IMG/VR virus record: IMGVR_UViG_3300033153_006754
Span: 1 to 63,727 of that record
Length of the DNA: 63,727 nucleotides
Source: a virus
Taxonomy: Duplodnaviria > Caudoviricetes
Reading direction: 5' to 3' (one strand)
The first letter of the stretch is position 1. Each line of letters opens with the position of its first letter. Under the pieces are notes generated by a model that had not been told where the DNA came from, did no database searches, and was given only the letters and a program-made list of their open reading frames with translations. Of this stretch, positions 1 through 63,727 are shown piece by piece. The position numbers were made by a program, and so were the translations under genes.

Positions 1-36
1 CAACTGCGTAGTAGGCTTCTTTGGGAGCGTACTCGG

Positions 37-1170
37 TCATGCTATTGCCACCGTAACAGGGTTCTCAGACTGCGGGTCTGGGGTGAACAGCTGGTCTTCC
101 AGCAACCGGTGGTTCCTCACCAGCTGTGGTCTTCGGTCAAAGTTCAGGCACACGATCCTGTGATCATACACCCGGGAGTCAGCATCCTGGATCCTCTGGG
201 ACATCTGACGTACCACAAACTCCCCGGCCATCTGGATGTCGTCAAAGTACCCGAGTATCACAGACCTCACGGCCTCCTTGACATTGGCTACCTGTGTAGA
301 TGGGGTCTCCCTGGTCGTCTGGATCTGCACATAAGTCTCAAAGGTAACCATGTCTGGAGCTCGAGCTGAGAGCCTGATCCCGCCGGACTTCTCACGCTCG
401 CCTAGGAACTGGCACGCCTGAACTATTGAGTCAGACACCCAGTTCCCGGTCGGGAGGATCAGGGCGTCCATGTAGCCGGCAAACTCGTTCATGATGATGT
501 CAGAGACACCAGGCACAGGCAGCATGGCCAGCCGTACTGCGGTGAGGTTGCCTGACTCAAGCACTGCCCTGCTGTTGGCGATCCTGTACCTGTAGTTGTC
601 GTCACCTTCAACATCCTGTCCTGAGCTGATGTTCTTCTCGTTGGTGACGAACACATCAGGGTTGCCGAGGGAGTGTACTGTGAGGATGTTGGTGCCAACG
701 TTGTTCTCAGTGCCAGAGGACTGTGCGGCCGCGGACACATACACTTGGTCTGTGACAGCGTCAAAGTTGGCTGCCACAGTAACCTGGTAAGTGATGCTGC
801 CAGTTGGATCAGTGATAGTGGTCCCGATCGGGATGACACCAGACCCGATCTTGGACTTCAGGGTACCGGTGACCACATAGAACTTGATGATCTTGTCCTC
901 ACGGTCCACAAGGGCCGTCTGAGAGGATCTTCGTATGGTTCCTGTGAGAGACCCAAGCAGGTCCAGGAAGATGCCTGTGGACGTACTCAGGAAGCCCATG
1001 GCGACGTTGAACTTCAGGGTGTCATAGGCCTCGCCAACGCGTCTGTTCATGATCTGGAGAAGGGCGAGTGCCCTGGCACCTGCTGTCAGGTTAGTAACGA
1101 CCCCCTCGCCGACCATCTCGGCCTGGCTTCGCGCGTCGAGCTCAGCAGTGGTCTTGAAATCCATTACCAT
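37..1170 (-). CDS. Baseplate J/gp47-like wedge protein
   Basis: 377 aa; LDLLG..GTIRR, AQSSGTENNVGTN, SGQDVEGDDNYRYRI motifs typical of baseplate J; end of tail module. Confidence 0.85.
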   Translation of the reverse strand: MVMDFKTTAELDARSQAEMVGEGVVTNLTAGARALALLQIMNRRVGEAYDTLKFNVAMGFLSTSTGIFLDLLGSLTGTIRRSSQTALVDREDKIIKFYVVTGTLKSKIGSGVIPIGTTITDPTGSITYQVTVAANFDAVTDQVYVSAAAQSSGTENNVGTNILTVHSLGNPDVFVTNEKNISSGQDVEGDDNYRYRIANSRAVLESGNLTAVRLAMLPVPGVSDIIMNEFAGYMDALILPTGNWVSDSIVQACQFLGEREKSGGIRLSARAPDMVTFETYVQIQTTRETPSTQVANVKEAVRSVILGYFDDIQMAGEFVVRQMSQRIQDADSRVYDHRIVCLNFDRRPQLVRNHRLLEDQLFTPDPQSENPVTVAIA

Positions 1171-1173
1171 GGT

Positions 1174-1638
1174 CTACTCCTTCCCGCCGGTAATACGGGA
1201 GATGTAACCTGTCTTGGTGCTGTAGGTGAAGGCCAGGACCGTGGCCGCCTGATCATACTGGTTCTGATTCAGGGCTTCAATGTCCTCGACATAGTCCTGG
1301 ATGAAGATATAGATGGCCAGCGGGCCGTTCACGATATCGTATGGCACCACGTCAACAGCTATTGCTGACCTCTCAAACCTGCCATCTCTGATCAATGAGT
1401 AGTAGACAGCCTCCTTCATGGAGTCTGCGGTCTGCTGCGTGCAACCTCTGCCTACAAACTGGGACAGGTTAGCAGGTAGATAGGGCTCTGGTTCGAAGTC
1501 AAAGAACTCCCCAGCCACGCGGAACTGCACGTCTTGGAGCAGTGTACGTGGCACTGTGGCCAGGCTGAGGTCTCCTGTGTTGTCAATGACGATATCCCCA
1601 TCGTCAGTCATCTCGATGTCTTTGGCGACTTGAGGCAT
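1174..1638 (-). CDS. Baseplate wedge / sheath initiator (gp25/DUF2634-like)
   Basis: 154 aa, acidic, GDIVID..GDL start and SLIRDGRF..IAVDVVP; directly upstream of J-like gene. Confidence 0.7.
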   Translation of the reverse strand: MPQVAKDIEMTDDGDIVIDNTGDLSLATVPRTLLQDVQFRVAGEFFDFEPEPYLPANLSQFVGRGCTQQTADSMKEAVYYSLIRDGRFERSAIAVDVVPYDIVNGPLAIYIFIQDYVEDIEALNQNQYDQAATVLAFTYSTKTGYISRITGGKE

Positions 1639-2270
1639 TAGCGTTCAGCCTCCTGTAGGTCAAGGAGAGCCTGGTGCACTGGTATTGCCACGCTCTTGAT
1701 GATGGATACTATCCACGTCGGCATCTGGGACAACATGGTTGGGTAGTGATTGACCAGGTTCTGGGGCACGTACTCGGCCCTGGGGTTAAAGATCTTGTCC
1801 TTGAACAGGGTCCGCGGCAGCTTGGTGTCAGTCCTGAGCTGCTGGCCGCCGGCCCTGAGGTCACTACCAGCTTTGGCGTCAAACGTGAACCCAGGGTTTG
1901 CTGGGTCAGGTATGTTGGAGCCCACAGACTCCTTGCCAAACCATACGTTCTGGGATCCGATCCCGATCTTGGCCATGTCTTCTGTCCACTCCTGCTGACC
2001 TGGTTCATTGCCACCTGTCTCATCCCTCAGCTGGCTTATCATGCCATCCCTGGAGGCACGTTCAGGCGCCTTCAGCTGGTCCTCAATGAATGCCAGATAG
2101 GTCTCAGCATCCACCGGTGAGTTGAGGTCAAGACCATAGATAGTAGACACATCCGCTGGCAAGCCATCTGGTGAGTCAAGGTCAAGGCCATGGGCCATAC
2201 GCGACTCACGTGATCCCTCAGCCGGTATGTTGTACGGCTGCCCCTCACCTATCGGGAATTCGTTGACCAT
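1638..2270 (-). CDS. Hypothetical baseplate-region protein
   Basis: 210 aa ORF coupled to neighbours; internal repeat HGLDLDSP/YGLDLNSP. Confidence 0.55.
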   Translation of the reverse strand: MVNEFPIGEGQPYNIPAEGSRESRMAHGLDLDSPDGLPADVSTIYGLDLNSPVDAETYLAFIEDQLKAPERASRDGMISQLRDETGGNEPGQQEWTEDMAKIGIGSQNVWFGKESVGSNIPDPANPGFTFDAKAGSDLRAGGQQLRTDTKLPRTLFKDKIFNPRAEYVPQNLVNHYPTMLSQMPTWIVSIIKSVAIPVHQALLDLQEAER

Positions 2271-2866
2271 GGACCAGCTCCCTTGTTGAAGTTCGGCTTT
2301 GGTTCACGAAGAGCGAAGGCACTGTAACGTTGCTCCTCAGTGCCCTCGCTGAACACGGTCTTCAGCCTTAGCTTGCCTGTGGAACCACCTCGTATAGAGT
2401 TTGAGTTGCTTACTACAACCACCTCCCACTCTCGTGGATCAGGGATCCTCTGGATGTCACTCAGTTCGAGCCTGACCTGTACAATGATGCGCCTTAACAG
2501 CTTCTGATGCAACAGTGTCTTCAGTCCCGGGTTGGCCTCCAGGTATTCCAGGTCAGTAGCTATTCCGGCTGAGTTCACAATATCGGACCAGCTGCTGATC
2601 TTGGTGTCAAGAAGCTTGCCAATGCGTACGTTAACAATGTCAATGGTACCGTTCCTGTGCAGTCCCCACCCCATCGAATCCTCACCAGGGAAGCTGCCAA
2701 GCTTCTGGCCTGGTAGTATGTTCCAGTTCCTGACACCATGTTCAACTGGATCAAACACTGGGCCACGGAAGATCGGTACCACGATCTCCTCTCCATGCAT
2801 CCCATGCTGGGCCTTCTTCTCAGGCCCAAGGTGAGATACCTGAGCTTGTTTCAGCATACCTTCCAT
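2249..2866 (-). CDS. Hypothetical baseplate-region protein
   Basis: 205 aa ORF overlapping hub stop codon (TAATG). Confidence 0.55.
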   Translation of the reverse strand: MEGMLKQAQVSHLGPEKKAQHGMHGEEIVVPIFRGPVFDPVEHGVRNWNILPGQKLGSFPGEDSMGWGLHRNGTIDIVNVRIGKLLDTKISSWSDIVNSAGIATDLEYLEANPGLKTLLHQKLLRRIIVQVRLELSDIQRIPDPREWEVVVVSNSNSIRGGSTGKLRLKTVFSEGTEEQRYSAFALREPKPNFNKGAGPWSTNSR

Positions 2867-5800
2867 TACAGACCTACCTGATCTTCAGCAGCCTCACTTA
2901 GTATACTGAGGCCGCGTTTGAAGTTGGCAATCTTCTTGAACATCCTGAGCTGCCAATTCCCGTCGCCGAACCCACGCAGGCCGGCCGTCCATGGTACGTT
3001 GTTGCGTATCAATGGGATGATATCAATTGGGATCTGTTGTCTGCCATAGGTGCCCCTGCCCATCATGTTGCCCCAGATGCCAGCGCCAGATTCTTCATTC
3101 AGCTTCCAGCTTTGGTAGATACCCTGGCCAATGACACCTGCGCCGCCACCTATCAGGCCGGCTGCAAGCGCCATACCTGTACCGACAAAAGGTACGTTCC
3201 TGATTACACCAGGCATAAGACTCTTGGCTGCCAAGCCTGTGGCAATGCCTGCACCAAGGCCTGTGCCAACCATCTTGGCCAAGGACCCAAGGGCATTGAA
3301 TTGACCGCACACCATGGAATCCATCCATTGGGACCTGGACTGTGGTATGGCCAGCAGTTGTGGTATCACCGTTGTGGTGTATCCAGTTTCAGAACTGAAG
3401 TTGGTCAGCACGCGCTCCACTTCGATCGGGCCAAAGATGTTCTCGTATGGATCATTTATCCAGATGATGTCGTGAGGCTTGATCCTTGGGTTGCCACGCA
3501 GGATCAACTCACCACGGTACATTGGTCTCAGGGCTTCAGCCAGGTTGGACCACACACATTGCCTGGCTTTCTCAGTCTCTTCAGCGTTGATCTCGGTAAC
3601 CAGGCGTACCTTCTTCTCTGATGGCAGGATGTTCTTGTCTACCATGACCTCCATGGTCTGCCAGTCAATGTTGTTCGCCATGAAGTAGCGGCCGCCACCT
3701 TCGCCGTAGTCTATATCGTCCGGATACTTTACCACTACTGTGTTGGCCATCTGTTCCTTGGTGGCAACGATCTTGTTGGCAATGATGTCCTTGACAGCTG
3801 AAACATAGTGGTGATCACGGAACCTCTTGGTCCTTGGGTTGTGCTCAAAGCGCTCAGACAGGCGACCAGCATTGTAGGCTGCCTCAAGAACAGATGTGTC
3901 ACCCTCAATGATCTTGAGCTGTATGAATATCTTGAAGAAGTTCAGGAAGTCCTTCCAGGATGGTATGTAGTCAATGATGGCATTGACAGACGTCTCGTAC
4001 TTGTCACGAGGTATCTGCTTACCCTGAAAGTCCACCACGCCTGCATTATTGTCATGCTTGGCGTTCCACGTACGTACATCAGTCGACATATCAAACGTCT
4101 GGTACCTGAGGTCGTTGTTGAACTTCTTGGTGCCGTCATTCTTGACGCTGATGTCACCCACCTTGTCACGCCATCCTGGTAGTTTGGCAAGCATTGATCC
4201 TGGCAAGGCGCCAATGGTGTGCGCTTTGGTAAGCGCAGCATACAGGTCAGTGGCTGCTGCCCCAGCATCAACATAGTCCTTGGTGGCCATATTCAGGGCG
4301 AACGATGCAAAGGCTCGTACTGACTTTACACCAGCTGCAGCTGTAGTCCAGCCAGAACCATACTTTCCGGTGTAGCGATCAAAGAAGTAAACTGATAGTG
4401 CCTTGAGCATGGTGGTGCCGAGGTGCTTCTCTATATACGTCAACTCAGCAGTACGGTCCGGAGACTCGTAGTACCCGAACAGGTTGTCCTCACCAACACG
4501 TCTCCCGGCTGCCTCCCAGTCTTTACCCATGTAACCAAGAGACACCATGCCGAGAACCTTCCCTGGGAGCCCTCCAGCATACCTTGCATAGGCCTTGCTA
4601 CGCTCTCTCCCTGAACTGTGCCTGGCCTTTGCAGTGACTCGGGCAACCGTACCAAACGGGCTGCTCTCGAACTGGGTCATCAAGTTCACGAAGGCAAGGT
4701 CAACGGCCTTGGATTCTTTGGTCTTCTTGTCCTGATGCTCCTGCCAGAGCTTCTCCTCGTCAAACTTTGTAGCTGTGTAGAAGTAGCGCTGCTCAGGTTT
4801 GCCAAAGAACAAGGTGGCGTTGTGATCATATGGGCGAACATCACACACGTATCCTGGCATGTGTCTGGTGACTTCATGCAGAACCTCAAGTCCGGACTTG
4901 TCAGGAATCAGGAACTCGCGTTTCCAGGCCAGGGCCTCTCTCAGGGTTGAGTGCCTGGGCAGGTACACATTACTCATCTTCCTGTTTGTGGTGTAGCTGA
5001 CAAGGCTGTCAGCTATGGATCCAAACTTGGAAGCAATGGCATCAGCTACCCACGCAGAGCCTGCGCCGATATCACTTACCAGAGAGTTCTCACTGACAAT
5101 GTTGCCAGGAGTAGGATCCACAAAGTTTGCTACGTCGCCAACAGTATCTGTGGCGTAGTTGGTAACGCCACTGTAAGCGTCTCGAGCTTTCTGGTCAGAC
5201 TCACTGTTACCCTTGGGGCCCTGACGATAACCCTGCCAGCCAAGTCTCTCTGTGGACTGTGGGTTATATACTGAGCCATCCCTGGCCTTGCCATTTATCA
5301 GGCCCACCTCATATGGACTCCAGCTACCAAAGTGCATTGTTGGTGACTCATCCATAACCCACTTGACAACGTCCAGCGGATCAGCGTCGCTACCATCAAG
5401 ATATGTGTTCAGTGGTACAGAGAGCTCGTTCTTGTAGCTCTGGCAGGTCAAGGTGATTATGTCACCAGGCTGCACAGCTACTACGATGCCATTGAACTTT
5501 ATCTCCAGGTCCTCTTCACCAGACCCGTAGCCCAGTCTGAGCTGGACATTGGTGCCAACCTGCACATAGAACTTGTCCAGCTCTCGTGGCTCACCGGTTC
5601 CTCTCTCTGTTTCATCACCACCAATAGGAGGCCTTGGGTCCCTGAACTCGGTGTCAGTCTTCTTCCATGAAGCGTTCGCACCGTACTTGTCAGGATCCTC
5701 CATGTGACTGCGCACCTGGTCCAGGTGGCCATTGGTGTTGATGATCTTGATCTCTAGCAAGTCAGGTTCGAACTTGTGTTCGGACATCTGAATGCTGGCT

Positions 5801-8800
5801 ACGGCGTTGTATGAATACAGGTCATCCCAGTAGCCCCAGTTCTCATTGTCCAGTTCAATGAAGTAGAACCGGAACGTCGGGAAGGCCCTGATCATTCTCA
5901 GGGCATCGTCCTTCTGCGACGCAATGGTCTCCCTGAACAAGCTTGTGAGGTGCCTGGGATCGTCATGGACGAACTTGCCAAGCAACTCCTGCATCTTTGG
6001 ATCACCGGGTGCATACCGGTGATGTTCCTCAGTGCCATAACCAGGCTTCGGCTGAGTAGCTGACCAGATGCCGTTCTTGAAGGACCACTTGGCATATGAT
6101 CCATTTGGATGAGGCACGAGGTCCAGGTTATCCATTTTGTTCTCGGCTTCATCAAGGTACATGTTCGCATGCTCGTTGGACCTGGACCTCACCTCCTGTT
6201 CACGTGAAGCATCTGCCAGGTCCTTCTTGATAGCCTTGCTCTTGCCTATGGACTGGTCGTAGTAGTTGGTTGACGGTTGGTATAGGCGCTGACACTCGTC
6301 CTGCACCTCTTCCTCAAAGGAGTCATACAGGTGCGAGGTGCGTTGATGGAAGAAGTAGAAGTCCGGGTCCACAAAGTCACTGAAGCTCTTGGCCAGATCA
6401 AACGGGTCCTTGTTGAGAGGTGCCCTCTTGCCTAGGTCCCTGTATGTAGGCACAAAACGTCTTAGAACCTTCTTGGTTTTTGGACCAACATACTTGTCAG
6501 TGAAGATCCTCAGCAGCTTGGTGTCCATCTCAGCTGATGTAAAGCCAAGCATCTGGCTCACCACGGCCGCATTGCCAATGAATATCTCTGAGTACGTGGG
6601 TAGGTCGAGGTCCGGGTACATGGACTTACCACGGTTATCCTCTATCCGGCCCTTAACGTACTGCCTGACTTCTTCCCAGTTCTCTACAGCGTAGTCAGCA
6701 AACTGTTCGAGCCAGCCATTCTCCAGTGAGAATTCCCTGATCTTGGTAATAGCTTCCAGTATTGGCTCAAGCATACTTGCAGGAGTGGTGAATAGCTGAA
6801 CGTTACCGGTAATTTTGGACAGCTTTACCTGAGGCACAATCTGCACAGTCTTCCCGAACACACTCAGATTGACCTTGGACTGCCTCCAGAATTCGATGGC
6901 CTCTCTAGCCAGCTTCTTGCAGGTCACCTCCAGGCTGTAACGGGCATCCAGCTGAGCATCAAGCTCAGTTCTGATATTCCTGCCAATAATTCCTGCAGTA
7001 CGTCCAACACGAGATGTGCTATCAACTAGCGGGATGCCCGCCCTCAGTGCATACGTAGTACTGCGTGCTACCTTGCTGAGCCTGCCAGTACCGAGGTATC
7101 CAGGATCATCCTTCACTCTTTGCCTGGCCTTCTGCTTCAGGTACTCACGCACCATGGCTCTTACATGTTGGTCATTCATTAGCACATGGGTAACCACTCG
7201 CTCAGATATGATTCCAGGGTCTCGCGGCTTGCCACTTCCATAGAGAACGTTGTGGCAGTACAAACCAGCGTCAGACTCGTTGGCCAGGCGTCCTCGCTGA
7301 GTTGCATTGTCACCACGGTTGTAGTCCTCGGCGAGCTTTACAGCGAGCTTGAGAGAACCTTCCTTTAGTGCAGCACGAGATCCAACAGATGGCTGGGCAC
7401 GTCTCAAGGCCTCCCTCTTGTCCTGGCTGGCCGTGTATTCGGTCATGTGCAGGAGCACTGTGGACGAATATAGCTGTCCAGGATTGTTCTTGGTGGTGAC
7501 ACCATCGATCTGTACGTACCTGATGCCTGCCAGGGCGAGCAGGTCGTTCCAGGCTCTTATACGGGTGTTCCTCCTGACCTTGGGGCCACCCATGAGACCC
7601 ACACGTTCAGATTCAAGCTTCATCTTCTGGATGCTGGCCACACCCAGATCGTGATCACTCTTGTTGTCAGCTGTGATGTCAAACGCTACAGACACCTTGG
7701 AATTTATGGCACCCATGTGCTGGGCAGTACCATACAACCCACCATGAATCGGCTGGAGGGCTATCTTGTTCTGTATCGTGATCACACACTCAGCTGGCAT
7801 GATGTTCGGGTCGTTGTCCTTGATCAGGAGATCCGCGGTCTTTGGCCGAACCATCTTCTGGGTCTTGATGTTCTTCCCTGCCATCAGGAAGGACTTGCCA
7901 CCATACACCTTGTCCTCACGGATCCTTGGCACGAGGTCACTGCTGGCAGGTTCGTTCTCTGATACCTCCTCGAGTCTTGGTATCGGATACTTGAACTTCC
8001 ACTGTTTGGCACCTTTAGATGACACCTTGCCGAGGAAGCGCTGGGCCTTGTCAAAGGTCTGCTCGTTCTCGCCGTTGCCACGAGCGTTGAGGAACCTGGT
8101 GTTGATGTACTTCTCGAAGTATGGGCACTGGCCTATGTCCAGTGTGGGTCCGCCCTGCACGTCTTTGTAGGCGAACTCGGGAACGTATGGGCCATGAGCG
8201 AAGTAGAGCACTGACATCCTGACCTTCAGGCAGTCACGTTCACCCTGACCAGCCATGATCTCCATGGTGTTAAACACGACTGGTACTACAGGGCGCCTCG
8301 ATGCTTCAGACAGTCCTGTCTGCATCAGCTCAGAGTGCAGATTCTTGATCTCATCTATTATCCGGTAAGCCTCCTTCATCAGGTTCTCAAGATTCCAGAG
8401 GTTCACATAGGACTTGCCCAGTGCACGCTCTGTTGGCTGGAGGATCCTCGTACGACGATCTGGTCGCTTCAGCACACTGTCATCGTTACGACCATCCTCA
8501 GGCCTGCTGACCAGGTCTGTGGCCTCCTGGAACAGATCATATGGTAGGTAGGACCTGTACTTCTCTATTACCTGAGCATCGTTGACACCATGCTTGATCC
8601 TGGCGACGGCCATCAGTATTGGGTTTGAGGAGATAGCCTCCAGCATCTTGCCATGAATATCCTTGTAAAGATCATACAGCCGGTTGATCTTCAGGCGGGC
8701 GTCATCCAGCATCTTCACGTCTACCGCAGCTGCAGCTGCCATGACAGCGTTGTAGATATAGTGGCTCTCGAGTGGCAGGAATGGCGACGCCCTGAACTGG

Positions 8801-9237
8801 GCGATGATAGTTCTCAGCTCAGAGTTAATGGAGTCCAGGTTAGGGAACTCGAGGTTAAGGTCGATCCTGACTTGCCCACGGCCAGTCTTTACCAGTGCGT
8901 TGGAGTCAGTCCTGAGGCCAGAGATATCGTCGTTGTACCTGATCTCGTTGATACGGATGGCCTGTGGTGGAACAGTCATCCAGGTCAGCCCGACACGGAT
9001 CTCACTGAATGGATCATGTGGACCCGTTTCACTGGACACAACACGTGCCCTGAGGTTACTCTCGATCTCATTGGCTGTCAGGCGGTCAAACCCGTCGGCC
9101 ACGTCTGAGAGCCTGTCAGTAGGTGCCTTGTAGCTGGCAGCCTGAGCCTTGATCCTGTTAACCACTACCTCGTAGTTCTTGTACAGGGGCTCTACGTCCT
9201 GCGTGCGGGTCAGCTCTAGTGTCGACTGTACAGGCAT
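2866..9237 (-). CDS. Giant baseplate hub / tail-tip protein
   Basis: 2123 aa; hub-like motifs VQLRLGYGS..FNGIV and RGELILRGNPRIKPHDII..IEVERVLTNFS..GYTTTV; Gly-rich hydrophobic C-terminus. Confidence 0.7.
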   Translation of the reverse strand: MPVQSTLELTRTQDVEPLYKNYEVVVNRIKAQAASYKAPTDRLSDVADGFDRLTANEIESNLRARVVSSETGPHDPFSEIRVGLTWMTVPPQAIRINEIRYNDDISGLRTDSNALVKTGRGQVRIDLNLEFPNLDSINSELRTIIAQFRASPFLPLESHYIYNAVMAAAAAVDVKMLDDARLKINRLYDLYKDIHGKMLEAISSNPILMAVARIKHGVNDAQVIEKYRSYLPYDLFQEATDLVSRPEDGRNDDSVLKRPDRRTRILQPTERALGKSYVNLWNLENLMKEAYRIIDEIKNLHSELMQTGLSEASRRPVVPVVFNTMEIMAGQGERDCLKVRMSVLYFAHGPYVPEFAYKDVQGGPTLDIGQCPYFEKYINTRFLNARGNGENEQTFDKAQRFLGKVSSKGAKQWKFKYPIPRLEEVSENEPASSDLVPRIREDKVYGGKSFLMAGKNIKTQKMVRPKTADLLIKDNDPNIMPAECVITIQNKIALQPIHGGLYGTAQHMGAINSKVSVAFDITADNKSDHDLGVASIQKMKLESERVGLMGGPKVRRNTRIRAWNDLLALAGIRYVQIDGVTTKNNPGQLYSSTVLLHMTEYTASQDKREALRRAQPSVGSRAALKEGSLKLAVKLAEDYNRGDNATQRGRLANESDAGLYCHNVLYGSGKPRDPGIISERVVTHVLMNDQHVRAMVREYLKQKARQRVKDDPGYLGTGRLSKVARSTTYALRAGIPLVDSTSRVGRTAGIIGRNIRTELDAQLDARYSLEVTCKKLAREAIEFWRQSKVNLSVFGKTVQIVPQVKLSKITGNVQLFTTPASMLEPILEAITKIREFSLENGWLEQFADYAVENWEEVRQYVKGRIEDNRGKSMYPDLDLPTYSEIFIGNAAVVSQMLGFTSAEMDTKLLRIFTDKYVGPKTKKVLRRFVPTYRDLGKRAPLNKDPFDLAKSFSDFVDPDFYFFHQRTSHLYDSFEEEVQDECQRLYQPSTNYYDQSIGKSKAIKKDLADASREQEVRSRSNEHANMYLDEAENKMDNLDLVPHPNGSYAKWSFKNGIWSATQPKPGYGTEEHHRYAPGDPKMQELLGKFVHDDPRHLTSLFRETIASQKDDALRMIRAFPTFRFYFIELDNENWGYWDDLYSYNAVASIQMSEHKFEPDLLEIKIINTNGHLDQVRSHMEDPDKYGANASWKKTDTEFRDPRPPIGGDETERGTGEPRELDKFYVQVGTNVQLRLGYGSGEEDLEIKFNGIVVAVQPGDIITLTCQSYKNELSVPLNTYLDGSDADPLDVVKWVMDESPTMHFGSWSPYEVGLINGKARDGSVYNPQSTERLGWQGYRQGPKGNSESDQKARDAYSGVTNYATDTVGDVANFVDPTPGNIVSENSLVSDIGAGSAWVADAIASKFGSIADSLVSYTTNRKMSNVYLPRHSTLREALAWKREFLIPDKSGLEVLHEVTRHMPGYVCDVRPYDHNATLFFGKPEQRYFYTATKFDEEKLWQEHQDKKTKESKAVDLAFVNLMTQFESSPFGTVARVTAKARHSSGRERSKAYARYAGGLPGKVLGMVSLGYMGKDWEAAGRRVGEDNLFGYYESPDRTAELTYIEKHLGTTMLKALSVYFFDRYTGKYGSGWTTAAAGVKSVRAFASFALNMATKDYVDAGAAATDLYAALTKAHTIGALPGSMLAKLPGWRDKVGDISVKNDGTKKFNNDLRYQTFDMSTDVRTWNAKHDNNAGVVDFQGKQIPRDKYETSVNAIIDYIPSWKDFLNFFKIFIQLKIIEGDTSVLEAAYNAGRLSERFEHNPRTKRFRDHHYVSAVKDIIANKIVATKEQMANTVVVKYPDDIDYGEGGGRYFMANNIDWQTMEVMVDKNILPSEKKVRLVTEINAEETEKARQCVWSNLAEALRPMYRGELILRGNPRIKPHDIIWINDPYENIFGPIEVERVLTNFSSETGYTTTVIPQLLAIPQSRSQWMDSMVCGQFNALGSLAKMVGTGLGAGIATGLAAKSLMPGVIRNVPFVGTGMALAAGLIGGGAGVIGQGIYQSWKLNEESGAGIWGNMMGRGTYGRQQIPIDIIPLIRNNVPWTAGLRGFGDGNWQLRMFKKIANFKRGLSILSEAAEDQVGL

Positions 9238-12200
9238 TAGGTGAACGAGCTCAACATACTACTACGGCTATCCATCATCCTCTGGATGGTACCTTCATTT
9301 GGGTCCCACCTGTTTGACGTGAGGTCAACCCGCATACCAAGGGCTTCGCTCATTATAGACTCAATATCATCGTCAGCACTCGAACCTTCTGGTTGGGTGG
9401 CTTCAATTGTTACTCCACCACGCATGTACTCAGGCAACGAAACCATTGCTGGAGGCTCGGTCGTCGGGGATATATAAGGCATCTGCTCCTTGCTCCTGCC
9501 CATTGCAGCCATGGCAGGCTGCATTGGTGAGCCTCCGCCAACTGGTGGTCCAGTGAGGATCAGCGGCCTCTGTTCAGAGTCGGCAATGCCAGGTCCTATG
9601 TCCAGACCAAATCCGGACATGTTTACCCTGGGCCCAAACGATGGCTTCACTGGCCACATGCCGGTAGGTGAGTCCTGCCCATAGTGCTCTGAGTCAAACC
9701 CGACCTGGTCACTGACATATGCGAACAGCCCACCAGGCTTCTTGCCTAGGTTGTAGGGCATCTCCGGTGGCTGCCATGGCCCACCACCCATTGGTATAGG
9801 CAGAGCGGCCATGATCACCGGCGGAGGTGGACCCATAACCTGGTCTGCAGTCATCCGCGGCGGGCCCTCGGGGCCGTAGCCACCAAGCAGCGTGCTCTTG
9901 GCTACGGCGCCCAAGATGATGGCAGCTCCAGTAATCACCCCGGCCTTCTGCCAGTATGGAGTCTTGGTGTTGGTCCACCAGCCAGTAGCCCTGTCCAGTA
10001 CAGTAGTCTTTGCGGCCGCGCCGGCCTGCTTTATACTGTCGTTGCTAACTGCCTGCTCAGCTATGCGGTATTCACGAGCCTGTAGTGCCTTGGCGGCTTC
10101 GTCAACACTGGTAGCCTCACTGAAGCCCATGACCTTGCCAAGACCAGCCATGTCTGTGTACAGCTTGGCGGACTGGTCATAGGCTGTTCTGACACCTGAC
10201 TCTGTTGATGCTCGCTCATAGATATCCAGCACACCCTCAAGACCATGGAAGGCGGCCATGAAGCCTTCTCTACCCTTGCTGAACTGCTTCATGATCTCTG
10301 GGTACTGACCTCTTTGCCGTACGGCGCCGACACCAAGCATCTGCTTCATGGCATTGATGGCAGTAGATTCCCTGCCGAGAACACCAGCAGCTGCTCCTCT
10401 ACCACCAACAGTAAATGGCTCCCCTCTACCCTTCAGGGCCTGGTAGATCTCCCTGCCAGACGCACCGGGCTTGGCTCCAGTGAGCTTGACAACAAGACCA
10501 TGAGCCTCAGCCGCTGCTGCATTGAACTTGTCAGGAGAAGCCTTGGGGTCCCACGAGGTGTTCATCAGCTCAAACAGCCTGATCGCACCCTGACTCTCTG
10601 TGCCACTCTTGGCGATGGCTGTCTGCTGCTCGATGATCCCGAAGATGCCACCAAGCGCGCCGGACAAGCGCTCACTGGCGCCGAGGATCCCCATCTCCCT
10701 TAGGTCACCAACCATTGCCTTCTGGGTTGACAGCGTCCTGAACTGCTGCATGTACCAGTTAACAGTAGGAGTAAGGGCCTTGGTGCCATACTTGGCTGCT
10801 ATATCAGTACCCTTGGCTATGCGTGCGTGAATGGACTGCGTCTTGATGTCAGCCATTTTGATAAGGGTGCTGTGGCGAATGTCCTTGCCTTCACGCCTGG
10901 CTGCCTGGATGGCGTCACTAATCTCTTTGGAAGCACCTGCACTCTCATCAACCATGTTCTTCAGGGTGGGGTCTATCTTGGCCAGCTGAGAGTAGCCCTT
11001 GAGGCGAGGTATGCTGGTCTTCTCATACATCGCCTTGGACAGTTCCTGAGCGTTCTTGCCAGTGAGGAAGGTAACGCCGGCCTTGTCAGCATCGAAGTCC
11101 CTGAACATGGTCAGGGCAACAAGCTGGGAAATGCGCAGTGAGTTGCGACCCAGCTCACCTTCCTTGGCGAGCTTGAACCGCAGCACGTGCTCCATGGTAG
11201 GCCCGATACCAGGCCATGCAGTAGTGCGGCCGTACAGAGATCTTGTAGCTCTGCCTCTGGTGTCAAGGAAGTGCTTGTAGACACCCATCTCCTTGGCAGT
11301 CTCTGGTGAGATGAGTGCAGTGAATGGATCGTCAAGACCAGTACCGAGTGCCTTGGCTACCTTGCCACCAAGACCTCGAGTCTCGCCACCTGGCACCAGG
11401 CTCAGGTAACCACTCTGTGCCATCCTGGCTGTGGACAGGTAGGAGTAGACGCCGGTCTTGTCAGTGAATCCAGAACCCAGCAGGTTGTAGTACTGGTTCA
11501 GACGCTTCTCAATCTGACCGTGGTCAGGATTGGTGGAAGCCAGCGAGAGGAACGCACTCTCATGTGCGCGCACCAGTTTGTCCCTGAACATGCCTATGTC
11601 AGAACCGAGACCTTCTTCAACGGCTGGCATGACACCGCGGTAGAACTCAAGAGCGGGAAGATAGAACTCCCGGGACTTGACACCACGCTCTACTACTCTG
11701 CCGGCCTGATCCTTGATAGCGCCAATCTCAATCGCCTCACCGAGCTTGAAGGCGACACCCTGTTTCCTTAGGGGGCTGGTCTCACCGAATATGGTGCCTC
11801 CGAGCTCCTCCATGGTGAGCTTGGCAGCACCACCAGGAGCTGCCTTGTAGTTGCCATACTTCTTGGCCATGTCCTCTAGGGACAGAGACCCACTGAGCTT
11901 CTGGAAGCCCTTCTCGCCCTTTGGTGACCATGAACCCCATATCCTTCCGAGCTCGGTCTTCTCCTTGCGACCCCAGCCCTTGATGATTCGTTCGTAGTAG
12001 TCAGCAAGTCGGTCCGCCTCTTTAGACTGATACATGCGCAGGTTGATGATGTCCCTGGGACCCATCTTGACACCGCGCGGGTGATAGAGGCGGTTTACTA
12101 TGGTGCGTGCTGCATCCTGGCCTTTGGACCAGTATTGCTCTCCGGCGCGCCCAACATCAGGTTTATCAAGTTCCGAAAGCCTTCCCAGTAATATGTCCAA

Positions 12201-22025: not shown

Positions 22026-23408
22026 TTATGCAGCCGCCGTGGAGAGCCCGATCTGGATCCTGATCTCCTGGATTTCGAACGCCGGTACGATGGTGAGGTC
22101 CACGATGATTTGTCCGAGAACCCGCATCGTTGGCGTGCTAACCAGGGAGAACGCAAATCCTTCCAGAGCACCCCGTTTTTGGAGTCGTCCGAGTCCCTCG
22201 TCGATCGCGTTCTCGATGGCGCTACGGTTGGCCGCATTGTTGGGCTTCCCGATGAACGGCAGGGAGACGATGCGAACGGCATTGATGGACTCCTGTGTGA
22301 TCCGCATGGTGGTCAGACGTACGAAGTCCGACCGGTAATACTGGCTTATGTTGTGAGCGCCGGTCATTCCGGAAGCTACAACATACCCGTTGGGACGTGC
22401 CCAGAAGGCGACGTACCTGGCGCCGGCTAGGTCATTGACCTGCCGTGCCGAGAAGTTCCTCAGGGATTCGGCACCCCTGACGATCTGGTTAGTCGTGGAG
22501 ATTTCGGGTGGCAGTGCAGAGATGAGACCCGCGTAGGCCCCGTCTCCCGGACCGTTGTAGTACCCAATGACGGGGTTCAAACGGGCCGACGCCTCGTTAC
22601 GGAACTTGCACCATGAGGAGATGACGCTGATGTAGGCGCCGATGTCGATCGGGTTACCCTTGGCGTCGTTCCGGATGTTTGCCGCGTCCCAAGGAGGTGA
22701 GCCCGTAGGAACAACCTCATCAGTGGTGGCCAGGAAGGCATAGGTGTCAGGGACACCATTGCTTCCTGAATCCGTTACTCCGTCGAAGACGGTGAAGTCC
22801 GAGCCCTGTAGCAACGACGTGTCAAATGCTACCAGAGCCGTAACGTGTGCGTTCTGCTCCGCAAGACTCGGTGTTCCCGAGGTGGCTACGGCAGCGGTCG
22901 GAGGTTCAACACCAATCACGCCCAGGCACGAGTTGTACTCCTTGGTTGCCTGGAAGCAGAAGTTGGCCAACTGGTAGCCATAGTTCTGCGTGCCTGCCAG
23001 ACCGCTCACATCAATCGAGGTGCCGCAAGGCACAACGATGTCCACATCGTGGTGCATGAGCAGTTCGTAGGCCCTGGCAAGGGCAGCGTACCGCTGTGCA
23101 GTAGTGATAGTGTCTTCATCGTACCGCGTACCGGATCCATCCGAAATGACGAACACTTCGACGAGCTTGGCGCCACCGGACATTGCCTCTTGAGCCTTCT
23201 TGGTAATCTCAGAGGGTCCGCCCGCCGCCTTGTCATAGTTCTGGAGGTCTTCGAATCGTGTAAGAACGATCGGGTCTTCCAGAGCTGGCGTCACGTTGTC
23301 CGTCACTCCGATGATGGTCACCTTGGGCCCTATGGCCGGCGGAGTGATCCTGGTACCGAAATCCACGACTTGGGCTCTTGTGCCTGGAATGTTTTCAAAG
23401 TCAGGCAT
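22026..23408 (-). CDS. Tail sheath protein
   Basis: 460 aa; N-terminal IPG and sheath C-terminal RLTTMRI..FIGKPNNAANR..IVPAFEIQEI. Confidence 0.9.
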   Translation of the reverse strand: MPDFENIPGTRAQVVDFGTRITPPAIGPKVTIIGVTDNVTPALEDPIVLTRFEDLQNYDKAAGGPSEITKKAQEAMSGGAKLVEVFVISDGSGTRYDEDTITTAQRYAALARAYELLMHHDVDIVVPCGTSIDVSGLAGTQNYGYQLANFCFQATKEYNSCLGVIGVEPPTAAVATSGTPSLAEQNAHVTALVAFDTSLLQGSDFTVFDGVTDSGSNGVPDTYAFLATTDEVVPTGSPPWDAANIRNDAKGNPIDIGAYISVISSWCKFRNEASARLNPVIGYYNGPGDGAYAGLISALPPEISTTNQIVRGAESLRNFSARQVNDLAGARYVAFWARPNGYVVASGMTGAHNISQYYRSDFVRLTTMRITQESINAVRIVSLPFIGKPNNAANRSAIENAIDEGLGRLQKRGALEGFAFSLVSTPTMRVLGQIIVDLTIVPAFEIQEIRIQIGLSTAAA

Positions 23409-23409
23409 C

Positions 23410-24462
23410 CTACAAACCTCCTAACGGATTGTAGAGTCCAAGGTCGTTGACAGTAATGTCGACTTGTCCTGTCGGCACTGGACATCCGGTCTGTGCCGAG
23501 AGCTCCGGTGGAGCGCCTATACTGACGAGTACATCAATCTGCTCTATCCTCCGAATACGAGCGAATGATACTCGTTCGGTCCTAGCATACCATAGCAATG
23601 GCCTGTGTACCATGTCATTGCGTACGTTGCCGACCGGTTTATCTTCGGTACCCTGCCACTCAAGGAGTTGCTGGACACCATTCCATATGAACACCCATCT
23701 GTACCTCATCATGAAGTCCTGGAACCACGCTATCAGGCCCGGGTCCCCGCCACCATCAACGGCAGCGGTTCCATAGAGCCTCTCGTTGTTCCTGGTAAAG
23801 AGATCGAACTGGACAATATGGTCGAACCACCATCCATAGGTGTCCACACCATAGCTGGGATCAACAACTTCATCGAGGTTTGGTTCACGCAGTAAAGGTA
23901 GCGCTTGCCTCTCCCTGTCAAACGGTCGTTTCCCAACCGTACCAGGCTCCGTGCGACGGATCGAGAACTCGACCGTGTCGTTGAACAAAGCTGGCCGGTC
24001 TGTCGTATCCGATTCATCATCATAAGAAGATGCAGAAACCTCCGATCGCGGGTGCGCATGTGACGCTACGATCATGTTCTTGGTATCAAGCCTCAACCTG
24101 TCAGTCTCTTCTGGATCAGTACCACCGCTTAGGATGACCTCACCTAGAAACTCACCGTCATGACCTGTCACCAGTCTCTTGACCGTGTATACATCACCTG
24201 TTGTCAGGTTCCTGATGTTGTCTCCTTCACTAATATACCGGGCGAATTGAAACAAACCCCTGAAGCTACCCGTCTTCACGAAGTAGCTTTGATAAGCCTT
24301 GAGTCTATCCTGGACCATGACCCACAGGTCCGCGATGCGGGCACCTCTGTCACGGCGCTGCCTGTGAGGTGTACCGGTTCGAGGGTTAATTGACCTCGAC
24401 AGTTCCTGGTAACTTGGCAGGAAGCGTTCATCCCAGTCCTCAAGTGAGCCATCAGTTCTCAT
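23410..24462 (-). CDS. Tail completion/terminator-like protein
   Basis: ATGA overlap with upstream stop gives ~350 aa; WFDHIVQFDLF..RPLLWYARTE; upstream of sheath. Confidence 0.55.
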   Translation of the reverse strand: MRTDGSLEDWDERFLPSYQELSRSINPRTGTPHRQRRDRGARIADLWVMVQDRLKAYQSYFVKTGSFRGLFQFARYISEGDNIRNLTTGDVYTVKRLVTGHDGEFLGEVILSGGTDPEETDRLRLDTKNMIVASHAHPRSEVSASSYDDESDTTDRPALFNDTVEFSIRRTEPGTVGKRPFDRERQALPLLREPNLDEVVDPSYGVDTYGWWFDHIVQFDLFTRNNERLYGTAAVDGGGDPGLIAWFQDFMMRYRWVFIWNGVQQLLEWQGTEDKPVGNVRNDMVHRPLLWYARTERVSFARIRRIEQIDVLVSIGAPPELSAQTGCPVPTGQVDITVNDLGLYNPLGGL

Positions 24463-25061
24463 TCTTTGCCAAGTGCTCCTTCTCGAACCCAGCAACCACA
24501 GTACTCAATTCTGCCGCGCTTGTCACGGAACGGTTGCACCTGGCCGATATTCCAGATCTTCTCGATCTTTACAGCCTGCACAGGCAGGCCTGTATTCTCG
24601 TCCAGGGTAACCTCCAGGATCAAGTCTCTTTTGCTGGGTGTAGGATCCACATCTGGCCCGAACCAGAACAAGTATTGAGCTACGCCCATGATGCCGATGG
24701 CCTTACGACCTTCAAGCAGGGCTGCTACAGTTGGGTCTGTAACTGGCATTCTCCTGGCCAGATGCAGGTGATCAGAGTACAACCAACCAGTTCCGGTGCA
24801 GTGAGGACAATCGGCTTTGGACTCACGCATGGTGTCGCTCCAGCAGCCACACCGCCTCTCCTTGGTGCGCCGGAGGTATACGTAGTGGCCACGACGGCCA
24901 AGAATCCCGGTGATCTCCGACCTCATGTCAATGTCATTGGCAAGGGAGTCAGCTGACGGATACACCGTCGGCGACTGACCTGTAGTCCGCCTGGTATCCA
25001 GTGTAGACGTCGGCCTGACTACATGCCAAGGTTTCGGATTCAGTGGGAGATCGAACGCCAC
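24459..25061 (-). CDS. Neck/head-closure protein with Zn finger
   Basis: 200 aa; RCGCW..CPHCTGTGW; neck position. Confidence 0.6.
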   Translation of the reverse strand: MAFDLPLNPKPWHVVRPTSTLDTRRTTGQSPTVYPSADSLANDIDMRSEITGILGRRGHYVYLRRTKERRCGCWSDTMRESKADCPHCTGTGWLYSDHLHLARRMPVTDPTVAALLEGRKAIGIMGVAQYLFWFGPDVDPTPSKRDLILEVTLDENTGLPVQAVKIEKIWNIGQVQPFRDKRGRIEYCGCWVREGALGKE

Positions 25062-25062
25062 T

Positions 25063-25365
25063 CTATTTGAACTCCTTGTTGTGGATCATGTTCTTCAGGT
25101 CGTTGAAGTTGTTCAGCAGAAGCCGTGGGTTCACAGCCATCTCGTCATTGACCATCTTCATCATGTCTTCTTTGATGTTGTTGCGTTCGAACACGAACTG
25201 CAGCTTCTTGGATCTCCTGCTGCGCTTCTGCTCGAGCCCGATGAACTTGTGCCCTATAGTGCGGAGGATGGCAGCTGTCTCAAGATCCGTGGTCCTGTAA
25301 GGCTCGTTCGGATCCTCTTCTACGCGCTCCCCGGCTCCCCTGCTATCCTGGATTTCAAGTGTCAT
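25063..25365 (-). CDS. DUF5659-like small protein
   Basis: 100 aa; YRTTDLETAAIL..FVF..VNP..NDLKNMIH pattern. Confidence 0.6.
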   Translation of the reverse strand: MTLEIQDSRGAGERVEEDPNEPYRTTDLETAAILRTIGHKFIGLEQKRSRRSKKLQFVFERNNIKEDMMKMVNDEMAVNPRLLLNNFNDLKNMIHNKEFK

Positions 25366-25374
25366 AACAACCTC

Positions 25375-26850
25375 CTATGAATGCCACGGGAAGGATGCAC
25401 CACCTTCCAGCGCCTCATCCGCCTCACCAATGTAGTAAACCTTGTCGATGGACGGATGATCATGGCTGAGCAGAGACTTCATCCTGCGCGAGTTTGTGGT
25501 GTTGGCAGACGGAGATGAGCTGTTTCTATGGTGCTGCCAAGTGCGCAGGTAATAGTCAGTGCGTTCGAATGCATAGCTGGAGCCCTTGACAACCACGCGA
25601 GGTCGGCTTTGACGCCGATACGCACGCAGCTCAATGAGGCTCCTGTCTTTCTCTTTCTCGGCCCTACGATAGGCCGCGATGACTTTTGCAAGGTCCTGGG
25701 GCCTGTAGTCAACCTTCAGGTCCCCGAGCTGCTTGGAGCCGCTCTGCAGACCGGACAGCAGCCCGATCTCGTCGAGGATCCTGAGTATACTGATCGACCG
25801 CACGTACCTCCGGACAGCAGGGTATGGATGTTCAACATCGAACATACCAGCTGCGTGATCAACTGCATCTATGGATGCGGCGTGGATGTGCCTTCGTATG
25901 GTGTCATCCCACAGGTCTGCAACCAGTCGCCCGAGTTGCAGACGAATGTACTCCACACCAACGTACATGGGCCAATACTCAGTGGTGAAGGTAATGTATA
26001 CGTCTTCAGCCAGCATATGACCGGTTGTGTTGACGATATAGTCGGAACGTACACGTACAGTCACCTCAGAGTTGTAGTGGAACGGTGGGCTGTCAGGATC
26101 AATGTCCCAGCGTACTGTGTCACCGCTGAAGGACACAGCACCATAGGGATCTGTTGCGAAGTCAGCTTGACGGACGTCACCGGTTGCGAGCCAGTCCTGA
26201 AGGACTCGCCCGGTTGGGTCCGGAGGTCGAGGGTCACCCTCGCCATAGTACTCGTCCATTCCCAGCACATTGATGATGGACAGCTCGAGCGCGGTAGCTG
26301 AGCCAGTCTGCTGTACAGCTTGGCCAAAGTCGACCCAGATCTCTGACAGAGACCGGTTCACTCCGGACTCGAAACCGCTCGGGTAAGCCTCCTGAATGTC
26401 CAGCACACCGGTGACCTGGCCAAAGTCCGAGTCCTCCCTGATGGGACCAGCCTGGATGATGTCAGTACGATCAGCTGCCTCAGTGAGGGACACATAGCGC
26501 TCTACAGCGGTACGGAATTCGATCTGGTGGGTGTCTGGCAGGTCGATGCCGTCTGAGGCCTTGATGTTGCCTCCTGGCATGCCATCAGAGGCGCCATACA
26601 CGGCCGCAACATAGACCACGTCCTCCAGTAGGCCACGGTCAGGCATGATCTGTATGGTCTTGAGATCTGAGCTAAGGCTGACGTTGACAGGAATGATCTC
26701 AGCTGTGTCGTCACGCCATAGACCCATGGTGCGCTCGGAGACGCTGGATGCCAGGAGTGCTGTGTTGAAGGTGAATGAGATGGTGGCTTCGACATTAGTG
26801 TCGGTAGCCTGATCGAGTGGTGACGTGCTGGCCAGAATTGGAACTGGCAC
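25375..26850 (-). CDS. Ig-like (SbsA/Big_5-type) domain fused to head-tail adaptor-like domain
   Basis: 491 aa; STSPLDQATD..ISFTFN..IMPDRGL..Y; C-terminal SKQLGDLKVDY. Confidence 0.6.
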   Translation of the reverse strand: MPVPILASTSPLDQATDTNVEATISFTFNTALLASSVSERTMGLWRDDTAEIIPVNVSLSSDLKTIQIMPDRGLLEDVVYVAAVYGASDGMPGGNIKASDGIDLPDTHQIEFRTAVERYVSLTEAADRTDIIQAGPIREDSDFGQVTGVLDIQEAYPSGFESGVNRSLSEIWVDFGQAVQQTGSATALELSIINVLGMDEYYGEGDPRPPDPTGRVLQDWLATGDVRQADFATDPYGAVSFSGDTVRWDIDPDSPPFHYNSEVTVRVRSDYIVNTTGHMLAEDVYITFTTEYWPMYVGVEYIRLQLGRLVADLWDDTIRRHIHAASIDAVDHAAGMFDVEHPYPAVRRYVRSISILRILDEIGLLSGLQSGSKQLGDLKVDYRPQDLAKVIAAYRRAEKEKDRSLIELRAYRRQSRPRVVVKGSSYAFERTDYYLRTWQHHRNSSSPSANTTNSRRMKSLLSHDHPSIDKVYYIGEADEALEGGASFPWHS

Positions 26851-26863
26851 GTTAACCTCCGAA

Positions 26864-27364
26864 TTAAGCGCTACCAGGCACGATCAGGTTGCCAGCAGGT
26901 CTGCGTGGCTCGGACGCCTGACTTCTCCTTGCAGCAATTGATTTGAGGCCGTCGTCCCACCTGTTCTTCATCGTGCCAGCCTGCTTACGCCTTTGCTTAT
27001 CCTCGGCCGGGTCTTTACCGCCCGGGATAGCAATGTCTGTGACGATCTGATCAAAGGACTCCATGAACTTGCCCTGACTGTCCGGGTTTGTCAGGTATGT
27101 CACGCGGGTCAGTCCGCGATCAATCCACCTCATGAAGGCTGCGCCTTTGGCAGCAAACATTCCCTGACTGTTCTCCAGGTCCTTTACGATCTCGGCCATC
27201 CGTTCCAGCAGGTACGTGGCTCGTAGCTTCGCGCCCCTCCCAGGTGTCTCGGCGGCCTTCTCGAGCATCTTGACGATCTTGTCAACGAGGCTCGGCTCGT
27301 CGGCCTCCATGAGCATCCTCTTGATGTCGTGGTCGACGGCGAGCAGAGTCTGGATGAGGTCCAT
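26864..27364 (-). CDS. Hypothetical protein
   Basis: 166 aa; RBS AGGAGG. Confidence 0.6.
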   Translation of the reverse strand: MDLIQTLLAVDHDIKRMLMEADEPSLVDKIVKMLEKAAETPGRGAKLRATYLLERMAEIVKDLENSQGMFAAKGAAFMRWIDRGLTRVTYLTNPDSQGKFMESFDQIVTDIAIPGGKDPAEDKQRRKQAGTMKNRWDDGLKSIAARRSQASEPRRPAGNLIVPGSA

Positions 27365-27392
27365 GGAACCTCCTGCCTAATAAAGGGGCTCA

Positions 27393-27413
27393 AGGGGCCC
27401 CCGAAGGGGCCCC
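27393..27413 (-). terminator. C(UUCG)G hairpin after MCP
   Basis: GGGGCCCC-TTCG-GGGGCCCC on the minus strand, ~40 nt after the MCP stop. Confidence 0.6.
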
Positions 27414-27452
27414 GAGAACCTCGATTTACTATTGCGTGTTCAGGCAGCCCGC

Positions 27453-28844
27453 CTAGATGCCAGATACGAACCCGGTCGGAAGTGCTCCCGTGCCCATCTG
27501 CCACTGCAGGGACAGGTTGTCCTCCCAGTCGTAGTTCTTGGCGATCCTGACGTTCTTGGCCTGGATCACGGCCTCGCCCTGGTTGTCCAGCGCAAGGGCG
27601 TACCTTTCCCGGATCTTCGTCGACCTGATGTCACGGCGCGGGTCGTCCCACGATTCCGTGACAGGGTCTTCGTCAACCACGAGGATTCCGAGCTCGTTCC
27701 TGTCGGCCATGATGATGTCTGTCAGAGCGTTCGTTCCATCGAAATAGATGAACGGGGACACGACTACCGCCAATGGCGCGGGGAAGAGAGACGGAACCGG
27801 AGTCATCATTGAGGACTGAGGATCCAGGGTCTGGCCCGGAGTGCCCTCGAGTCCCTGTGATGGCCCCATGTTGACCCCACCAGCGTTCCCGAGTGGGCCC
27901 TGCCCTGGCTGTCCCTGATGGGACTGGAAGAGCTGGCCGTTGTTCATGAACCCGAAGTTGCGCATCGTGCCATCGCGGGCAAAGATGAGCCAACCCATGG
28001 GGTTCATCAGGAGGACGTTGGGGATGAAGCCGACGTTCAAGAGGTCAGCGTACATCACGAAGAGGTCATCCAGGGTGATGGTCTTGTTGAGCAGACCGTC
28101 GATGTGCCGTCCCGTGGTTGCCCCGTGAAGGGATCCGGACGGTGACGCGTTATCGAACGCGATACGGCCTTCGGAGTTGATCAGGTTGAAGATTTTGACT
28201 TCCTTGTGACGAGCGAGTGCACGGCTTGCGGCCTGCAGGTGCATCGTCATGACGTCGAACATGGAGTACCTGATCATTTCGTCGGTGATACGGACCTTGA
28301 GACCGGATTTCCCGATCTTTGCAGTCACGTAACCAGCGAATTCCATGCTCTGTTCCGGATACTCGCCCCCAGGCGGAATGTCTTCGGCCCACATCCCTCC
28401 ACCAGCTGCAGGAAACGTGATCGTCTCCCCAGCAGAGAAGTTGATGCGGCGCATCAAAGTCGTTCCGATGAGAACGGGCTCGGCGGCCTCACGCACGATC
28501 CGGGTGATGACTTTGGGCAGCAGAATGACTGCAGAGGATGTTTCGATAGCATCCTTCAGCCCTGCGCCTTCCATCTTCTGTGCGTTCTCGTCCAGGACCT
28601 GGCAAAGCTTGTCATAGCCTACCCGGTGCGAGTCACGTTCGTGACCCTCCTGGTACTGATAACGCTCCTCCGGATCGAGCCACCCGTTGTTACGCCAGAC
28701 CATGTCGGTCAATGCCAACTGGTCTTCGACGCTGGGGCCACCGCTGCCGAGGGTCTTGGGATCTACCCCAAGCTCCTCTAGCCTGGAATCGACAAGCTCA
28801 CGGATTGACTTGTCGAGGCTTTCGGCTACGGTTCCTTGTGGCAT
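27453..28844 (-). CDS. Major capsid protein (HK97-like)
   Basis: 463 aa; LLPKVITRIVREAAEP, AEDIPPGGEYPE, KSGLKVRITDEMI, DIRSTKIRERY; canonical position; RBS GGAGG. Confidence 0.9.
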   Translation of the reverse strand: MPQGTVAESLDKSIRELVDSRLEELGVDPKTLGSGGPSVEDQLALTDMVWRNNGWLDPEERYQYQEGHERDSHRVGYDKLCQVLDENAQKMEGAGLKDAIETSSAVILLPKVITRIVREAAEPVLIGTTLMRRINFSAGETITFPAAGGGMWAEDIPPGGEYPEQSMEFAGYVTAKIGKSGLKVRITDEMIRYSMFDVMTMHLQAASRALARHKEVKIFNLINSEGRIAFDNASPSGSLHGATTGRHIDGLLNKTITLDDLFVMYADLLNVGFIPNVLLMNPMGWLIFARDGTMRNFGFMNNGQLFQSHQGQPGQGPLGNAGGVNMGPSQGLEGTPGQTLDPQSSMMTPVPSLFPAPLAVVVSPFIYFDGTNALTDIIMADRNELGILVVDEDPVTESWDDPRRDIRSTKIRERYALALDNQGEAVIQAKNVRIAKNYDWEDNLSLQWQMGTGALPTGFVSGI

Positions 28845-28911
28845 CTCAGCCTCCTTGTTTCAACAGGTTCTGTCGATCACTGAACACAATTCAGTAACCG
28901 TTTGCCCCACC

Positions 28912-29724
28912 CTAGAGGAGGGCGATGTTGATCCTCACGTATTGCGTGGCCTTGTTCACTGCCTGGTTCACGATGTACGCGTCCAGGTGACGGGGTACCC
29001 CGTCGTTTTCCATTCCGGTCAGCCCGAGACCGCGCACCGGGCGCTGGAGATGGGCTGCCGACCTCGAGTTTGACCCCGAGGGGATGGTGTCTTTGTACAG
29101 GATTCGACCGCAGATCAGTTCCACAGAGTCAGAGCCGTTCGTCCACTTGTCCGGAACGCCTAACTCTACCCCATCCGCCGCCGGCTTGACCAGGTTGCCA
29201 GCCTCAAAAGACTGACTCAGGTTGTCGCCGATGAGCGGGATCTCGATCTCGTAGTCACAGAGAATCGAGACAAAGGGTTGCAGCTCGTAGTTGACGAGCC
29301 GCTTCTCGATGCTTCCAGTGTACATGTTGTGCCATGCCCACCCGATGGGGTAATTGATGGCGATTTGCGCAGAGGATGATCCAGCGACACTGACCAGTGA
29401 CGGATCCGTCATGTCGGCAGAATCAATGTTAACTGTGTAGTTGACATCGCTAGCCGTGTAGGTCAGGGTTGCTGCTGAAGCACCCGCGCAAGGAACGATC
29501 ACTGGAAGTGATTCGATTGCGGAATCGATCGAGACAATCGTGCCTGCCAAGACCACCCACCACTCATTGTTGAACTTGTCCTCGAGCTTCACAGGTAGCC
29601 AGGACGCGGCCTTGGCTGCCTGATCCAACGCAGGACGGACACCTTGCGAGATCTCGTGGAACCGGTGCAAACCGGTACGATCGTACCCGCGGGCATCCTT
29701 GAGTGTTTTGGTGATATTGGGCAT
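28912..29724 (-). CDS. Head decoration / capsid-associated protein
   Basis: 270 aa between protease and MCP; RBS GGGAGG. Confidence 0.6.
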   Translation of the reverse strand: MPNITKTLKDARGYDRTGLHRFHEISQGVRPALDQAAKAASWLPVKLEDKFNNEWWVVLAGTIVSIDSAIESLPVIVPCAGASAATLTYTASDVNYTVNIDSADMTDPSLVSVAGSSSAQIAINYPIGWAWHNMYTGSIEKRLVNYELQPFVSILCDYEIEIPLIGDNLSQSFEAGNLVKPAADGVELGVPDKWTNGSDSVELICGRILYKDTIPSGSNSRSAAHLQRPVRGLGLTGMENDGVPRHLDAYIVNQAVNKATQYVRINIALL

Positions 29725-29787
29725 CGTTGCCTCCCGTAATTCAAAGGTTGATCTTCAATGTAGCTCCGAGCTACGTTAAAGTGGTAC

Positions 29788-31911
29788 CTACTTCTTTGCG
29801 AAGGTACCCGCCAGACGGTCTTCCAACCGGGATGCCTGGCTTGCCCCGGTGTCCCCACCCTTGTCCTTGTCCTTGTCCTTGTCTTTGTCCTTGTCACCCT
29901 CGTTGTCAGCGCCCACGCCTGTCGGATCGTCCGTTTGTTTGCCATCACGGAGATCCTTCGTGGCGGGAGACAGTTCCCCCTGCAGGTCCTTGACCGAATC
30001 CCGAAGGGAACCCGTGCTTCGGAGAGCCAGCTTGTCCAGGTACTCCTGGCCTGCTGCCTTATCCTTTAGCACGAGCACGTCGGCCTTCTTCAGCTCGGTG
30101 CGGAGATCGTAGATCTTCTGGGCGAACATCTTGTGAAGTTCGACCCGAATGTCCTTGTTCTCCCCAACCATATCGCTGTTCCGGCGGTTGAGATCCTCGA
30201 TCCTCGACTTGGCATGTACCAGCTGGTCTTCCATGCGCTTCGCCTTCTGTTCAGGCTTCTCATCCTTCGGCGGTTCCTGGTCAAGGATGGTATCATCCTT
30301 GTTGGAACCTGCGTCCGGAGGGGTAACCTTGTCCCAGACGGAGATCAGCTTGGAGTATTCCAACTCGTCATCGCCAATTGTGACGCCTAGCACTGATGCT
30401 TTGCGACGCACGTTTGCAAGAATACGAGCCTTCTGAGTGTCGGTGAAGTTTGTGTCCTGCGGAAGCCTTGACAACGCGTTCCTCACATGAGCTGCATCGT
30501 GAACCGGGAAGGACCTGTTGGGGCCACAGAACGCGCTCTCAGGGAGACGATTTCTCGAATCCGTAGTGAGTTTGCCGTCCTCGGCAATGAGACCCGCGAT
30601 GGCGCCTTGGGCTTCACCCATGGCGTCCTCGAAGACGAGATCGTAAACGTTCCCGTCCCAGTCGGACCAGTCATTGCATTTGGCCTCGTCCAGACCTGCC
30701 GCAGCCTTCACGATTCCCACCCACTTTGTAGAGGGACCGTTTGTACCTGGCATATCCGAGCCTCCTATATCCACCATTTGGAGAGAGCTTGCGCACTCCG
30801 AGATACGCTGCTCGAGAGACTGTTGGTCAGCACAGCGGACCAGTCCCCGCTTAGCGATACTCATAGCTACCTCAGCAGCAAGAGCGTCGGTAATCGGGAT
30901 GGTTCCATTGGGACCAACACGAAATCGTGCCTGGTGAAGATCGGTCTCCCGGTCGGAGGTCCTGAAGATTTCGATCCTGTCCAGAGCCTGTTGCGGGGCC
31001 TCGTCCACAAGTCTCCCACCATCGGCGAGGGACGTGAGGATTCTAGCCTCGGCCCACATGCTCTCATCCCAGAGAGATGCAGGGTCTTTATGAGAACCTG
31101 GTTCGAGCAAGAGTTCAATGACACCATCGCGACTGTCGATTAGACAGATACCGCTGAGGGCGCCGATTGCGACCTCTCCACTCTGAAACAAGTCCTTCAT
31201 TTCTTGAGAGTCGAGGAACTCCGCGTGCAGCACCGTAGAGTAAGGCTGCGCTGGAGTGTTCACTCGTGCAAGGTGATCATAGTACAACATGCCAGTGACG
31301 AAGTACATGAGCTTCGGATCATCGCTGTCACCGAACTTGTATACCTGACCTGGTGAGTGGTCACACCGACCCTTCTTGGCTGCCCAGTCCGAGCCGCAGC
31401 ACGAACAGAACAGGTGGTTCGTATCCATTCCGGACGACACAGTGAGGAACCTCTCCCCGAGGATGGCCTCAGCTGCCTTGCCATCGGTGATTGAGGTCTT
31501 CAGCTCAGCAAAGCCGGAGCCCTGATCACGGTAGCCTGGGTTCCTCCAGTCGTTGGGGAGCTTGTCCTCGCCGATCAGGGGAATGTACCTGGCCTCGCGT
31601 ACCCGCCCGACGGTATCCGGTTCCGGAGCCCCGGGCATTCCCGAAGGATGGCTGGCCAGAACAGGCTTGCGGTAAGGCGTGGTCCAGTAGACCATGCTCT
31701 TGCGCATATGGGAGCCCGGGTAGCAGCGCCGGTTGACAATGGTGCCCGAGTGTGTGGCGTCAAAGGTAACCATGAGGGAGGAGTTGCTGGACTTGCGGTT
31801 GATCCTGTCCATCAGAGTGCCCAGCCTGAACGTGGCCTCGCGACCATCAGCCAGACGGGAAGCCTGAATGTTGAATGGGTCAACAGCAACAATGTCTTGG
31901 AGTGTTATCAT
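29788..31911 (-). CDS. Prohead protease-scaffold fusion with Zn-binding insert and DUF6582-like domain
   Basis: 707 aa; ATHSG, LTVSSG, CSCC..CDH; LTTDSRNRLPESAF..RSFPVHDAAHVRNAL; coiled-coil C-terminus. Confidence 0.75.
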   Translation of the reverse strand: MITLQDIVAVDPFNIQASRLADGREATFRLGTLMDRINRKSSNSSLMVTFDATHSGTIVNRRCYPGSHMRKSMVYWTTPYRKPVLASHPSGMPGAPEPDTVGRVREARYIPLIGEDKLPNDWRNPGYRDQGSGFAELKTSITDGKAAEAILGERFLTVSSGMDTNHLFCSCCGSDWAAKKGRCDHSPGQVYKFGDSDDPKLMYFVTGMLYYDHLARVNTPAQPYSTVLHAEFLDSQEMKDLFQSGEVAIGALSGICLIDSRDGVIELLLEPGSHKDPASLWDESMWAEARILTSLADGGRLVDEAPQQALDRIEIFRTSDRETDLHQARFRVGPNGTIPITDALAAEVAMSIAKRGLVRCADQQSLEQRISECASSLQMVDIGGSDMPGTNGPSTKWVGIVKAAAGLDEAKCNDWSDWDGNVYDLVFEDAMGEAQGAIAGLIAEDGKLTTDSRNRLPESAFCGPNRSFPVHDAAHVRNALSRLPQDTNFTDTQKARILANVRRKASVLGVTIGDDELEYSKLISVWDKVTPPDAGSNKDDTILDQEPPKDEKPEQKAKRMEDQLVHAKSRIEDLNRRNSDMVGENKDIRVELHKMFAQKIYDLRTELKKADVLVLKDKAAGQEYLDKLALRSTGSLRDSVKDLQGELSPATKDLRDGKQTDDPTGVGADNEGDKDKDKDKDKDKGGDTGASQASRLEDRLAGTFAKK
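29860..29895. repeat. Hexanucleotide tandem repeat encoding (DK)n
   Basis: About six CTTGTC units, one variant. Confidence 0.85.
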
Positions 31912-32204
31912 CCGATTCGAACTACTCCACTCCCGAGGAAGGTTCCCAGCACACCTGCGATCCCTTTTTGCCTGCCCGCTGCGAAGCCTTTGAGCGCCGG
32001 ATTCGGAACTGCGGCTGCACCTGTGCTCGGGTTACCGAGGAACAGGTTCTCGGGCATTGGGGTCCCACGTCGCATGCCAGTTGGATTCCGATCTTTGGTC
32101 TGACTATGCAGATCCTTCTCGACAGCTGATAGATAGTTGCCTACCGCATCAACTCTCGGATCGTAAATCACTCCTGCGTTACTGGGGCTGATAGCTACAG
32201 CCAT
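31908..32204 (-). CDS. Hypothetical protein
   Basis: 98 aa; RBS GGAGG; ATGA overlap with protease gene. Confidence 0.6.
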   Translation of the reverse strand: MAVAISPSNAGVIYDPRVDAVGNYLSAVEKDLHSQTKDRNPTGMRRGTPMPENLFLGNPSTGAAAVPNPALKGFAAGRQKGIAGVLGTFLGSGVVRIG

Positions 32205-32277
32205 GGTGAACCTCCAACAAGAGTTTTACTGGGATCCAGGACCAGCTGTCAAGATAAAATTTATCTCAGCTGGAAAC

Positions 32278-34323
32278 TTATCTCGAGTCAGCTACTTCTA
32301 GCTGAGTCATACACTTGTCATGGTAGAACAAATCCCCGGGTTTGAAACGCTTTATTTTGAACGGCCCGTTGCCTTTGCAGTCTTCGCATGCCACATCACC
32401 TAGTCCCCACTGTACGTGCTTGTACTTGGCAACCTGAGCCATCCTTGCGTAAGCATAGTTCTCAGCCAAGAAGGCCAGCTGGTTGAATGCACTGGTAACA
32501 TGCATGGTGTACAGATCAGCCACGGCAGCTCGATCCTCGATCGTTGTGGACCGCTCAAGTTTCTTCCTGAAATCTTCACGAAGATATTTGAGTCTTGGCA
32601 TCATGAAGTCATCAACGAACCCATCCTGTATGTTGGTGCCAACATAAAGTCTGGTACCAATCTCGTTGTTGAGGCGCTGACATCCTTCAGCCATCCAGCT
32701 GTAGATGTGCTTCTCAGCATATGAATCTACGACGTCCATGAAGTTGTCCAGGCCACCTAGTGAAGACAGTATGGGTGACCGGTGGTCAGCTATGCAGTCC
32801 TGCAGAGCTGCTATGGCCGCCATGTTGGCTGCTACTGTCGGTTTCGAAGTAGACTTCTTGCTCTTGTTCTCCGGCTGCTCCCTGTTGGCTGTGGCCTTGA
32901 CACCACCAATGCCTTCCTTGTTGTCAGCCTGGACCTCTGCCAGCTTCTTCTCGAGGATCTCAAAGTGCATCCTCTTCCTCTGCTCATCAGTGACAGGGTC
33001 TCTGCTGATCTCGATCCTTGCCTCGTCCTCGTCAAGCAGCCCACCCTGGTACAGTGCCAGGGAATGGTTCTCGTGTGCCCGCCGCTCCTCCTGATCAATG
33101 GTCTGGAACACCAGGTACACCCTGTTCTCCGGAATAGGCAGCTCACCCATCTCGAGCACCAGCTCGTCAAGGATGAAGTAGGTGAAGTACCAGCTGAAGA
33201 ACTCCTGGAATCTGGTGCACCTGTCAGACAGGCCCTTGGACATGGTCTGTGCTGTGGCCCTGTTGGCTGTTTCACCACGGCCGATATCGATACCGGACAG
33301 GTTCAGACCTGACAGCACGCGTGCCTCATAGTACTGTACATATGGCTCTGCATTAACTGCCTTGTTCTTGGTGCCCAGCACGACGATCTCATGCCTGTAT
33401 GGAGTTACAAGCCCACCCTCAAAGGGCATGTTGGCAATCTCGGCTCGAACGTCGTTCACCTCAGAGTGACCGTCATCATATTCCCTGGCATCCTCAGTCT
33501 CTGTGCCCACCTTGTAGTGGAAGAACGGGAATGCATGCTTGTGCACCAGCACCTCAACGAGCTCCTCGATCCTTCTTAGGGCGAGGATGTCATCGAGAAC
33601 TGGTATCGGGAATGGTGTACCAAAGATGTGACCCTTCTTCTTCCGGAAGGGCATGTGCACTACGTTGTAGGGCTTGAACTTCTTGAACACCCTGCCACCA
33701 GTGACCTGATGCCAGTTGGTGATCTCCCGGACGCCACGCTTGCTGGTTCGGATGAACGGCTTCATACCAGCAGAGTTCGGGGAGAAGATACCAGTGATTG
33801 GCGCCAGGTTCCGGCCGAACCGGCTGCGATAGGTCTCCTCGCCCTCTTTGCGGGCAAGAACGTAGAACACATTGGAGGACTCAACGAGGTCCTCAATGCC
33901 GGCTTCAATGATGCGCTCCAGGGGCTCGTTCTGGCTCCACGAGATCTCATGGAGGCGCTTCATCACGTATGAGCGGGTAGCTGGATTCTGGCCCTTGAAT
34001 CCCCACTTACCCTTGAGGATTAGCTCCTCATGCTTGTCAAACGCAAGCCTCATGTAGGATTCCGTGTCCATCGCCTTGAAGATCTCTGCCAGGTTGTATT
34101 CTGGCTCGGCGAACCCTGCACGGAATTGCTTGCTCTCGTAGGACAGGATGACGGGCTTCTGCTTCGTCTTTGGAAGCTTGGCGCCCTGGGTGTTGACTCC
34201 AGGTGCGACCCCTACCTGAATATCGTGTATTGTCGTCAATACAGGTTCAGGTCTGGATCCACCAAAGAGTCGCTTCCATCCTCTACGGATTAGGCCTGGA
34301 GCTACCGATGGTGCTACTGGCAT
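32278..34323 (-). CDS. Portal protein with C-terminal extension
   Basis: 681 aa; VVHMP..IFGTP..PVLDD, GRGETANRATA, LDEDEARIEI; C-terminal CEDC..HDKC. Confidence 0.85.
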   Translation of the reverse strand: MPVAPSVAPGLIRRGWKRLFGGSRPEPVLTTIHDIQVGVAPGVNTQGAKLPKTKQKPVILSYESKQFRAGFAEPEYNLAEIFKAMDTESYMRLAFDKHEELILKGKWGFKGQNPATRSYVMKRLHEISWSQNEPLERIIEAGIEDLVESSNVFYVLARKEGEETYRSRFGRNLAPITGIFSPNSAGMKPFIRTSKRGVREITNWHQVTGGRVFKKFKPYNVVHMPFRKKKGHIFGTPFPIPVLDDILALRRIEELVEVLVHKHAFPFFHYKVGTETEDAREYDDGHSEVNDVRAEIANMPFEGGLVTPYRHEIVVLGTKNKAVNAEPYVQYYEARVLSGLNLSGIDIGRGETANRATAQTMSKGLSDRCTRFQEFFSWYFTYFILDELVLEMGELPIPENRVYLVFQTIDQEERRAHENHSLALYQGGLLDEDEARIEISRDPVTDEQRKRMHFEILEKKLAEVQADNKEGIGGVKATANREQPENKSKKSTSKPTVAANMAAIAALQDCIADHRSPILSSLGGLDNFMDVVDSYAEKHIYSWMAEGCQRLNNEIGTRLYVGTNIQDGFVDDFMMPRLKYLREDFRKKLERSTTIEDRAAVADLYTMHVTSAFNQLAFLAENYAYARMAQVAKYKHVQWGLGDVACEDCKGNGPFKIKRFKPGDLFYHDKCMTQLEVADSR

Positions 34324-36175
34324 TTCTCAGGTCCCTACTCAGCTGGATGCTTAATCCCATTGCCTTCAGGATCTGCTGAGGACTAGCGTTGCGACGCAGA
34401 CAGTCCTCCATGCGGAACCGTTTCGAACCGTCAACCCCTGGGCCTTCACTAGGCTGGATCGGTAGACCCAACGACGTCGTGAACTCCTCGAGTTTGAACG
34501 TCTCCCACGGATCATCGCCAACCGGCAGCTTAACCGGTGTGGGCAACCCTTGTGAGACTCGGTTCACAAAGTCCTCTACCTCCTCCGGGTTGGGCATGTT
34601 ATCCCCTTCCCGTGCGCAGAGGTTACCGCGCTCAATGGCCTCAAGGATCTGATTCAGTACGTCGAGGATTACACGACACTGTTTCGAATCCCCAAGAAGC
34701 CGGAGCGATAGATTTCCTTTGTAACCCTTGACCTCAATTCGATTCCAGACTTTCTGGATGAGTTCCTTGAGCTTCTTCTGCAGCCGCAGCAACCCGTCAA
34801 GTGCATACTCGATCATCTGGTCAACGGGCGCGCAGGCCATAACTATATCGTAGAGCTCTGGGTCAGGCCACTGAGATTTGTCGACCATCGCCAGAGCGTC
34901 GTTCTTGTACTTGGTGAAGAACCGATCAACCTGGTGCATGATCGGCTCCAGGATACTCTCAGCCATAAAGCTATGCACCCGGTTCTGCATACCGCTCATA
35001 GCTGAGCCAAGGTCGACGCTGAAACCTCTTGCTCCAGACGTCAGGCTGAATTTCAGCAGCTTGAGCTGCTGTGTCGGCAAGGCGCCAACGAATAATACCA
35101 GACAGCATAGCAGGTCAGCTGTGAGTTTGGAACTAAGAATCGAAGCCAACCTGTCGACTCTCTGGTTGACAGCGTGGGCTTTGTACACCATAGACCTGTA
35201 GATGTCCTTGCTCATTGAGAAGGCAGCCTGCTCAACCTCCTCGACCTTGCGGCCGTAGTGGTCGAACTCAGCTATGGACTGTTTCACGTCAGCCTTGTCA
35301 CCCTCGAGGATATCGTAGGACTGCCAACCTTCATACCCGGGCTCTGTGTTGTTGGTCATGAAGTCCTGGGAATAGCGCACAATAGCGTCCCAGTAGTATG
35401 GACGATTGATGTTCTGGTACCTGCTGATCAGGTCATCACCACCCTGCTCCTCAGCTAGTGCAATAGCATCATCAGCAGTAAGATCACTGAGACCAGGATC
35501 GGAGGCTATGGTCTCCTTGAGGAGATCCTTGACCTCCTCCTTGTTCTCGGCGATCTGTAGCAGCAAGGCAGCCAGGCCAATTATGTACTGAATCCTGGAC
35601 GGCGCCTGCTCAGTCCCGGGGTAGATCTTCGGCGCGGCTACCTTGGCCATGTCTGTAGACGAGTGAGGGCTGGAGATCTTGTTGGCTACATACAGCAGCA
35701 TGAACTGGCCAGCTATCATGGCCAGTTCTTTGGGATCAATATCATCGCCGAGAATGAACTGCTGCTCGTTCAGCAGCCGGCCGTCCAGCTCGGCATTGCC
35801 GGAGGTGATGTTGACCACCACATCAAGGTTAATGTTGGACCTGCGGTAGCCATACTCCAGGGCCTGTATGTACTCATCAAAGAAGATGTGCGTGCTGGGA
35901 CGGTCAGGGAATAGAGTCCGGAGTGCCTGCTTTACCTCATACGCCTTCTCGTGTACGGGGATGCTGTCCTTGGCTGTCTCCTTGATCTCATCCTGGAGCT
36001 TCTCAATCTTGCCAGCTACTCCATTGAGTCGTCGATGCAGATCTGACACCATCTCCGGGAGTATGTTCACAGACGCGCGATCTACAGGCTCCTTGCCAAT
36101 GGGAGCTGTGATAGTACGCTCACGCTTGTGCCTGAGGTCCGGTTTGCGTCCGAGGATGTTGCCGTAATCAGTCAC
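34283..36175 (-). CDS. Hypothetical virion-module protein
   Basis: 630 aa helical ORF between terminase and portal. Confidence 0.65.
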   Translation of the reverse strand: MTDYGNILGRKPDLRHKRERTITAPIGKEPVDRASVNILPEMVSDLHRRLNGVAGKIEKLQDEIKETAKDSIPVHEKAYEVKQALRTLFPDRPSTHIFFDEYIQALEYGYRRSNINLDVVVNITSGNAELDGRLLNEQQFILGDDIDPKELAMIAGQFMLLYVANKISSPHSSTDMAKVAAPKIYPGTEQAPSRIQYIIGLAALLLQIAENKEEVKDLLKETIASDPGLSDLTADDAIALAEEQGGDDLISRYQNINRPYYWDAIVRYSQDFMTNNTEPGYEGWQSYDILEGDKADVKQSIAEFDHYGRKVEEVEQAAFSMSKDIYRSMVYKAHAVNQRVDRLASILSSKLTADLLCCLVLFVGALPTQQLKLLKFSLTSGARGFSVDLGSAMSGMQNRVHSFMAESILEPIMHQVDRFFTKYKNDALAMVDKSQWPDPELYDIVMACAPVDQMIEYALDGLLRLQKKLKELIQKVWNRIEVKGYKGNLSLRLLGDSKQCRVILDVLNQILEAIERGNLCAREGDNMPNPEEVEDFVNRVSQGLPTPVKLPVGDDPWETFKLEEFTTSLGLPIQPSEGPGVDGSKRFRMEDCLRRNASPQQILKAMGLSIQLSRDLRNASSTIGSSRPNP

Positions 36176-38120
36176 CGTCTTCTGGTATCCTAAAACTTGC
36201 AGCTCGAGAACGATCCCAGGTAGGTCGACTCAAACCAGAGCTTTGACCGGCCCTGTTGAGGTGGCCAATGCGATTGCGCATACCACGGCCGCCGGAGGCC
36301 TGGCGATCGGCCACGTGCATGAACTCTGCGAATGACATTGCATTGCGATTGTGGGTGGAAGTCTGGAACGTACGCGGCAGAGGAGTGAGTCTCTTCTGTT
36401 TGTCCCTGAACTCACGATCTTTGTTCTGAGCTATCAGGTCAGTCTGGCCATCGCCGAAGTATCCTGTGAATGCAATCCTGGTGGACACATTAACCTTGGC
36501 TATGTCAGACAGCTCCATTACCACTGCATAGATGCTCAGCATCCAGGCAATCAGTGTATGCTCCTTCTCGTCAGTGAAGATTGGCTGACCATCGCGGCCA
36601 TACCTGACTACTGAGTAGTCACGCATCTGGCCGACCAGTCCGGTAGAAGTGTCCTCACCACGAGGAAGAATAACCTCATGACTCTCAACCCGGCGGACGC
36701 AGACGTCAACCATGAAGGGCTTGATGGCCTTCTTGACAAAGCCTTTGGTTAGCGGATCCCTGATCAGCTCCTTGCCGCCGAAGTTGACCGCCTTCACCTT
36801 TCTGTGGAGACGTGTCTTCGGATGCTGCATGCCCCACAGCTTGAGCGCTTCAACCTGTGTATCACCGTCACCCTGATCTACGTATATGAACTCCGGGTTC
36901 CATACCTCGTTGAGCTTGGCAATACGCTGGATGGCAGTGTGCTGAGTAAACTCCCCAGCATCTACGACCTCCTTGTACGCCGTGCGGAACTTCTGGGTGG
37001 TGAAGTCGTACCCAGTCAGGATTACGTGTACACCAATACCACGTCGATTCCAGTCAACACCCATGGTGTACATCTCGTTGGAGAATGGTACTGCACCCTT
37101 GAGCGAGTAGTCTTGCAGACACGCCTCAATATGCTTGTGCTGGAACAGACCCACTTCCATTTCGCCGAACTCAGCCATGAACTCATGAGCAAATCCGTTT
37201 GAGGAGTAGGTCTCCCTGTAGAACAGCTCGAGCTCCGGAGTCCAGTACGGTGACACAAACGAGGTGTAATGGAACTCACGGAAGTCGATGCGCTTGTTGG
37301 TGCAGTACTTCCAGTACATTGCGCGGCGCCCTGTAGGCGTCGAGCTGACAACCATCTGTGCGATCGGACCGGAGCCAGTCAAGGACGCCAGAACAGACTC
37401 AAGGGTCTCATCGTCGAGCATGTCAGCTTCATCAATGATCAGCAGGGATGGGGTCTGGCCGCGGTACTTGTCGCCCTTCTGACCGGTCCGGACACCAGCA
37501 GTCATGCCCAGCACAGATGAGTTCCCGTCCGGGTGATAGAACTCAATCTCATGCGGGTTCATCTTGTCCCTGATCTTGAACTCTGTGTCTGACATTGTGT
37601 GGCTGCGCTGGATGTACTTCCGGAGCCTGTGGAAGACCAGGTCTACCTGATCCTGGTATGGGCACAGAATGACAACCCTGAAGTCAGGGTGGGTGGCAAG
37701 GTAGTAGAGGGCAAGAATAGACAGGATTTCAGTCTTGCCGATCTGCCGGCCCATCCGGAAGACCTTCTTCCTTGCTGTGCAGCGCAGTGGCTCGATCTGG
37801 TACCAACGAGGGTCCCAGTCCAGCTCTACCTTTGCCCAGGCGATTGGGTCGTTGAACATCCACCACTGGTTGGTCTCATCCTGATCCAGCTGATCCATGT
37901 GTTCGTTGTTGCGGATCTGGATGTCAGTCGTGAGGAAGCATTTCGGAGAGAACTCCTGGCGGACAACCTCGTCGTAGTAAGTCAGGCATCGATCACAAAC
38001 GACGTCATGCTGATCACCACAAGAGGAATTATTGACCTTCGCACGTAGCTCCTTGTACCTGAGTATGCGCAAGGGACGCAGTTCAGCGGCTAGTTTCTCG
38101 GCTATGGCGCCTTGGTCCAT
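36168..38120 (-). CDS. terL: Terminase large subunit
   Basis: 650 aa; WYQ, Walker A GRQIGKT, Walker B LIIDEAD, SSTPTG, nuclease MGVDW; no intein seen. Confidence 0.93.
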   Translation of the reverse strand: MDQGAIAEKLAAELRPLRILRYKELRAKVNNSSCGDQHDVVCDRCLTYYDEVVRQEFSPKCFLTTDIQIRNNEHMDQLDQDETNQWWMFNDPIAWAKVELDWDPRWYQIEPLRCTARKKVFRMGRQIGKTEILSILALYYLATHPDFRVVILCPYQDQVDLVFHRLRKYIQRSHTMSDTEFKIRDKMNPHEIEFYHPDGNSSVLGMTAGVRTGQKGDKYRGQTPSLLIIDEADMLDDETLESVLASLTGSGPIAQMVVSSTPTGRRAMYWKYCTNKRIDFREFHYTSFVSPYWTPELELFYRETYSSNGFAHEFMAEFGEMEVGLFQHKHIEACLQDYSLKGAVPFSNEMYTMGVDWNRRGIGVHVILTGYDFTTQKFRTAYKEVVDAGEFTQHTAIQRIAKLNEVWNPEFIYVDQGDGDTQVEALKLWGMQHPKTRLHRKVKAVNFGGKELIRDPLTKGFVKKAIKPFMVDVCVRRVESHEVILPRGEDTSTGLVGQMRDYSVVRYGRDGQPIFTDEKEHTLIAWMLSIYAVVMELSDIAKVNVSTRIAFTGYFGDGQTDLIAQNKDREFRDKQKRLTPLPRTFQTSTHNRNAMSFAEFMHVADRQASGGRGMRNRIGHLNRAGQSSGLSRPTWDRSRAASFRIPEDGD

Positions 38121-38125
38121 GGTAC

Positions 38126-38566
38126 CTACGAATGTAAAATACGAGCCTCATTGCCAATTGCGCCCCGAAGCGAATAGGCTGAATTGTGCATGGCCTGTAG
38201 TGAAGATTGCCTCATCGTGTATGCCATGCGGGTGTCGACAACTGGTGAGGCGTAGTCAGGACCAGAGTTCGAACCCAGCTTCTCAATGAACCTCAGAGTC
38301 TTCACAGCTCCATGGGTTATCTCTGCTGGCATTGAGGCTACGCCCCAACCACCATGCCAGGCTGCTTTAGCAGCAAACATGGCTGGTGCCAAGTAGGGCG
38401 CAACAACGGAAGCACCGATCGCTCCCACAGTGGTCATCTTGGAGAACCAGTTGCCCCAAGGGTTCACGTTGCCGCGCATGAACCTGAGCGCGCTACCAGC
38501 ACCGTTGGCATCCAATGGGTGCCGCCCCCAAGCGTCATTTAAAGTTTTACGTGTGTAGTTGGCCAT
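38126..38566 (-). CDS. Small basic protein with hydrophobic segment
   Basis: 146 aa; coupled start/stop. Confidence 0.6.
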   Translation of the reverse strand: MANYTRKTLNDAWGRHPLDANGAGSALRFMRGNVNPWGNWFSKMTTVGAIGASVVAPYLAPAMFAAKAAWHGGWGVASMPAEITHGAVKTLRFIEKLGSNSGPDYASPVVDTRMAYTMRQSSLQAMHNSAYSLRGAIGNEARILHS

Positions 38567-38895
38567 TAGAAGCTACCTGCAAAACGACCTACCATACCAA
38601 GCATGGGATTCTGGATCCCAGTGCCATTCCTGGCGTAGTGGAGTGCCAAGGTCATGTGTGCCGAGTTACCGTAGTTCGAACCCATTCCGTGTCTGGAAGT
38701 CGGGCCGAAGGGTCCACGTTGCATGGTGGACAGTACCCGGGACATGTGAGCTGACTCTTCAGCGCGCCTCCACCTGTTTGATTGTGTATAGCCTTCACTC
38801 ACAGCAGCACCAGCACCGACAGCTGCTATAGCAGCACCACCAAGTCCAACACCAGCACCTATTGCTGCAAGGCCAATATTCCTGCCCAAAGGCAT
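38566..38895 (-). CDS. Gly/Ala-rich membrane-associated protein
   Basis: 109 aa; IGLAAIGAGVGLGGAAIAAVG. Confidence 0.6.
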   Translation of the reverse strand: MPLGRNIGLAAIGAGVGLGGAAIAAVGAGAAVSEGYTQSNRWRRAEESAHMSRVLSTMQRGPFGPTSRHGMGSNYGNSAHMTLALHYARNGTGIQNPMLGMVGRFAGSF

Positions 38896-38905
38896 ATGAG
38901 CTTCC

Positions 38906-39559
38906 TCAAATTATTCCGGTCATGACTCCGAGACCAGTGGCTGCCAGTCCCATCCTGCCACCCCAGCGACGGCCGGCAGCTCCATATCCGGCTCTGCTGG
39001 CACCAATTTGGGCCACACCACCAACGGTCTTGAAACTATTGGCAGCTCTCGCACCAAATGGAGCTGATATGGCACCGCCCAGTACAGATCCTATGCCCCA
39101 GCCAGCTCCCATCTTCATCATATTCCCGTAACCAACGAACTGACCGGCAGCCATGAGCCCTGCACCACCAGCTACACCGCCGGCAATTCGCCTGCGGCCA
39201 AAGGTAGCAGCAGCTTCCTTGCCAAATCTTCTGGTATCCCACAAGCGCTTGGTGTATTGCGATCTGCTAACTGGCCTTCTACCAGACGGAAGGGTAGTAA
39301 ACGCCTCATGCCCTGCTACTGTCTTGAGGTATCTACCCATGCCTTCCATTCTACCCTGTGCACTGAAGCCAACCCCAAAGAAGGACTTCATCTGACTACC
39401 CATACCAACGAAGCCATCATTTTGGAAGGCCTTCATGAATCCTGGGCCGCCCTCGTTCATCTGCAGCCAACCGTTCTTGCCACCCTTGATGCCAACCATT
39501 TGAGCACCTTGGTCAGCTATTGCGGCACCAGTTCTGTACATTACATCCAATACACCCAT
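38906..39559 (-). CDS. Gly-rich basic membrane-associated protein
   Basis: 217 aa; several Gly-zipper segments; RBS GGAGG. Confidence 0.6.
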   Translation of the reverse strand: MGVLDVMYRTGAAIADQGAQMVGIKGGKNGWLQMNEGGPGFMKAFQNDGFVGMGSQMKSFFGVGFSAQGRMEGMGRYLKTVAGHEAFTTLPSGRRPVSRSQYTKRLWDTRRFGKEAAATFGRRRIAGGVAGGAGLMAAGQFVGYGNMMKMGAGWGIGSVLGGAISAPFGARAANSFKTVGGVAQIGASRAGYGAAGRRWGGRMGLAATGLGVMTGII

Positions 39560-39568
39560 GCCAACCTC

Positions 39569-42500
39569 CTATGCTGCCCTTGCTGCCATACGGGAACGGT
39601 TGCGATCTAGCTTGGGAACACTGTTCATGCCAGAGTAGCGTTCGATAACACTTCTAACGCGACTACCACGTCGTTGGTTCCACAGTACATTATTAACTAA
39701 CCCAAAGGTCGGTGTAAACATAGATATTGGCCGGCCGGCCTTCGGACTCGAGGTGATCTTCCGCTTGCTCTCTGTTATCTGCAGAGTTTTTGAATCAATA
39801 TCCTGACCCTGTATTGGGTTGTAGGCACCACCGAATGGAGTCATGTCCGGGCGTGCAGGATCCATACCATGGAACCTGTTGAACTGGTTCACAGGACCAC
39901 GCATACCCTGGATGCCACCCATCTGGTAGAGCATGGCAGGATCCATACTCATGCTAGGATCAGGATTGCGGCGCTTGCGTGCACCTAGTACTGCAGCTGT
40001 TGGATACCTTACTGCTGTAGCAGCAACTTCACCAAGAACAAAAGATCCAACAAGGTTGATGACCGCCGAACCAACGAATCCAAGTATTGCCCCACCAATC
40101 GTACCAGCAGGGCCAAGAGCAGAACCTGCAGCAGCAAGCTTGGCACCAGCTGCCAGCCAGAGACCAGGTCTGATCAAAGCGAAGGCGGCCATTCGAGCAG
40201 TACCAGCAGCAGTCTCAGTAATGAAACCCTTTGTGGCATTCTCGTATTGATCCATCAGGGAGTAACCTTCGATAGCACCCCAGGCAACGTTCATGTATGG
40301 AATCTTGCCAAGAGCTCTGCCAACGCCACTCTTGCCAAACTTGCTGATACTGGAACCAACCTTGGTAAGCCGCCTCATCTTGTCTACATGTGCGGTGAAC
40401 AATGGACTGTTCTTGTTGATGTCCTTTAAGCGCTTGCCTATGTTGGTGAAGACATTCTTGACTTCCTTCTTTGCCAGGAGTGACTTCTTGTCTATGACCC
40501 TGTAGGCAAGAGCCATTTCCTCCAGGCGGCCGAAGTTGGTGATGATATCTTTTACACCGGTCACCTTGGCCATGAAGCCCTGCGGGTTGGTGACAAGATT
40601 CTTGACATTCTCACTCAGAGCATGTGTGAACTGATCCCAGGCCAGGATCTTTTTGGCACCAACGAGTTTGTTTAGCTTACCCATCTTCTTCAGGCGTTGG
40701 ATCTCGTTGGCGTCAACTCCGTATGTCCAATGCTTGGACTTTGTGGCAATGCTCTTGAACCAATCCTTGACGTTGCCACTGGCATCCTTAGTTAGTTTGC
40801 TCTGCTTACTTTCGATGTAGTCCCACAGCTTCCCAGGTGCTTCTTTGATGGACTCCCAGGAGAACTTCTTGAGTATCTTGTCGAACCACCCGAGCTTGGT
40901 ATCTGCAACACTGGCTATGTTGGTGATGAACGAGGTGCTCATCTTGCGACGTCTCATCCATGCGTGTCTGGACATCTGGTCATACTTCATTGCCTTGAGA
41001 CCAGCTTTTACCTTTTTGCCAGCAACCTTACTTTCCCTCAACTGGTTCGGCGTCAACGTTTCAGCTGGGTCCAGGAGATGACCTGCCTTAACGAATGAGT
41101 CCCAGGCCTCGAGCATTGGATGCTTGTTAGGAGCCAAATAGCGCTCGAGGCCCATTACAACACCCTGCAGACCAAGGTGCTTCAGAGCCTCCCGCTTGTG
41201 GGCAGAGGCTGCCTCTTCAGCTGCCACACCCATGTTCTGGTGCTGGGCCCAGGCTCCAACCTTGTGGCTGGCTACGAAGTCTCCATGCGGCCGCATTCCC
41301 ATGAACTCCCGCGGGTGCCGCGGTGTGTCCATCATCCGCTCGCCGATGCCTTGCTCATCACCCTTGAGCATAGCCCAGGTGCCAATTGCGACTCCGGTAA
41401 GAACCAGAGCTCCAATGCCAGCAGCAGGACCAATACCGTGGTACCTGGATGAGGATGACTTCATGCCTGAGCTGGGTGGCACTGGAACATTGCGCGCCGG
41501 GATGGACCGGTCAACCACCTTGATAGCTTTGGGTGGTTTCGCTGTTGTGGTTGGTGTTGGCTTGCGTGTTGGTGACTGTGGTGGTTTGGCATGTTGTGCC
41601 TGGGCAGCATCATCCACTTGCTCAAGGTAAGCGTCCACATCATTGACATAGAAGCCATGGCCACCGTCTTTGTAGGTCTGGAATATGACGTCCCTGGCCT
41701 TGGCATCAGGGTATGCAGCAAGGGTACGTTTCGGGGTGTCAATGACCCTGTATTTACCAGTGGTGCTACTGTGTACGTACAGCTCACCAGTGCCTGTGTA
41801 TATGGGACCTACACCCTTACCCATGTTTACGGGAGTGGTGCGATGCAGGTCTGGTCTGGTACCCGATTCACCAGGATAATGGTTCACTGCTTGTGTAAGG
41901 TCAGGTCTGGTACCTGCACCCAACGGATCGGCACTGACCGGAGCACTCGGTAGCATCGGGGATGTGACTGCAATTGGAACAGACGTAGCGTTCAGATTGT
42001 TGACCGTGGTGTTCCATATGGTACGTGAATCAATTGGAGAAGATCCGTACCTCTCATTCACTGCTGACTGTACAGCAGTGATCTTGGCTCGGCCGGACGA
42101 GAAGTCAGAGACGTTGCCACCACGAACCTGAGTTGGCGTGATGCCAGATCCAACGATACTCCATGGAGTTACTGGACCACGGATGCCAGGCAGGAAGCCG
42201 GCGTTCTTGGTGCGCTTGTTTAGCCGGCCCATGGTCTCGGCCCTGTATGCCGAGCCGACCTGATACATGTCCTGGACTTCATCTGGAGTCCATGGTGAAC
42301 GGCTGCTGTCATGAGCGCGCTGGACCAGGCCATACCAATCGGACAACGCTGCACTACGCGTAATCCTGTCCAGGGAGGTCATGGTGGTGTTGGTGACCCT
42401 CTTGCCTGCAATGAGCCCCATGGCCCGGTGCATCTGCCAGCCCTTGGACTGCCACATGCCAATCTTGCCAGAGGCGGCTAGGGCTTCAGCACTAGCGTAG

Positions 42501-43750
42501 GCGTTGTGGTCAACGATCTGCCTCTTCCGACTCTGCCAGGGCAGAGCGGCAGCAGCACCACCACGAACCAGTTGGAGGTTAAGATTGGCGCGCCGATCGC
42601 CGATGAGCACGCCTACATGCCTGTTATAACTTCGTGAGCTAGGATCAAATACAAGCCGGAGGCTCTGCTGACGCTCGATCAGGTGCTCGAAGTACTCAGC
42701 ACCCTGCTTGCCAGCAAATTGATCCTCAGCTATACGCCCGGACATGCCCGGGTGCTCAACTTCAGGAGCATCGATGCCAGCCAGCCTGATGCTGACCGGC
42801 TTCTTGAACATGTTCATCAAGCCGCGGCGCTTGACAGTGATGGAGTCAGCATCGCTGACCTTAACGTGGTAGTTCTTCAGGTCGACCACGCCCATCCAGG
42901 CACTGCGGTTCAGCCCGGCTGTCTTGAGCCAGGAGCCCCTGGCCATGTCGTACTCACCGCGATGGAACAGCCGCCTGTTGGCGGACATCATCGCGCTGGT
43001 CCAGGTCTCGTGGCTCTTCTCAAGACTCTTGTAGCTTACACCGTCAATATCCGGGTATCGGATGTCGAGTGAGGACCTGTAGGCTGATAGTTCGTTGAAT
43101 CCTCTGGTGACAGGGTTCCCGAACCTGCGTCCGGACCCAAAGTCAGTCAGAGCTCGAGCTACACCACGGCCGCAGGGCCCGAAGCTGATGCCGTCAACCT
43201 CAAGGTAAGGCGAGTCACTGGGATCTCTAACACCCTTGAGCCTGGCCTGCTTCTCTGGTAGAGCAGCATCAGCTATGGTCATCCCGGCCAGAACCATGGC
43301 TGCAGCACGCAACTTCGGATGCCTGTTAAACCAGGGCTTATACTGGGTCCTCCAGGCGTCAGATATCTCGGCGCCGGCACGACTGTATATCTTCCTGAGT
43401 GTCTCTGGCTGACTGGCTAATGCGCGAGCTGTCGTCTTGGCACCAACGCGCTGGGCACTTATCTTGCTGGATAATGTTTTATCCAGAGATCTAAGTCTGT
43501 GGGATTCAGACCTGGTGACTTCGGTTGCCTTTTGGACTGGGTTTTTGATTGCAGGAGTTGGCTGTGTAGCAGCACGCAGATCCTGACGCATCTTCCTGAA
43601 GTACGTCTTCATTGCAGAAGTTAGACGCGCAGGGGAAGGTTCGGTACTTTGACTCTGGCGTGCCTTCTTTAAGTACTCCCTCACTGCCTTGACAACGCCT
43701 GGGCTGGGCTTTTGATAATCAGCCAACTGCCACTTCCTGCTCTTTAGCAC
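39569..43750 (-). CDS. Large basic virion/ejection-like protein with thermonuclease (SNase) domain
   Basis: 1393 aa; VSDADSI..IRLAGIDAPE..SYNRHVG..NLQLVRGGAA..KIGMW; C-terminal Gly zipper. Confidence 0.75.
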   Translation of the reverse strand: MLKSRKWQLADYQKPSPGVVKAVREYLKKARQSQSTEPSPARLTSAMKTYFRKMRQDLRAATQPTPAIKNPVQKATEVTRSESHRLRSLDKTLSSKISAQRVGAKTTARALASQPETLRKIYSRAGAEISDAWRTQYKPWFNRHPKLRAAAMVLAGMTIADAALPEKQARLKGVRDPSDSPYLEVDGISFGPCGRGVARALTDFGSGRRFGNPVTRGFNELSAYRSSLDIRYPDIDGVSYKSLEKSHETWTSAMMSANRRLFHRGEYDMARGSWLKTAGLNRSAWMGVVDLKNYHVKVSDADSITVKRRGLMNMFKKPVSIRLAGIDAPEVEHPGMSGRIAEDQFAGKQGAEYFEHLIERQQSLRLVFDPSSRSYNRHVGVLIGDRRANLNLQLVRGGAAAALPWQSRKRQIVDHNAYASAEALAASGKIGMWQSKGWQMHRAMGLIAGKRVTNTTMTSLDRITRSAALSDWYGLVQRAHDSSRSPWTPDEVQDMYQVGSAYRAETMGRLNKRTKNAGFLPGIRGPVTPWSIVGSGITPTQVRGGNVSDFSSGRAKITAVQSAVNERYGSSPIDSRTIWNTTVNNLNATSVPIAVTSPMLPSAPVSADPLGAGTRPDLTQAVNHYPGESGTRPDLHRTTPVNMGKGVGPIYTGTGELYVHSSTTGKYRVIDTPKRTLAAYPDAKARDVIFQTYKDGGHGFYVNDVDAYLEQVDDAAQAQHAKPPQSPTRKPTPTTTAKPPKAIKVVDRSIPARNVPVPPSSGMKSSSSRYHGIGPAAGIGALVLTGVAIGTWAMLKGDEQGIGERMMDTPRHPREFMGMRPHGDFVASHKVGAWAQHQNMGVAAEEAASAHKREALKHLGLQGVVMGLERYLAPNKHPMLEAWDSFVKAGHLLDPAETLTPNQLRESKVAGKKVKAGLKAMKYDQMSRHAWMRRRKMSTSFITNIASVADTKLGWFDKILKKFSWESIKEAPGKLWDYIESKQSKLTKDASGNVKDWFKSIATKSKHWTYGVDANEIQRLKKMGKLNKLVGAKKILAWDQFTHALSENVKNLVTNPQGFMAKVTGVKDIITNFGRLEEMALAYRVIDKKSLLAKKEVKNVFTNIGKRLKDINKNSPLFTAHVDKMRRLTKVGSSISKFGKSGVGRALGKIPYMNVAWGAIEGYSLMDQYENATKGFITETAAGTARMAAFALIRPGLWLAAGAKLAAAGSALGPAGTIGGAILGFVGSAVINLVGSFVLGEVAATAVRYPTAAVLGARKRRNPDPSMSMDPAMLYQMGGIQGMRGPVNQFNRFHGMDPARPDMTPFGGAYNPIQGQDIDSKTLQITESKRKITSSPKAGRPISMFTPTFGLVNNVLWNQRRGSRVRSVIERYSGMNSVPKLDRNRSRMAARAA

Positions 43751-43890
43751 TTGCCCTTTTTACCCTTGCCTGCTTTCGCGCTCTTGTCAGCCTTGCCGAA
43801 CGGCATGGACTGTTTCCCACCGAAGGGCTTGCCTTTGCTGGCCGCCTTCTTGCCACCCTTCTTGGGAGCTGCTTTGGATTTTGCTGCCAT
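43744..43890 (-). CDS. 48-aa Lys/Ala/Gly-rich histone-H1-like peptide (not in ORF track)
   Basis: MAAKSKAAPKKGGKKAASKGKPFGGKQSMPFGKADKSAKAGKGKKGKC; RBS GAGAGG; stop overlaps next start. Confidence 0.75.
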   Translation of the reverse strand: MAAKSKAAPKKGGKKAASKGKPFGGKQSMPFGKADKSAKAGKGKKGKC

Positions 43891-43956
43891 GGTGTATCCT
43901 CTCAACGAGTATCGGGGACCGGCTGGAAACTGCTACCAACCGATCCCCGACTACCC

Positions 43957-44739
43957 CTACTCTTCGTTCATGAAGCCAGTGACTGGATCCCTACGAGGCT
44001 TCTTGATTGGCTCTGTCTTGGGAGCTTGCTGCTCCTCCTTGACCTCAAAGTCGGCCTCAACGACTTCACCCTCGCTCTTGGAATGGTGCTCAATGAGCTT
44101 CCGTTGCCCGTCCACAACACCCTGCTGAGCCATGGCCATCTTCTCCCTGAGTTTGTTCAGCACCTCACTGGGACTCATGCGCTTGCGCGCGGCGTCCTTG
44201 CTCTTCTCCTTGCGGGTAGCCATGAGGCCTGACTGAGTGGATTGGTTCAGCTTCTGGAACTCACGCATCTCCTTGAGCCCGGGATGAGCCTTCATTTCAG
44301 TGATCGTACCTCCGTCCGGAGTGACGGCCCTGAAGGCTTGCTGGAACATGTTCTCATGGGACAGGGTCTCGGTGATTCGCTTGATCATGGTCAGGTTAAG
44401 AGCGATCGAGCCGATTGACTGCAGATCAAAGACATCGTTCGGCTGGATGTCAAGGTCATCCACCATGCCCTGCATCCACATCTGTATCAGGTTGACCTCA
44501 ACAAAGCACTGCCTGTGCATAGGAGGCTTGATGCCCTGATTGAGTAGCGGGCAGTCCTGGGATACGTCACAGTCAGGACCTGTGCAGATCTTCGGTACAA
44601 AACGAGGCACACCAGCCTTGTGGGACCTGAAGAACTTAGAGATGTTCTTCTGTTCCTTCTCATCGAGATTAGGAACCACCCAGCCTTTAGGTGACTCAAT
44701 TATGTCTTTGGGTTCTTCTTTGGGTTCTTCCTTGGCCAT
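43957..44739 (-). CDS. Probable terminase small subunit
   Basis: 260 aa; Cys cluster then HPGLK..GLMATRKEK, TerS-like; heads the virion operon. Confidence 0.5.
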   Translation of the reverse strand: MAKEEPKEEPKDIIESPKGWVVPNLDEKEQKNISKFFRSHKAGVPRFVPKICTGPDCDVSQDCPLLNQGIKPPMHRQCFVEVNLIQMWMQGMVDDLDIQPNDVFDLQSIGSIALNLTMIKRITETLSHENMFQQAFRAVTPDGGTITEMKAHPGLKEMREFQKLNQSTQSGLMATRKEKSKDAARKRMSPSEVLNKLREKMAMAQQGVVDGQRKLIEHHSKSEGEVVEADFEVKEEQQAPKTEPIKKPRRDPVTGFMNEE

Positions 44740-44981
44740 AGCAACCGCCCACTTGGTGAGATAATGGTACCTGCTTCAGCATCGAACTTGAACTTGACAA
44801 GCTCGAGGTCGTGCTTACATAACTTCAGGGCGCACCTGAAGTAGTCACAGTCTTCCTTGTCCTTGAAGTAGTCGATCTGACGAAACCTGGTCTCCATGCC
44901 TGGGACCTCATGCTCCACCTCAAGTACGAACTCCACGTCGGTGAGAGCGGGGCCCCAGTCAAGATCAGCTTTTGTTGTCAA
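44700..44981 (-). CDS. Hypothetical protein
   Basis: 93 aa; overlaps both neighbours. Confidence 0.45.
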   Translation of the reverse strand: MTTKADLDWGPALTDVEFVLEVEHEVPGMETRFRQIDYFKDKEDCDYFRCALKLCKHDLELVKFKFDAEAGTIISPSGRLLWPRKNPKKNPKT

Positions 44982-45330
44982 GACCGAGCTCCTTCAGCTT
45001 GGCATCCATAAGCGCCTTGAGGCCAGCTGCCTCGAGATCCATGCCAGTGTTCTTCAAGGTCTTGCGTACGATGGCCCTGGCGTTCTCAACACCTGAGGTA
45101 TCCACCTTGATCTGGTTGAGGGCGCTCGTGGCATGCCCCAGGAGATCGTCGGTCTGCTTGCCGGCTTTTGCCAGATCAGCGGCGAGGCCCTTGAAGTTGC
45201 CGGCCTTGACCTTCTGGATGATGCCCCAGACAGTCATGCCCAGAGCTGTAACTGAGGCAATGATGCCAATGATGAGGTAGATGTTCTGAAGAGCAGTTGA
45301 TGCTTCGAGAATCATGGTGTCCTCCGTCAA
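44965..45330 (-). CDS. Holin-like single-TM protein
   Basis: N-terminal IYLIIGIIASVTALGMTVWGII followed by charged helical tail. Confidence 0.5.
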   Translation of the reverse strand: MTEDTMILEASTALQNIYLIIGIIASVTALGMTVWGIIQKVKAGNFKGLAADLAKAGKQTDDLLGHATSALNQIKVDTSGVENARAIVRKTLKNTGMDLEAAGLKALMDAKLKELGLDNKS

Positions 45331-45419
45331 TACGCTAAGTGATAGCTGACAGAGCTCACCAACGGCGGAGGAACTCTACAGCTCCACCCGGCTTATCTTG
45401 GGTGTGTACAGGCAGGTTG

Positions 45420-45545
45420 TCAAGACTTTACTGTGTGGATCTTGCCGCAATTCACGCAGACAAGTTTGGTGTCATCCACAGCGTCTTCGATCCTGGGAGT
45501 GAACTCCTCGCCGCCACACTCATCACATTTCTTGTCGTCGTTCAT
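45420..45545 (-). CDS. 41-aa zinc-ribbon peptide (not in ORF track)
   Basis: MNDDKKCDECGGEEFTPRIEDAVDDTKLVCVNCGKIHTVKS. Confidence 0.6.
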   Translation of the reverse strand: MNDDKKCDECGGEEFTPRIEDAVDDTKLVCVNCGKIHTVKS

Positions 45546-45720
45546 ATGTCGTCTCTCTCGAGTTATTTGTCTGCCCGGCTCTATGGCCGGGCCTGGTGCG
45601 GGGTTCCAGGACGCCCGCTACGGTCTCAATGACCGTTATCTCGTATCTGAGAGGTCGACTAAGTAGCGTCCGCCTGGCCGGCCGAAACCTTCGTCTGGAT
45701 CCTTGACCTCCAGCACGTGC

Positions 45721-45748
45721 ATGGTACACGGGCTGTGTGAGATGTCAA
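45721..45748 (-). promoter_or_regulatory. Sigma70-like promoter
   Basis: TTGACA-N16-TACCAT. Confidence 0.6.
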
Positions 45749-45820
45749 GCCCCCGGCCGGCATCGAACCAGCGACCTACGGTTTACAAAACCGTCGCTCT
45801 CCCAACTGAGCTACGGAGGC
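45748..45820 (-). tRNA. tRNA-Thr(TGT)
   Basis: Cloverleaf, loop TT-TGT-AA, no CCA. Confidence 0.9.
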
Positions 45821-45823
45821 ATA

Positions 45824-45897
45824 TGGTGGGGCTGGAAGGAATTGAACCCTCGACATTGAGGTTCGTAGCCTCACGTCCCGAGTCCACGGGCAACCCC
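45824..45897 (-). tRNA. tRNA-Arg(ACG), atypical D-arm
   Basis: Loop CT-ACG-AA, CCA. Confidence 0.8.
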
Positions 45898-45901
45898 GAT
45901 C

Positions 45902-45977
45902 TGGTACGCCCGGAGGGATTCGAACCCCCAACAACCGGTTTAGAAAGCCGGTACCCATCCAATTGGGACTCGAGCGC
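45902..45977 (-). tRNA. tRNA-Arg(TCT)
   Basis: Loop TT-TCT-AA, CCA. Confidence 0.88.
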
Positions 45978-46053
45978 TGGTATCCCCGGAAGGACTCGAA
46001 CCTTCATTCCAGGATTAGGAATCCTGTGTCCTGTCCGTTTGGACGACGGAGAC
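45978..46053 (-). tRNA. tRNA-Arg(CCT)
   Basis: Loop TT-CCT-AA, CCA. Confidence 0.9.
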
Positions 46054-46129
46054 TGGCACTGCGAGAAGGACTCGAACCTTCAACCGCCAGGTTCGGAACC
46101 TGGTGCTCTATCCGTTGAGCTACCGCAGT
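46054..46129 (-). tRNA. tRNA-Arg(CCG)
   Basis: Loop TT-CCG-AA, CCA. Confidence 0.9.
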
Positions 46130-46200
46130 TGGCAGGCCGTCGAGGTGTCGATCCCCGCTGGCGGGGGTTGGAGTCCCACCTGATCGCCGGATCACAGCCT
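46130..46200 (-). tRNA. tRNA-Trp(CCA), truncated D-arm
   Basis: AGG..CCT-G-CCA acceptor, loop CT-CCA-AC, T-loop ATCGACA. Confidence 0.75.
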
Positions 46201-46203
46201 ACA

Positions 46204-46275
46204 TAGATCTCCGAGGAGTCGAACCCACAACCTACTGGCTCAAAACCAGCCGTGCTACCATTACACCAGAGATCC
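46204..46275 (-). tRNA. tRNA-Gln(TTG), weak T-stem
   Basis: Loop TT-TTG-AG; T-stem GTGGG/CCTCG mismatched; no CCA. Confidence 0.65.
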
Positions 46276-46351
46276 TGGTAGGGGTGGAAGGGTTCGAACC
46301 TTCGACCTCTTGAGTCAGAGTCAAGCGTTCTACCAGTTGAACTACACCCCT
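46276..46351 (-). tRNA. tRNA-Gln(CTG)
   Basis: Loop CT-CTG-AC, CCA. Confidence 0.9.
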
Positions 46352-46355
46352 ATTT

Positions 46356-46425
46356 GCCGGCGTTCTGCCAGTTAAACTATGCCAAGGTTTCCCTCGGCAG
46401 TCGGGTTCGAACCGACACTTCCGGC
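46356..46425 (-). ncRNA. Circularly permuted tRNA mimic (YrlA-like T/acceptor/D module)
   Basis: GCCGG-AAGT-GTCGG TTCGAAC CCGAC-TGCCGAGG GAAA CCTTGGCA-TA-GTTT AACTGGCA GAAC-G-CCGGC. Confidence 0.8.
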
Positions 46426-46427
46426 GC

Positions 46428-46506
46428 TGGTCGGGCCAGGAGGATTCGAACCTCCGGTCTCCTGCTCCCGAAGCAGGCGGCAACGGCCAAGCTTGCCCAT
46501 GGCCCG
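46428..46506 (-). tRNA. tRNA-Pro(CGG)
   Basis: Loop TT-CGG-GA, CCA. Confidence 0.9.
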
Positions 46507-46584
46507 TGGTCGGGCGAGGAGGATTCGAACCTCCGATTTCCGGTCCCCCAGACCGGCGTCCACTCCAAACTGGACCGCCGCCCG
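46507..46584 (-). tRNA. tRNA-Pro(GGG)
   Basis: Loop CT-GGG-GG, CCA. Confidence 0.9.
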
Positions 46585-46588
46585 ATAA

Positions 46589-46667
46589 TGGTCGGGGTGA
46601 CTGGATTCGAACCAGCGAATCTCCTGCTCCCAAAGCAGGCGCCCTGGCCAGGCTGGGCTACACCCCG
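46589..46667 (-). tRNA. tRNA-Pro(TGG)
   Basis: Loop TT-TGG-GA, CCA. Confidence 0.9.
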
Positions 46668-46669
46668 TT

Positions 46670-46745
46670 TGGCTCCCCAGGTGGGGTTCGAACCCACAAC
46701 CTCCCGGTTAACGGCCGGGCGCTCTTCCACATGAGCTTCCGAGGA
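46670..46745 (-). tRNA. tRNA-Asn(GTT), C33
   Basis: Loop CC-GTT-AA, CCA. Confidence 0.88.
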
Positions 46746-46749
46746 TCAC

Positions 46750-46823
46750 TGGAGCCACCGGGTGGAATCGAACCACCATTTCATCCTTACCAAGGACGTG
46801 TTCTGCCGTTTAACTACGGCGGC
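46750..46823 (-). tRNA. tRNA-Thr(GGT)
   Basis: Loop TT-GGT-AA, CCA. Confidence 0.9.
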
Positions 46824-46826
46824 TTA

Positions 46827-46890
46827 TGGAGCGGGGACTGAAGCCGGTGCCAGCCCCAGAGATTAAGTCCCAGGATCGAGGGAGCCCCGC
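46827..46890 (-). ncRNA. tRNA-like element with Gly-type acceptor and CCA but no normal D/T arms
   Basis: GCGGGG...CCCCGC-T-CCA, 64 nt, central CT-TAA-TC loop. Confidence 0.55.
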
Positions 46891-46964
46891 TGGAGCCATC
46901 GGCCAGAATCGAACTGGCGTCTGCTGAGTACGAAACAGCTATTCTGCCCCTGAACTACGATGAC
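46891..46964 (-). tRNA. tRNA-Thr(CGT)
   Basis: Loop TT-CGT-AC, CCA. Confidence 0.88.
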
Positions 46965-46974
46965 AGTAGGAAGG

Positions 46975-47061
46975 TGGCGGAAGACGTAGGAGTCGAACCT
47001 AATGCCTCTCGACACGATCCGGTTAGCAACCGGTCCCCAGTCCACACCGAGTTCATCTTCC
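46975..47061 (-). tRNA. tRNA-Ser(GCT)
   Basis: Loop TT-GCT-AA, long variable arm, G-CCA. Confidence 0.85.
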
Positions 47062-47138
47062 TGGAGACCCCGGTCGGACTCGAACCGACTAAGGTAGGGT
47101 TTGCAATCCTACGCCTCGTCCACTTCGGCATCAGGGCC
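47062..47138 (-). tRNA. tRNA-Cys(GCA)
   Basis: Loop TT-GCA-AA, U73, CCA. Confidence 0.88.
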
Positions 47139-47228
47139 TGGCGGTGGGCGGAGGAGTCGAACCCCTGTCATATTTCAGACCGCACGGCTTTCGAGGCCGC
47201 CCCCAGTCCAACACCGGGGTCACCCACC
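47139..47228 (-). tRNA. tRNA-Ser(CGA)
   Basis: Loop CT-CGA-AA, long variable arm, G-CCA. Confidence 0.85.
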
Positions 47229-47236
47229 ATAACAAA

Positions 47237-47323
47237 CGGCAGGGCTGGGATTCGAACCCAGGAGACCTCTCAGTCTACACGCTTTCCAAGCGAGCGCTTT
47301 CAGCCGGACTCAGCCACCCTGCC
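47237..47323 (-). tRNA. tRNA-Ser(GGA)
   Basis: Loop TT-GGA-AA, long variable arm, no CCA. Confidence 0.88.
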
Positions 47324-47530
47324 AGTAGGGTAATAGGTAGGAGAGGCCTCGTCTGGCCTCCCTTCTCCGAGTGCCTTATGATCGGCAACACGAAGAGGGG
47401 AAACTTCGCGCATTGGGCCAGCGCCGGGTCGTTCGACCCAGCTGCTGTCTCCTTCGTTGGAGTGTTGTGCGAAGCATCGAGAACCTCTTATTGCGTACCG
47501 GCGCTAAAGGCCGGCGATGAATATATTCTC

Positions 47531-47558
47531 AGTGTACAGATGCCGAGAACGAAGTCAA
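47531..47558 (-). promoter_or_regulatory. Sigma70-like promoter
   Basis: TTGACT-N16-TACACT. Confidence 0.7.
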
Positions 47559-47566
47559 GTACTTTC

Positions 47567-47643
47567 TGAGGTGAACGGAGGGATTCGAACCCTCTCCTCG
47601 AGAGTCACAATCTCGTATGCTGACCACTTACACCACATTCAAC
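47567..47643 (-). tRNA. tRNA-His(GTG)
   Basis: Loop TT-GTG-AC, G-1:C73, ends TCA. Confidence 0.88.
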
Positions 47644-47718
47644 TGGTGACCCAGGCAGGAGTCGAACCTGCGTTAAGGAGTTATAAGCTCCCCGTTCTAG
47701 CCGTTGAACTACTGGGCC
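47644..47718 (-). tRNA. tRNA-Ile(TAT)
   Basis: Loop CT-TAT-AA, A73, CCA. Confidence 0.88.
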
Positions 47719-47761
47719 GCAACGTTCAGCTGCGGCTTGATATTCGTTCGTGTTCCATCTA

Positions 47762-47833
47762 TAGCGGGGAGGGGAATCGAACCCCCGAGACCAAGGTTAT
47801 GAGCCCCGGCTAAGCACCAACGCTTGCCCCGCG
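47762..47833 (-). tRNA. Initiator-type tRNA-Met(CAT), atypical
   Basis: CGCGGGG start with C1:U72 mismatch, loop CT-CAT-AA, compact D-arm. Confidence 0.8.
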
Positions 47834-47840
47834 TCACTGA

Positions 47841-47913
47841 TGTCCTCGCTGGGATTCGAACCCAGACTCGACTGTATTTAAGACAGCTGGCTTTGCCGTT
47901 AGCCTACGAGGAC
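47841..47913 (-). tRNA. tRNA with TAA (Leu) anticodon and short variable loop
   Basis: Loop CT-TAA-AT, 5-nt variable region, A73. Confidence 0.82.
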
Positions 47914-47926
47914 AGCTGATTCCTGC

Positions 47927-48010
47927 TGGTACCGGAGACAGGATTCGAACCTGCAAGCCTTTCGGCGGTGCGTTCTGAGCGCACTGCGTTTACCATTTCA
48001 CCACTCCGGC
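47927..48010 (-). tRNA. tRNA-Leu(CAG)
   Basis: Loop CT-CAG-AA, long variable arm, CCA. Confidence 0.9.
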
Positions 48011-48095
48011 TGGTGCCCAGGGTGGGAGTCGAACCCACAAGCCGCAAGGCACATGGCTCTCAACCATGCGTGTTTACCTGTTTCACCACCTGGAC
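48011..48095 (-). tRNA. tRNA-Leu(GAG)
   Basis: Loop TT-GAG-AG, long variable arm, CCA. Confidence 0.9.
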
Positions 48096-48099
48096 ATTC

Positions 48100-48184
48100 T
48101 GGTACGGAAGGTGAGATTCGAACTCACACGCCTTGCGGCACAGAGGTTTGAGCTCTGCGCGTCTACCTGTTCCGCCACTCCCGC
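48100..48184 (-). tRNA. tRNA-Leu(CAA)
   Basis: Loop CT-CAA-AC, long variable arm, CCA. Confidence 0.9.
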
Positions 48185-48187
48185 TAC

Positions 48188-48259
48188 TACGGCCACGGAG
48201 AGTTGAACTCCGGTCTCCGGGGTGAAAACCCGGTATCCTTGCCACTGGACGACAGCCGC
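48188..48259 (-). tRNA. tRNA-Glu(TTC)
   Basis: Loop TT-TTC-AC, no CCA. Confidence 0.85.
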
Positions 48260-48262
48260 TCA

Positions 48263-48334
48263 TACCCCTACAGAGAGTCGAACTCTGGTCTGCTGGATGA
48301 GAACCAGCTATCCTTGCCACTAGACGATAGGGGC
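48263..48334 (-). tRNA. tRNA-Glu(CTC)
   Basis: Loop TT-CTC-AT, no CCA. Confidence 0.88.
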
Positions 48335-48412
48335 TGGTAGGCCCGGTCGGACTCGAACCGACATGACCCCTGCGTGTAAAACAGGTGCTTGGCCAAGTTA
48401 AGCTACGGACCT
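48335..48412 (-). tRNA. tRNA-Val(TAC)
   Basis: Loop TT-TAC-AC, CCA. Confidence 0.9.
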
Positions 48413-48477
48413 ATGCGGAAGCGTCACCGGACTACGCACGTGTGGAAGCACGGAACGTAGCACCCGGCTCAGCTTCC

Positions 48478-48553
48478 TGGCGGGACTCACGGGGATCGAA
48501 CCCGCAACCTCCGGATCGACAGTCCGGCGCTCTTCCAATTGAGCTTCAGTCCC
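48478..48553 (-). tRNA. tRNA-Asp(GTC)
   Basis: Loop CT-GTC-GA, G-CCA. Confidence 0.9.
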
Positions 48554-48558
48554 GTTTC

Positions 48559-48634
48559 TGGTGGATAACGGTGGGACTCGAACCCACAACTCCTGGGTGC
48601 AAACCAAGTGTGTTCCCAATTACACCACGCTCCC
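48559..48634 (-). tRNA. tRNA-Ala(TGC) with bulged acceptor
   Basis: Loop TT-TGC-AC, G3:U70, extra A in 3' acceptor strand, CCA. Confidence 0.8.
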
Positions 48635-48711
48635 TGGTGGACCCTGTCAGAGTCGAACTGACCGCCTCCTGCGTGCAAAACAGGCGCTCTACCCAGATGA
48701 GCTAAGGGCCC
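48635..48711 (-). tRNA. tRNA-Ala(TGC)
   Basis: Loop TT-TGC-AC, G3:U70, CCA. Confidence 0.9.
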
Positions 48712-48722
48712 ATATGTAGTAT

Positions 48723-48797
48723 TGGTAGCCCCGGAGGGAGTTGAACCCTTCGTTTGCGGTTTATCAGACCGCTGTTCTGCCGTTGAACTACGGAGCT
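48723..48797 (-). tRNA. tRNA-Ile(GAT)
   Basis: Loop CT-GAT-AA, CCA. Confidence 0.9.
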
Positions 48798-49021
48798 TCT
48801 TAGTTGAGGTCTCGAGGAAGTTTGGAGAAGACTTGCGGGAGACCTCAGCGTCGGTTACGCCGCGATCTCCATAATATCCAGAACGGCGGCGCCCACGACG
48901 ATGTCGTGTTCTAGGTGAAGTCGTATGTGTAACTTCTGCCGCTGCACTTCTGGTCTCCAGTTATAGGGGACGCCGGCACGGGGTCTTTACAGCCCGTACC
49001 GACGTCAGGTTCGATCCGTAT

Positions 49022-49309
49022 TTAGTGTACGGATGCCAGCACAAAAGTCAAGTTCAATCTGCCAACTTTTACTGTCTCGCCGTCAATCACCTTCCGGAAC
49101 AGCCGTGGCTTGTTCTTCTTCACTTGGCTGGTGCTGGGGAAGAGGCCCAGCTCAACTAGAGCTCGAGCTAAGAATGACTCGTCTGTTCGCACAATCATAT
49201 CTGCCTTCGGTAAGGTGTTGTTGTTAAGGATCCCCTTCACGAGCATGATCGCTTCGCGTACGGGGAGCTCCCATGATGCAACTACTGCTGGCTGTAAGAT
49301 CTCAATCAT
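49022..49309 (-). CDS. Small protein with S4-like RNA-binding motif
   Basis: 95 aa; LARALVELGLFPSTSQVKK..TVKVGR resembles the TyrRS C-terminal S4 domain. Confidence 0.55.
   Translation of the reverse strand: MIEILQPAVVASWELPVREAIMLVKGILNNNTLPKADMIVRTDESFLARALVELGLFPSTSQVKKNKPRLFRKVIDGETVKVGRLNLTFVLASVH
49024..49051 (-). promoter_or_regulatory. Sigma70-like promoter
   Basis: TTGACT-N16-TACACT. Confidence 0.7.
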
Positions 49310-49386
49310 TGGTGTGGGTACAGGGATTCGAACCCTGACTGCCAGCTTGGAAGACTGGCGTGCTGGCCGTTGAACACTACACCCAC
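49310..49386 (-). tRNA. tRNA-Gly(TCC) with U2:A71 and A73
   Basis: Loop CT-TCC-AA; GTGGGTG/TACCCAC-A-CCA. Confidence 0.85.
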
Positions 49387-49410
49387 AAATTCAAGGGACT
49401 GCATTAGATC

Positions 49411-49620
49411 TCATTCAACCACTTCCAGTATAGCCTCGAGCCCTGATCCTTCTGGGCTGAGCTTGACTAAAGGCCTGGACCTTATGACCTCAGCAATCTC
49501 ATCAGTGATATCGGGACCACCGATCTCACAAGTACCGTCCGGTCCTGTCTTGGCCGTGATGAAACCGTCCTTGAGCTTGATGAAGAACGTTGCCATTGGA
49601 GTGCCTATGGAAACTTTCAT
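49411..49620 (-). CDS. Hypothetical 69-aa protein inside tRNA array
   Basis: ORF filling the gap between tRNA blocks. Confidence 0.5.
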   Translation of the reverse strand: MKVSIGTPMATFFIKLKDGFITAKTGPDGTCEIGGPDITDEIAEVIRSRPLVKLSPEGSGLEAILEVVE

Positions 49621-49669
49621 TAGAGGCCCTCAAAAAGGTTATTGATCTATTGGACATTATATCAACTAA

Positions 49670-49743
49670 TGCCCCCGGTAGGATTCGAACCTACATCTAT
49701 CCGGTTAAAAGCCGGATGTTCTACTCCATTGAACTACAGAGGC
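49670..49743 (-). tRNA. tRNA-Lys(TTT)
   Basis: Loop CT-TTT-AA, no CCA. Confidence 0.9.
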
Positions 49744-49745
49744 TC

Positions 49746-49820
49746 TGGTGGGCCGAAAGAGATTTGAACTCTTATCTAACGGATTAAGAATCCGTCGCTC
49801 TACCATTGAGCTATCGACCC
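49746..49820 (-). tRNA. tRNA-Lys(CTT)
   Basis: Loop TT-CTT-AA, CCA. Confidence 0.9.
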
Positions 49821-49824
49821 ATGC

Positions 49825-49898
49825 TGATGCGGGCAGATGGAGTCGAACCACCGTCGACTGTGATCAGCAGTCTGCTCTACCACTGAGCTATACCTCAC
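49825..49898 (-). tRNA. Atypical tRNA with GAT anticodon (possible pseudo-tRNA)
   Basis: Loop CT-GAT-CA (C37), 3-nt variable loop, bulged acceptor, ends TCA. Confidence 0.6.
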
Positions 49899-49982
49899 TG
49901 GTGCGCCGGGTTGGAGTCGAACCAACACAGTACTAGACGGGTGGGTTACAGCCACTTGAGCTCACCAATGCTCAGCCGACAC
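49899..49982 (-). tRNA. tRNA-Tyr(GTA)
   Basis: Loop CT-GTA-AC, long variable arm, CCA. Confidence 0.88.
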
Positions 49983-50056
49983 TGGTGGGCCGAGATGGAA
50001 TCGAACCATCATTACCGCATCTTCAGTGCGGCGCTCTACCACTGAGCTACCGACCC
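49983..50056 (-). tRNA. tRNA-Phe(GAA)
   Basis: Loop CT-GAA-GA, CCA. Confidence 0.9.
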
Positions 50057-50059
50057 AGA

Positions 50060-50130
50060 AGCGACTGGAGAGAATCGAACTCTCGTGTCCAGCTTGGGAA
50101 GCTGACGCTTTACCACTAAGCTACAATCGC
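50060..50130 (-). tRNA. tRNA-Gly(CCC)
   Basis: Loop TT-CCC-AA, canonical GCG..CGC-U, no CCA. Confidence 0.9.
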
Positions 50131-50136
50131 GTTAGT

Positions 50137-50210
50137 TGGTGTGGCTGGCGAGAATCGAACTCGCATTGCCTGCGTGGCGGGCAGGTATCTTACCGTTGGA
50201 TCACAACCAC
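50137..50210 (-). tRNA. tRNA-Gly(GCC) with U2:A71, A73 and C33
   Basis: Loop CC-GCC-AC; GTGGTTG/CAGCCAC-A-CCA. Confidence 0.83.
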
Positions 50211-50316
50211 AGACAGGAGAGGTTCATCCGCAATATCGGAACGAACCTCGGGCGGTAAATCGCCCTCGGAGCGGATAGGTGGGCTTTCGTTTATATCTGT
50301 CTGTGGCCATGAACTT

Positions 50317-50344
50317 AGTATACGTATCAGGAGGGCGGAGTCAA
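50317..50344 (-). promoter_or_regulatory. Sigma70-like promoter heading the tRNA array
   Basis: TTGACT-N16-TATACT. Confidence 0.75.
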
Positions 50345-50348
50345 GTCC

Positions 50349-50930
50349 TTAGGATAAAAGACTCAACTCCATGGAGCAGTGCTCATCGGGACCCAGCTTA
50401 TCAAGATCTTCAACGCACTGAACCTTGAACCACTCGTGGACGTATGCGATCTTCCAACAGCCATTGGCAGCAATGAGGTTGAACACAGTATCACCGAAGT
50501 CATTGGCTGAGCGAGTGTGTATGTAGAGGCGGGACGTCATCCTGCTAAGGTCAGTGAGTATGGAGTCCAGGTCATGATGCTCGAGGTGTTGCAGCACCAG
50601 AGATACCAGAACTGAGTCAAAGGTCATAGTCCGGACCGCTTCCCAGTTGCTCTCCAGCACAACGTTCGAAGGTATTGAACCCAGCCCCTCTTCCACCAGA
50701 CTCAGCATGCCTTCAAAGTCGTACCCAACGACCTCATCTGCTCTAGCCGCAAGCTCCTTCAGGTTCCGGCCTACTCCACACCCGAAGTCCAGCACACGAT
50801 TGCCGAAGGACGCACGTTGCATCAATCCAATGTCCGCCGGCAATGGTCCTTCTCTAGATCCCCATCCTGATAGAACGCGCTCCCTAGCTGACTTCAAGTC
50901 TCCAGGATCACGCCACTTGTCATATCTCAT
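50349..50930 (-). CDS. Class I SAM-dependent methyltransferase
   Basis: 193 aa; RVLDFGCGVGR, FDSV..VLQHL. Confidence 0.88.
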   Translation of the reverse strand: MRYDKWRDPGDLKSARERVLSGWGSREGPLPADIGLMQRASFGNRVLDFGCGVGRNLKELAARADEVVGYDFEGMLSLVEEGLGSIPSNVVLESNWEAVRTMTFDSVLVSLVLQHLEHHDLDSILTDLSRMTSRLYIHTRSANDFGDTVFNLIAANGCWKIAYVHEWFKVQCVEDLDKLGPDEHCSMELSLLS

Positions 50931-51184
50931 GGTCTGTACTCGTACCCAGATAGCTTGGAATCACGCTCAACCACCAGCGTCTCTTCGCAGTATTCGCCAC
51001 CAGGTGGGACCTCTTCGGCGTGCTTCATGAGGAACTCCTCACTGATCTTGATCTGTATGCCACGCTTTGACTTGCCGGGGATGGTGCTCTTCACCCAGAT
51101 CCTGACAACGTCCCGGCTTCGATCGAACTCTGCGTCCAGCTTCAGTTGCGGTGTCAGTTGAATGCTGCCTGGGCCGATGTTCAT
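50927..51184 (-). CDS. 85-aa protein containing two reordered MCP-like segments
   Basis: KRGIQIKISEEFL and AEEVPPGGEYCEET match MCP KSGLKVRITDEMI and AEDIPPGGEYPEQS. Confidence 0.7.
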   Translation of the reverse strand: MNIGPGSIQLTPQLKLDAEFDRSRDVVRIWVKSTIPGKSKRGIQIKISEEFLMKHAEEVPPGGEYCEETLVVERDSKLSGYEYRP

Positions 51185-51244
51185 TTGAGTGCCCTTCCAA
51201 AAGTATGGAGTGGAGGTTCTTTACCTCAGTGATGTGGTAGAGCT

Positions 51245-52189
51245 TCATGGTCGCACTGCAAAGACGTCTATCTGGAACGGGCGGTTATCAGGCAGATCAC
51301 CAATGGCCTGCATCTCATTGTCACCAGTGATAGCTAAGGGTTTGTATCCAAGATCCCTGAGCATGTTCATGTACTGGTTGGGACTGCAGTTTGACACCTT
51401 ACGCAGCTGGTCTCGGTGGACCTCGGTAATGATGGGCGGGTACTTGTGGCGCTTGAGGAACTGTCGGCCACCTTCAATGACCAATGGCTCAGCGCCCTCA
51501 ACATCCATCTTGATGAAGCTGACTCCTTGACCCTGATCCTCAATCTGAAGAGCGTCGAGCGGATACACCTGAACGGTAGCGGCCGTGTGGTTCGGAGGTG
51601 GCTCTGTACCCAACTCCGCCAGATAGGCACCACCATGGTTGATGGTGTCCGGGGCGTAGATGAGGTTGAGCTTTGATTCCGAAGCACCGACCGCCTCGTT
51701 CAGGCAACAGACGTCACCCATGTCTGGATGGTCCCTACGCAGGTTCTCCCTGACCGTACGATCCAGGAGTGAGTAGACGTGAGGCATTGGCTCGTAGGAG
51801 AGCACAGTGCCTTTTGATCCAACCATCCTGGCCATCTTGATCGAGAAGTAACCAACGTTGGCTCCGATATCCAGTACGTGAGTTCCGGGCTGTATCCACT
51901 TCTTCATCAGGTTGAGGACGTGAGGCTCATACTTGCCCTGGAGGATCCCGCGACCAATGAACTGGTCGTTGAGGTCGATCCAGAACCGGTCCCCATCGGT
52001 ATCCTCAACCATGACGATACTGTTCCCAGCTTCCTTGCTCTTCTCCTTGAACTCAGTGGACGCCATCAGGGAGTCCCTCAGGGTCTTCATGTCGCCGCAT
52101 CCCATCTTCTCTTCCATCACGGCAGAGTTTTCGGGCATGCGTTCAAAGAGGACCTTGTAGGCCCAGATGACGTCTTGCTGAGTGAGCAT
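51245..52189 (-). CDS. FkbM-family methyltransferase
   Basis: 314 aa; LDIGANVGY, YEP, IKMDVEGAE; short N-terminal AYK.LF.R.PE helical domain. Confidence 0.9.
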   Translation of the reverse strand: MLTQQDVIWAYKVLFERMPENSAVMEEKMGCGDMKTLRDSLMASTEFKEKSKEAGNSIVMVEDTDGDRFWIDLNDQFIGRGILQGKYEPHVLNLMKKWIQPGTHVLDIGANVGYFSIKMARMVGSKGTVLSYEPMPHVYSLLDRTVRENLRRDHPDMGDVCCLNEAVGASESKLNLIYAPDTINHGGAYLAELGTEPPPNHTAATVQVYPLDALQIEDQGQGVSFIKMDVEGAEPLVIEGGRQFLKRHKYPPIITEVHRDQLRKVSNCSPNQYMNMLRDLGYKPLAITGDNEMQAIGDLPDNRPFQIDVFAVRP

Positions 52190-52923
52190 TATGATTCCAC
52201 CACTCGGACCATATGATGGTCTTCTTCAAGAGGCTCACCGGTGAGGGCCTCAATGACCTCCTTGGAGAAGGTGTACTCACCTTTCTTCAGGTTATACGTT
52301 TGGCCCTTATTGTGTTGGTACACTTTGTGGTAACCCCTGCCCTTGATCCACCCGACCACGTCTTCAGCATGGTAGGTGTAGTTGTCCTCAGTGGTGATGT
52401 CGTCGATTGAAACTCCGCCACCTCTCTGGATAATATCCACGTTCCGGATGACGAGCCAGGCGTCGACGCCGTACTCATCGATTGACTGGAGGACGATCCC
52501 GCCGAGCTTGATGGGGAGGTGGGGCCACATGCTCTCCTCATTGACGATGGAGAGGATGGTGCCGACATACCCACCAATGTTCCAGTCAGTGTTGCCCCAG
52601 GAGATGCCTTGGACGAAAGGAGCTGGGTTGATGATCCTGGGTTGGTCCCCGCGCTCTGGACTGACCAGGAGGGCCTCAGTGTCGACGCCACAGAAGGACC
52701 ATCTGGTGTGCTTGCCAGGAGGCTTCTCGAACTCCTGGTCCTCCTTGAGGTCCTTCCCCCAGTCGAAGGGCTTCTTGGTAACGATCTTGCTGCGCTCTGA
52801 CCTGAGCTTGTACAGAACTCTGGATGCGTCCTTGATGCGACGATTGACATCGTCCATCTTGGCCTTATTGTCTGGGTCGGCCGCTTCGGGGCCTCGGTCC
52901 GGGCTTGAAGGGTTCTCCGTCAT
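52189..52923 (-). CDS. Orphan tail-tube homolog lacking the long beta-hairpin
   Basis: Start at MTENPSS (RBS AGGAGG), 244 aa; 26/50 identity to the tube C-terminal segment. Confidence 0.78.
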   Translation of the reverse strand: MTENPSSPDRGPEAADPDNKAKMDDVNRRIKDASRVLYKLRSERSKIVTKKPFDWGKDLKEDQEFEKPPGKHTRWSFCGVDTEALLVSPERGDQPRIINPAPFVQGISWGNTDWNIGGYVGTILSIVNEESMWPHLPIKLGGIVLQSIDEYGVDAWLVIRNVDIIQRGGGVSIDDITTEDNYTYHAEDVVGWIKGRGYHKVYQHNKGQTYNLKKGEYTFSKEVIEALTGEPLEEDHHMVRVVES

Positions 52924-53089
52924 TGTACTTCCTCCTGAGTCGTTTGATCTCCTTCTCCAGTCCAGCGGACATAAGAGAAGTGAGCGTGACACTTTGGTCG
53001 TGCTCGTGATATTGCAGGAACGCTACTGCGGCCCTGGCCTCCGCTAGGAGAGCATCATCGACGTTATGTGTGGTTCGAACTTTTGACAT
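52865..53089 (-). CDS. Ribbon-helix-helix / ParB C-terminal-like DNA-binding protein
   Basis: 74 aa; TTHNVDDALLAEARAA..LEKEIKRLRRKYNDGEPF..GRP. Confidence 0.6.
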   Translation of the reverse strand: MSKVRTTHNVDDALLAEARAAVAFLQYHEHDQSVTLTSLMSAGLEKEIKRLRRKYNDGEPFKPGPRPRSGRPRQ

Positions 53090-53286
53090 AGTTCAACCTG
53101 TTCGTTGTTATTGAAGGCGATTGCTTCAGAGTATCCTCTGGGGCTCATGAGTATCGTGTTAGGCTGGAACTGCTGCTTGGTCAGCATATCGTACATACGA
53201 TCCAGGTCAGCAAGCTGCATGCTGGCAGACTTGTTCTGTCTCAGGGCCAGATCCACAACATGGTGTGTAAGAAACAAGGGGTTCAT
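53044..53286 (-). CDS. 80-aa MCP-fragment protein
   Basis: 13/30 identity to MCP ITLDDLFVMYADLLNVGFIPNVLLMNPMGW. Confidence 0.72.
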   Translation of the reverse strand: MNPLFLTHHVVDLALRQNKSASMQLADLDRMYDMLTKQQFQPNTILMSPRGYSEAIAFNNNEQVELCQKFEPHITSMMLS

Positions 53287-53534
53287 TAGTAGCCTGCAGC
53301 CTCTCTACCGACGTCGGTGCAGAACCACCCGTAGCCCATCCATTGTGGATCGTATATCCACTTAACCAGGCCGGCCTTCTTCATCCGTCTCAGGGTAGAC
53401 AGCACAAGTCTGGCTTTCCTTTGGAGCCTGCGCTTTCGGGCCCATGCGGTCCGAGCCAAGTGTCCAACACGAACTGGTGTTGCCTGCTTGGCCAAAGCTG
53501 TTAGCACAGTAAGGTCCTTGCCTTGTAACTTCAT
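53286..53534 (-). CDS. Basic winged-helix-like protein
   Basis: 82 aa; LRRMKKAGLVKW..GW.CTDVGR. Confidence 0.55.
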   Translation of the reverse strand: MKLQGKDLTVLTALAKQATPVRVGHLARTAWARKRRLQRKARLVLSTLRRMKKAGLVKWIYDPQWMGYGWFCTDVGREAAGY

Positions 53535-53743
53535 TCTCTCACACTCACAGATTCAGGAAACTTCGGTGTCAAGATCCCACTAGCCTTGATGTCGACCCTG
53601 GGATCGTTCCATTCCCCAGGTATGGCTCCAGTACCCATCTGCCATCTGATGCCGCTCACTGTGACATCCATTGGAGGCCCACCACAGCCATCGCAGCTGT
53701 TGAGACCGGAGTTGAACCTGCCACAGTATTTACATTGCCACAT
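53531..53743 (-). CDS. Zn-ribbon fused to MCP C-terminal fragments
   Basis: 70 aa; WQCKYC..CDGC then WQMGTGAIP and WNDPRVDIK. Confidence 0.75.
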   Translation of the reverse strand: MWQCKYCGRFNSGLNSCDGCGGPPMDVTVSGIRWQMGTGAIPGEWNDPRVDIKASGILTPKFPESVSVRE

Positions 53744-54051
53744 TAGAAGCCCTTGATATCAAATGTTGACTGATAGCTCCTGAGGCCCTTGCCTCTCATC
53801 CTCACAAGGATCTTACCGTCGTAGTCTGTGCACCAGTTCTTGAGATCGCCGAGCTTCCCATTGAATAGTGGGCGACCATGCTGGTTGCCGTCGTTGCACA
53901 CAAAGATACCAACTTGGGGATCAGTGGTGCATTCACCACCGCCATATATGTAGTCTTCAGAGCGAAGACTCCCCAGAACATGTGCCAGGCGTGCACCGCG
54001 GTTGGTTCCCTGGGAGAGTGTGAAGGCTGCTGTGTTCGGTATGTGATCCAT
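53743..54051 (-). CDS. Hypothetical protein, probably leaderless (MDHIPN..)
   Basis: ATG 7 nt after a TATACT -10; the same frame is open up to 54525. Confidence 0.55.
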   Translation of the reverse strand: MDHIPNTAAFTLSQGTNRGARLAHVLGSLRSEDYIYGGGECTTDPQVGIFVCNDGNQHGRPLFNGKLGDLKNWCTDYDGKILVRMRGKGLRSYQSTFDIKGF

Positions 54052-54058
54052 ACACAGG

Positions 54059-54086
54059 AGTATATGGAATAATAGCATAATGGCAA
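54059..54086 (-). promoter_or_regulatory. Sigma70-like promoter
   Basis: TTGCCA-N16-TATACT with AT-rich upstream sequence. Confidence 0.65.
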
Positions 54087-54532
54087 GTATTATTTTGAAG
54101 AATTCTTTAAATGACCCGGGCCCCGACTGAGGGGGCCCTTGGGGTCCTAACCATGCACCAATAGCATGTGGGCCCGCTTGCGAGGGCCCTGGATGAACAA
54201 ACCTGTTCACCTGTCCTCTACTTGGGTTGCATGTCTCAGGAAATCTGCTAAGCGAATCAAACAGGATTTCGGGTAGGGGCTTTGATGGCCACAAGGCTCG
54301 CACTTCACGCGCGTGGGCGCAACGAGCGTCCTTGTTGTCACGACGGCGCCGAACCCGTTCATCGGGATGCCACTTGTAATCGCGGTGGTGTCCGTCCCAG
54401 TCCCGCCAGGGCCATACAGTCCAGTGTGTAGGACGACTGTCATCAATCCAGACTGTGTTTGCTGCGGCGGAGTCAGTTGCCTGAGTCCAGTCTGTGCCGG
54501 AAGTGCGGTCGCAATCAACATCCATCAGGCTA

Positions 54533-54561
54533 ATATTACCTTGAAGATTTCAGGGAGTCAA
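54533..54561 (-). promoter_or_regulatory. Sigma70-like promoter
   Basis: TTGACT-N17-TAATAT; ATG 7 nt downstream. Confidence 0.55.
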
Positions 54562-54769
54562 GTAACCGCTTGAGATGATATATGTCTGTGTCGTTGATCT
54601 GCAGGTCAAACACCTCTCCACAACAATTGATGCACATCCGGTAGATGTTGACGTCGCCGTCATGCTCGATCTGCTCCGGCAGGTGCCCGACACACAGAAG
54701 ATCCTGAGTGCTCAGGTGATACTTGCAATCCGTATGTGGGCACCACGCCGGCCGTTTGTTCTTGCGCAC
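54536..54769 (-). CDS. Cys/His-rich small protein
   Basis: Probable GTG start just after the Tad1 stop; RPAWCPHTDC..C..H..C. Confidence 0.5.
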   Translation of the reverse strand: MRKNKRPAWCPHTDCKYHLSTQDLLCVGHLPEQIEHDGDVNIYRMCINCCGEVFDLQINDTDIYHLKRLLDSLKSSR

Positions 54770-54771
54770 TG

Positions 54772-55083
54772 TCAAGCCTTGTTGGTTCCTTCCACGCCAC
54801 GGTCCTGGCGACCCTTGGTACGGTCTTCCAGCCAGTGGATGGCTTCCTGGAACTTGGTGATGGCCAGTGCATTCTCCCTGCACTTGAACGGGCCCTTCTG
54901 GAAACCCTCGAGCCGGTCGATGAGCACCTGTGCCACCAACTCGATAGTGGTCCCGTTCTCGTCATGCTCCTTGATGGGCCCGCACTGGAACTTGATCTTG
55001 ATGTACTCCTCTTCGATGAAAGACATGGTGCCATCAAGAGACTCCTGTGCCTCCAGGTCCAATTTCTCCAGGTTCTCGCTCAT
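54772..55083 (-). CDS. tad1: Tad1/Acb2-family immune-signal sponge (anti-Thoeris/anti-CBASS)
   Basis: 103 aa; IKFQCGP..NG..IDRLEGFQKGPFKCRENALAITKFQEAIHWL..R..RGVEGT; RBS GGAG. Confidence 0.88.
   Translation of the reverse strand: MSENLEKLDLEAQESLDGTMSFIEEEYIKIKFQCGPIKEHDENGTTIELVAQVLIDRLEGFQKGPFKCRENALAITKFQEAIHWLEDRTKGRQDRGVEGTNKA

Positions 55084-63727: not shown

Follow-up and report, generated by a model that had tools for sequence, protein, structure and literature searches.

Do the small ORFs that lie beside a Thoeris anti-defence gene in this jumbo phage derive from the phage's own virion genes and, if so, what could they do there? The window, i.e. the whole stretch of DNA analysed (63,727 nt), comprises an entire IMG/VR record and represents a jumbo-phage fragment distantly related to Bacillus phage 0305phi8-36. 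[quoted passage not shown] The features concerned are the following:

MT2, 50349–50930, minus strand: class I SAM methyltransferase, its start overlapping the stop codon of A
A, 50927–51184, minus strand: 85 aa, member of a new family of four sequences
MT1, 51245–52189, minus strand: FkbM-type methyltransferase between B and A (Methyltransf_21, 3e-17)
B, 52189–52923, minus strand: 244 aa, diverged tail-tube paralogue
F, 52865–53089, minus strand: 74 aa, sub-threshold ribbon-helix-helix-type matches, kept in the relative G002
C, 53044–53286, minus strand: 80 aa, located between E and F
E, 53286–53534, minus strand: 82 aa, kept in G002, where it abuts F directly
D, 53531–53743, minus strand: 70 aa, N-terminus with CxxC...CxxC
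X260, 53743–54525, minus strand: 260 aa, no known family, head of the overlapping gene chain
Tad1 (Thoeris anti-defence 1) homologue, 54772–55113, minus strand: supplies the anti-defence context
MCP, 27453–28844, minus strand: 463 aa, parent of the motifs in A, C and D
Tail tube (tube1), 21293–22000, minus strand: 235 aa, parent of B, directly after the sheath gene (22026–23408)
Second tube paralogue, 20459–21235, minus strand: within the structural module

The layout of the locus and its supposed status as a system

All four ORFs were present on the minus strand where they had been placed, with open frames throughout, in a variable region next to a tRNA array. The start/stop overlaps behind the suggested translational coupling were equally real, at X260/D, D/E, E/C, C/F, F/B, B/MT1 and A/MT2. 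The Tad1 assignment was confirmed by a match to PDB chain 8kbb_A over residues 32–112 (E 5.3e-20, 74.8 bits), by four further distinct chains named Tad1 at approximately 2e-13, and by phrog_2428 (6e-28). A chain of identical length deposited under another name, 7uav_A, also matched at approximately 2e-13, while the score for the Pfam family Acb2_Tad1_hairpin, 24.8 bits, lay below its cut-off of 27 (E 2.5e-5). Since a genuine Tad1 homologue is located approximately 1 kb upstream of the mini-gene cluster, an anti-defence setting is supported.

Two other elements of the original proposal were not supported. F had been called an orphan antitoxin, but its matches fell short of the family thresholds (VapB_antitoxin, 13.3 bits against 23.4; CB_ParB_C, 21.5 against 27), and no toxin family was encountered among its neighbour ORFs in Pfam and PHROG scans run for other purposes. 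Nor do A, B, C and D recur together as the term system implies: the relative G002, whose synteny with the window extends to approximately 45 kb and takes in the structural genes, and whose MCP is 75% identical, carries two B-like genes together with E and F, and lacks A, C and D.

Capsid-like motifs in A, C and D

The parent gene encodes an HK97-type MCP, as judged by Pfam (Phage_capsid_4, 6e-17; 63.2 bits, the cut-off being 27) and PHROG (major head protein, 1e-21). The claimed resemblance of A, C and D to this protein was weak for each ORF taken singly, though jointly far beyond chance. Individual BLAST matches among 530 ORFs had E-values of 0.003–0.011, a level also reached by other chance pairs in the all-versus-all ORF comparison. 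When all six frames of the window were searched with the MCP by tblastn, however, A, C and D were its top three non-self matches (E 0.05, 0.15 and 0.20), with the next-best at 0.79. In Smith-Waterman comparisons, shuffled sequences reached the real score in 1/2000 cases for A and in 0/2000 for both C and D, compared to P-values of 0.56 and 0.96 for the neighbouring control ORFs E and F. Summing the two best segments gave a similar picture, as 0/1000 shuffles reached the real score for each of the three ORFs (controls: E, 0.27; F, 0.90). With an HMM of the MCP family, the corresponding counts were 0/3000 for A, 0/3000 for C and 1/3000 for D. This HMM ranked 960 ORFs in the order of two MCPs, C, P0007, P0008, P0002, one antisense ORF, A and D; A, C and D thus outranked the 954 other ORFs save one, which is an antisense frame in the MCP gene of a relative. 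The E-values were 1.7e-4 for C, 0.04–0.42 for members of the A family and 0.71 for D, followed by 1.9 for the next unrelated ORF. Under looser gap costs, A and D were no longer significant (11/3000 and 22/3000 shuffles at or above the real score, respectively).

Neither a capsid family (E up to 0.1–1) nor any other structural family in Pfam or PHROG was matched by A, C or D, and no capsid genes were among their tblastn matches in 50,697 phage records. In five cultured relatives, no A-family member or MCP fragment was detected by a search that is weak, given that on the window itself it finds C alone. Compared with their parent genes, the mini-ORFs have kept amino acids while third codon positions were scrambled, with synonymous sites saturated.

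In A, residues 56–70 (nt 50975–51019) resemble MCP 153–167, with 9 of 15 positions matching, and residues 40–52 (nt 51029–51067) resemble MCP 179–191, so that the two motifs stand in swapped order relative to the MCP. A third segment that had been proposed (A 73–82 versus MCP 69–78) scored at noise level and is missing from the remote members of the family. This family has four members of 30–67% identity, the others being found on contigs of 1–3 kb, and its invariant core reads K-x-G-x-x-I-x-I-x-E-E-x-L followed by P-x-G-G-E-Y-x-E. Both core motifs are present in MCP 153–192, in the opposite order. Leaving the start methionine aside, 13 of the 16 invariant columns fall within the 28 MCP-like residues of the 85 (binomial P 1e-4), and G62, E64 and Y65, invariant in the A family, correspond to G159, E161 and Y162, invariant in ten MCPs. 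An HMM of the A family recovered 8 of 10 MCPs at 15.0–22.1 bits, while the best of 3000 shuffled MCPs reached 7.5 bits and the best of 954 other ORFs 4.4 bits; aligning the two families with hhalign gave a probability of 80% (E 1.3e-5). The frame of A also had the best codon score (0.19). The case for A is therefore stronger than could be known from the window alone, since its MCP-like motifs are what the four members of the family have conserved at their core. MCP 150–187 directly precedes the long helix and, in an HK97 fold, presumably constitutes the E-loop hairpin; if so, A would be a free-standing, circularly permuted E-loop module.

Reordered segments had been proposed for all three capsid-like ORFs, which holds for A and D. 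C, in contrast, is collinear with the MCP (residues 8–73 versus 246–309), with a core at residues 22–52 (nt 53131–53223) in which 13 of 31 positions match MCP 255–285. It is about equally far from all ten MCPs (scores 42–64) and resembles an insertion of approximately 200 nt between E and F. D carries two motifs from the C-terminal part of the MCP in swapped order: residues 32–42 (nt 53618–53650) match MCP 446–456 at 8 of 11 positions and residues 45–57 (nt 53573–53611) match MCP 399–411 at 7 of 13. It is closest to the MCP of its own phage, with a top-segment score of 54 compared to 46, 43 and 41 in three relatives. Its codon score was ambiguous, its frame not being separable from two antisense frames, and the one variant found, P48H, changes a motif proline that hardly varies among MCPs. 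The homologue searches returned only near-identical copies for D and identical or near-identical copies for C, and for this reason both stay candidate functional genes.

A tail-tube paralogue outside the tail module

That B is a tail-tube paralogue was confirmed. Residues 127–192 (nt 52348–52545) align with tube1 144–209 at 44% identity (E 2e-13), and a weaker match to the second tube paralogue was also found (E 0.009). The tube identity of the parent follows a homologue in phage KLEB27-3 that carries this annotation. B starts with an ATG at 52923, preceded by an AGGAGG site, and has the core motifs SFxGVD, LQGxS, NEYGH and GxGxSIDDIT in common with the tube genes, while a segment of approximately 20 residues of the tube gene is missing and an N-terminal extension of approximately 75 residues has been added. 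The tube1 segment TREKAPLYTMGSPDPRAFSRGKR, which we take to have a role in ring contacts, is gapped in the alignment both in B and in one of the G002 copies, B1; the latter additionally matches tube residues 16–107. Structural neighbours of B in the Atlas include tube, Hcp and gp19 clusters, but the model was of low confidence and TM stayed below 0.5, so these serve as a lead only.

Tube duplication is routine in the 0305phi8-36-like jumbo phages, whose structural modules hold 2–4 tandem tube paralogues. B, however, lies outside the tail module, among small accessory ORFs and methyltransferases, with approximately 31 kb separating it from the genes for sheath and tube. The B-like sequences, with intact frames in two phages (the window phage and, in two copies, G002), form a single clade (support 95/95) with branches of 0.85–2.1 compared to 0–0.19 in tube1, and evolve approximately 5–10 times faster. 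A parallel is seen in Bacillus phage vB_BceM_WH1, where the first 48 residues of gp277, annotated as a hypothetical protein in the non-structural, accessory region, share 60% identity with gp101, the tube protein of that phage (E 2e-17), and are fused to unrelated sequence. Like B, gp277 is an accessory-region ORF with a piece of its own phage's tube; unlike B, to which it has no similarity, it holds the N-terminal tube piece that B lacks. On sequence comparison, it is an independent second case of an accessory gene with a structural-gene fragment.

Taken as a set, the comparisons support the view of A, B, C and D as accessory ORFs composed of segments of the MCP and tube of this phage that have diverged and in part been permuted.

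Proposed mimicry of unassembled subunits and its alternatives

As to function, our tentative reading, to which we would give less than even weight, is that these accessory genes built from virion-gene pieces most likely encode non-assembling mimics of unassembled capsid and tube subunits. A–D would present conserved surfaces of the monomeric MCP and tube in the absence of the parts needed for polymerisation, and would thereby compete for whatever partner binds those surfaces. The leading guess for this partner would be host immune sensors triggered by capsid or tube proteins, which would be bound without the oligomeric context that activation needs. A more specific and more doubtful version is that trigger decoys made from the phage's own virion genes, expressed from an anti-defence operon beside Tad1, occupy the sites at which sensors bind capsid and tube, without activating them. 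The set would comprise the A family as a permuted E-loop, C and D as other capsid fragments and the B family as a non-polymerising tube core, with ThsB-like sensors of Thoeris, CapRel-like and DSR2-like proteins as candidate targets.

Published work lends this plausibility: DSR2 is reported to respond exclusively to the tube protein in its monomeric form (PMC10981675). Thoeris and CapRel are among the systems triggered by capsid proteins, and in one screen a need for oligomerisation was the sole feature common to capsid triggers (PMC12578639; PMC13728456). The Tad1 gene upstream, the fast B-like clade and the chain of overlapping starts and stops fit the mimic reading as a setting of conflict. 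Against it, a mimic of a trigger could equally activate the sensor, and selection on C and D cannot be demonstrated since homologues are lacking; the ambiguous coding signal of D, its P48H variant, the loss of significance of A and D under looser gap costs and the lack of A, C and D in G002 also count against it.

An alternative, only slightly less probable, is that the ORFs are by-products of recombination: in a hypervariable region, illegitimate exchange or the duplication of parts would have captured short pieces of abundant structural genes, and the products would be non-functional or unrelated to mimicry. In its favour, C and D are both confined to the window phage and near-identical copies, C looks like an insertion between E and F and shows the even distance to all ten MCPs expected of an old or foreign fragment, and D combines an unclear coding signal with an altered motif proline. 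The absence of all three capsid-like ORFs from G002 and the similarly chimeric gp277 of WH1, a tube fragment joined to unrelated sequence, point the same way. Against it, the MCP-like motifs of A stay invariant at the core of a family whose members share as little as 30% identity, the B-like clade has been retained in two phages with its frames intact, all four frames are open within a chain of overlapping starts and stops, and amino-acid similarity has survived although synonymous sites are saturated.

It is less probable that the fragments are assembly modulators or poison subunits, which would bind the MCP or tube via a beta-sheet edge or the E-loop docking site and so slow the assembly of their own phage or prevent that of co-infecting relatives. 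A shared structural contact would suit the invariant residues common to the A family and the MCPs, B keeps the tube core minus one segment of the tube gene, and satellites are known to redirect assembly with full-length capsid homologues or external scaffolds. The genes nevertheless adjoin Tad1 and methyltransferases outside the structural module, and since their motifs differ so little from the MCP of this phage, an inhibitor would also harm its producer.

Ordinary minor virion or morphogenesis proteins (decoration, cement or tube-initiator-like) encoded outside the structural module are improbable. Jumbo phages do scatter structural genes, and this group carries tandem tube paralogues, but the B-like genes evolve too fast relative to tube1 for this explanation to sit well, G002 lacks A, C and D in spite of its synteny and similar MCP, and neither PHROG nor Pfam yielded a structural family for these three. 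A chance likeness between short motifs, with which the individual BLAST values and the lack of capsid genes among the phage-record matches would agree, is barely credible, as three neighbouring ORFs all match one protein and 0/3000 shuffled MCPs reach 8 bits where 8 of 10 real ones score 15–22.

Were the decoy version of the mimic reading true, decoys made from a phage's own virion genes would constitute a general and so far undescribed principle of counter-defence. Capsid and tail-tube proteins are now known as triggers of many defences, as seen with Thoeris, CapRel and DSR2 and from CBASS escape mutants, and a conserved family with a rearranged capsid core beside Tad1 offers a cheap test of whether phages imitate the trigger. 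Our literature search found no precedent for mini-genes made of capsid or tube pieces, and in the literature searched phages answered capsid and tube sensors only by escape mutation, by sponging up the signal or by inhibitors that act allosterically or at the active site. Even with a different function, the locus illustrates how new accessory genes arise from structural-gene fragments.

Several known systems resemble the proposed mimics in part. The T4 vertex protein gp24 and Ccm of SaPIbov5 are likewise MCP-derived proteins in a second use, and satellites share the conflict over assembly. Both keep the full length of the HK97 fold and form shells, whereas A, C and D are only 70–85 aa long with pieces of 10–60 residues and no Pfam capsid match, and A and D are permuted. 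The tandem tube paralogues of the 0305phi8-36-like phages have core motifs in common with B, but the B-like genes stand approximately 31 kb from the structural module in a long-branched clade of their own. In the case of the T4 Gol peptide and the Lit protease, a short internal stretch of the MCP suffices for recognition by a host defence; Gol, however, lies within the capsid gene and activates the defence, and is not a separate countering gene as proposed for A–D.

Closer in setting are DSAD1, which inhibits DSR2 allosterically (PMC10981675), and Tad3–Tad7, which block the active site of ThsB (PMC13728456). These are small accessory proteins in anti-defence regions that act on the sensor and not on the signal, and A–D similarly adjoin Tad1; in these two papers, none of them is reported as derived from the trigger protein. 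Imitation of the object that a defence recognises, as a way to defeat it, is represented by the DNA mimic Ocr of T7 and the antitoxin mimic Gp145 of ICP1 (PMC12409349; PMC13728456). While Ocr imitates DNA and Gp145 a host antitoxin, A–D would imitate the phage's own structural protein and be built from that protein's sequence.

The phage and its accessory island

The window corresponds to the entire IMG/VR virus record, for which CheckV gave a completeness of 31%, and almost every gene up to approximately 58 kb lies on the minus strand. The product of 27453-28844 (463 aa) was identified as the major capsid protein (MCP) through Pfam Phage_capsid_4 (6e-17) and PHROG major-head-protein families, and its closest cultured relatives, in a comparison that matched 8 records, are jumbo phages (Moorella phage MTATph1, 37%; Bacillus phage 0305phi8-36, 32%; and Acinetobacter phage ME3). 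The KLEB27-3 homologue of the tube gene is annotated as tail tube; a PDB sequence search returned no relative for the MCP profile or the tube.

A related phage contig (G002) encodes an MCP 75% identical to that of the window, and the two share synteny up to approximately 45 kb. G002 also encodes counterparts (40-55% identity) of four very long minus-strand ORFs of the window (2123, 1619, 1482 and 1393 aa, within 2866-18544 and 39569-43750), for the 1393-aa ORF only along a 445-aa stretch. The island adjoins an array of 35 minus-strand tRNA genes (45748-50210; 19 amino-acid specificities, no Trp), which lies directly downstream of it, and tRNA genes are absent from the last 17.6 kb of G002. When the island was searched by blastn against a large database, only short stretches were matched (2-3% of the query), all at the tRNA-array end. 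The 34.5 kb metagenome contig from which locus L012 comes may contain the corresponding island in a relative with 78% identity.

Tail genes of the structural module, and genes of the island in transcription order
22026-23408, sheath gene
21293-22000, tail tube gene; with the following entry, one of the next two genes after the sheath, mutual paralogues
20459-21235, second tube paralogue
55113-54772, minus strand, Tad1 homologue, 1st in transcription order
54525-53743, minus strand, neighbour ORF X260, 2nd
53743-53531, minus strand, mini-ORF D, 3rd
53534-53286, minus strand, interleaved ORF E, 4th
53286-53044, minus strand, mini-ORF C, 5th
53089-52865, minus strand, interleaved ORF F, 6th
52923-52189, minus strand, mini-ORF B, 7th; an AGGAGG site precedes its ATG
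52189-51245, minus strand, FkbM-type methyltransferase (MT1), 8th
51184-50927, minus strand, mini-ORF A, 9th
50930-50349, minus strand, class I SAM methyltransferase (MT2), 10th

The translational coupling claimed in the sequence-only reading would fit the overlapping starts and stops found at X260/D, D/E, E/C, C/F, F/B, B/MT1 and A/MT2. Promoter-like and terminator-like consensus matches weakly suggest that the operon begins near 54561, with the reservation that the consensus may not be that of the host. Codon-usage scoring, with the long structural genes as training set, ranked the annotated frame clearly top for A (0.19), B (0.27) and C (0.08), while for D the annotated frame (-0.12) was not clearly separated from two antisense frames (-0.14 and -0.15). 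The FkbM and class I SAM methyltransferase genes alternate with the capsid- and tube-derived ORFs within one chain of overlapping genes; the FkbM methyltransferase was not found in the relatives G001-G003.

By sequence, the product of 54772-55113 is a clear homologue of Tad1 (Thoeris anti-defence 1), as had been proposed. It matched PDB 8kbb_A (Tad1) at E 5e-20, four more distinct Tad1-named chains together with 7uav_A, which has the same length but carries a different deposition name (approximately 2e-13), and phrog_2428 at 6e-28, with the Pfam hairpin domain slightly below its cut-off (24.8 vs 27). The orphan antitoxin likewise placed in the island was not supported, F falling below every antitoxin threshold.

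Resemblance of A, C and D to the major capsid protein

The three shortest mini-ORFs had been read as diverged copies of MCP segments. For A, C and D, single BLAST matches to the MCP were weak (E values of 0.003, 0.005 and 0.011 in a 530-ORF database), and an all-against-all ORF comparison contained other chance pairs as strong as these. Taken jointly, the evidence upheld the claim. The MCP was the top non-self match for A, C and D alike and not for the interleaved E and F, and when all six frames of the window were searched by tblastn with the MCP, these ORFs were in turn its three best non-self matches (E 0.05, 0.15 and 0.20; next 0.79). In Smith-Waterman comparisons with the MCP, the real score was reached by 1/2000 shuffles for A and by 0/2000 for both C and D, with P values of 0.56 and 0.96 for the controls E and F. 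When the two top-scoring segments were added up, 0/1000 shuffles reached the real value for each of A, C and D (E 0.27, F 0.90); under looser gap costs C held (0/3000), and A (11/3000) and D (22/3000) became weaker.

A profile built from ten MCPs (43-79% identity) was searched against 960 ORFs, of which the window supplied 530 and G002 427, the remainder being the A homologues P0002, P0007 and P0008. After the two MCPs, the ranking was C (1.7e-4), P0007 (0.041), P0008 (0.051), P0002 (0.18), an antisense ORF within the G002 MCP gene (0.24), A (0.42) and D (0.71), all others being at least 1.9; out of 3000 shuffles per mini-ORF, the real score was reached by none for A and C and by one for D. 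Queried by tblastn with A, C and D, a set of 50,697 phage records returned nothing significant, and no capsid genes were among the matches.

A changed segment order had been claimed for all three, which proved correct for A and D only. C is collinear with MCP 246-309 with few gaps, which makes it a simple fragment without reshuffling; it is roughly equidistant from the ten MCPs (scores 42-64). D starts with a CxxC...CxxC N-terminus, followed by IRWQMGTGAIP (MCP 446-456) and then WNDPRVDIKASGI (MCP 399-411), in swapped order. Its first motif scored 54 with its own MCP vs 46, 43 and 41 in three relatives, and the two-segment sum was 97 with its own MCP and 95 with L014. The four residues immediately ahead of the first motif, VSGI, are identical to the C-terminal four of the MCP, which looks like a fusion of the MCP end to a position 18 residues further upstream. 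A third segment claimed for A (73-82 vs MCP 69-78) scored 30, the noise level, and is not retained in P0007 and P0008.

Along the operon, the MCP-like segments follow a strictly descending MCP order (D 446-456 and 399-411; C 246-309; A 179-191 and 153-167). A mechanistic meaning of this order was discarded, as no mechanism was found and the chance is approximately 1 in 24. The ORF at 44965-45330 (121 aa), which has an N-terminal hydrophobic stretch, is conserved in G002 and has a C-terminus (LKALMDAKLKELGLDNKS) faintly like MCP 14-31, was rejected as a fifth member at a shuffle P of only 0.01.

The A family, B and the tube paralogues

A search of 5.8 billion proteins yielded P0002 (88 aa, 65% identity) as the sole homologue of A. 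Screening 1.84 billion representatives with a profile then brought in P0007 (122 aa, E 9e-7) as well as P0008 (126 aa, E 5.5e-5); all are on short contigs (2655, 1046 and 3046 bases for P0002, P0007 and P0008, respectively). Across the four aligned sequences 16 columns are invariant, excluding the start Met, and 13 of these fall within two MCP-like stretches (K40, G42, I45, I47, E49, E50 and L52; P60, G62, G63, E64, Y65 and E67) that make up 28 of the 85 A residues (binomial P 1e-4). The MCP holds the two motifs in reverse order, AEDIPPGGEYPE at 153-164 and GKSGLKVRITDEMI at 178-191, with core residues that are invariant or almost so in ten MCPs.

When the A-family profile was searched against 3,964 sequences, 8/10 real MCPs scored 15.0-22.1 bits and the remaining two, one of them partial, 5.4 and 5.0, compared with 7.5 for the best of 3000 shuffled MCPs and 4.4 for the best of 954 other ORFs. 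HMMER splits the match into two or three pieces whose order is inverted (profile 55-69 to MCP 153-167 and profile 38-53 to MCP 177-192, with a weak third piece from profile 9-34 to MCP approximately 396-415), and hhalign of the A family against the MCP family gave a probability of 80% (E 1.3e-5) for the first piece. Since the matching stretches agree at third codon positions no better than chance, the likeness between A and the MCP is maintained at the protein level.

Pfam, PHROGs and PDB sequence searches gave no match for the A family, and no related loci were found in viral or metagenome contigs with the A-family query A2. Its only genome-contig match (L020 4093-5805) was rejected as a chance EEVPAGGEY in a 570-aa ORF of a bacterial MAG, read by eye as methionyl-tRNA synthetase; this nine-residue motif is not diagnostic alone. 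The models stored in the ESM Atlas are poor: that of A (pLDDT 0.55) gave no usable structural match, and that of B (pLDDT 0.45) only tube-like leads, with TM < 0.5.

B had been described as a diverged copy of the tail tube, and residues 127-192 indeed align with tube 144-209 at 44% identity (E 2e-13; E 0.009 against the second paralogue). Past its syntenic part, G002 carries two B-like genes together with homologues of E and F, while A, C and D are absent from it; a viral-contig search with B found no relative. B and the two G002 copies retain the tube motifs SFxGVD, LQGxS, NEYGH and GxGxSIDDIT in the alignment, are without the TREKAPLYTMGSPDPRAFSRGKR stretch and the approximately 65-residue insertion of the tail tube protein, and have 75-95 extra N-terminal residues. 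Maximum-likelihood analysis of the seven sequences in total groups these three in a single clade (support 95/95), with terminal branches of 0.85-2.1 vs 0-0.19 for the tail tube proteins; g2_B2 is a long branch of unsure placement.

Five cultured relatives with complete genomes gave no match to the A-family profile, and the MCP profile found the MCP gene itself only. On the window, the same search detected C (E 0.001) and missed A and D, so the negative result covers C-like fragments only. Tandem tube paralogues occur in 5/5 of these genomes, with one distant copy, gp277 of Bacillus phage WH1 (vB_BceM_WH1; L026 3264-3785, record 215763-216284), a 173-aa hypothetical protein encoded in a non-structural region, within a group of small genes close to SSB and RecA. 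Its residues 1-48 are 60% identical to the phage's own tube, gp101 (E 2e-17), the remainder being unrelated, and it has no similarity to B. As gp277 carries a piece of its own phage's tube, accessory ORFs with tube pieces recur in this phage group.

Possible roles and competing explanations

The self-similarity is real and unusual, and at the level of sequence the comparisons show that four accessory ORFs bear stretches that either descend from the MCP and the tube or are under similar constraint, at family level for A and B. MCP 150-187 is presumably the E-loop hairpin of the HK97 fold, directly ahead of a long helix from approximately 188. A would then be a free-standing, circularly permuted E-loop module, whose swapped order could stem from tandem duplication of a 40-residue MCP block and subsequent trimming. 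A-D may display conserved surfaces of unassembled subunits without the parts for polymerisation, and so would compete for the ligand of those surfaces. We tentatively favour host sensors as this putative ligand, because Tad1 adjoins, the B-like proteins evolve fast and published sensor biology fits. DSR2 is activated by monomeric tube only (PMC10981675), major capsid proteins are bound by Thoeris cyclases (PMC12578639), and a need to oligomerise is given as the sole common feature of capsid triggers of defence (review, PMC13728456).

Recombination debris is an alternative only slightly less probable. Its case is strongest for C and D, for which the protein database holds only identical or 99% identical copies (P0003, the lone D variant, has the motif proline changed to histidine), and among the MCP-like ORFs a family of four was found for A only. 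C separates E from F, immediate neighbours in G002, a pattern that suits an origin by insertion. E and F are a conserved small-gene pair, with a 4-nt overlap in G002 (49429-49728 and 49214-49432).

Interference with virion assembly, raised earlier for competing phages as dominant-negative inhibition, seems rather improbable. The four ORFs do not behave as the one system first proposed, as they are not conserved together. That they are ordinary virion parts is still less probable. Chance resemblance, despite the weak single matches, is very improbable given the shuffle and profile results.

The observation relates to two known kinds, structural-gene-derived accessory genes and mimicry in counter-defence. 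The known phage inhibitors DSAD1 and Tad3-7 bind sensors, act allosterically or at the active site, and are not described as trigger-derived in the portions of the literature consulted. Likewise, the consulted parts of the literature on capsid decoys or mimics, capsid- or tube-sensing defences and jumbo-phage MCP paralogues, and of a comparative jumbo-phage paper (PMC7824862), mention no phage genes made from capsid fragments. Full-length capsid paralogues are known in T4 gp24 and SaPI Ccm, and the T4 Gol peptide is another known case for comparison.

Follow-up and report, generated by a model that had tools for sequence, protein, structure and literature searches.

What does a phage gain from an 85-amino-acid protein that carries pieces of its own major capsid protein (MCP) in the wrong order, encoded about 22 kb away from the head module? 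The gene for this protein (P0002, hereafter the miniprotein) lies in a 63.7-kb fragment of a jumbo myophage (an IMG/VR virus record, ∼31% complete), and this whole stretch of DNA is referred to as the window. In addition to the features below, the window encodes four proteins of 1393 to 2123 amino acids.

22026 to 23408, tail sheath
27453 to 28844, minus strand, MCP, 463 aa, HK97 fold (Pfam PF25209 Phage_capsid_4, E 6.1e-17; PHROG major head protein, E 1e-21)
28912 to 31911, protease/scaffold genes of the MCP
32278 to 34323, portal
36168 to 38120, terminase
45748 to 50210, 35 tRNA genes
50349 to 50930, minus strand, class-I SAM-dependent methyltransferase (Pfam Methyltransf_25, E 6.6e-9; Methyltransf_11, E 1.5e-8)
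50927 to 51184, minus strand, miniprotein gene, 85 aa (ORF listing and translation)
51245 to 52189, minus strand, FkbM-family methyltransferase, immediately upstream of the miniprotein gene (Pfam Methyltransf_21, E 3.3e-17; PHROG methyltransferase, E 4.3e-24)

The miniprotein gene is almost certainly real. It belongs to a tightly packed minus-strand block (54525 to 50349) in which stops and starts overlap and which adjoins the tRNA array, and its start codon is supported by the conservation of the N terminus among homologues. A preliminary description of the locus had placed the gene between two methyltransferases, and the Pfam assignments agree with this placement (class-I SAM-dependent at 50349 to 50930, FkbM type at 51245 to 52189). 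The miniprotein stop shares a 4-nt overlap with the start (ATG) of the downstream methyltransferase gene, for which the best PHROG is labeled "tRNA methyltransferase" (E 2.5e-7).

That description had also matched two miniprotein motifs to the MCP, and both matches were borne out. Motif 1, AEEVPPGGEYCEET (residues 56 to 69), agrees with AEDIPPGGEYPEQS (MCP residues 153 to 166) at 9 of 14 positions. Motif 2, KRGIQIKISEEFL (residues 40 to 52), has 4/13 identities with KSGLKVRITDEMI (MCP residues 181 to 193), the remaining positions being mostly conservative as judged by eye. The positions of the motifs in both proteins confirm that their order is swapped relative to the MCP. In a BLASTP comparison of the miniprotein with the MCP, motif 1 was retrieved with 9/15 identities (28.1 bits; pairwise E 2e-5), and motif 2 was absent from the output. 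With the miniprotein as query in an all-versus-all BLASTP of the 59 window ORFs, motif 1 reached an E value of 0.006, and background high-scoring pairs in this comparison scored 26 to 27 bits. Motif 1 alone is thus only borderline once multiple testing is allowed for. At the nucleotide level, 31/45 and 20/39 positions of the two motifs are identical to MCP DNA, which is no more than the protein identity implies; the miniprotein is therefore not a recent copy of the MCP.

Three capsid segments in a conserved family

Profile-profile comparison by hhalign of the miniprotein family alignment (A3) with an alignment of 63 MCP relatives (A4) yielded three separate matching segments, whose order in the miniprotein is exactly the reverse of that in the MCP (3-2-1). 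They are given below with their MCP counterparts, all on the minus strand.

51086 to 51169, minus strand, hairpin segment, residues 6 to 33, matching MCP 386 to 413 (P-domain hairpin and turn; 27606 to 27689); hhalign E 8e-5
51026 to 51073, minus strand, K-x-G...I-S-E-E-x-L segment, residues 38 to 53, matching MCP 177 to 192 (last E-loop return strand and short helix; 28269 to 28316); hhalign E 4.7e-8
50972 to 51022, minus strand, V-P-P-G-G-E-Y segment, residues 55 to 71, matching MCP 152 to 168 (E-loop tip region; 28341 to 28391); hhalign E 2.5e-7

Among 60 MCP alignments with shuffled columns, none reached the three hhalign scores (29.7, 39.7, and 41.3); the highest shuffle scores were 17.4, 13.0, and 21.5. 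Reversed MCP alignments likewise fell short of the real scores. When a six-member family profile was run against the 59 window ORFs by hmmsearch, the MCP was retrieved at an E value of 3.5e-9, with the next ORF at 0.92. HMMER placed its three matches at MCP residues 153 to 167, 177 to 198, and 395 to 416, the last of these covered by profile positions 14 to 35. The family profile matches equivalent places in the MCPs of other phages, and its hairpin segment also matches the C-terminal region of the MCP of Moorella phage MTATph1.

These controls bear on the reading in which short motifs of an unrelated small protein resemble the MCP by chance. Such a reading would suit motif 1 taken by itself, which merely tops the all-versus-all background (28.1 versus 26.9 bits for the next unrelated pair), but it is already contradicted by the shuffles of three independent segments, by the HMMER result, and by the recurrence of the match when remote members of the family or MCPs from other phages are compared. 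We consider chance extremely unlikely and regard a genuine relation between miniprotein and MCP as very nearly certain.

The miniprotein belongs to an unnamed family of seven sequences, comprising P0002 and six homologues (P0003 to P0008) of 78 to 186 amino acids from other uncultivated phages. A word-indexed search found a single homologue, P0003 (88 aa, 65% identical to P0002). A HMMER search of 1.84 billion representatives with the resulting two-sequence profile added P0004 (122 aa; E 8.8e-7) and P0005 (126 aa; E 5.5e-5), and a profile built from four sequences then brought in P0006 and P0007 (both 78 aa) and P0008, whose 186 aa include an insertion. P0004 to P0007 are 28 to 34% identical to P0002 in alignment A3. 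The preliminary description had proposed a homologue search and held that its reading would fail if the P-P-G-G-E-Y motif were lacking; P-x-G-G-E-Y is kept in all six homologues, in the P-P-G-G-E-Y form in four of them, and K-x-G is kept in 6/6. The reading thus survives this check. Invariant columns of the six-sequence alignment are M1, R24, K40, G42, E50, P60, G62, G63, E64, and Y65, which, the start aside, lie almost entirely within the MCP-like motifs. Alignments A2 and A3 display the family signature of a hairpin with an R-D turn, a K-x-G strand with an E-E-x-L helix start, and P-x-G-G-E-Y.

The distant members are closer to the MCP family than P0002 is. Around G-G-E-Y-P-E, P0006 and the window MCP share 10 of 11 positions. 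When family members were compared with the window ORFs by BLASTP, P0004, P0005, and P0006 each matched all three MCP places, and P0007 matched two of them. A further match, of the C-terminal helical extension of P0004 and P0005 to the MCP spine helix (E 1.6e-4), was rejected, as it is driven by GGEYPE and the helix confidence is low. On the MCP side, P-x-GGEYPE occurs in 74/121 family sequences, the window MCP included. The three MCP segments are conserved above average (0.66 to 0.74 versus a mean of 0.56), yet they are not the most conserved MCP blocks; thus, the part kept in the miniprotein is a particular piece of the fold and not simply its most conserved portion.

P0005 and the MCP relative P0124 each come from just one known contig, in both cases 3046 bp long, and the longest contig is 87333 bp for both P0008 and the MCP relative P0010. 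Judging from equal contig sizes alone, the miniprotein family likely co-occurs with the MCP family, and P0005 likely lies nearly adjacent to a capsid gene. The best match of every family member is the clade of MCPs with 65 to 78% identity to the window MCP and not P0124; P0005 matches its presumed contig partner poorly (rank 102 of 120). That all members best match one MCP clade is consistent with a single origin; co-variation is not apparent. We consider that the miniprotein probably arose from a duplicated MCP gene through deletion and rearrangement rather than by convergent mimicry.

No miniprotein homologue was detected in the complete genomes of MTATph1 and 0305phi8-36 at the sensitivity used, and the INPHARED phage collection gave neither a DNA nor a tblastn match. 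In IMG/VR, no locus was found for P0002, P0005, or P0008, and a back-translated P-P-G-G-E-Y-P-E pattern retrieved only two MCP genes. Two metagenome scans gave no confirmed match, GTDB genome contigs gave no small-protein relative, the ESM Atlas gave no usable match, and four genomes with related MCPs gave MCP matches only. The miniprotein and the FkbM methyltransferase are missing from three related fragments (G001 to G003), which are only 4 to 43% complete.

Structural models and a possible interface mimic

The nearest named relatives of the window MCP are those of the jumbo myophages Moorella MTATph1 (37% identity) and Bacillus 0305phi8-36 (32% identity). Its AlphaFold model (mean pLDDT 74.8) gave 355 Foldseek matches in the PDB at E ≤ 0.001; HK97 gp5 ranks second and fifth, and the top 50 matches listed are all HK97-fold shells; a PDB sequence search with the MCP profile retrieved nothing meaningful. 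The preliminary description had assigned motif 1 to the E-loop and motif 2 to the following P-domain strand, and the model supports both assignments. MCP residues 153 to 167 fall in the loop between strand 141-147 and return strand 169-187, and, from the model and general fold architecture, the E-loop hairpin spans 141 to 187 with the P-P-G-G turn near its tip. Residues 181 to 193 take in helix 188-193 and the last part of the return strand (178-187), and the stretch from 178 to 193 leads into the spine helix (198-225). By the same combination of model and general architecture, the P-domain hairpin comprises residues 386 to 419, with the P-loop as its turn.

The miniprotein model (mean pLDDT 78.9, pTM 0.61; six-row alignment) has strands at residues 6-11, 14-21, 26-33, and 42-48, a helix at 49-55, and an ordered nonhelical tail, for whose first 15 residues the block-mean pLDDT values are still 81 (residues 51 to 60) and 76 (residues 61 to 70). 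In the two models, the first three strands correspond to MCP strands 386-401 and 406-419, and strand 42-48 with helix 49-55 corresponds to MCP strand 178-187 with helix 188-193. The E-loop-tip segment is nonhelical in both, its MCP counterpart being coil 148-168. Secondary structure predictions for the two proteins agree element by element.

The miniprotein is not a member of the MCP family. Against the HK97-fold MCP family model (PF25209/PF05065), it has no match over the fold and only three short local matches. The complete fold is absent, with no segment aligning to MCP 198 to 385 (the spine helix and most of the A-domain), and the elements are not collinear with the MCP (386-413, 177-192, 152-168). 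Nor does it have a permuted topology of the BPP-1 type, which, as defined in PMC3863775, involves the whole Johnson fold in N-beta-alpha order; only P-domain and E-loop pieces are present.

General searches likewise assigned no family. The miniprotein has no Pfam family and no PHROG at E ≤ 1, and a PDB sequence search with its family retrieved nothing meaningful. Pur-alpha was the best structural match in both Foldseek (8chu_B, E 0.041) and VIA (3n8b_B, Z 5.6, rmsd 2.8 over 61 residues). Both programs depend on sequence order, and a re-ordered P-domain is undetectable by them. As an observation in its own right, such sequential fold searches give only generic beta-meander-plus-helix matches, which counts against a mini P-domain.

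These matches are the starting point for a different reading, in which the miniprotein is a nucleic-acid binder (Pur-alpha/PC4-like, beta-beta-beta-beta-alpha, for RNA or single-stranded DNA) or an activator of the translationally coupled methyltransferase, its MCP ancestry being irrelevant to its present job. The Pur-alpha and PC4-like hits (Foldseek E 0.04 to 0.2, TM up to 0.53) fit this reading, as do the 4-nt overlap with a class-I methyltransferase whose best PHROG is a tRNA methyltransferase and the 35-tRNA array next to it. However, the structural scores are at the noise level of the library (the typical best VIA Z for unmatched models is 7 to 8), Pfam and PHROG give no match, and P0005 presumably shares its contig with an MCP gene. 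The reading also leaves unexplained why the family-invariant residues are those held in common with the MCP. On balance, we consider a nucleic-acid or methyltransferase partner unlikely.

Our preferred explanation, to which we assign a probability of about 0.5 as a whole, is that the miniprotein is a conserved, rewired mosaic of the phage's own MCP that acts by mimicry of an inter-subunit junction. The chain runs from the P-domain beta-hairpin and turn through the E-loop return strand and first helix turns to the E-loop-tip peptide (V-P-P-G-G-E-Y). In the predicted structure, this would form a four-stranded antiparallel sheet as the counterpart of the P-domain sheet in the MCP, and the tip peptide would lie on or beside it. 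The 3-2-1 order should be geometrically compatible with the same sheet, since strand directions come out alike whichever edge such a sheet is traced from.

For HK97-fold capsids, it is established that the E-loop and P-domain segments are inter-subunit contact surfaces (PMC5701804 and PMC6775164), in line with the preliminary description, and the same may apply to the window MCP. In HK97, a bond at the three-fold interface joins Lys169 of the E-loop to Asn356 in the P-loop of a different subunit (PMC5701804). The miniprotein would thus unite both partners of the junction in one chain. Miniprotein Y65 and D25 were equated with the HK97 cross-link pair by eye only, the MCP-HK97 gp5 alignment not being significant. 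Direct alignments of the MCP with HK97 gp5 (NC_002167) were rejected: the hhalign and Smith-Waterman scores were reached by 294/500 and 41/500 shuffles, and the alignments fell in the wrong places.

Tentatively, and at somewhat less than even odds, we propose that the miniprotein mimics the E-loop/P-domain junction on the capsid pathway. Its tail may occupy the E-loop docking site on MCP P-domains, or the mini P-domain may capture free MCP E-loops. Either way, it could serve as an assembly chaperone or cap, or as a filler where an MCP partner is missing; the miniprotein itself is not a capsid shell protein. Complex prediction with the MCP scored 0.00 twice (mark 0.32; alignments of 63 rows for the MCP and 6 rows for the miniprotein) and weighs neither way on binding.

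Several observations count against a role on the capsid pathway. The gene lies ∼22 kb from the head module and shares its operon with two methyltransferases next to the array of 35 tRNA genes, an atypical setting for an assembly factor. Family members do not track the MCP presumed on their own contig, the three segments fall outside the most conserved MCP blocks, and the gene is missing from MTATph1 and 0305phi8-36.

Neighboring reading frames with capsid pieces

Two further ORFs of the same minus-strand block resemble the MCP. Together with the P-domain hairpin segment and the conservation of the family, they go beyond the two motifs of the preliminary description.

53044 to 53286, minus strand, second MCP-mosaic ORF, 80 aa, residues 21 to 62 matching MCP 254 to 303 (A-domain helix and strand)
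53531 to 53743, minus strand, third MCP-mosaic ORF, 70 aa, two CxxC pairs, residues 31 to 43 matching MCP 445 to 457 and residues 42 to 55 matching MCP 396 to 409, in swapped order

When the MCP profile was run against all 1236 open frames of the window, the 80-aa ORF (E 4.4e-5) was the sole match below an E value of 1 besides the MCP. It aligns to the MCP by hhalign with an E value of 1.1e-6 and 38% identity, and it also matches the MCPs of two related phages. For the 70-aa ORF, BLASTP gave 8/11 identities with the MCP, and hhalign gave E values of 1.2e-3 (445-457) and 6.8e-4 (396-409), with either score reached by 0/60 shuffles. No homologue and no IMG/VR locus was found for the 80-aa and 70-aa ORFs. 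The neighboring ORFs of 82, 74, 260, and 267 amino acids have no MCP match, and a candidate match of ORF 49022-49309 to MCP 107-122 (E 0.047) was discarded as not significant. The 267-aa ORF (52189 to 52992) is a paralogue (E 8e-14) of 21293-22000 and 20459-21235, the two genes following the tail sheath gene.

In transcriptional order, the MCP pieces are 445-457 and 396-409, then 254-303, then 386-413, 177-192, and 152-168, all forward-oriented. This is a nearly perfect descending MCP order; by a rough, post-hoc count, 6/720 orders are this near monotone. It could be produced by tandem amplification followed by deletions.

An arrangement of this kind might be expected if the small ORFs were functionless debris, the remnants of an old, scrambled extra MCP copy. 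Three ORFs within 2.8 kb bear different MCP pieces in almost perfectly descending order, and two of them have no homologues found. In the case of P0002, however, six homologues, down to ∼28% identity, retain its size class, start, motifs, and predicted fold, and this speaks for selection. All of these ORFs are also intact and tightly packed with overlapping neighbors, and the DNA under the miniprotein motifs lacks residual similarity beyond the protein level. We therefore consider debris very unlikely.

The same neighborhood invites another reading, in which the miniprotein, the two mosaic ORFs, and the tail-module paralogue imitate virion epitopes and blunt host immune receptors as anti-sensor decoys. 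All three ORFs with MCP pieces and the 267-aa paralogue share one minus-strand block outside the structural module, with a promoter-like site upstream (54561 to 54533) and no terminator-like site on the minus strand within 54525 to 50349, both being weak, consensus-level signals. Sensing of MCPs and tail tube proteins by bacterial STAND and Dsr receptors is documented (PMC13581612). A fragment that keeps the recognized surface could equally trigger the sensor, though, and among these ORFs conservation across phages is known only for P0002. No MCP-fragment decoy was found in the literature searched, including the passages on decoys and mimics in a 2026 countermeasure review (PMC13728456). These points make the decoy reading improbable in our estimation.

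A broader version would see an operon of "self-mimic" miniproteins made from scrambled capsid pieces, which, with the tail-protein paralogue, would act as soluble stand-ins for virion surfaces, e.g., as immune-receptor decoys. The descending order would be the scar of a whittled-down capsid-gene amplification, and the 70-aa ORF would be a zinc ribbon bearing the C-terminal motif and the P-loop. We regard this joint reading as speculative and quite improbable.

Significance and comparison with known systems

If the mini P-domain reading is true, nature would have supplied in the miniprotein a minimal model of the E-loop/P-domain junction by which HK97-type shells are held together. Its size would suit NMR or crystallography, and it would offer a natural tool to probe or block capsid assembly. 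If the decoy reading is true, it would represent a new kind of counter-defence. Either way, the phage itself would be mining structural genes for new small proteins. The miniprotein is compact, conserved, and directly testable and is thus of considerable interest.

The closest comparison is with the MCPs of the 0305phi8-36/Moorella MTATph1 type (PF25209), which have the three segments in common with the miniprotein. These segments carry the invariant or near-invariant residues K179, G181, E189, E161, Y162, and D405 of the MCP family. In contrast to these MCPs of ∼460 amino acids, the miniprotein has 85, lacks the A-domain, spine helix, and N-arm, and bears the segments in reversed order. The T4 vertex protein gp24 is a full-length MCP paralogue with a complete HK97 fold that builds pentons. 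Paralogues of the gp24 type are likewise extra capsid-derived genes kept alongside the MCP; the miniprotein is instead a three-piece mosaic.

Small decoration or cement proteins, such as lambda gpD and P74-26 Dec, sit at the E-loop/P-domain/three-fold region and add a strand to the E-loop sheet (PMC6775164 and PMC5701804). Unlike the miniprotein, they are unrelated to the MCP in sequence and fold, and no PHROG, Pfam, or PDB-sequence match links decoration or cement families to it. Pur-alpha and PC4 have four strands and a helix in the order predicted for the miniprotein and are its best yet weak structural matches, with scores at noise level and 8 to 13% sequence identity.

Extra full-length capsid protein copies are already known, as is one version of the HK97 fold with its elements re-ordered. 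In the literature searched, we found no description of a conserved miniprotein built from three non-adjacent capsid segments in reversed order, and none of the family libraries searched matched it. The re-ordered version is that of the BPP-1 and epsilon15 MCPs, which demonstrate that HK97-fold elements can be re-ordered in sequence with the same three-dimensional arrangement (PMC3863775, in its account of these capsids). Those are complete capsid proteins in which two large elements are swapped, whereas the miniprotein is a rewired one-fifth or so of the fold and, unlike the permuted MCPs, stands beside an intact, normally ordered MCP.

MCP-like pieces in two further small ORFs

Pieces resembling the major capsid protein (MCP) were also found in two small ORFs:
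53044-53286, minus strand: 80-aa ORF with an A-domain-like MCP piece (hhalign and HMMER)
53531-53743, minus strand: 70-aa ORF with two CxxC pairs and two MCP-like pieces (profile alignment and shuffles)

In the 80-aa ORF, residues 21-62 align with MCP 254-303, an A-domain helix and strand (hhalign E value of 1.1e-6; HMMER E value of 4.4e-5). Among the 1236 open frames of the window, this ORF was the sole match besides the MCP itself below an E value of 1, and it also matched the MCPs of two related phages. A search of IMG/VR for homologues of the 80-aa ORF retrieved none.

In the 70-aa ORF, the two CxxC pairs are followed by W-Q-M-G-T-G-A-I-P, which resembles the C-terminal motif of the MCP (445-457), and then by W-N-D-P-R-V-D-I, which resembles the P-loop (MCP 396-409); the two pieces stand in swapped order relative to the MCP. 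The score of each piece was reached by none of 60 shuffles (0/60 each). A variant of this ORF (69/70 identical) is carried by a second contig.

When the MCP-like pieces of these two ORFs and of the 85-aa miniprotein (50927-51184, minus strand) are pooled (50972-53653, minus strand), they follow an almost perfectly descending MCP order along transcription, and every piece is in forward orientation.

Neighboring genes and the tRNA array

Other features of this part of the window are as follows:
52189-52992, minus strand: 267-aa ORF in the miniprotein operon, paralogue of 21293-22000 and 20459-21235 (minus strand)
52865-53089, minus strand: 74-aa ORF overlapped by its neighbors at both ends
45748-50210, minus strand: array of 35 tRNA genes

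The two paralogues of the 267-aa ORF (BLASTP E values of 8e-14 and 0.003, respectively) follow the tail sheath gene. This family, phrog_9206, bears the PHROG label "major head protein," but the position of the two paralogues suggests that they may be tail tube-like proteins. The 74-aa ORF weakly matches the C-terminal centromere-binding domain of ParB (E value of 2.6e-4, below Pfam's cutoff). The tRNA array spans most amino acids and is interrupted by a 95-aa ORF (49022-49309), the N terminus of which bears a weak, nonsignificant likeness to MCP 107-122 (E value of 0.047). Four very large ORFs (2123, 1619, 1482, and 1393 aa) lie in the structural region (2866-18544 and 39569-43750, minus strand).

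Two other regions of the MCP

In the MCP (27453-28844, minus strand), residues 306-351 are rich in glycine, proline, and glutamine and were modeled with very low confidence. Residues 1-121 form a helical N-terminal region in the structure model, and these ∼120 residues recall a scaffold or delta domain fused to the capsid protein.

Follow-up and report, generated by a model that had tools for sequence, protein, structure and literature searches.

The window analysed here is a whole 63.7-kb phage record, itself 31% complete. On its minus strand, at 52189–52923, lies P0001, a 244-aa hairpin-less paralog of the tail-tube protein, as judged by its translation, a BLASTP comparison with the tube, an AlphaFold2 model and fold matches. 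A Shine-Dalgarno sequence, AGGAGG (52931–52936, minus strand), can be read in the DNA with a 7-nt spacer to the ATG at 52923. The ORF list also holds a longer frame with a GTG start (52189–52992), although the ATG is the better start because P0003, the only close homolog, aligns from residue 1. At TAATG, the P0001 stop overlaps by one base the ATG of a gene for a 314-aa FkbM-family methyltransferase (51245–52189, minus strand; Pfam PF05050, E 3e-17; TIGR01444, E 1e-24), to which P0001 is predicted to be translationally coupled. Located 2 kb upstream of P0001, at 54772–55113 on the minus strand, a 113-aa ORF encodes a homolog of Tad1 (Thoeris anti-defence 1), which matches PDB entry 8kbb_A by phmmer (E 5e-20) and, short of the cut-off, the Pfam Acb2/Tad1 hairpin domain (E 2.5e-5).

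The tail module of the same phage lies elsewhere in the window, also on the minus strand. It is anchored by the tail sheath gene (22026–23408; phrog_16991, E 2e-54, and Pfam Phage_sheath_1C), which adjoins the gene for P0002, the 235-aa canonical tail-tube protein (21293–22000) and the parent family of P0001; next to the tube is a 258-aa tube paralog with an intact hairpin (paralog 2; 20459–21235). P0001 is 30 kb away from this sheath-tube module, in line with the sequence-only reading of this DNA, which had called it an orphan copy. The identification of P0002 as the tube is partly indirect, drawing on its position directly downstream of the sheath gene, on synteny with Bacillus phage WH1 and on one GenBank homolog annotated as tail tube protein; the WH1 labels read "virion structural protein", and our literature search found no paper on that phage. 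PHROGs and some GenBank records label the P0002 family "major head protein", which is very probably wrong given the separate HK97-type capsid gene at 27453–28844, on the same strand as the other morphogenesis genes. P0001 sits a few kb upstream of the terminase, portal, capsid and tail genes, with which it shares its strand. The phage is large and apparently lytic. No integrase or lysogeny gene was noticed among the 47 ORFs of this 31%-complete record that were compared with Pfam or PHROGs, in scans not aimed at such genes.

P0001 carries the signature of the tube family. The SFCGVD and VQGISW motifs that had drawn attention to the ORF are present at residues 76–81 and 104–109, their P0002 counterparts being SFSGVD (19–24) and LQGVSY (37–42). 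In a single BLASTP comparison, P0001 and P0002 share 29 identities over 66 residues without gaps (E 1e-15), and a hand count inside this alignment reproduced the 26 identities previously noted for a 50-aa block (IVLQS...VVGW against IVLTA...IIPW). The family core motifs SF.GVD, QGIS, EYG and G.SIDDI are kept, a canonical-tube HMM scores P0001 at 55.5 bits (E 1e-16), and its only PHROGs match is the tube family phrog_9206 (E 8e-6). Profile searches with P0001 otherwise gave a single chance-level match in Pfam (E 0.14) and none in NCBIfam or PADLOC (2023 library), a PDB sequence search with P0001 and P0002 returned nothing at E <= 1, and a search for longer, fused forms of P0001 (532–2000 aa) found none, which the search tool itself rates as weak evidence. 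The two proteins differ at three places: 75 residues precede the SF.GVD motif in P0001 versus 18 in P0002; P0002 residues 78–143, a 66-residue variable segment, have no counterpart in P0001, as given by the offset of the BLASTP alignment; and the 26 residues T43–G68 of P0002 are replaced by nine, GNTDWNIGG (P0001 residues 110–118; 52570–52596, minus strand), a replacement reported earlier that can be read off both translations. The sequence of P0001 marks it as an accessory paralog of the tail-tube protein of this phage, with an intact frame and the look of an expressed gene.

The AlphaFold2 model of P0001 has a pLDDT of 80 overall and above 90 in the core. This core, residues 72–196 (52336–52710, minus strand; pLDDT mostly > 90), is modelled as a tube-fold beta-sandwich, and model residues 71–196 align to solved tail tubes. 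Using VIA-align, we found the best match to be the phiCD508 tail tube (Z 10.5, rmsd 2.8 Å over 112 residues), and all 50 of the 50 matches listed were tail-tube, Hcp or contractile-injection-system entries. Foldseek against the PDB and BFVD concurs with the tube fold, with an Hcp entry (7fcf_D) as the top PDB match, and the ESM Atlas gave tube-family leads only, all below 0.9. Ahead of the core, an extension spanning residues 17–65 (52729–52875, minus strand), supported by the alignment of relatives, is predicted to form helices at residues 17–48 and 55–65, with pLDDT of about 60–78 and hydrophobic residues at a spacing of roughly 3–4. P0001 has gained about 75 N-terminal residues, mostly helical in the model, consistent with the N-terminal extension that the sequence-only reading described.

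Between strands 2 and 3, the P0002 model shows a 27-residue low-confidence loop (residues 42–68; 21797–21877, minus strand), where conservation in the family peaks, with 10 of the 22 residues that are invariant across 42 aligned canonical tubes. Contractile tubes carry a loop of 25–28 residues at the same position. Flexible in tube monomers, this loop forms a projecting hairpin once pyocin and T4 tubes are assembled and links each subunit with two in the adjacent disk (PMC6088184). The P0001 model has only a 7-residue turn here, joining strands 104–111 and 119–126, and a hairpin HMM found no match in the protein. From its position between strands 2 and 3, its 26–27 residues, which fit the pyocin and T4 hairpin (PMC6088184), and its invariant residues, the segment missing from P0001 is assigned, on the models, to the inter-disk hairpin loop of the tube. 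This bears out the earlier proposal that the deleted segment is the hairpin, for which a hairpin retained in the structural model had been the point to check. With no hairpin, P0001 should be unable to donate the disk-to-disk contact, and we infer that it is not a tube building block. Set against the tail tubes of T4 (gp19), pyocin FIIR2, diffocin (CD1364), phiCD508, phi812 and P0002, it has their beta-sandwich fold (Z up to 10.5), homology to P0002 and the family motifs, but it lacks the 25–28-residue loop and the P0002 78–143 segment, carries an N-terminal helical arm, does not lie beside the sheath gene and is not conserved among relatives.

To place P0001 in its family, we drew on a search of 1.84 billion representatives, which returned 101 proteins at E <= 1e-3; in these searches, its subfamily was found on phage or metagenome contigs only. 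P0003, 42% identical to P0001, has a short loop too, as do the positional orthologs in two related phages, and the core motifs are conserved over 29 aligned relatives. With its short strand 2–3 loop, its N-terminal extension and a score of 176 bits against the subfamily HMM, compared with 55.5 bits against the canonical-tube HMM, P0001 is assigned by sequence to an unnamed subfamily of hairpin-less or arm-motif tube proteins. In type B members, the hairpin-tip motif (Y.[LM]G..DP) is found on the N-terminal arm, where the hairpin HMM matches eight proteins at i-E < 0.01, a level reached by 0 of 1010 shuffled controls. Residues 35–48 of P0001 align with this relocated motif, but P0001 has lost the motif itself: its residues there are degenerate, no hairpin HMM match is obtained and the model shows a helix, and we class P0001 as type C. 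About 50 of the 101 proteins are of type B or C. A quick tree of 58 hand-chosen rows (12 type A, 22 B, 14 C and 10 paralog 2, taken from the 101 matches plus loci) groups P0001 with P0003 (SH-aLRT 97) and joins them to the type B protein P0004 at 84, while the side uniting B and C is weak at 79. The same short-loop architecture recurs across a deep subfamily, pointing to a family rather than a decayed copy. A distant 137-aa member, at locus L209, lies within a tail module, where it follows a third tube paralog and a 141-aa ORF.

The occurrence of such copies varies among related phages. A copy outside the tail module was found in none of five related records (three of them at least 90% complete), all of which already have the tube and paralog 2; another relative, represented by locus L136, has two orphan tube-like copies. 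L136 encodes a type B protein of 266 aa. A profile search with an 11-row alignment yielded 34 loci, all 34 holding only the tail-module tube and paralog 2. Searching with P0005 gave no locus in IMG/VR and one, L055, in metagenomes. IMG/VR scans with type B and type C alignments added 154 loci, many on contigs that overlap one another, with two distinct type B or C ORFs, and a further IMG/VR scan with a separate alignment recovered L136. Across the genomes of 185,579 species, one alignment found no relative and the other found three loci, all canonical tail-module triples with no type B or C gene, and tblastn of P0001, P0019 and P0089 found nothing among 50,697 phage records. No cultured member of the lineage is known to carry a clear type B or C gene, gp036 of Bacillus phage WH1 being a weak candidate. 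P0001 has orthologs in three diverged phages. Between relatives, the orphan copies are 25%–37% identical, compared with 72% for the tube and 45%–59% for most neighbouring genes (range 33%–59%), and P0001 is an accessory gene that evolves faster than its neighbours.

In three related phages, the orphan tube-like gene sits away from the tail module among small unknown genes and counter-defence genes. The L055 locus has the order tube-like gene, methyltransferase, Tad1 homolog, with stops and starts that touch or overlap: the methyltransferase ortholog beside P0005 is 47% identical to that of the window and separated from the P0005 gene by 1 nt, and the Tad1 ortholog (7680–7991, 59% identical) overlaps the methyltransferase stop. 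The tube-like gene and the methyltransferase form the only adjacent block common to the window and L055; the rest of the neighbourhood is reshuffled. Tad1 is adjacent or near in two of the three related loci only, with no homolog of the window's Tad1-like ORF in the 14-kb L136 locus. The clustering of P0001 with an anti-defence gene is an association only.

Together, these features make it probable that P0001 mimics or binds the tube and does not build it. We tentatively favour a reading that we regard as possible, in which P0001 is a putative non-stacking tube mimic that acts in trans in phage–host conflict, as a shield or decoy against tube-sensing immunity. P0001 would retain tube-like surfaces without the donor hairpin, giving it a one-sided valency. 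As a shield, it would cover the conserved hairpin or the lateral surfaces of free tube monomers; as a decoy, it would occupy host sensors of monomeric tube protein of the DSR2 or Avs16 type; and in either version, tail synthesis would not trip abortive-infection immunity. DSR2 has been reported to bind the tube protein only as a monomer (PMC11087589), and the Avs16 sensor to touch the conserved tube hairpin (PMC12803255). Because P0001 lacks the hairpin epitope that Avs16 contacts, a plain Avs16 decoy fits its type B relatives better than P0001 itself. A subunit without the donor hairpin may keep its acceptor surface and could just as well start tube assembly, cover free hairpins or close off the tube end. 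An uncontrolled prediction of the P0002–P0001 complex, each protein given its own alignment, stayed short of the ipSAE mark of 0.32 (0.11 and 0.08), an outcome that speaks neither for nor against binding.

The proposed mimic can be set beside DSAD1 and the Tad1 sponge, there being a Tad1 homolog in its neighbourhood. DSAD1 blocks DSR2 at a region overlapping the tube-binding site; excerpts of the same source do not describe it as a tube homolog (PMC11087589), whereas P0001 is a tube paralog with a putative role in counter-defence. With DSR2 and Avs16 both reading the tube protein, a mimic derived from the trigger and encoded beside Tad1 would offer a candidate new route of escape from such sensors, open to direct testing. 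Our literature searches found no description of a tube mimic, a decoy or a dominant-negative paralog of the tube, and no counter-defence protein paralogous to its own trigger. A broader proposal, about which we are more doubtful, is that types B and C make up a putative new counter-defence class of immune-trigger paralogs re-engineered not to assemble: type B would present the conserved hairpin tip on a flexible arm as bait for Avs16-like sensors, and type C, including P0001, would keep only the hairpin-accepting core, cover the hairpins of fresh tube monomers or engage sensors of the DSR2 type, and be encoded with Tad1 in an anti-defence operon.

Hcp of type VI secretion offers a further comparison, having the same fold (it is the top Foldseek match) and forming stand-alone hexameric rings. 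Hcp also acts as a chaperone. P0001 differs in being phage-encoded, in lacking a type VI secretion context and in having only phage tubes as sequence relatives. The known roles of the tube fold are those of building blocks (tube and Hcp) and fixed adaptors (initiators and terminators), to which the P0001 subfamily would add a mobile, fast-evolving and non-stacking version, with the most conserved element of the tube deleted or shifted to the N-terminal arm.

The main rival to the mimic reading, which we consider rather unlikely, is that P0001 serves the phage's own tail as an accessory part or an assembly factor, found in this sub-lineage only: a ring that accepts hairpins and donates none, acting as an extra initiator, cap, adaptor or minor virion protein. 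The retained tube fold and core motifs agree with it, and type B proteins keep the hairpin-tip motif, whose only known partner is the neighbouring tube disk (PMC6088184). The L209 member also points toward a tail-assembly role, counting against the mimic reading, and P0001, with its strong Shine-Dalgarno sequence, could be a late or structural gene given its place a short way upstream of the morphogenesis genes on their strand. Long tails are known to include initiators and terminators with a tube fold, described as non-polymerising, tube-fold-related rings at one end of the tube (PMC11784142), and the idea of one-sided valency applies to them, as in the terminators lambda gpU, T5 p142 and T4 gp3. 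Terminators, however, are core genes of tail or neck modules, while P0001 is accessory and outside the module (the distant L209 member being inside one), and their fold is a variant made of a sheet plus two helices (PMC11784142), while the best matches of P0001 are tube proteins proper. A tail-accessory role is also hard to square with the five related records that do without a copy outside the tail module, with a copy number that rises to two in one relative, with a divergence faster than that of structural genes and with the siting, in three related phages, among small unknown and counter-defence genes. Should P0001 prove to be a tail accessory after all, it would illustrate how one phage lineage takes up and discards one-sided tube modules.

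A second alternative is close to what the sequence-only reading had proposed when it went on from the hairpin deletion to a chain-terminating tube mimic or decoy: P0001 as a dominant-negative blocker that poisons tube polymerisation in competing, co-infecting or resident related phages, with an effect like that of Tab or Tai. The structural half of that reading stands; ending of tube growth, entry into mixed hexamers and decoy action are putative. Loss of the hairpin entails a one-sided valency, a patchy and fast-evolving distribution suits a conflict gene, and defence through blocked tail assembly exists, Tab and Tai being proteins on mobile elements that stop the tail assembly of other phages (PMC10884400, PMC11364771). 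The analogy with Tab that had been drawn is right in that such blockers exist, but the likeness to P0001 is loose: Tab targets the tape measure protein (PMC10884400) and Tai the central tail fibre (PMC11364771), and both are carried by prophages, PICIs or P4-like satellites and paired with counter-defence genes (PMC10884400, PMC11364771), whereas P0001 is found in a large, apparently lytic phage with no integrase or lysogeny gene noticed in its scanned ORFs. The comparison is one of descriptions only, and excerpts of the two sources do not present Tab or Tai as tube mimics (PMC10884400, PMC11364771). A blocker would also threaten the phage's own tube, the one most similar to P0001, with no immunity partner evident, and the three tube-family loci from the genomes of 185,579 species are all canonical tail modules. 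We regard this reading as improbable.

Coupling to the FkbM methyltransferase raises a third alternative, that P0001 is a partner, adaptor or substrate of the enzyme and, for example, brings it to the tube protein or another target. The one-base stop/start overlap in the window, the 1-nt spacing in L055 and the survival of the pair as the only adjacent block between the two are consistent with such a link. At E <= 1e-10, however, at least 737 homologs of the enzyme are found, several being named bacterial FkbM methyltransferases of the same length, an abundance indicating that it generally needs no tube-like partner. Neither orphan tube-like gene of L136 has an FkbM neighbour, and a tube-like ORF within 6 kb was found at 0 of 80 viral loci with distant FkbM genes; we consider this alternative quite improbable. 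That P0001 is a duplicated tube gene drifting without function, as fast divergence and patchy distribution might suggest, was already disfavoured and is highly improbable, given an intact frame with a strong ribosome-binding site, a confidently modelled core, core motifs conserved in the 29 aligned relatives, orthologs that persist in three diverged phages and a short-loop architecture that recurs over a deep subfamily.

Whether mimic or tail accessory, the subfamily would provide natural separation-of-function variants for hairpin-driven tube polymerisation. The start of P0001 is itself overlapped, by 59 nt, by a 74-aa ORF on the minus strand (52865–53089) that may encode a ribbon-helix-helix protein; its Pfam match, CB_ParB_C, is weak and under the cut-off (E 2.6e-4), and a homolog of this ORF is present in L136 at 8157–8375.

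P0001, the orphan tail-tube paralog, is encoded by a 244-aa ORF at 52189-52923 (-) whose ATG lies 7 nt after AGGAGG, and every sequence item named in the sequence-only reading is present in the window. Its SFCGVD and VQGISW motifs occupy the positions of SFSGVD and LQGVSY in P0002, the canonical tail-tube protein. BLASTP aligns the two proteins ungapped with 29/66 identities (E 1e-15), and the claimed 50-residue block does contain 26 identities when counted by hand on that alignment. The stretch joining the QG.S strand to the following one is 26 residues long in the tube (T43-G68) and 9 in P0001 (GNTDWNIGG), as claimed; P0002 residues 78-143, which the sequence-only reading did not mention, are also without a counterpart in P0001.

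P0001 is a member of the tube fold superfamily. Its AlphaFold2 model, built on 102 aligned sequences (mean pLDDT 80, core >90), has helices at residues 17-48 and 55-65 and a beta-sandwich at residues 82-201, with a 7-residue turn joining strands 104-111 and 119-126. Foldseek searches of the PDB with this model returned Hcp, PVC/AFP, T4, lambda, and other tube entries, and every one of the 50 VIA-align matches listed is a tail-tube, Hcp, or contractile-injection-system entry, the best among those listed being the phiCD508 tail (Z 10.5, rmsd 2.8 Å, 112 residues). Matches in BFVD belong to the same tube family, including 0305phi8-36-group and phage G proteins.

To place the deleted segment, we made an alignment of 42 canonical tubes, comprising P0002, 30 proteins taken from IMG/VR loci, and 11 found by protein search. 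R46-G71 is the most conserved part of the tube, because 10 of the 22 invariant residues fall there. In the P0002 model (pLDDT 68), the hairpin segment is a low-confidence 27-residue loop with a short helix, between strands 32-41 and 69-77. Excerpts of a structural study describe the loop at this place in contractile tubes as 25–28 residues long, near-constant in length across systems, helical and flexible in monomers of diffocin, XkdM, and Hcp1, and a protruding beta-hairpin in assembled pyocin and T4 tubes, where it passes under the same-disk neighbor and ties it to two next-disk subunits (PMC6088184). Because position, length, conservation, and model agree, the structural half of the sequence-only reading, that the deleted segment is the tube hairpin, stands. 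P0001 has a folded tube domain that lacks both the inter-disk hairpin and segment 78-143, and it carries an extra helical arm. With the element donating the inter-disk contact missing, it cannot serve as an ordinary tube subunit; it differs from a polymerising tube protein in hairpin loop, tail-module position, and conservation, and it lacks the defining features of a core terminator.

We take P0002 (235 aa, 21293-22000 (-)) as the tail tube. It directly follows the tail sheath gene (22026-23408; phrog_16991, E 2e-54) and precedes a 258-aa paralog (20459-21235), an order of sheath, P0002, and paralog shared with Bacillus phage vB_BceM_WH1. In tblastn, P0002 matches only jumbo phages of the 0305phi8-36 group (8 records, 34–45% identity), where the homologs bear the names "tail tube protein," "major structural protein," or "major head protein." The last name, used for this tube family by PHROG 9206 and several GenBank/RefSeq records, is probably a propagated misannotation, since the sheath precedes the gene, its orphan paralog is tube-folded, and a separate HK97-type capsid gene exists. 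The 258-aa paralog, absent from the sequence-only reading, has an intact hairpin and is a second tube paralog within the tail module.

The window is a whole 63.7-kb IMG/VR record, estimated 31% complete, and its source is a large myovirus. Nearly all long ORFs are on the minus strand, and transcription would run from small genes of unassigned function through an array of 35 tRNA genes (45748-50210 (-)), the large terminase (36168-38120), the portal (32278-34323), the HK97-type capsid protein (27453-28844) with an Ig-domain protein, the sheath, P0002, and its paralog to three ORFs of 1482–2123 aa. By anticodon, the tRNA array covers 18 of the 20 amino acids, with Trp absent and one CAT tRNA assigned to Met. 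Small ORFs are scattered through it; the one at 49022-49309 is also conserved in L055, a metagenome contig that is collinear with ~16 kb of the window.

The gene for a 314-aa FkbM-family methyltransferase (51245-52189 (-)) starts with an ATG that overlaps the P0001 stop codon by one base. This enzyme has at least 737 homologs of similar length at E ≤ 1e-10, several of them named bacterial FkbM methyltransferases; its ~50 N-terminal residues fall outside the FkbM domain and, judged by eye, presumably resemble a DUF4214-type repeat. At 54772-55113 (-), a 113-aa ORF clearly encodes a Tad1 homolog (E 5e-20 by phmmer to PDB 8kbb, "Thoeris anti-defense 1"); it also matches PHROG 2428 (E 6e-28), whose label is "unknown function." P0001 therefore lies in a variable locus holding a known counter-defence gene. 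In L055, the P0001 ortholog P0005 (37% identity over 149 aa) is directly followed by an FkbM methyltransferase (47% identity to that of the window). The stop of this methyltransferase is overlapped by a 103-aa ORF (7680-7991) 59% identical to the Tad1 homolog. Stops and starts touch or overlap across this run, and the three genes look like one operon. The window also has a class I Methyltransf_25/11 enzyme (50349-50930 (-)) close to the FkbM gene, and it is possible that these two SAM-dependent methyltransferases share one conflict locus with P0001. A 74-aa ORF (52865-53089 (-)) overlaps the P0001 start by 59 nt in another frame, with a weak, below-cut-off match to a ParB C-terminal domain (ribbon-helix-helix type) and a homolog in L136, a locus on IMG/VR contig 3300031707_000018; both frames seem conserved.

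A word-indexed search of 5.8 billion proteins found one P0001 homolog, P0003 (203 aa, 42% identity, 6-residue loop), and a profile search of 1.84 billion representatives found 101 proteins at E ≤ 1e-3, 22 of them shorter than 150 aa. By motif order these have three architectures: canonical tubes (type A); proteins with a short loop after QG.S and a Y.[LM]G..DP motif on an N-terminal arm, 25–80 residues upstream of the QG.S strand (type B); and short-loop proteins without the arm motif (type C), including P0001, P0003, P0005, P0007, and P0014. To ask whether the arm motif is the hairpin tip, we ran an HMM of P0002 residues 42-70, made from the 42 tubes, on the 101 proteins. Thirty matched at i-E < 0.01 (0/1010 shuffled controls): 20 hold the whole hairpin in its canonical place, two start within it and are probably truncated ORFs, and eight match by the tip-proximal part only, on the N-terminal arm (P0089, 5e-10, then P0048, P0039, P0021, P0071, P0042, P0004, and P0090). 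P0001 has no match to this HMM; its residues 35-48 align with the arm motif in MAFFT, yet are modelled as helix. A quick maximum-likelihood tree of 58 hand-chosen rows places types B and C on one side against type A and the 258-aa paralog's group (SH-aLRT 79, weak), with P0001 and P0003 (97) grouping with P0004 (84), a type B protein. Type C members are interspersed with type B ones, requiring seven changes on the tree, which suggests repeated loss of the arm motif.

P0001 is accessory, fast-evolving, and variable in copy number. Contig 3300031707_000018, whose tube is 72% identical to P0002, carries two orphan copies 26–30 kb from that tube, a 266-aa type B and a 205-aa type C protein, the latter adjoining homologs of the window's 82-aa and 74-aa ORFs. 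These orphans (L136 3481-4281 and 7262-7879) lie in an accessory region of this closest relative, the type B one bearing YRLGSADP at residue 65. In a further five related records, of which three are at least 90% complete, matches are confined to the tail module. In L189, a type B gene lies upstream of ORFs resembling, by gene order and eye, a GroES-like protein and a head module. The genomes of 185,579 species yielded three loci, all canonical, and no type B or C gene, and cultured phages gave no tblastn match to P0001, P0019, or P0089. Bacillus phage WH1 gp036 (127 aa; LC597490.1 18691-19074, L186 2692-3075), a hypothetical protein with a short loop encoded among replication genes, with RuvC, ClpP, and RecB genes around it, has a weak tube-core match (E 1.5e-5, one genome) and may represent an orphan mini-tube gene in a cultured phage.

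The observation of a hairpin-less tube paralog is secure, and it reaches beyond P0001 to a family showing an unusual motif relocation. The article listings and excerpts searched describe neither a hairpin-less or arm-motif tube paralog nor a trigger-derived tube mimic. P0001 may retain the hairpin-receiving or lateral-contact surfaces, a one-sided valency compatible with capping, nucleating, sequestering, or masking. We tentatively favor a role in phage-host conflict, given the Tad1 neighborhood, the patchy distribution and fast divergence, and reported host sensors of the tube protein: excerpts of two studies describe DSR2 as reading the monomeric tube protein (PMC11087589) and Avs16 as reading specifically the conserved tube hairpin (PMC12803255). 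P0001 would mask tube monomers or occupy a sandwich-binding sensor, which suits it better than acting as hairpin bait because it lacks the hairpin; type B members could serve as bait.

The main rival, an accessory tail or assembly protein, is possible if rather doubtful. It draws on the tip motif kept in type B, the position of P0001 just upstream of morphogenesis genes, and a 137-aa hairpin-less ORF in L209 (13148-13561; IMG/VR 3300037424_001021), which lies inside the tail module in the order tube, paralog 2, paralog 3, 141-aa ORF, 137-aa copy; no other family member was found inside a tail module. A role as a Tab-like blocker of other phages is unlikely: in the literature excerpts covered, the targets of Tab and Tai are other tail proteins, and the elements that carry them are of other kinds. 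A partnership with the methyltransferase, adjacent in the window and L055, is quite unlikely; viral loci with distant FkbM genes had a tube-like ORF in 0 of 80 cases, and neither orphan of 3300031707_000018 adjoins an FkbM gene. That P0001 is a drifting duplicate is highly improbable.

Very large ORFs of 1482, 1619, 2123, and 1393 aa lie at 2866-18544 (-) and 39569-43750 (-); the 1393-aa protein has no family match, and its L055 homolog has a weak, below-cut-off SNase match (E 0.002). Window ORF 19689-20459 has no canonical-tube HMM match at E ≤ 10. In many relatives, the gene after the second tube paralog scores weakly with that HMM (18–32 bits; e.g., L145 11030-11788 and L162 11026-11802), suggesting a third tube-fold gene in their tail modules.

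Follow-up and report, generated by a model that had tools for sequence, protein, structure and literature searches.

Segments resembling the major capsid protein in three small genes of an accessory block beside a Tad1 homolog of an uncultured jumbo phage

The window, by which we mean the whole analysed stretch of DNA, corresponds to a virus record that is classed as linear and has a length of 63,727 bases. Its estimated completeness of 31% is the reason for regarding it as a fragment, the complete phage having roughly 200 kb; the source is thus an uncultured jumbo (giant) phage, represented in fragmentary form. Between 1 and 57 kb, nearly every gene is borne by the minus strand. The virion module includes a tail sheath gene (22026..23408; phrog_16991) and the gene encoding the major capsid protein (MCP), 35 tRNA genes form an array at positions 45748-50210, and an accessory block of small genes, tightly packed on the same strand, extends from 50.3 to 55.1 kb. 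This block contains a winged-helix-like gene, an RHH-like gene, two methyltransferases, and the genes discussed below, three of which will be called A, B, and C. A scan of the region from 50 to 56 kb against Rfam returned tRNAs and nothing else.

One member of the block is a 113-aa homolog of Tad1 (Thoeris anti-defence 1), encoded on the minus strand at 54772..55113, 1 kb upstream of gene A. Its residues 32-112 match PDB entry 8kbb, entitled 'Thoeris anti-defense 1', with a phmmer E-value of 5.3e-20; further chains bearing the Tad1 name (8kbh_D, 8kbg_D, 8kbh_I, and 8kbe_A) match at about 2e-13, and 7uav_A, deposited as 'ABC transporter ATPase', at 1.9e-13. The protein also matches phrog_2428 (6e-28) and the Pfam family Acb2_Tad1_hairpin (2.5e-5), the latter with 24.8 bits, just under the cutoff of 27. 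The presence of this homolog indicates that the block carries counter-defence genes. Another member, a 267-aa accessory protein (52189..52992, minus strand), is a paralog of the pair of virion genes located after the tail sheath gene; it is 48% identical over 60 aa to the product of 21293..22000 (E 4e-15) and has matches to phrog_9206. Because the block holds such a paralog, structural-gene material appears to have been copied into this region.

The MCP itself (P0001; 27453..28844, minus strand) is 463 aa long and has an HK97 fold, as indicated by its match to Pfam Phage_capsid_4 (6e-17), by 31-37% identity to its counterparts in Bacillus phage 0305phi8-36 and Moorella phage MTATph1, and by an AF2 model (mean pLDDT 78) whose top Foldseek matches are the capsids of cyanophage A4 and HK97. 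Two of its parts are resembled by gene A. The first is the C-terminal tail, residues 446-463 (LQWQMGTGALPTGFVSGI; 27456..27509, minus strand), which the AF2 model presents as a coil following a helix at 440-446, with pLDDT means of 59, 66, and 57 in consecutive 10-residue blocks counted from residue 441. The second comprises residues 399-411 (27612..27650, minus strand), which form the turn of the long P-domain hairpin, the strands of which span residues 386-401 and 406-419 in the model; residues W399, D400, D401, P402, R403, R404, D405, and I406 are invariant in four close MCPs. For the comparisons, a set of 120 MCPs was used, made up of the one of the window and 119 homologs that are 43-78% identical. 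The pattern W..G[TS]G..P occurs within the last 30 residues of 66 out of 124 MCP-length proteins, its commonest form being WQAGTGALP (12 cases), and the exact string WQMGTGALP is found only in the MCP of this phage. Matches to the MCPs of distant isolates stop at residues 438-442, and the C-terminal 25 residues are, as judged from these alignments, an extension specific to the clade.

Gene A (53531..53743, minus strand) encodes P0002, a 70-aa zinc-ribbon protein with MCP-like peptides. Its start codon and the stop of the ORF upstream overlap in TAATG, and its stop codon and the start of the following gene overlap in ATGA. Codon usage is ambiguous, the log-likelihood ratio (LLR) per codon being -0.04, compared with -0.03 to -0.24 for the five remaining frames and 0.2-0.47 for genes B and C and for bona fide genes. 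Furthermore, one database gene call places the start at the internal M25, yielding a 46-aa product (P0004) from which the ribbon is dropped. That the full-length protein is real is best attested by its phmmer homologs, described below.

The zinc ribbon occupies residues 1-23 (53675..53743, minus strand) and follows the pattern W-x-C-x2-C-x3-N-x5-C-x2-C, in which C4, C7, C17, and C20, in a RanBP2-like spacing, make up two CxxC knuckles that are invariant in P0002, P0003, and P0125. The Pfam family Zn_ribbon_3 (PF13248) matches P0125 below threshold (E 0.01, 15.7 bits, cutoff 27) and gives no match to P0002, the curated cutoff being reached by neither protein. A search of PDB sequences with gene A returned no match at E<=10, and the ESM Atlas offered only generic zinc-ribbon look-alikes, all below 0.9. 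The AF2 model of gene A has an overall pLDDT of 45.8, with values of 52-57 over the ribbon and below 50 for residues 21-50; it is consistent with a small four-cysteine knuckle, putatively metal-binding, joined to a disordered half. A knuckle followed by a disordered region, as predicted here, is the classic architecture of proteins bearing short linear motifs. The motif discussed below lies in low-confidence regions of both models, that of gene A and that of the MCP, and is for this reason probably accessible in each protein.

When gene A was searched exhaustively with phmmer against 1.84 billion representatives, four proteins were recovered at E<=0.001: the internal-start form P0004; P0125; a repeat protein, which is regarded as unrelated to gene A; and P0127, which is eukaryote-like, contains repeated W-x-C-x2-C fingers, and matches nothing but the ribbon (residues 2-25). 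P0125, from an 8.8 kb contig, is 62 aa long and 59% identical to gene A over residues 1-44 (E 5e-11). A word-indexed protein search found only P0003, 99% identical to P0002, and the internal-start call P0004. Further searches added no members: tblastn against isolate phages produced only noise (E>=2), viral contigs scanned with P0002, P0125, or gene C as query gave no match, a scan of JGI metagenomes with the gene A family alignment found nothing, and the relatives G001-G003 contained no match to gene A at E<=10. P0125 is therefore the only distant homolog found, and two distinct members of the family are known so far.

Three MCP-like pieces are present in gene A. The most conspicuous is IRWQMGTGAIP (residues 32-42; 53618..53650, minus strand), which is identical to LQWQMGTGALP of the MCP (residues 446-456) at 8/11 positions, with an ungapped score of 54. 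It is followed by a P-loop-like piece, EWNDPRVDIKASGI (residues 44-57; 53573..53614, minus strand), part of which, WNDPRVDIKASGI, is identical to MCP residues 399-411 (WDDPRRDIRSTKI) at 7/13 positions, with an ungapped score of 43. The third piece, VSGI (residues 29-32; 53648..53659, minus strand), equals the last four residues of the MCP (27456-27467). In the six frames of the window, WQMGTGA occurs only at 53624-53644 and at 27483-27503 (MCP 448-454), and W.DPR only at 53597-53611 and at 27636-27650 (MCP 399-403).

When P0002 was shuffled 3000 times and the ungapped scores against the MCP were recomputed, no shuffle reached the top score of 54 (maximum 51), 15 of the 3000 reached 43, and none equalled the two scores taken together, 97, the highest sum being 76. 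The first-pass annotation had described WQMGTGAIP as a copy of the MCP tail and the piece with WNDPR as a likeness of a second MCP segment, and these scores bear out both descriptions. VSGI is indeed identical to the MCP terminus, as the same annotation had noted; it is, however, only a 4-mer, and it is not conserved in P0125. The annotation had also placed the three pieces in reverse order. The pieces are present, but their arrangement permits another reading, in that a second copy of the 4-mer, ASGI, lies at residues 54-57; residues 32-57 may thus be roughly collinear with the MCP tail, consisting of WQMGTGAIP, a 12-residue insertion, and ASGI, with P0125 having a 5-residue insertion before TGY. 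The profile alignment gives no support to this collinear reading.

At the DNA level, the first piece is identical to the MCP gene at 22/33 nucleotides but at only 4/11 third positions, in agreement with the earlier statement that the divergence lies mostly there, and codon choice agrees in 2 of the 6 residues that are identical and degenerately encoded. The second piece is identical at 24/42 nucleotides, and blastn-short detected no wider DNA similarity. Given this low nucleotide and codon identity, the similarity is one of proteins only. Synonymous divergence had been taken in itself as a sign of selection; as stated, this argument is not supported, because the piece could come from the MCP gene of another phage.

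Short single matches with E<=0.15 are common in the window, occurring for 31 of 72 long-ORF queries, many of them in noncoding frames, and for this reason the case is built on combined matches and profile tests. A profile of the tails of the 119 other MCPs, with the MCP of the window left out, was run against 2244 sequences, made up of P0125 and of every six-frame ORF in the window and in G002. Right behind the two MCPs came P0125, with an E-value of 1.8e-4, and gene A, with 1.3e-3; noise started at 0.45. Alignment of the small-protein family to the MCP alignment with hhalign gave an E-value of 1.5e-4 and a probability of 52 over 13 columns. On these scores, the resemblance between gene A and the MCP tail is shown not to be a product of chance.

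The family alignment, consisting of P0002, P0003, and P0125, has invariant residues at 18/23 positions of the ribbon, 0/10 of the linker, 8/11 of the motif (residues 34-44, with the pattern W Q. G T G A. P. E), and 6/26 of the remainder. P0125 keeps the ribbon and has WQIGTGALP; its linker differs, and the WNDPRVDIK piece and VSGI are absent. In P0003, WNDPR has become WNDHR. The unit common to the family is consequently the tail motif W-Q-x-G-T-G-A-L/I-P, which P0125 keeps and which the tail profile ranks recover. That this motif of the MCP clade is the only conserved feature of the zinc-ribbon family outside the ribbon is a robust result of the alignment, and the motif is apparently kept by selection. 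The earlier proposal that the peptide is under selection on a zinc-ribbon scaffold holds to this extent, for the tail motif (8/11 against 0/10 in the linker, with both members matching the tail profile), and fails for the P-loop-like piece and VSGI, which P0125 lacks, and for the proline that is histidine in P0003. Gene A itself is, by its sequence, no MCP: it has no Pfam or PHROG match, the MCP HMM reaches it only with an E-value of 5.7 over 11 residues, and what it shares with an MCP is two short segments.

Gene B (80 aa; 53044..53286, minus strand) contains a segment resembling the A-domain of the MCP (residues 254-303, with an 8-residue gap). It is the best non-self match of the HMM of the 120 MCPs among 1236 six-frame ORFs (E 3.2e-5), and hhalign against the MCP gives a probability of 91.6, an E-value of 8e-7, and a score of 45.1, while 60 shuffles scored at most 18.3. 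Its codon LLR is 0.25, and no homolog of gene B other than itself occurred in the collections searched. No full-domain match to Phage_capsid_4 was obtained, as only 34-50 of about 450 profile positions are covered; judged by this coverage, gene B is a fragment-sized relative of the MCP and no capsid protein. Gene C (85 aa; 50927..51184, minus strand) carries the segment AEEVPPGGEYCEETL, which resembles the tip of the E-loop (MCP 153-167). Its match was found by blastp against 28 structural proteins (E 7.7e-4), and hhalign against the MCP gives a probability of 38-42, an E-value of 3e-4, and a score of 31.0, with 60 shuffles at or below 21.9; the full MCP HMM gives an E-value of 0.74, and the codon LLR is 0.32. 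Gene C had no homologs elsewhere in the collections searched.

The three best non-self matches of the MCP among the 1236 six-frame ORFs are all real genes located at 50.9-53.8 kb; a weak further match (hmm positions 291-330, E 3) was dropped, being in a noncoding frame. In an enrichment test, the 14 accessory proteins were compared with the 28 structural proteins by composition-corrected blastp. After one true paralog, the four best matches all involved the MCP, namely, those of gene C (7.7e-4), gene B (1e-3), and gene A (3e-3 and 0.036), ahead of a noise floor starting at 0.038, and the MCP makes up about 2% of the structural residues. With hhalign against the MCP profile, gene A scored 29.7 (probability 39) and the other 11 accessory proteins 11.7-21.3 (probability at most 1.5), and the 180 shuffles of genes A, B, and C, 60 of each, reached at most 23.7. 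By these comparisons, MCP-like segments, defined by sequence similarity, are shown to be enriched within a single accessory block, in three of its genes, next to a counter-defence gene.

G002 was used as a control. It is 57.6 kb long, about 43% complete according to CheckV, and the only syntenic relative long enough for the test; its MCP is 75% identical to that of the window, and the virion modules are colinear. It also has two virion-gene paralogs of the kind described above beside its own wHTH and RHH genes. Its 57.6 kb contain no gene A homolog and no MCP-like segments: the MCP HMM finds nothing, and the best non-self matches of the G002 MCP (E 0.13 and 1.2) both lie in non-gene frames.

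Mapped on the AF2 secondary structure of the MCP, gene C matches the loop at 148-168, which connects the two strands of the E-loop, gene B a helix (258-271), a strand (277-280), and helices (282-300), and gene A the turn of the hairpin formed by strands 386-401 and 406-419, together with the C-terminal tail. The names E-loop, A-domain, and P-domain are assigned here by analogy with the HK97 topology, and the matched parts are presumably subunit-contact elements, as in HK97-type capsids. The pieces coincide with the most conserved motifs of the MCP. Along the coding strand, they correspond to MCP positions 446, 399, 255, and 153, which is the reverse of their order in the MCP. A simple collinear MCP pseudogene was considered and is ruled out by this C-to-N-terminal order and by the unrelated genes in between.

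The pieces differ in the MCP lineage that they most resemble. Ranked by closeness to the 120 MCPs, the MCP of this phage is 1st for the tail piece, 15th for the P-loop-like piece, which is closest to an MCP of another lineage, P0019 (SWNDPRRDIKSTKL), and 83rd for gene B. Gene B is therefore nearer to distant MCP lineages than to the MCP of its own phage, an observation that speaks against a decoy and that would fit old debris too. Beyond the consensus of the family, M36 is the only motif residue specific to the MCP of this phage, which makes for thin evidence that the motif co-varies with the cognate MCP. The case for a specificity of gene A toward its own MCP is thin, as it is made by M36 and VSGI.

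One explanation, which we prefer tentatively and hold to be possible without its being probable, is that genes A, B, and C mimic interface motifs of the MCP and thereby intercept a host factor that recognises the free MCP. The motif of gene A would act as a short linear motif, occupying the binding site of whatever recognises the MCP tail, and the pieces in genes B and C would do likewise for other subunit-contact surfaces. The likeliest target would be some factor of the host that recognises MCP in its unassembled state, probably a sensor of the immune system; a sensor is favoured because of the anti-defence neighbour and because bacterial sensors have been reported to bind MCP assembly interfaces. 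The small proteins would then be nonactivating competitors, or decoys, made alongside other counter-defence proteins. In favour of this explanation are the shuffle and tail-profile scores, the conservation of the motif next to a diverged linker, the identity at the protein level only, the probable accessibility of the motif, the enrichment for the MCP, and the clean G002 control. More doubtful is the wider version, according to which the block as a whole is a counter-defence block combining 'self-mimics' (C-tail, P-loop, A-domain, and E-loop tip) with tail-module paralogs and a Tad1 sponge, the mimics competing in a nonactivating manner for Avs-like or CapRel-like sensors. The adjacency to Tad1 is circumstantial, which weighs against a decoy, as do the small number of family members, the poor conservation of the P-loop-like piece and VSGI, the ambiguous codon usage and internal-start call of gene A, and the failure to find the pieces in G002 or homologs of genes B and C in the collections searched. 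An extra copy of a sensed epitope could, moreover, trigger the sensor instead of blocking it; with the Gol peptide and the Lit protease, the sensed epitope activates. A complex prediction for MCP residues 95-445 with gene A returned a score of 0.00, which was counted neither for nor against binding.

The same pieces might be recombination debris, that is, leftovers of an old extra copy of the MCP gene or of illegitimate recombination into fast-evolving accessory genes, carried by proteins that may be functional, but not via their likeness to the MCP. This origin is somewhat unlikely in our estimation, even though it would account for pieces that are short and unequally distant from their own MCP (ranks 1, 15, and 83 of 120), for the loss or change of the P-loop-like piece and VSGI in P0125 and P0003, for G002, the one long syntenic relative, being without any of the pieces, and for the lack of DNA similarity between the pieces and the MCP gene; the virion-gene paralog in the block shows that such copying occurs. 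Debris would, on the other hand, not be expected to retain a motif between P0002 and P0125 while the linker diverged, nor to leave gene A and P0125 both matching the MCP-tail profile. It is also at odds with all four top matches being to the MCP and none to the four giant proteins that form most of the structural residues, with ORFs that are intact and translationally coupled, with the good codon usage of genes B and C, and with the coincidence of the pieces with the most conserved MCP motifs. Chance, or convergence on a G/T/A/P-rich motif of low complexity that arose independently in a zinc-ribbon protein, is very improbable. The conserved common core is only about 9 residues long, matches at E<=0.15 are as frequent in the window as stated above, and the E-value of 5.7 given to gene A by the full MCP HMM is poor; against this stand the 3000 shuffles that never reached the observed top and summed scores, the second segment in gene A together with two more genes nearby, and the tail profile, which both family members match while the G002 control is clean.

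Another function for the tail copy would be as a capsid-docking peptide, which binds a lattice site or a capsid partner (decoration protein or protease) where the MCP tail docks, so as to recruit the zinc-ribbon protein or to regulate assembly. The motif is a terminal extension, conserved and probably flexible, that is peculiar to this clade of MCPs, putative subunit-contact elements that could bind the MCP are present in genes B and C, and HK97-fold shells bind short targeting peptides, as the title of PDB entry 7s2t, 'EncA bound to EncB targeting peptide', indicates. However, gene A lies 25 kb from the head genes with accessory genes as its neighbours, and recruitment has no obvious need for fragments of the A-domain or the E-loop, so that docking is judged decidedly unlikely. 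Finally, several partial MCP-like segments covering surface and contact elements could suggest silent cassettes, archived as donors for gene conversion of the MCP gene and serving to vary the surfaces that are sensed. The identity of just 22/33 and 24/42 nucleotides, without flanking homology, and the location of the pieces inside intact, coupled ORFs make such an archive barely credible.

Gene A and its neighbours have parallels in known systems. Mimicry of short linear motifs by viral accessory proteins is a general principle, and gene A resembles such cases in having a conserved motif of about 9 residues with disordered, variable flanks and a small folded anchor; it is unlike them in copying the capsid protein of the virus itself, not a protein of the host. 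Capsid-targeting peptides are likewise familiar, examples being the targeting sequence of the T4 internal proteins and the C-terminus of the HK97 protease; these do not copy the terminus of the shell protein, whereas the motif of gene A does and is placed internally. As with the cargo-loading peptides of encapsulins (7s2t), a short peptide on a small protein might bind an HK97-fold shell. Among the Tad1/Acb2 sponge proteins, Tad1 sequesters signalling nucleotides, and its sequence has nothing in common with those of genes A, B, and C. In a limited search of the literature, neither a phage example of such motif mimicry nor an account of accessory proteins made from capsid fragments in phages came up.

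Sensing of the MCP by bacterial immunity is a further precedent. According to the portions of the literature covered, the sensors Avs7, Avs8, and Avs10 bind conserved MCP surfaces, assembly interfaces included, and CapRelSJ46 senses both the MCP and a small unrelated phage protein, Gp54 (review PMC13728456). A small phage protein can therefore engage the same sensor as the MCP, as is proposed for gene A; unlike the proposed decoy, however, the small-protein triggers described in these portions activate the sensor and lack MCP-like sequence. An inhibitory mimic of the MCP is not described in the part of the literature on MCP-sensing immunity that was covered.

The finding can be read at several levels. 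At the most cautious, capsid-gene fragments have been preferentially retained in the accessory genes of this phage, and a conserved C-terminal tail motif is defined in a large clade of MCPs from uncultured jumbo phages. Alternatively, the motif may belong to a peptide code by which proteins are docked onto HK97-fold capsids. Many bacterial immune sensors that recognise conserved structural proteins of phages are now being discovered and, to our knowledge, little is understood of phage escape from them by routes other than point mutation. A block of genes with capsid motifs beside an anti-Thoeris gene provides a concrete candidate for escape by mimicry of the trigger, which, if true, would be a new class of anti-defence strategy.

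The pieces resembling the phage's own major capsid protein (MCP), which lie at 50927..53743 on the minus strand, are each in the forward orientation, and along the coding strand they correspond to MCP residues 446, 399, 255 and 153, that is, to the reverse of their order in the MCP. The reverse order of the four pieces could be a coincidence, with a chance of 1 in 24. In the MCP itself, about 47 residues of the A-domain region (306-352; roughly 27789..27929 in the window) form an insertion rich in Gly and Pro, with pLDDT < 50 in the predicted model and a sequence that varies among the MCPs of close relatives; this insertion may be a surface loop.

The MCP-like genes are flanked by a winged-helix-like gene (53286..53534, minus strand, 82 aa) and an RHH-like gene (52865..53089, minus strand, 74 aa), the latter with a sub-threshold match to Pfam CB_ParB_C (2.6e-4). 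The RHH open reading frame overlaps both neighbours, and therefore the starts around it are uncertain. Both genes appear to have counterparts in the syntenic relative G002: for the winged-helix-like gene, tblastn gave 45% identity over 38 aa (E 3.6e-5), while for the RHH-like gene tblastn against G002 returned nothing at E<=1e-3 and the counterpart comes from reading one G002 frame only. Furthermore, gene C, one of the MCP-like genes, is bracketed on the same strand by an FkbM-family methyltransferase gene (51245..52189, Pfam 3e-17) and a SAM-methyltransferase-like gene (50349..50930, phrog_4752 2.5e-7), the start of which shares an ATGA overlap with the gene C stop.

Just after the tail sheath gene there are two virion genes (21293..22000 and 20459..21235, both minus strand), which PHROG 9206 labels 'major head protein' despite their tail-tube position. 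An extra, diverged paralog of the two (52189..52992, minus strand, E 4e-15) sits inside the accessory block of small genes, and G002 has two such paralogs (49713..50360 and 53311..54126, minus strand) that adjoin its winged-helix and RHH genes. Pfam and PDB sequence searches with this paralog group gave no match.

The tRNA gene scan located an array of 35 genes (45748..50210, all on the minus strand) that separates the virion module from the accessory block; among its members are several isoacceptors that serve Arg, Leu, Pro, Thr and Gly. In the aligned stretch of G002 the accessory genes directly follow the homolog of 44965..45330, the tRNA scan having covered the window only.

Upstream of gene A, the zinc-ribbon MCP-like gene, two long minus-strand ORFs, 54536..54883 (Cys-rich, codon usage -0.17) and 53743..54525 (codon usage -0.02), show poor codon usage and odd N-terminal translations, and their real starts are probably much further downstream. 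The former overlaps by 112 nt the gene of a 113-aa homolog of Tad1 (Thoeris anti-defence 1; 54772..55113, minus strand), which matches PDB 8kbb (E 5.3e-20), phrog_2428 (6e-28) and, slightly below the cutoff, Pfam Acb2_Tad1_hairpin (2.5e-5). This homolog marks the accessory block as a counter-defence region.
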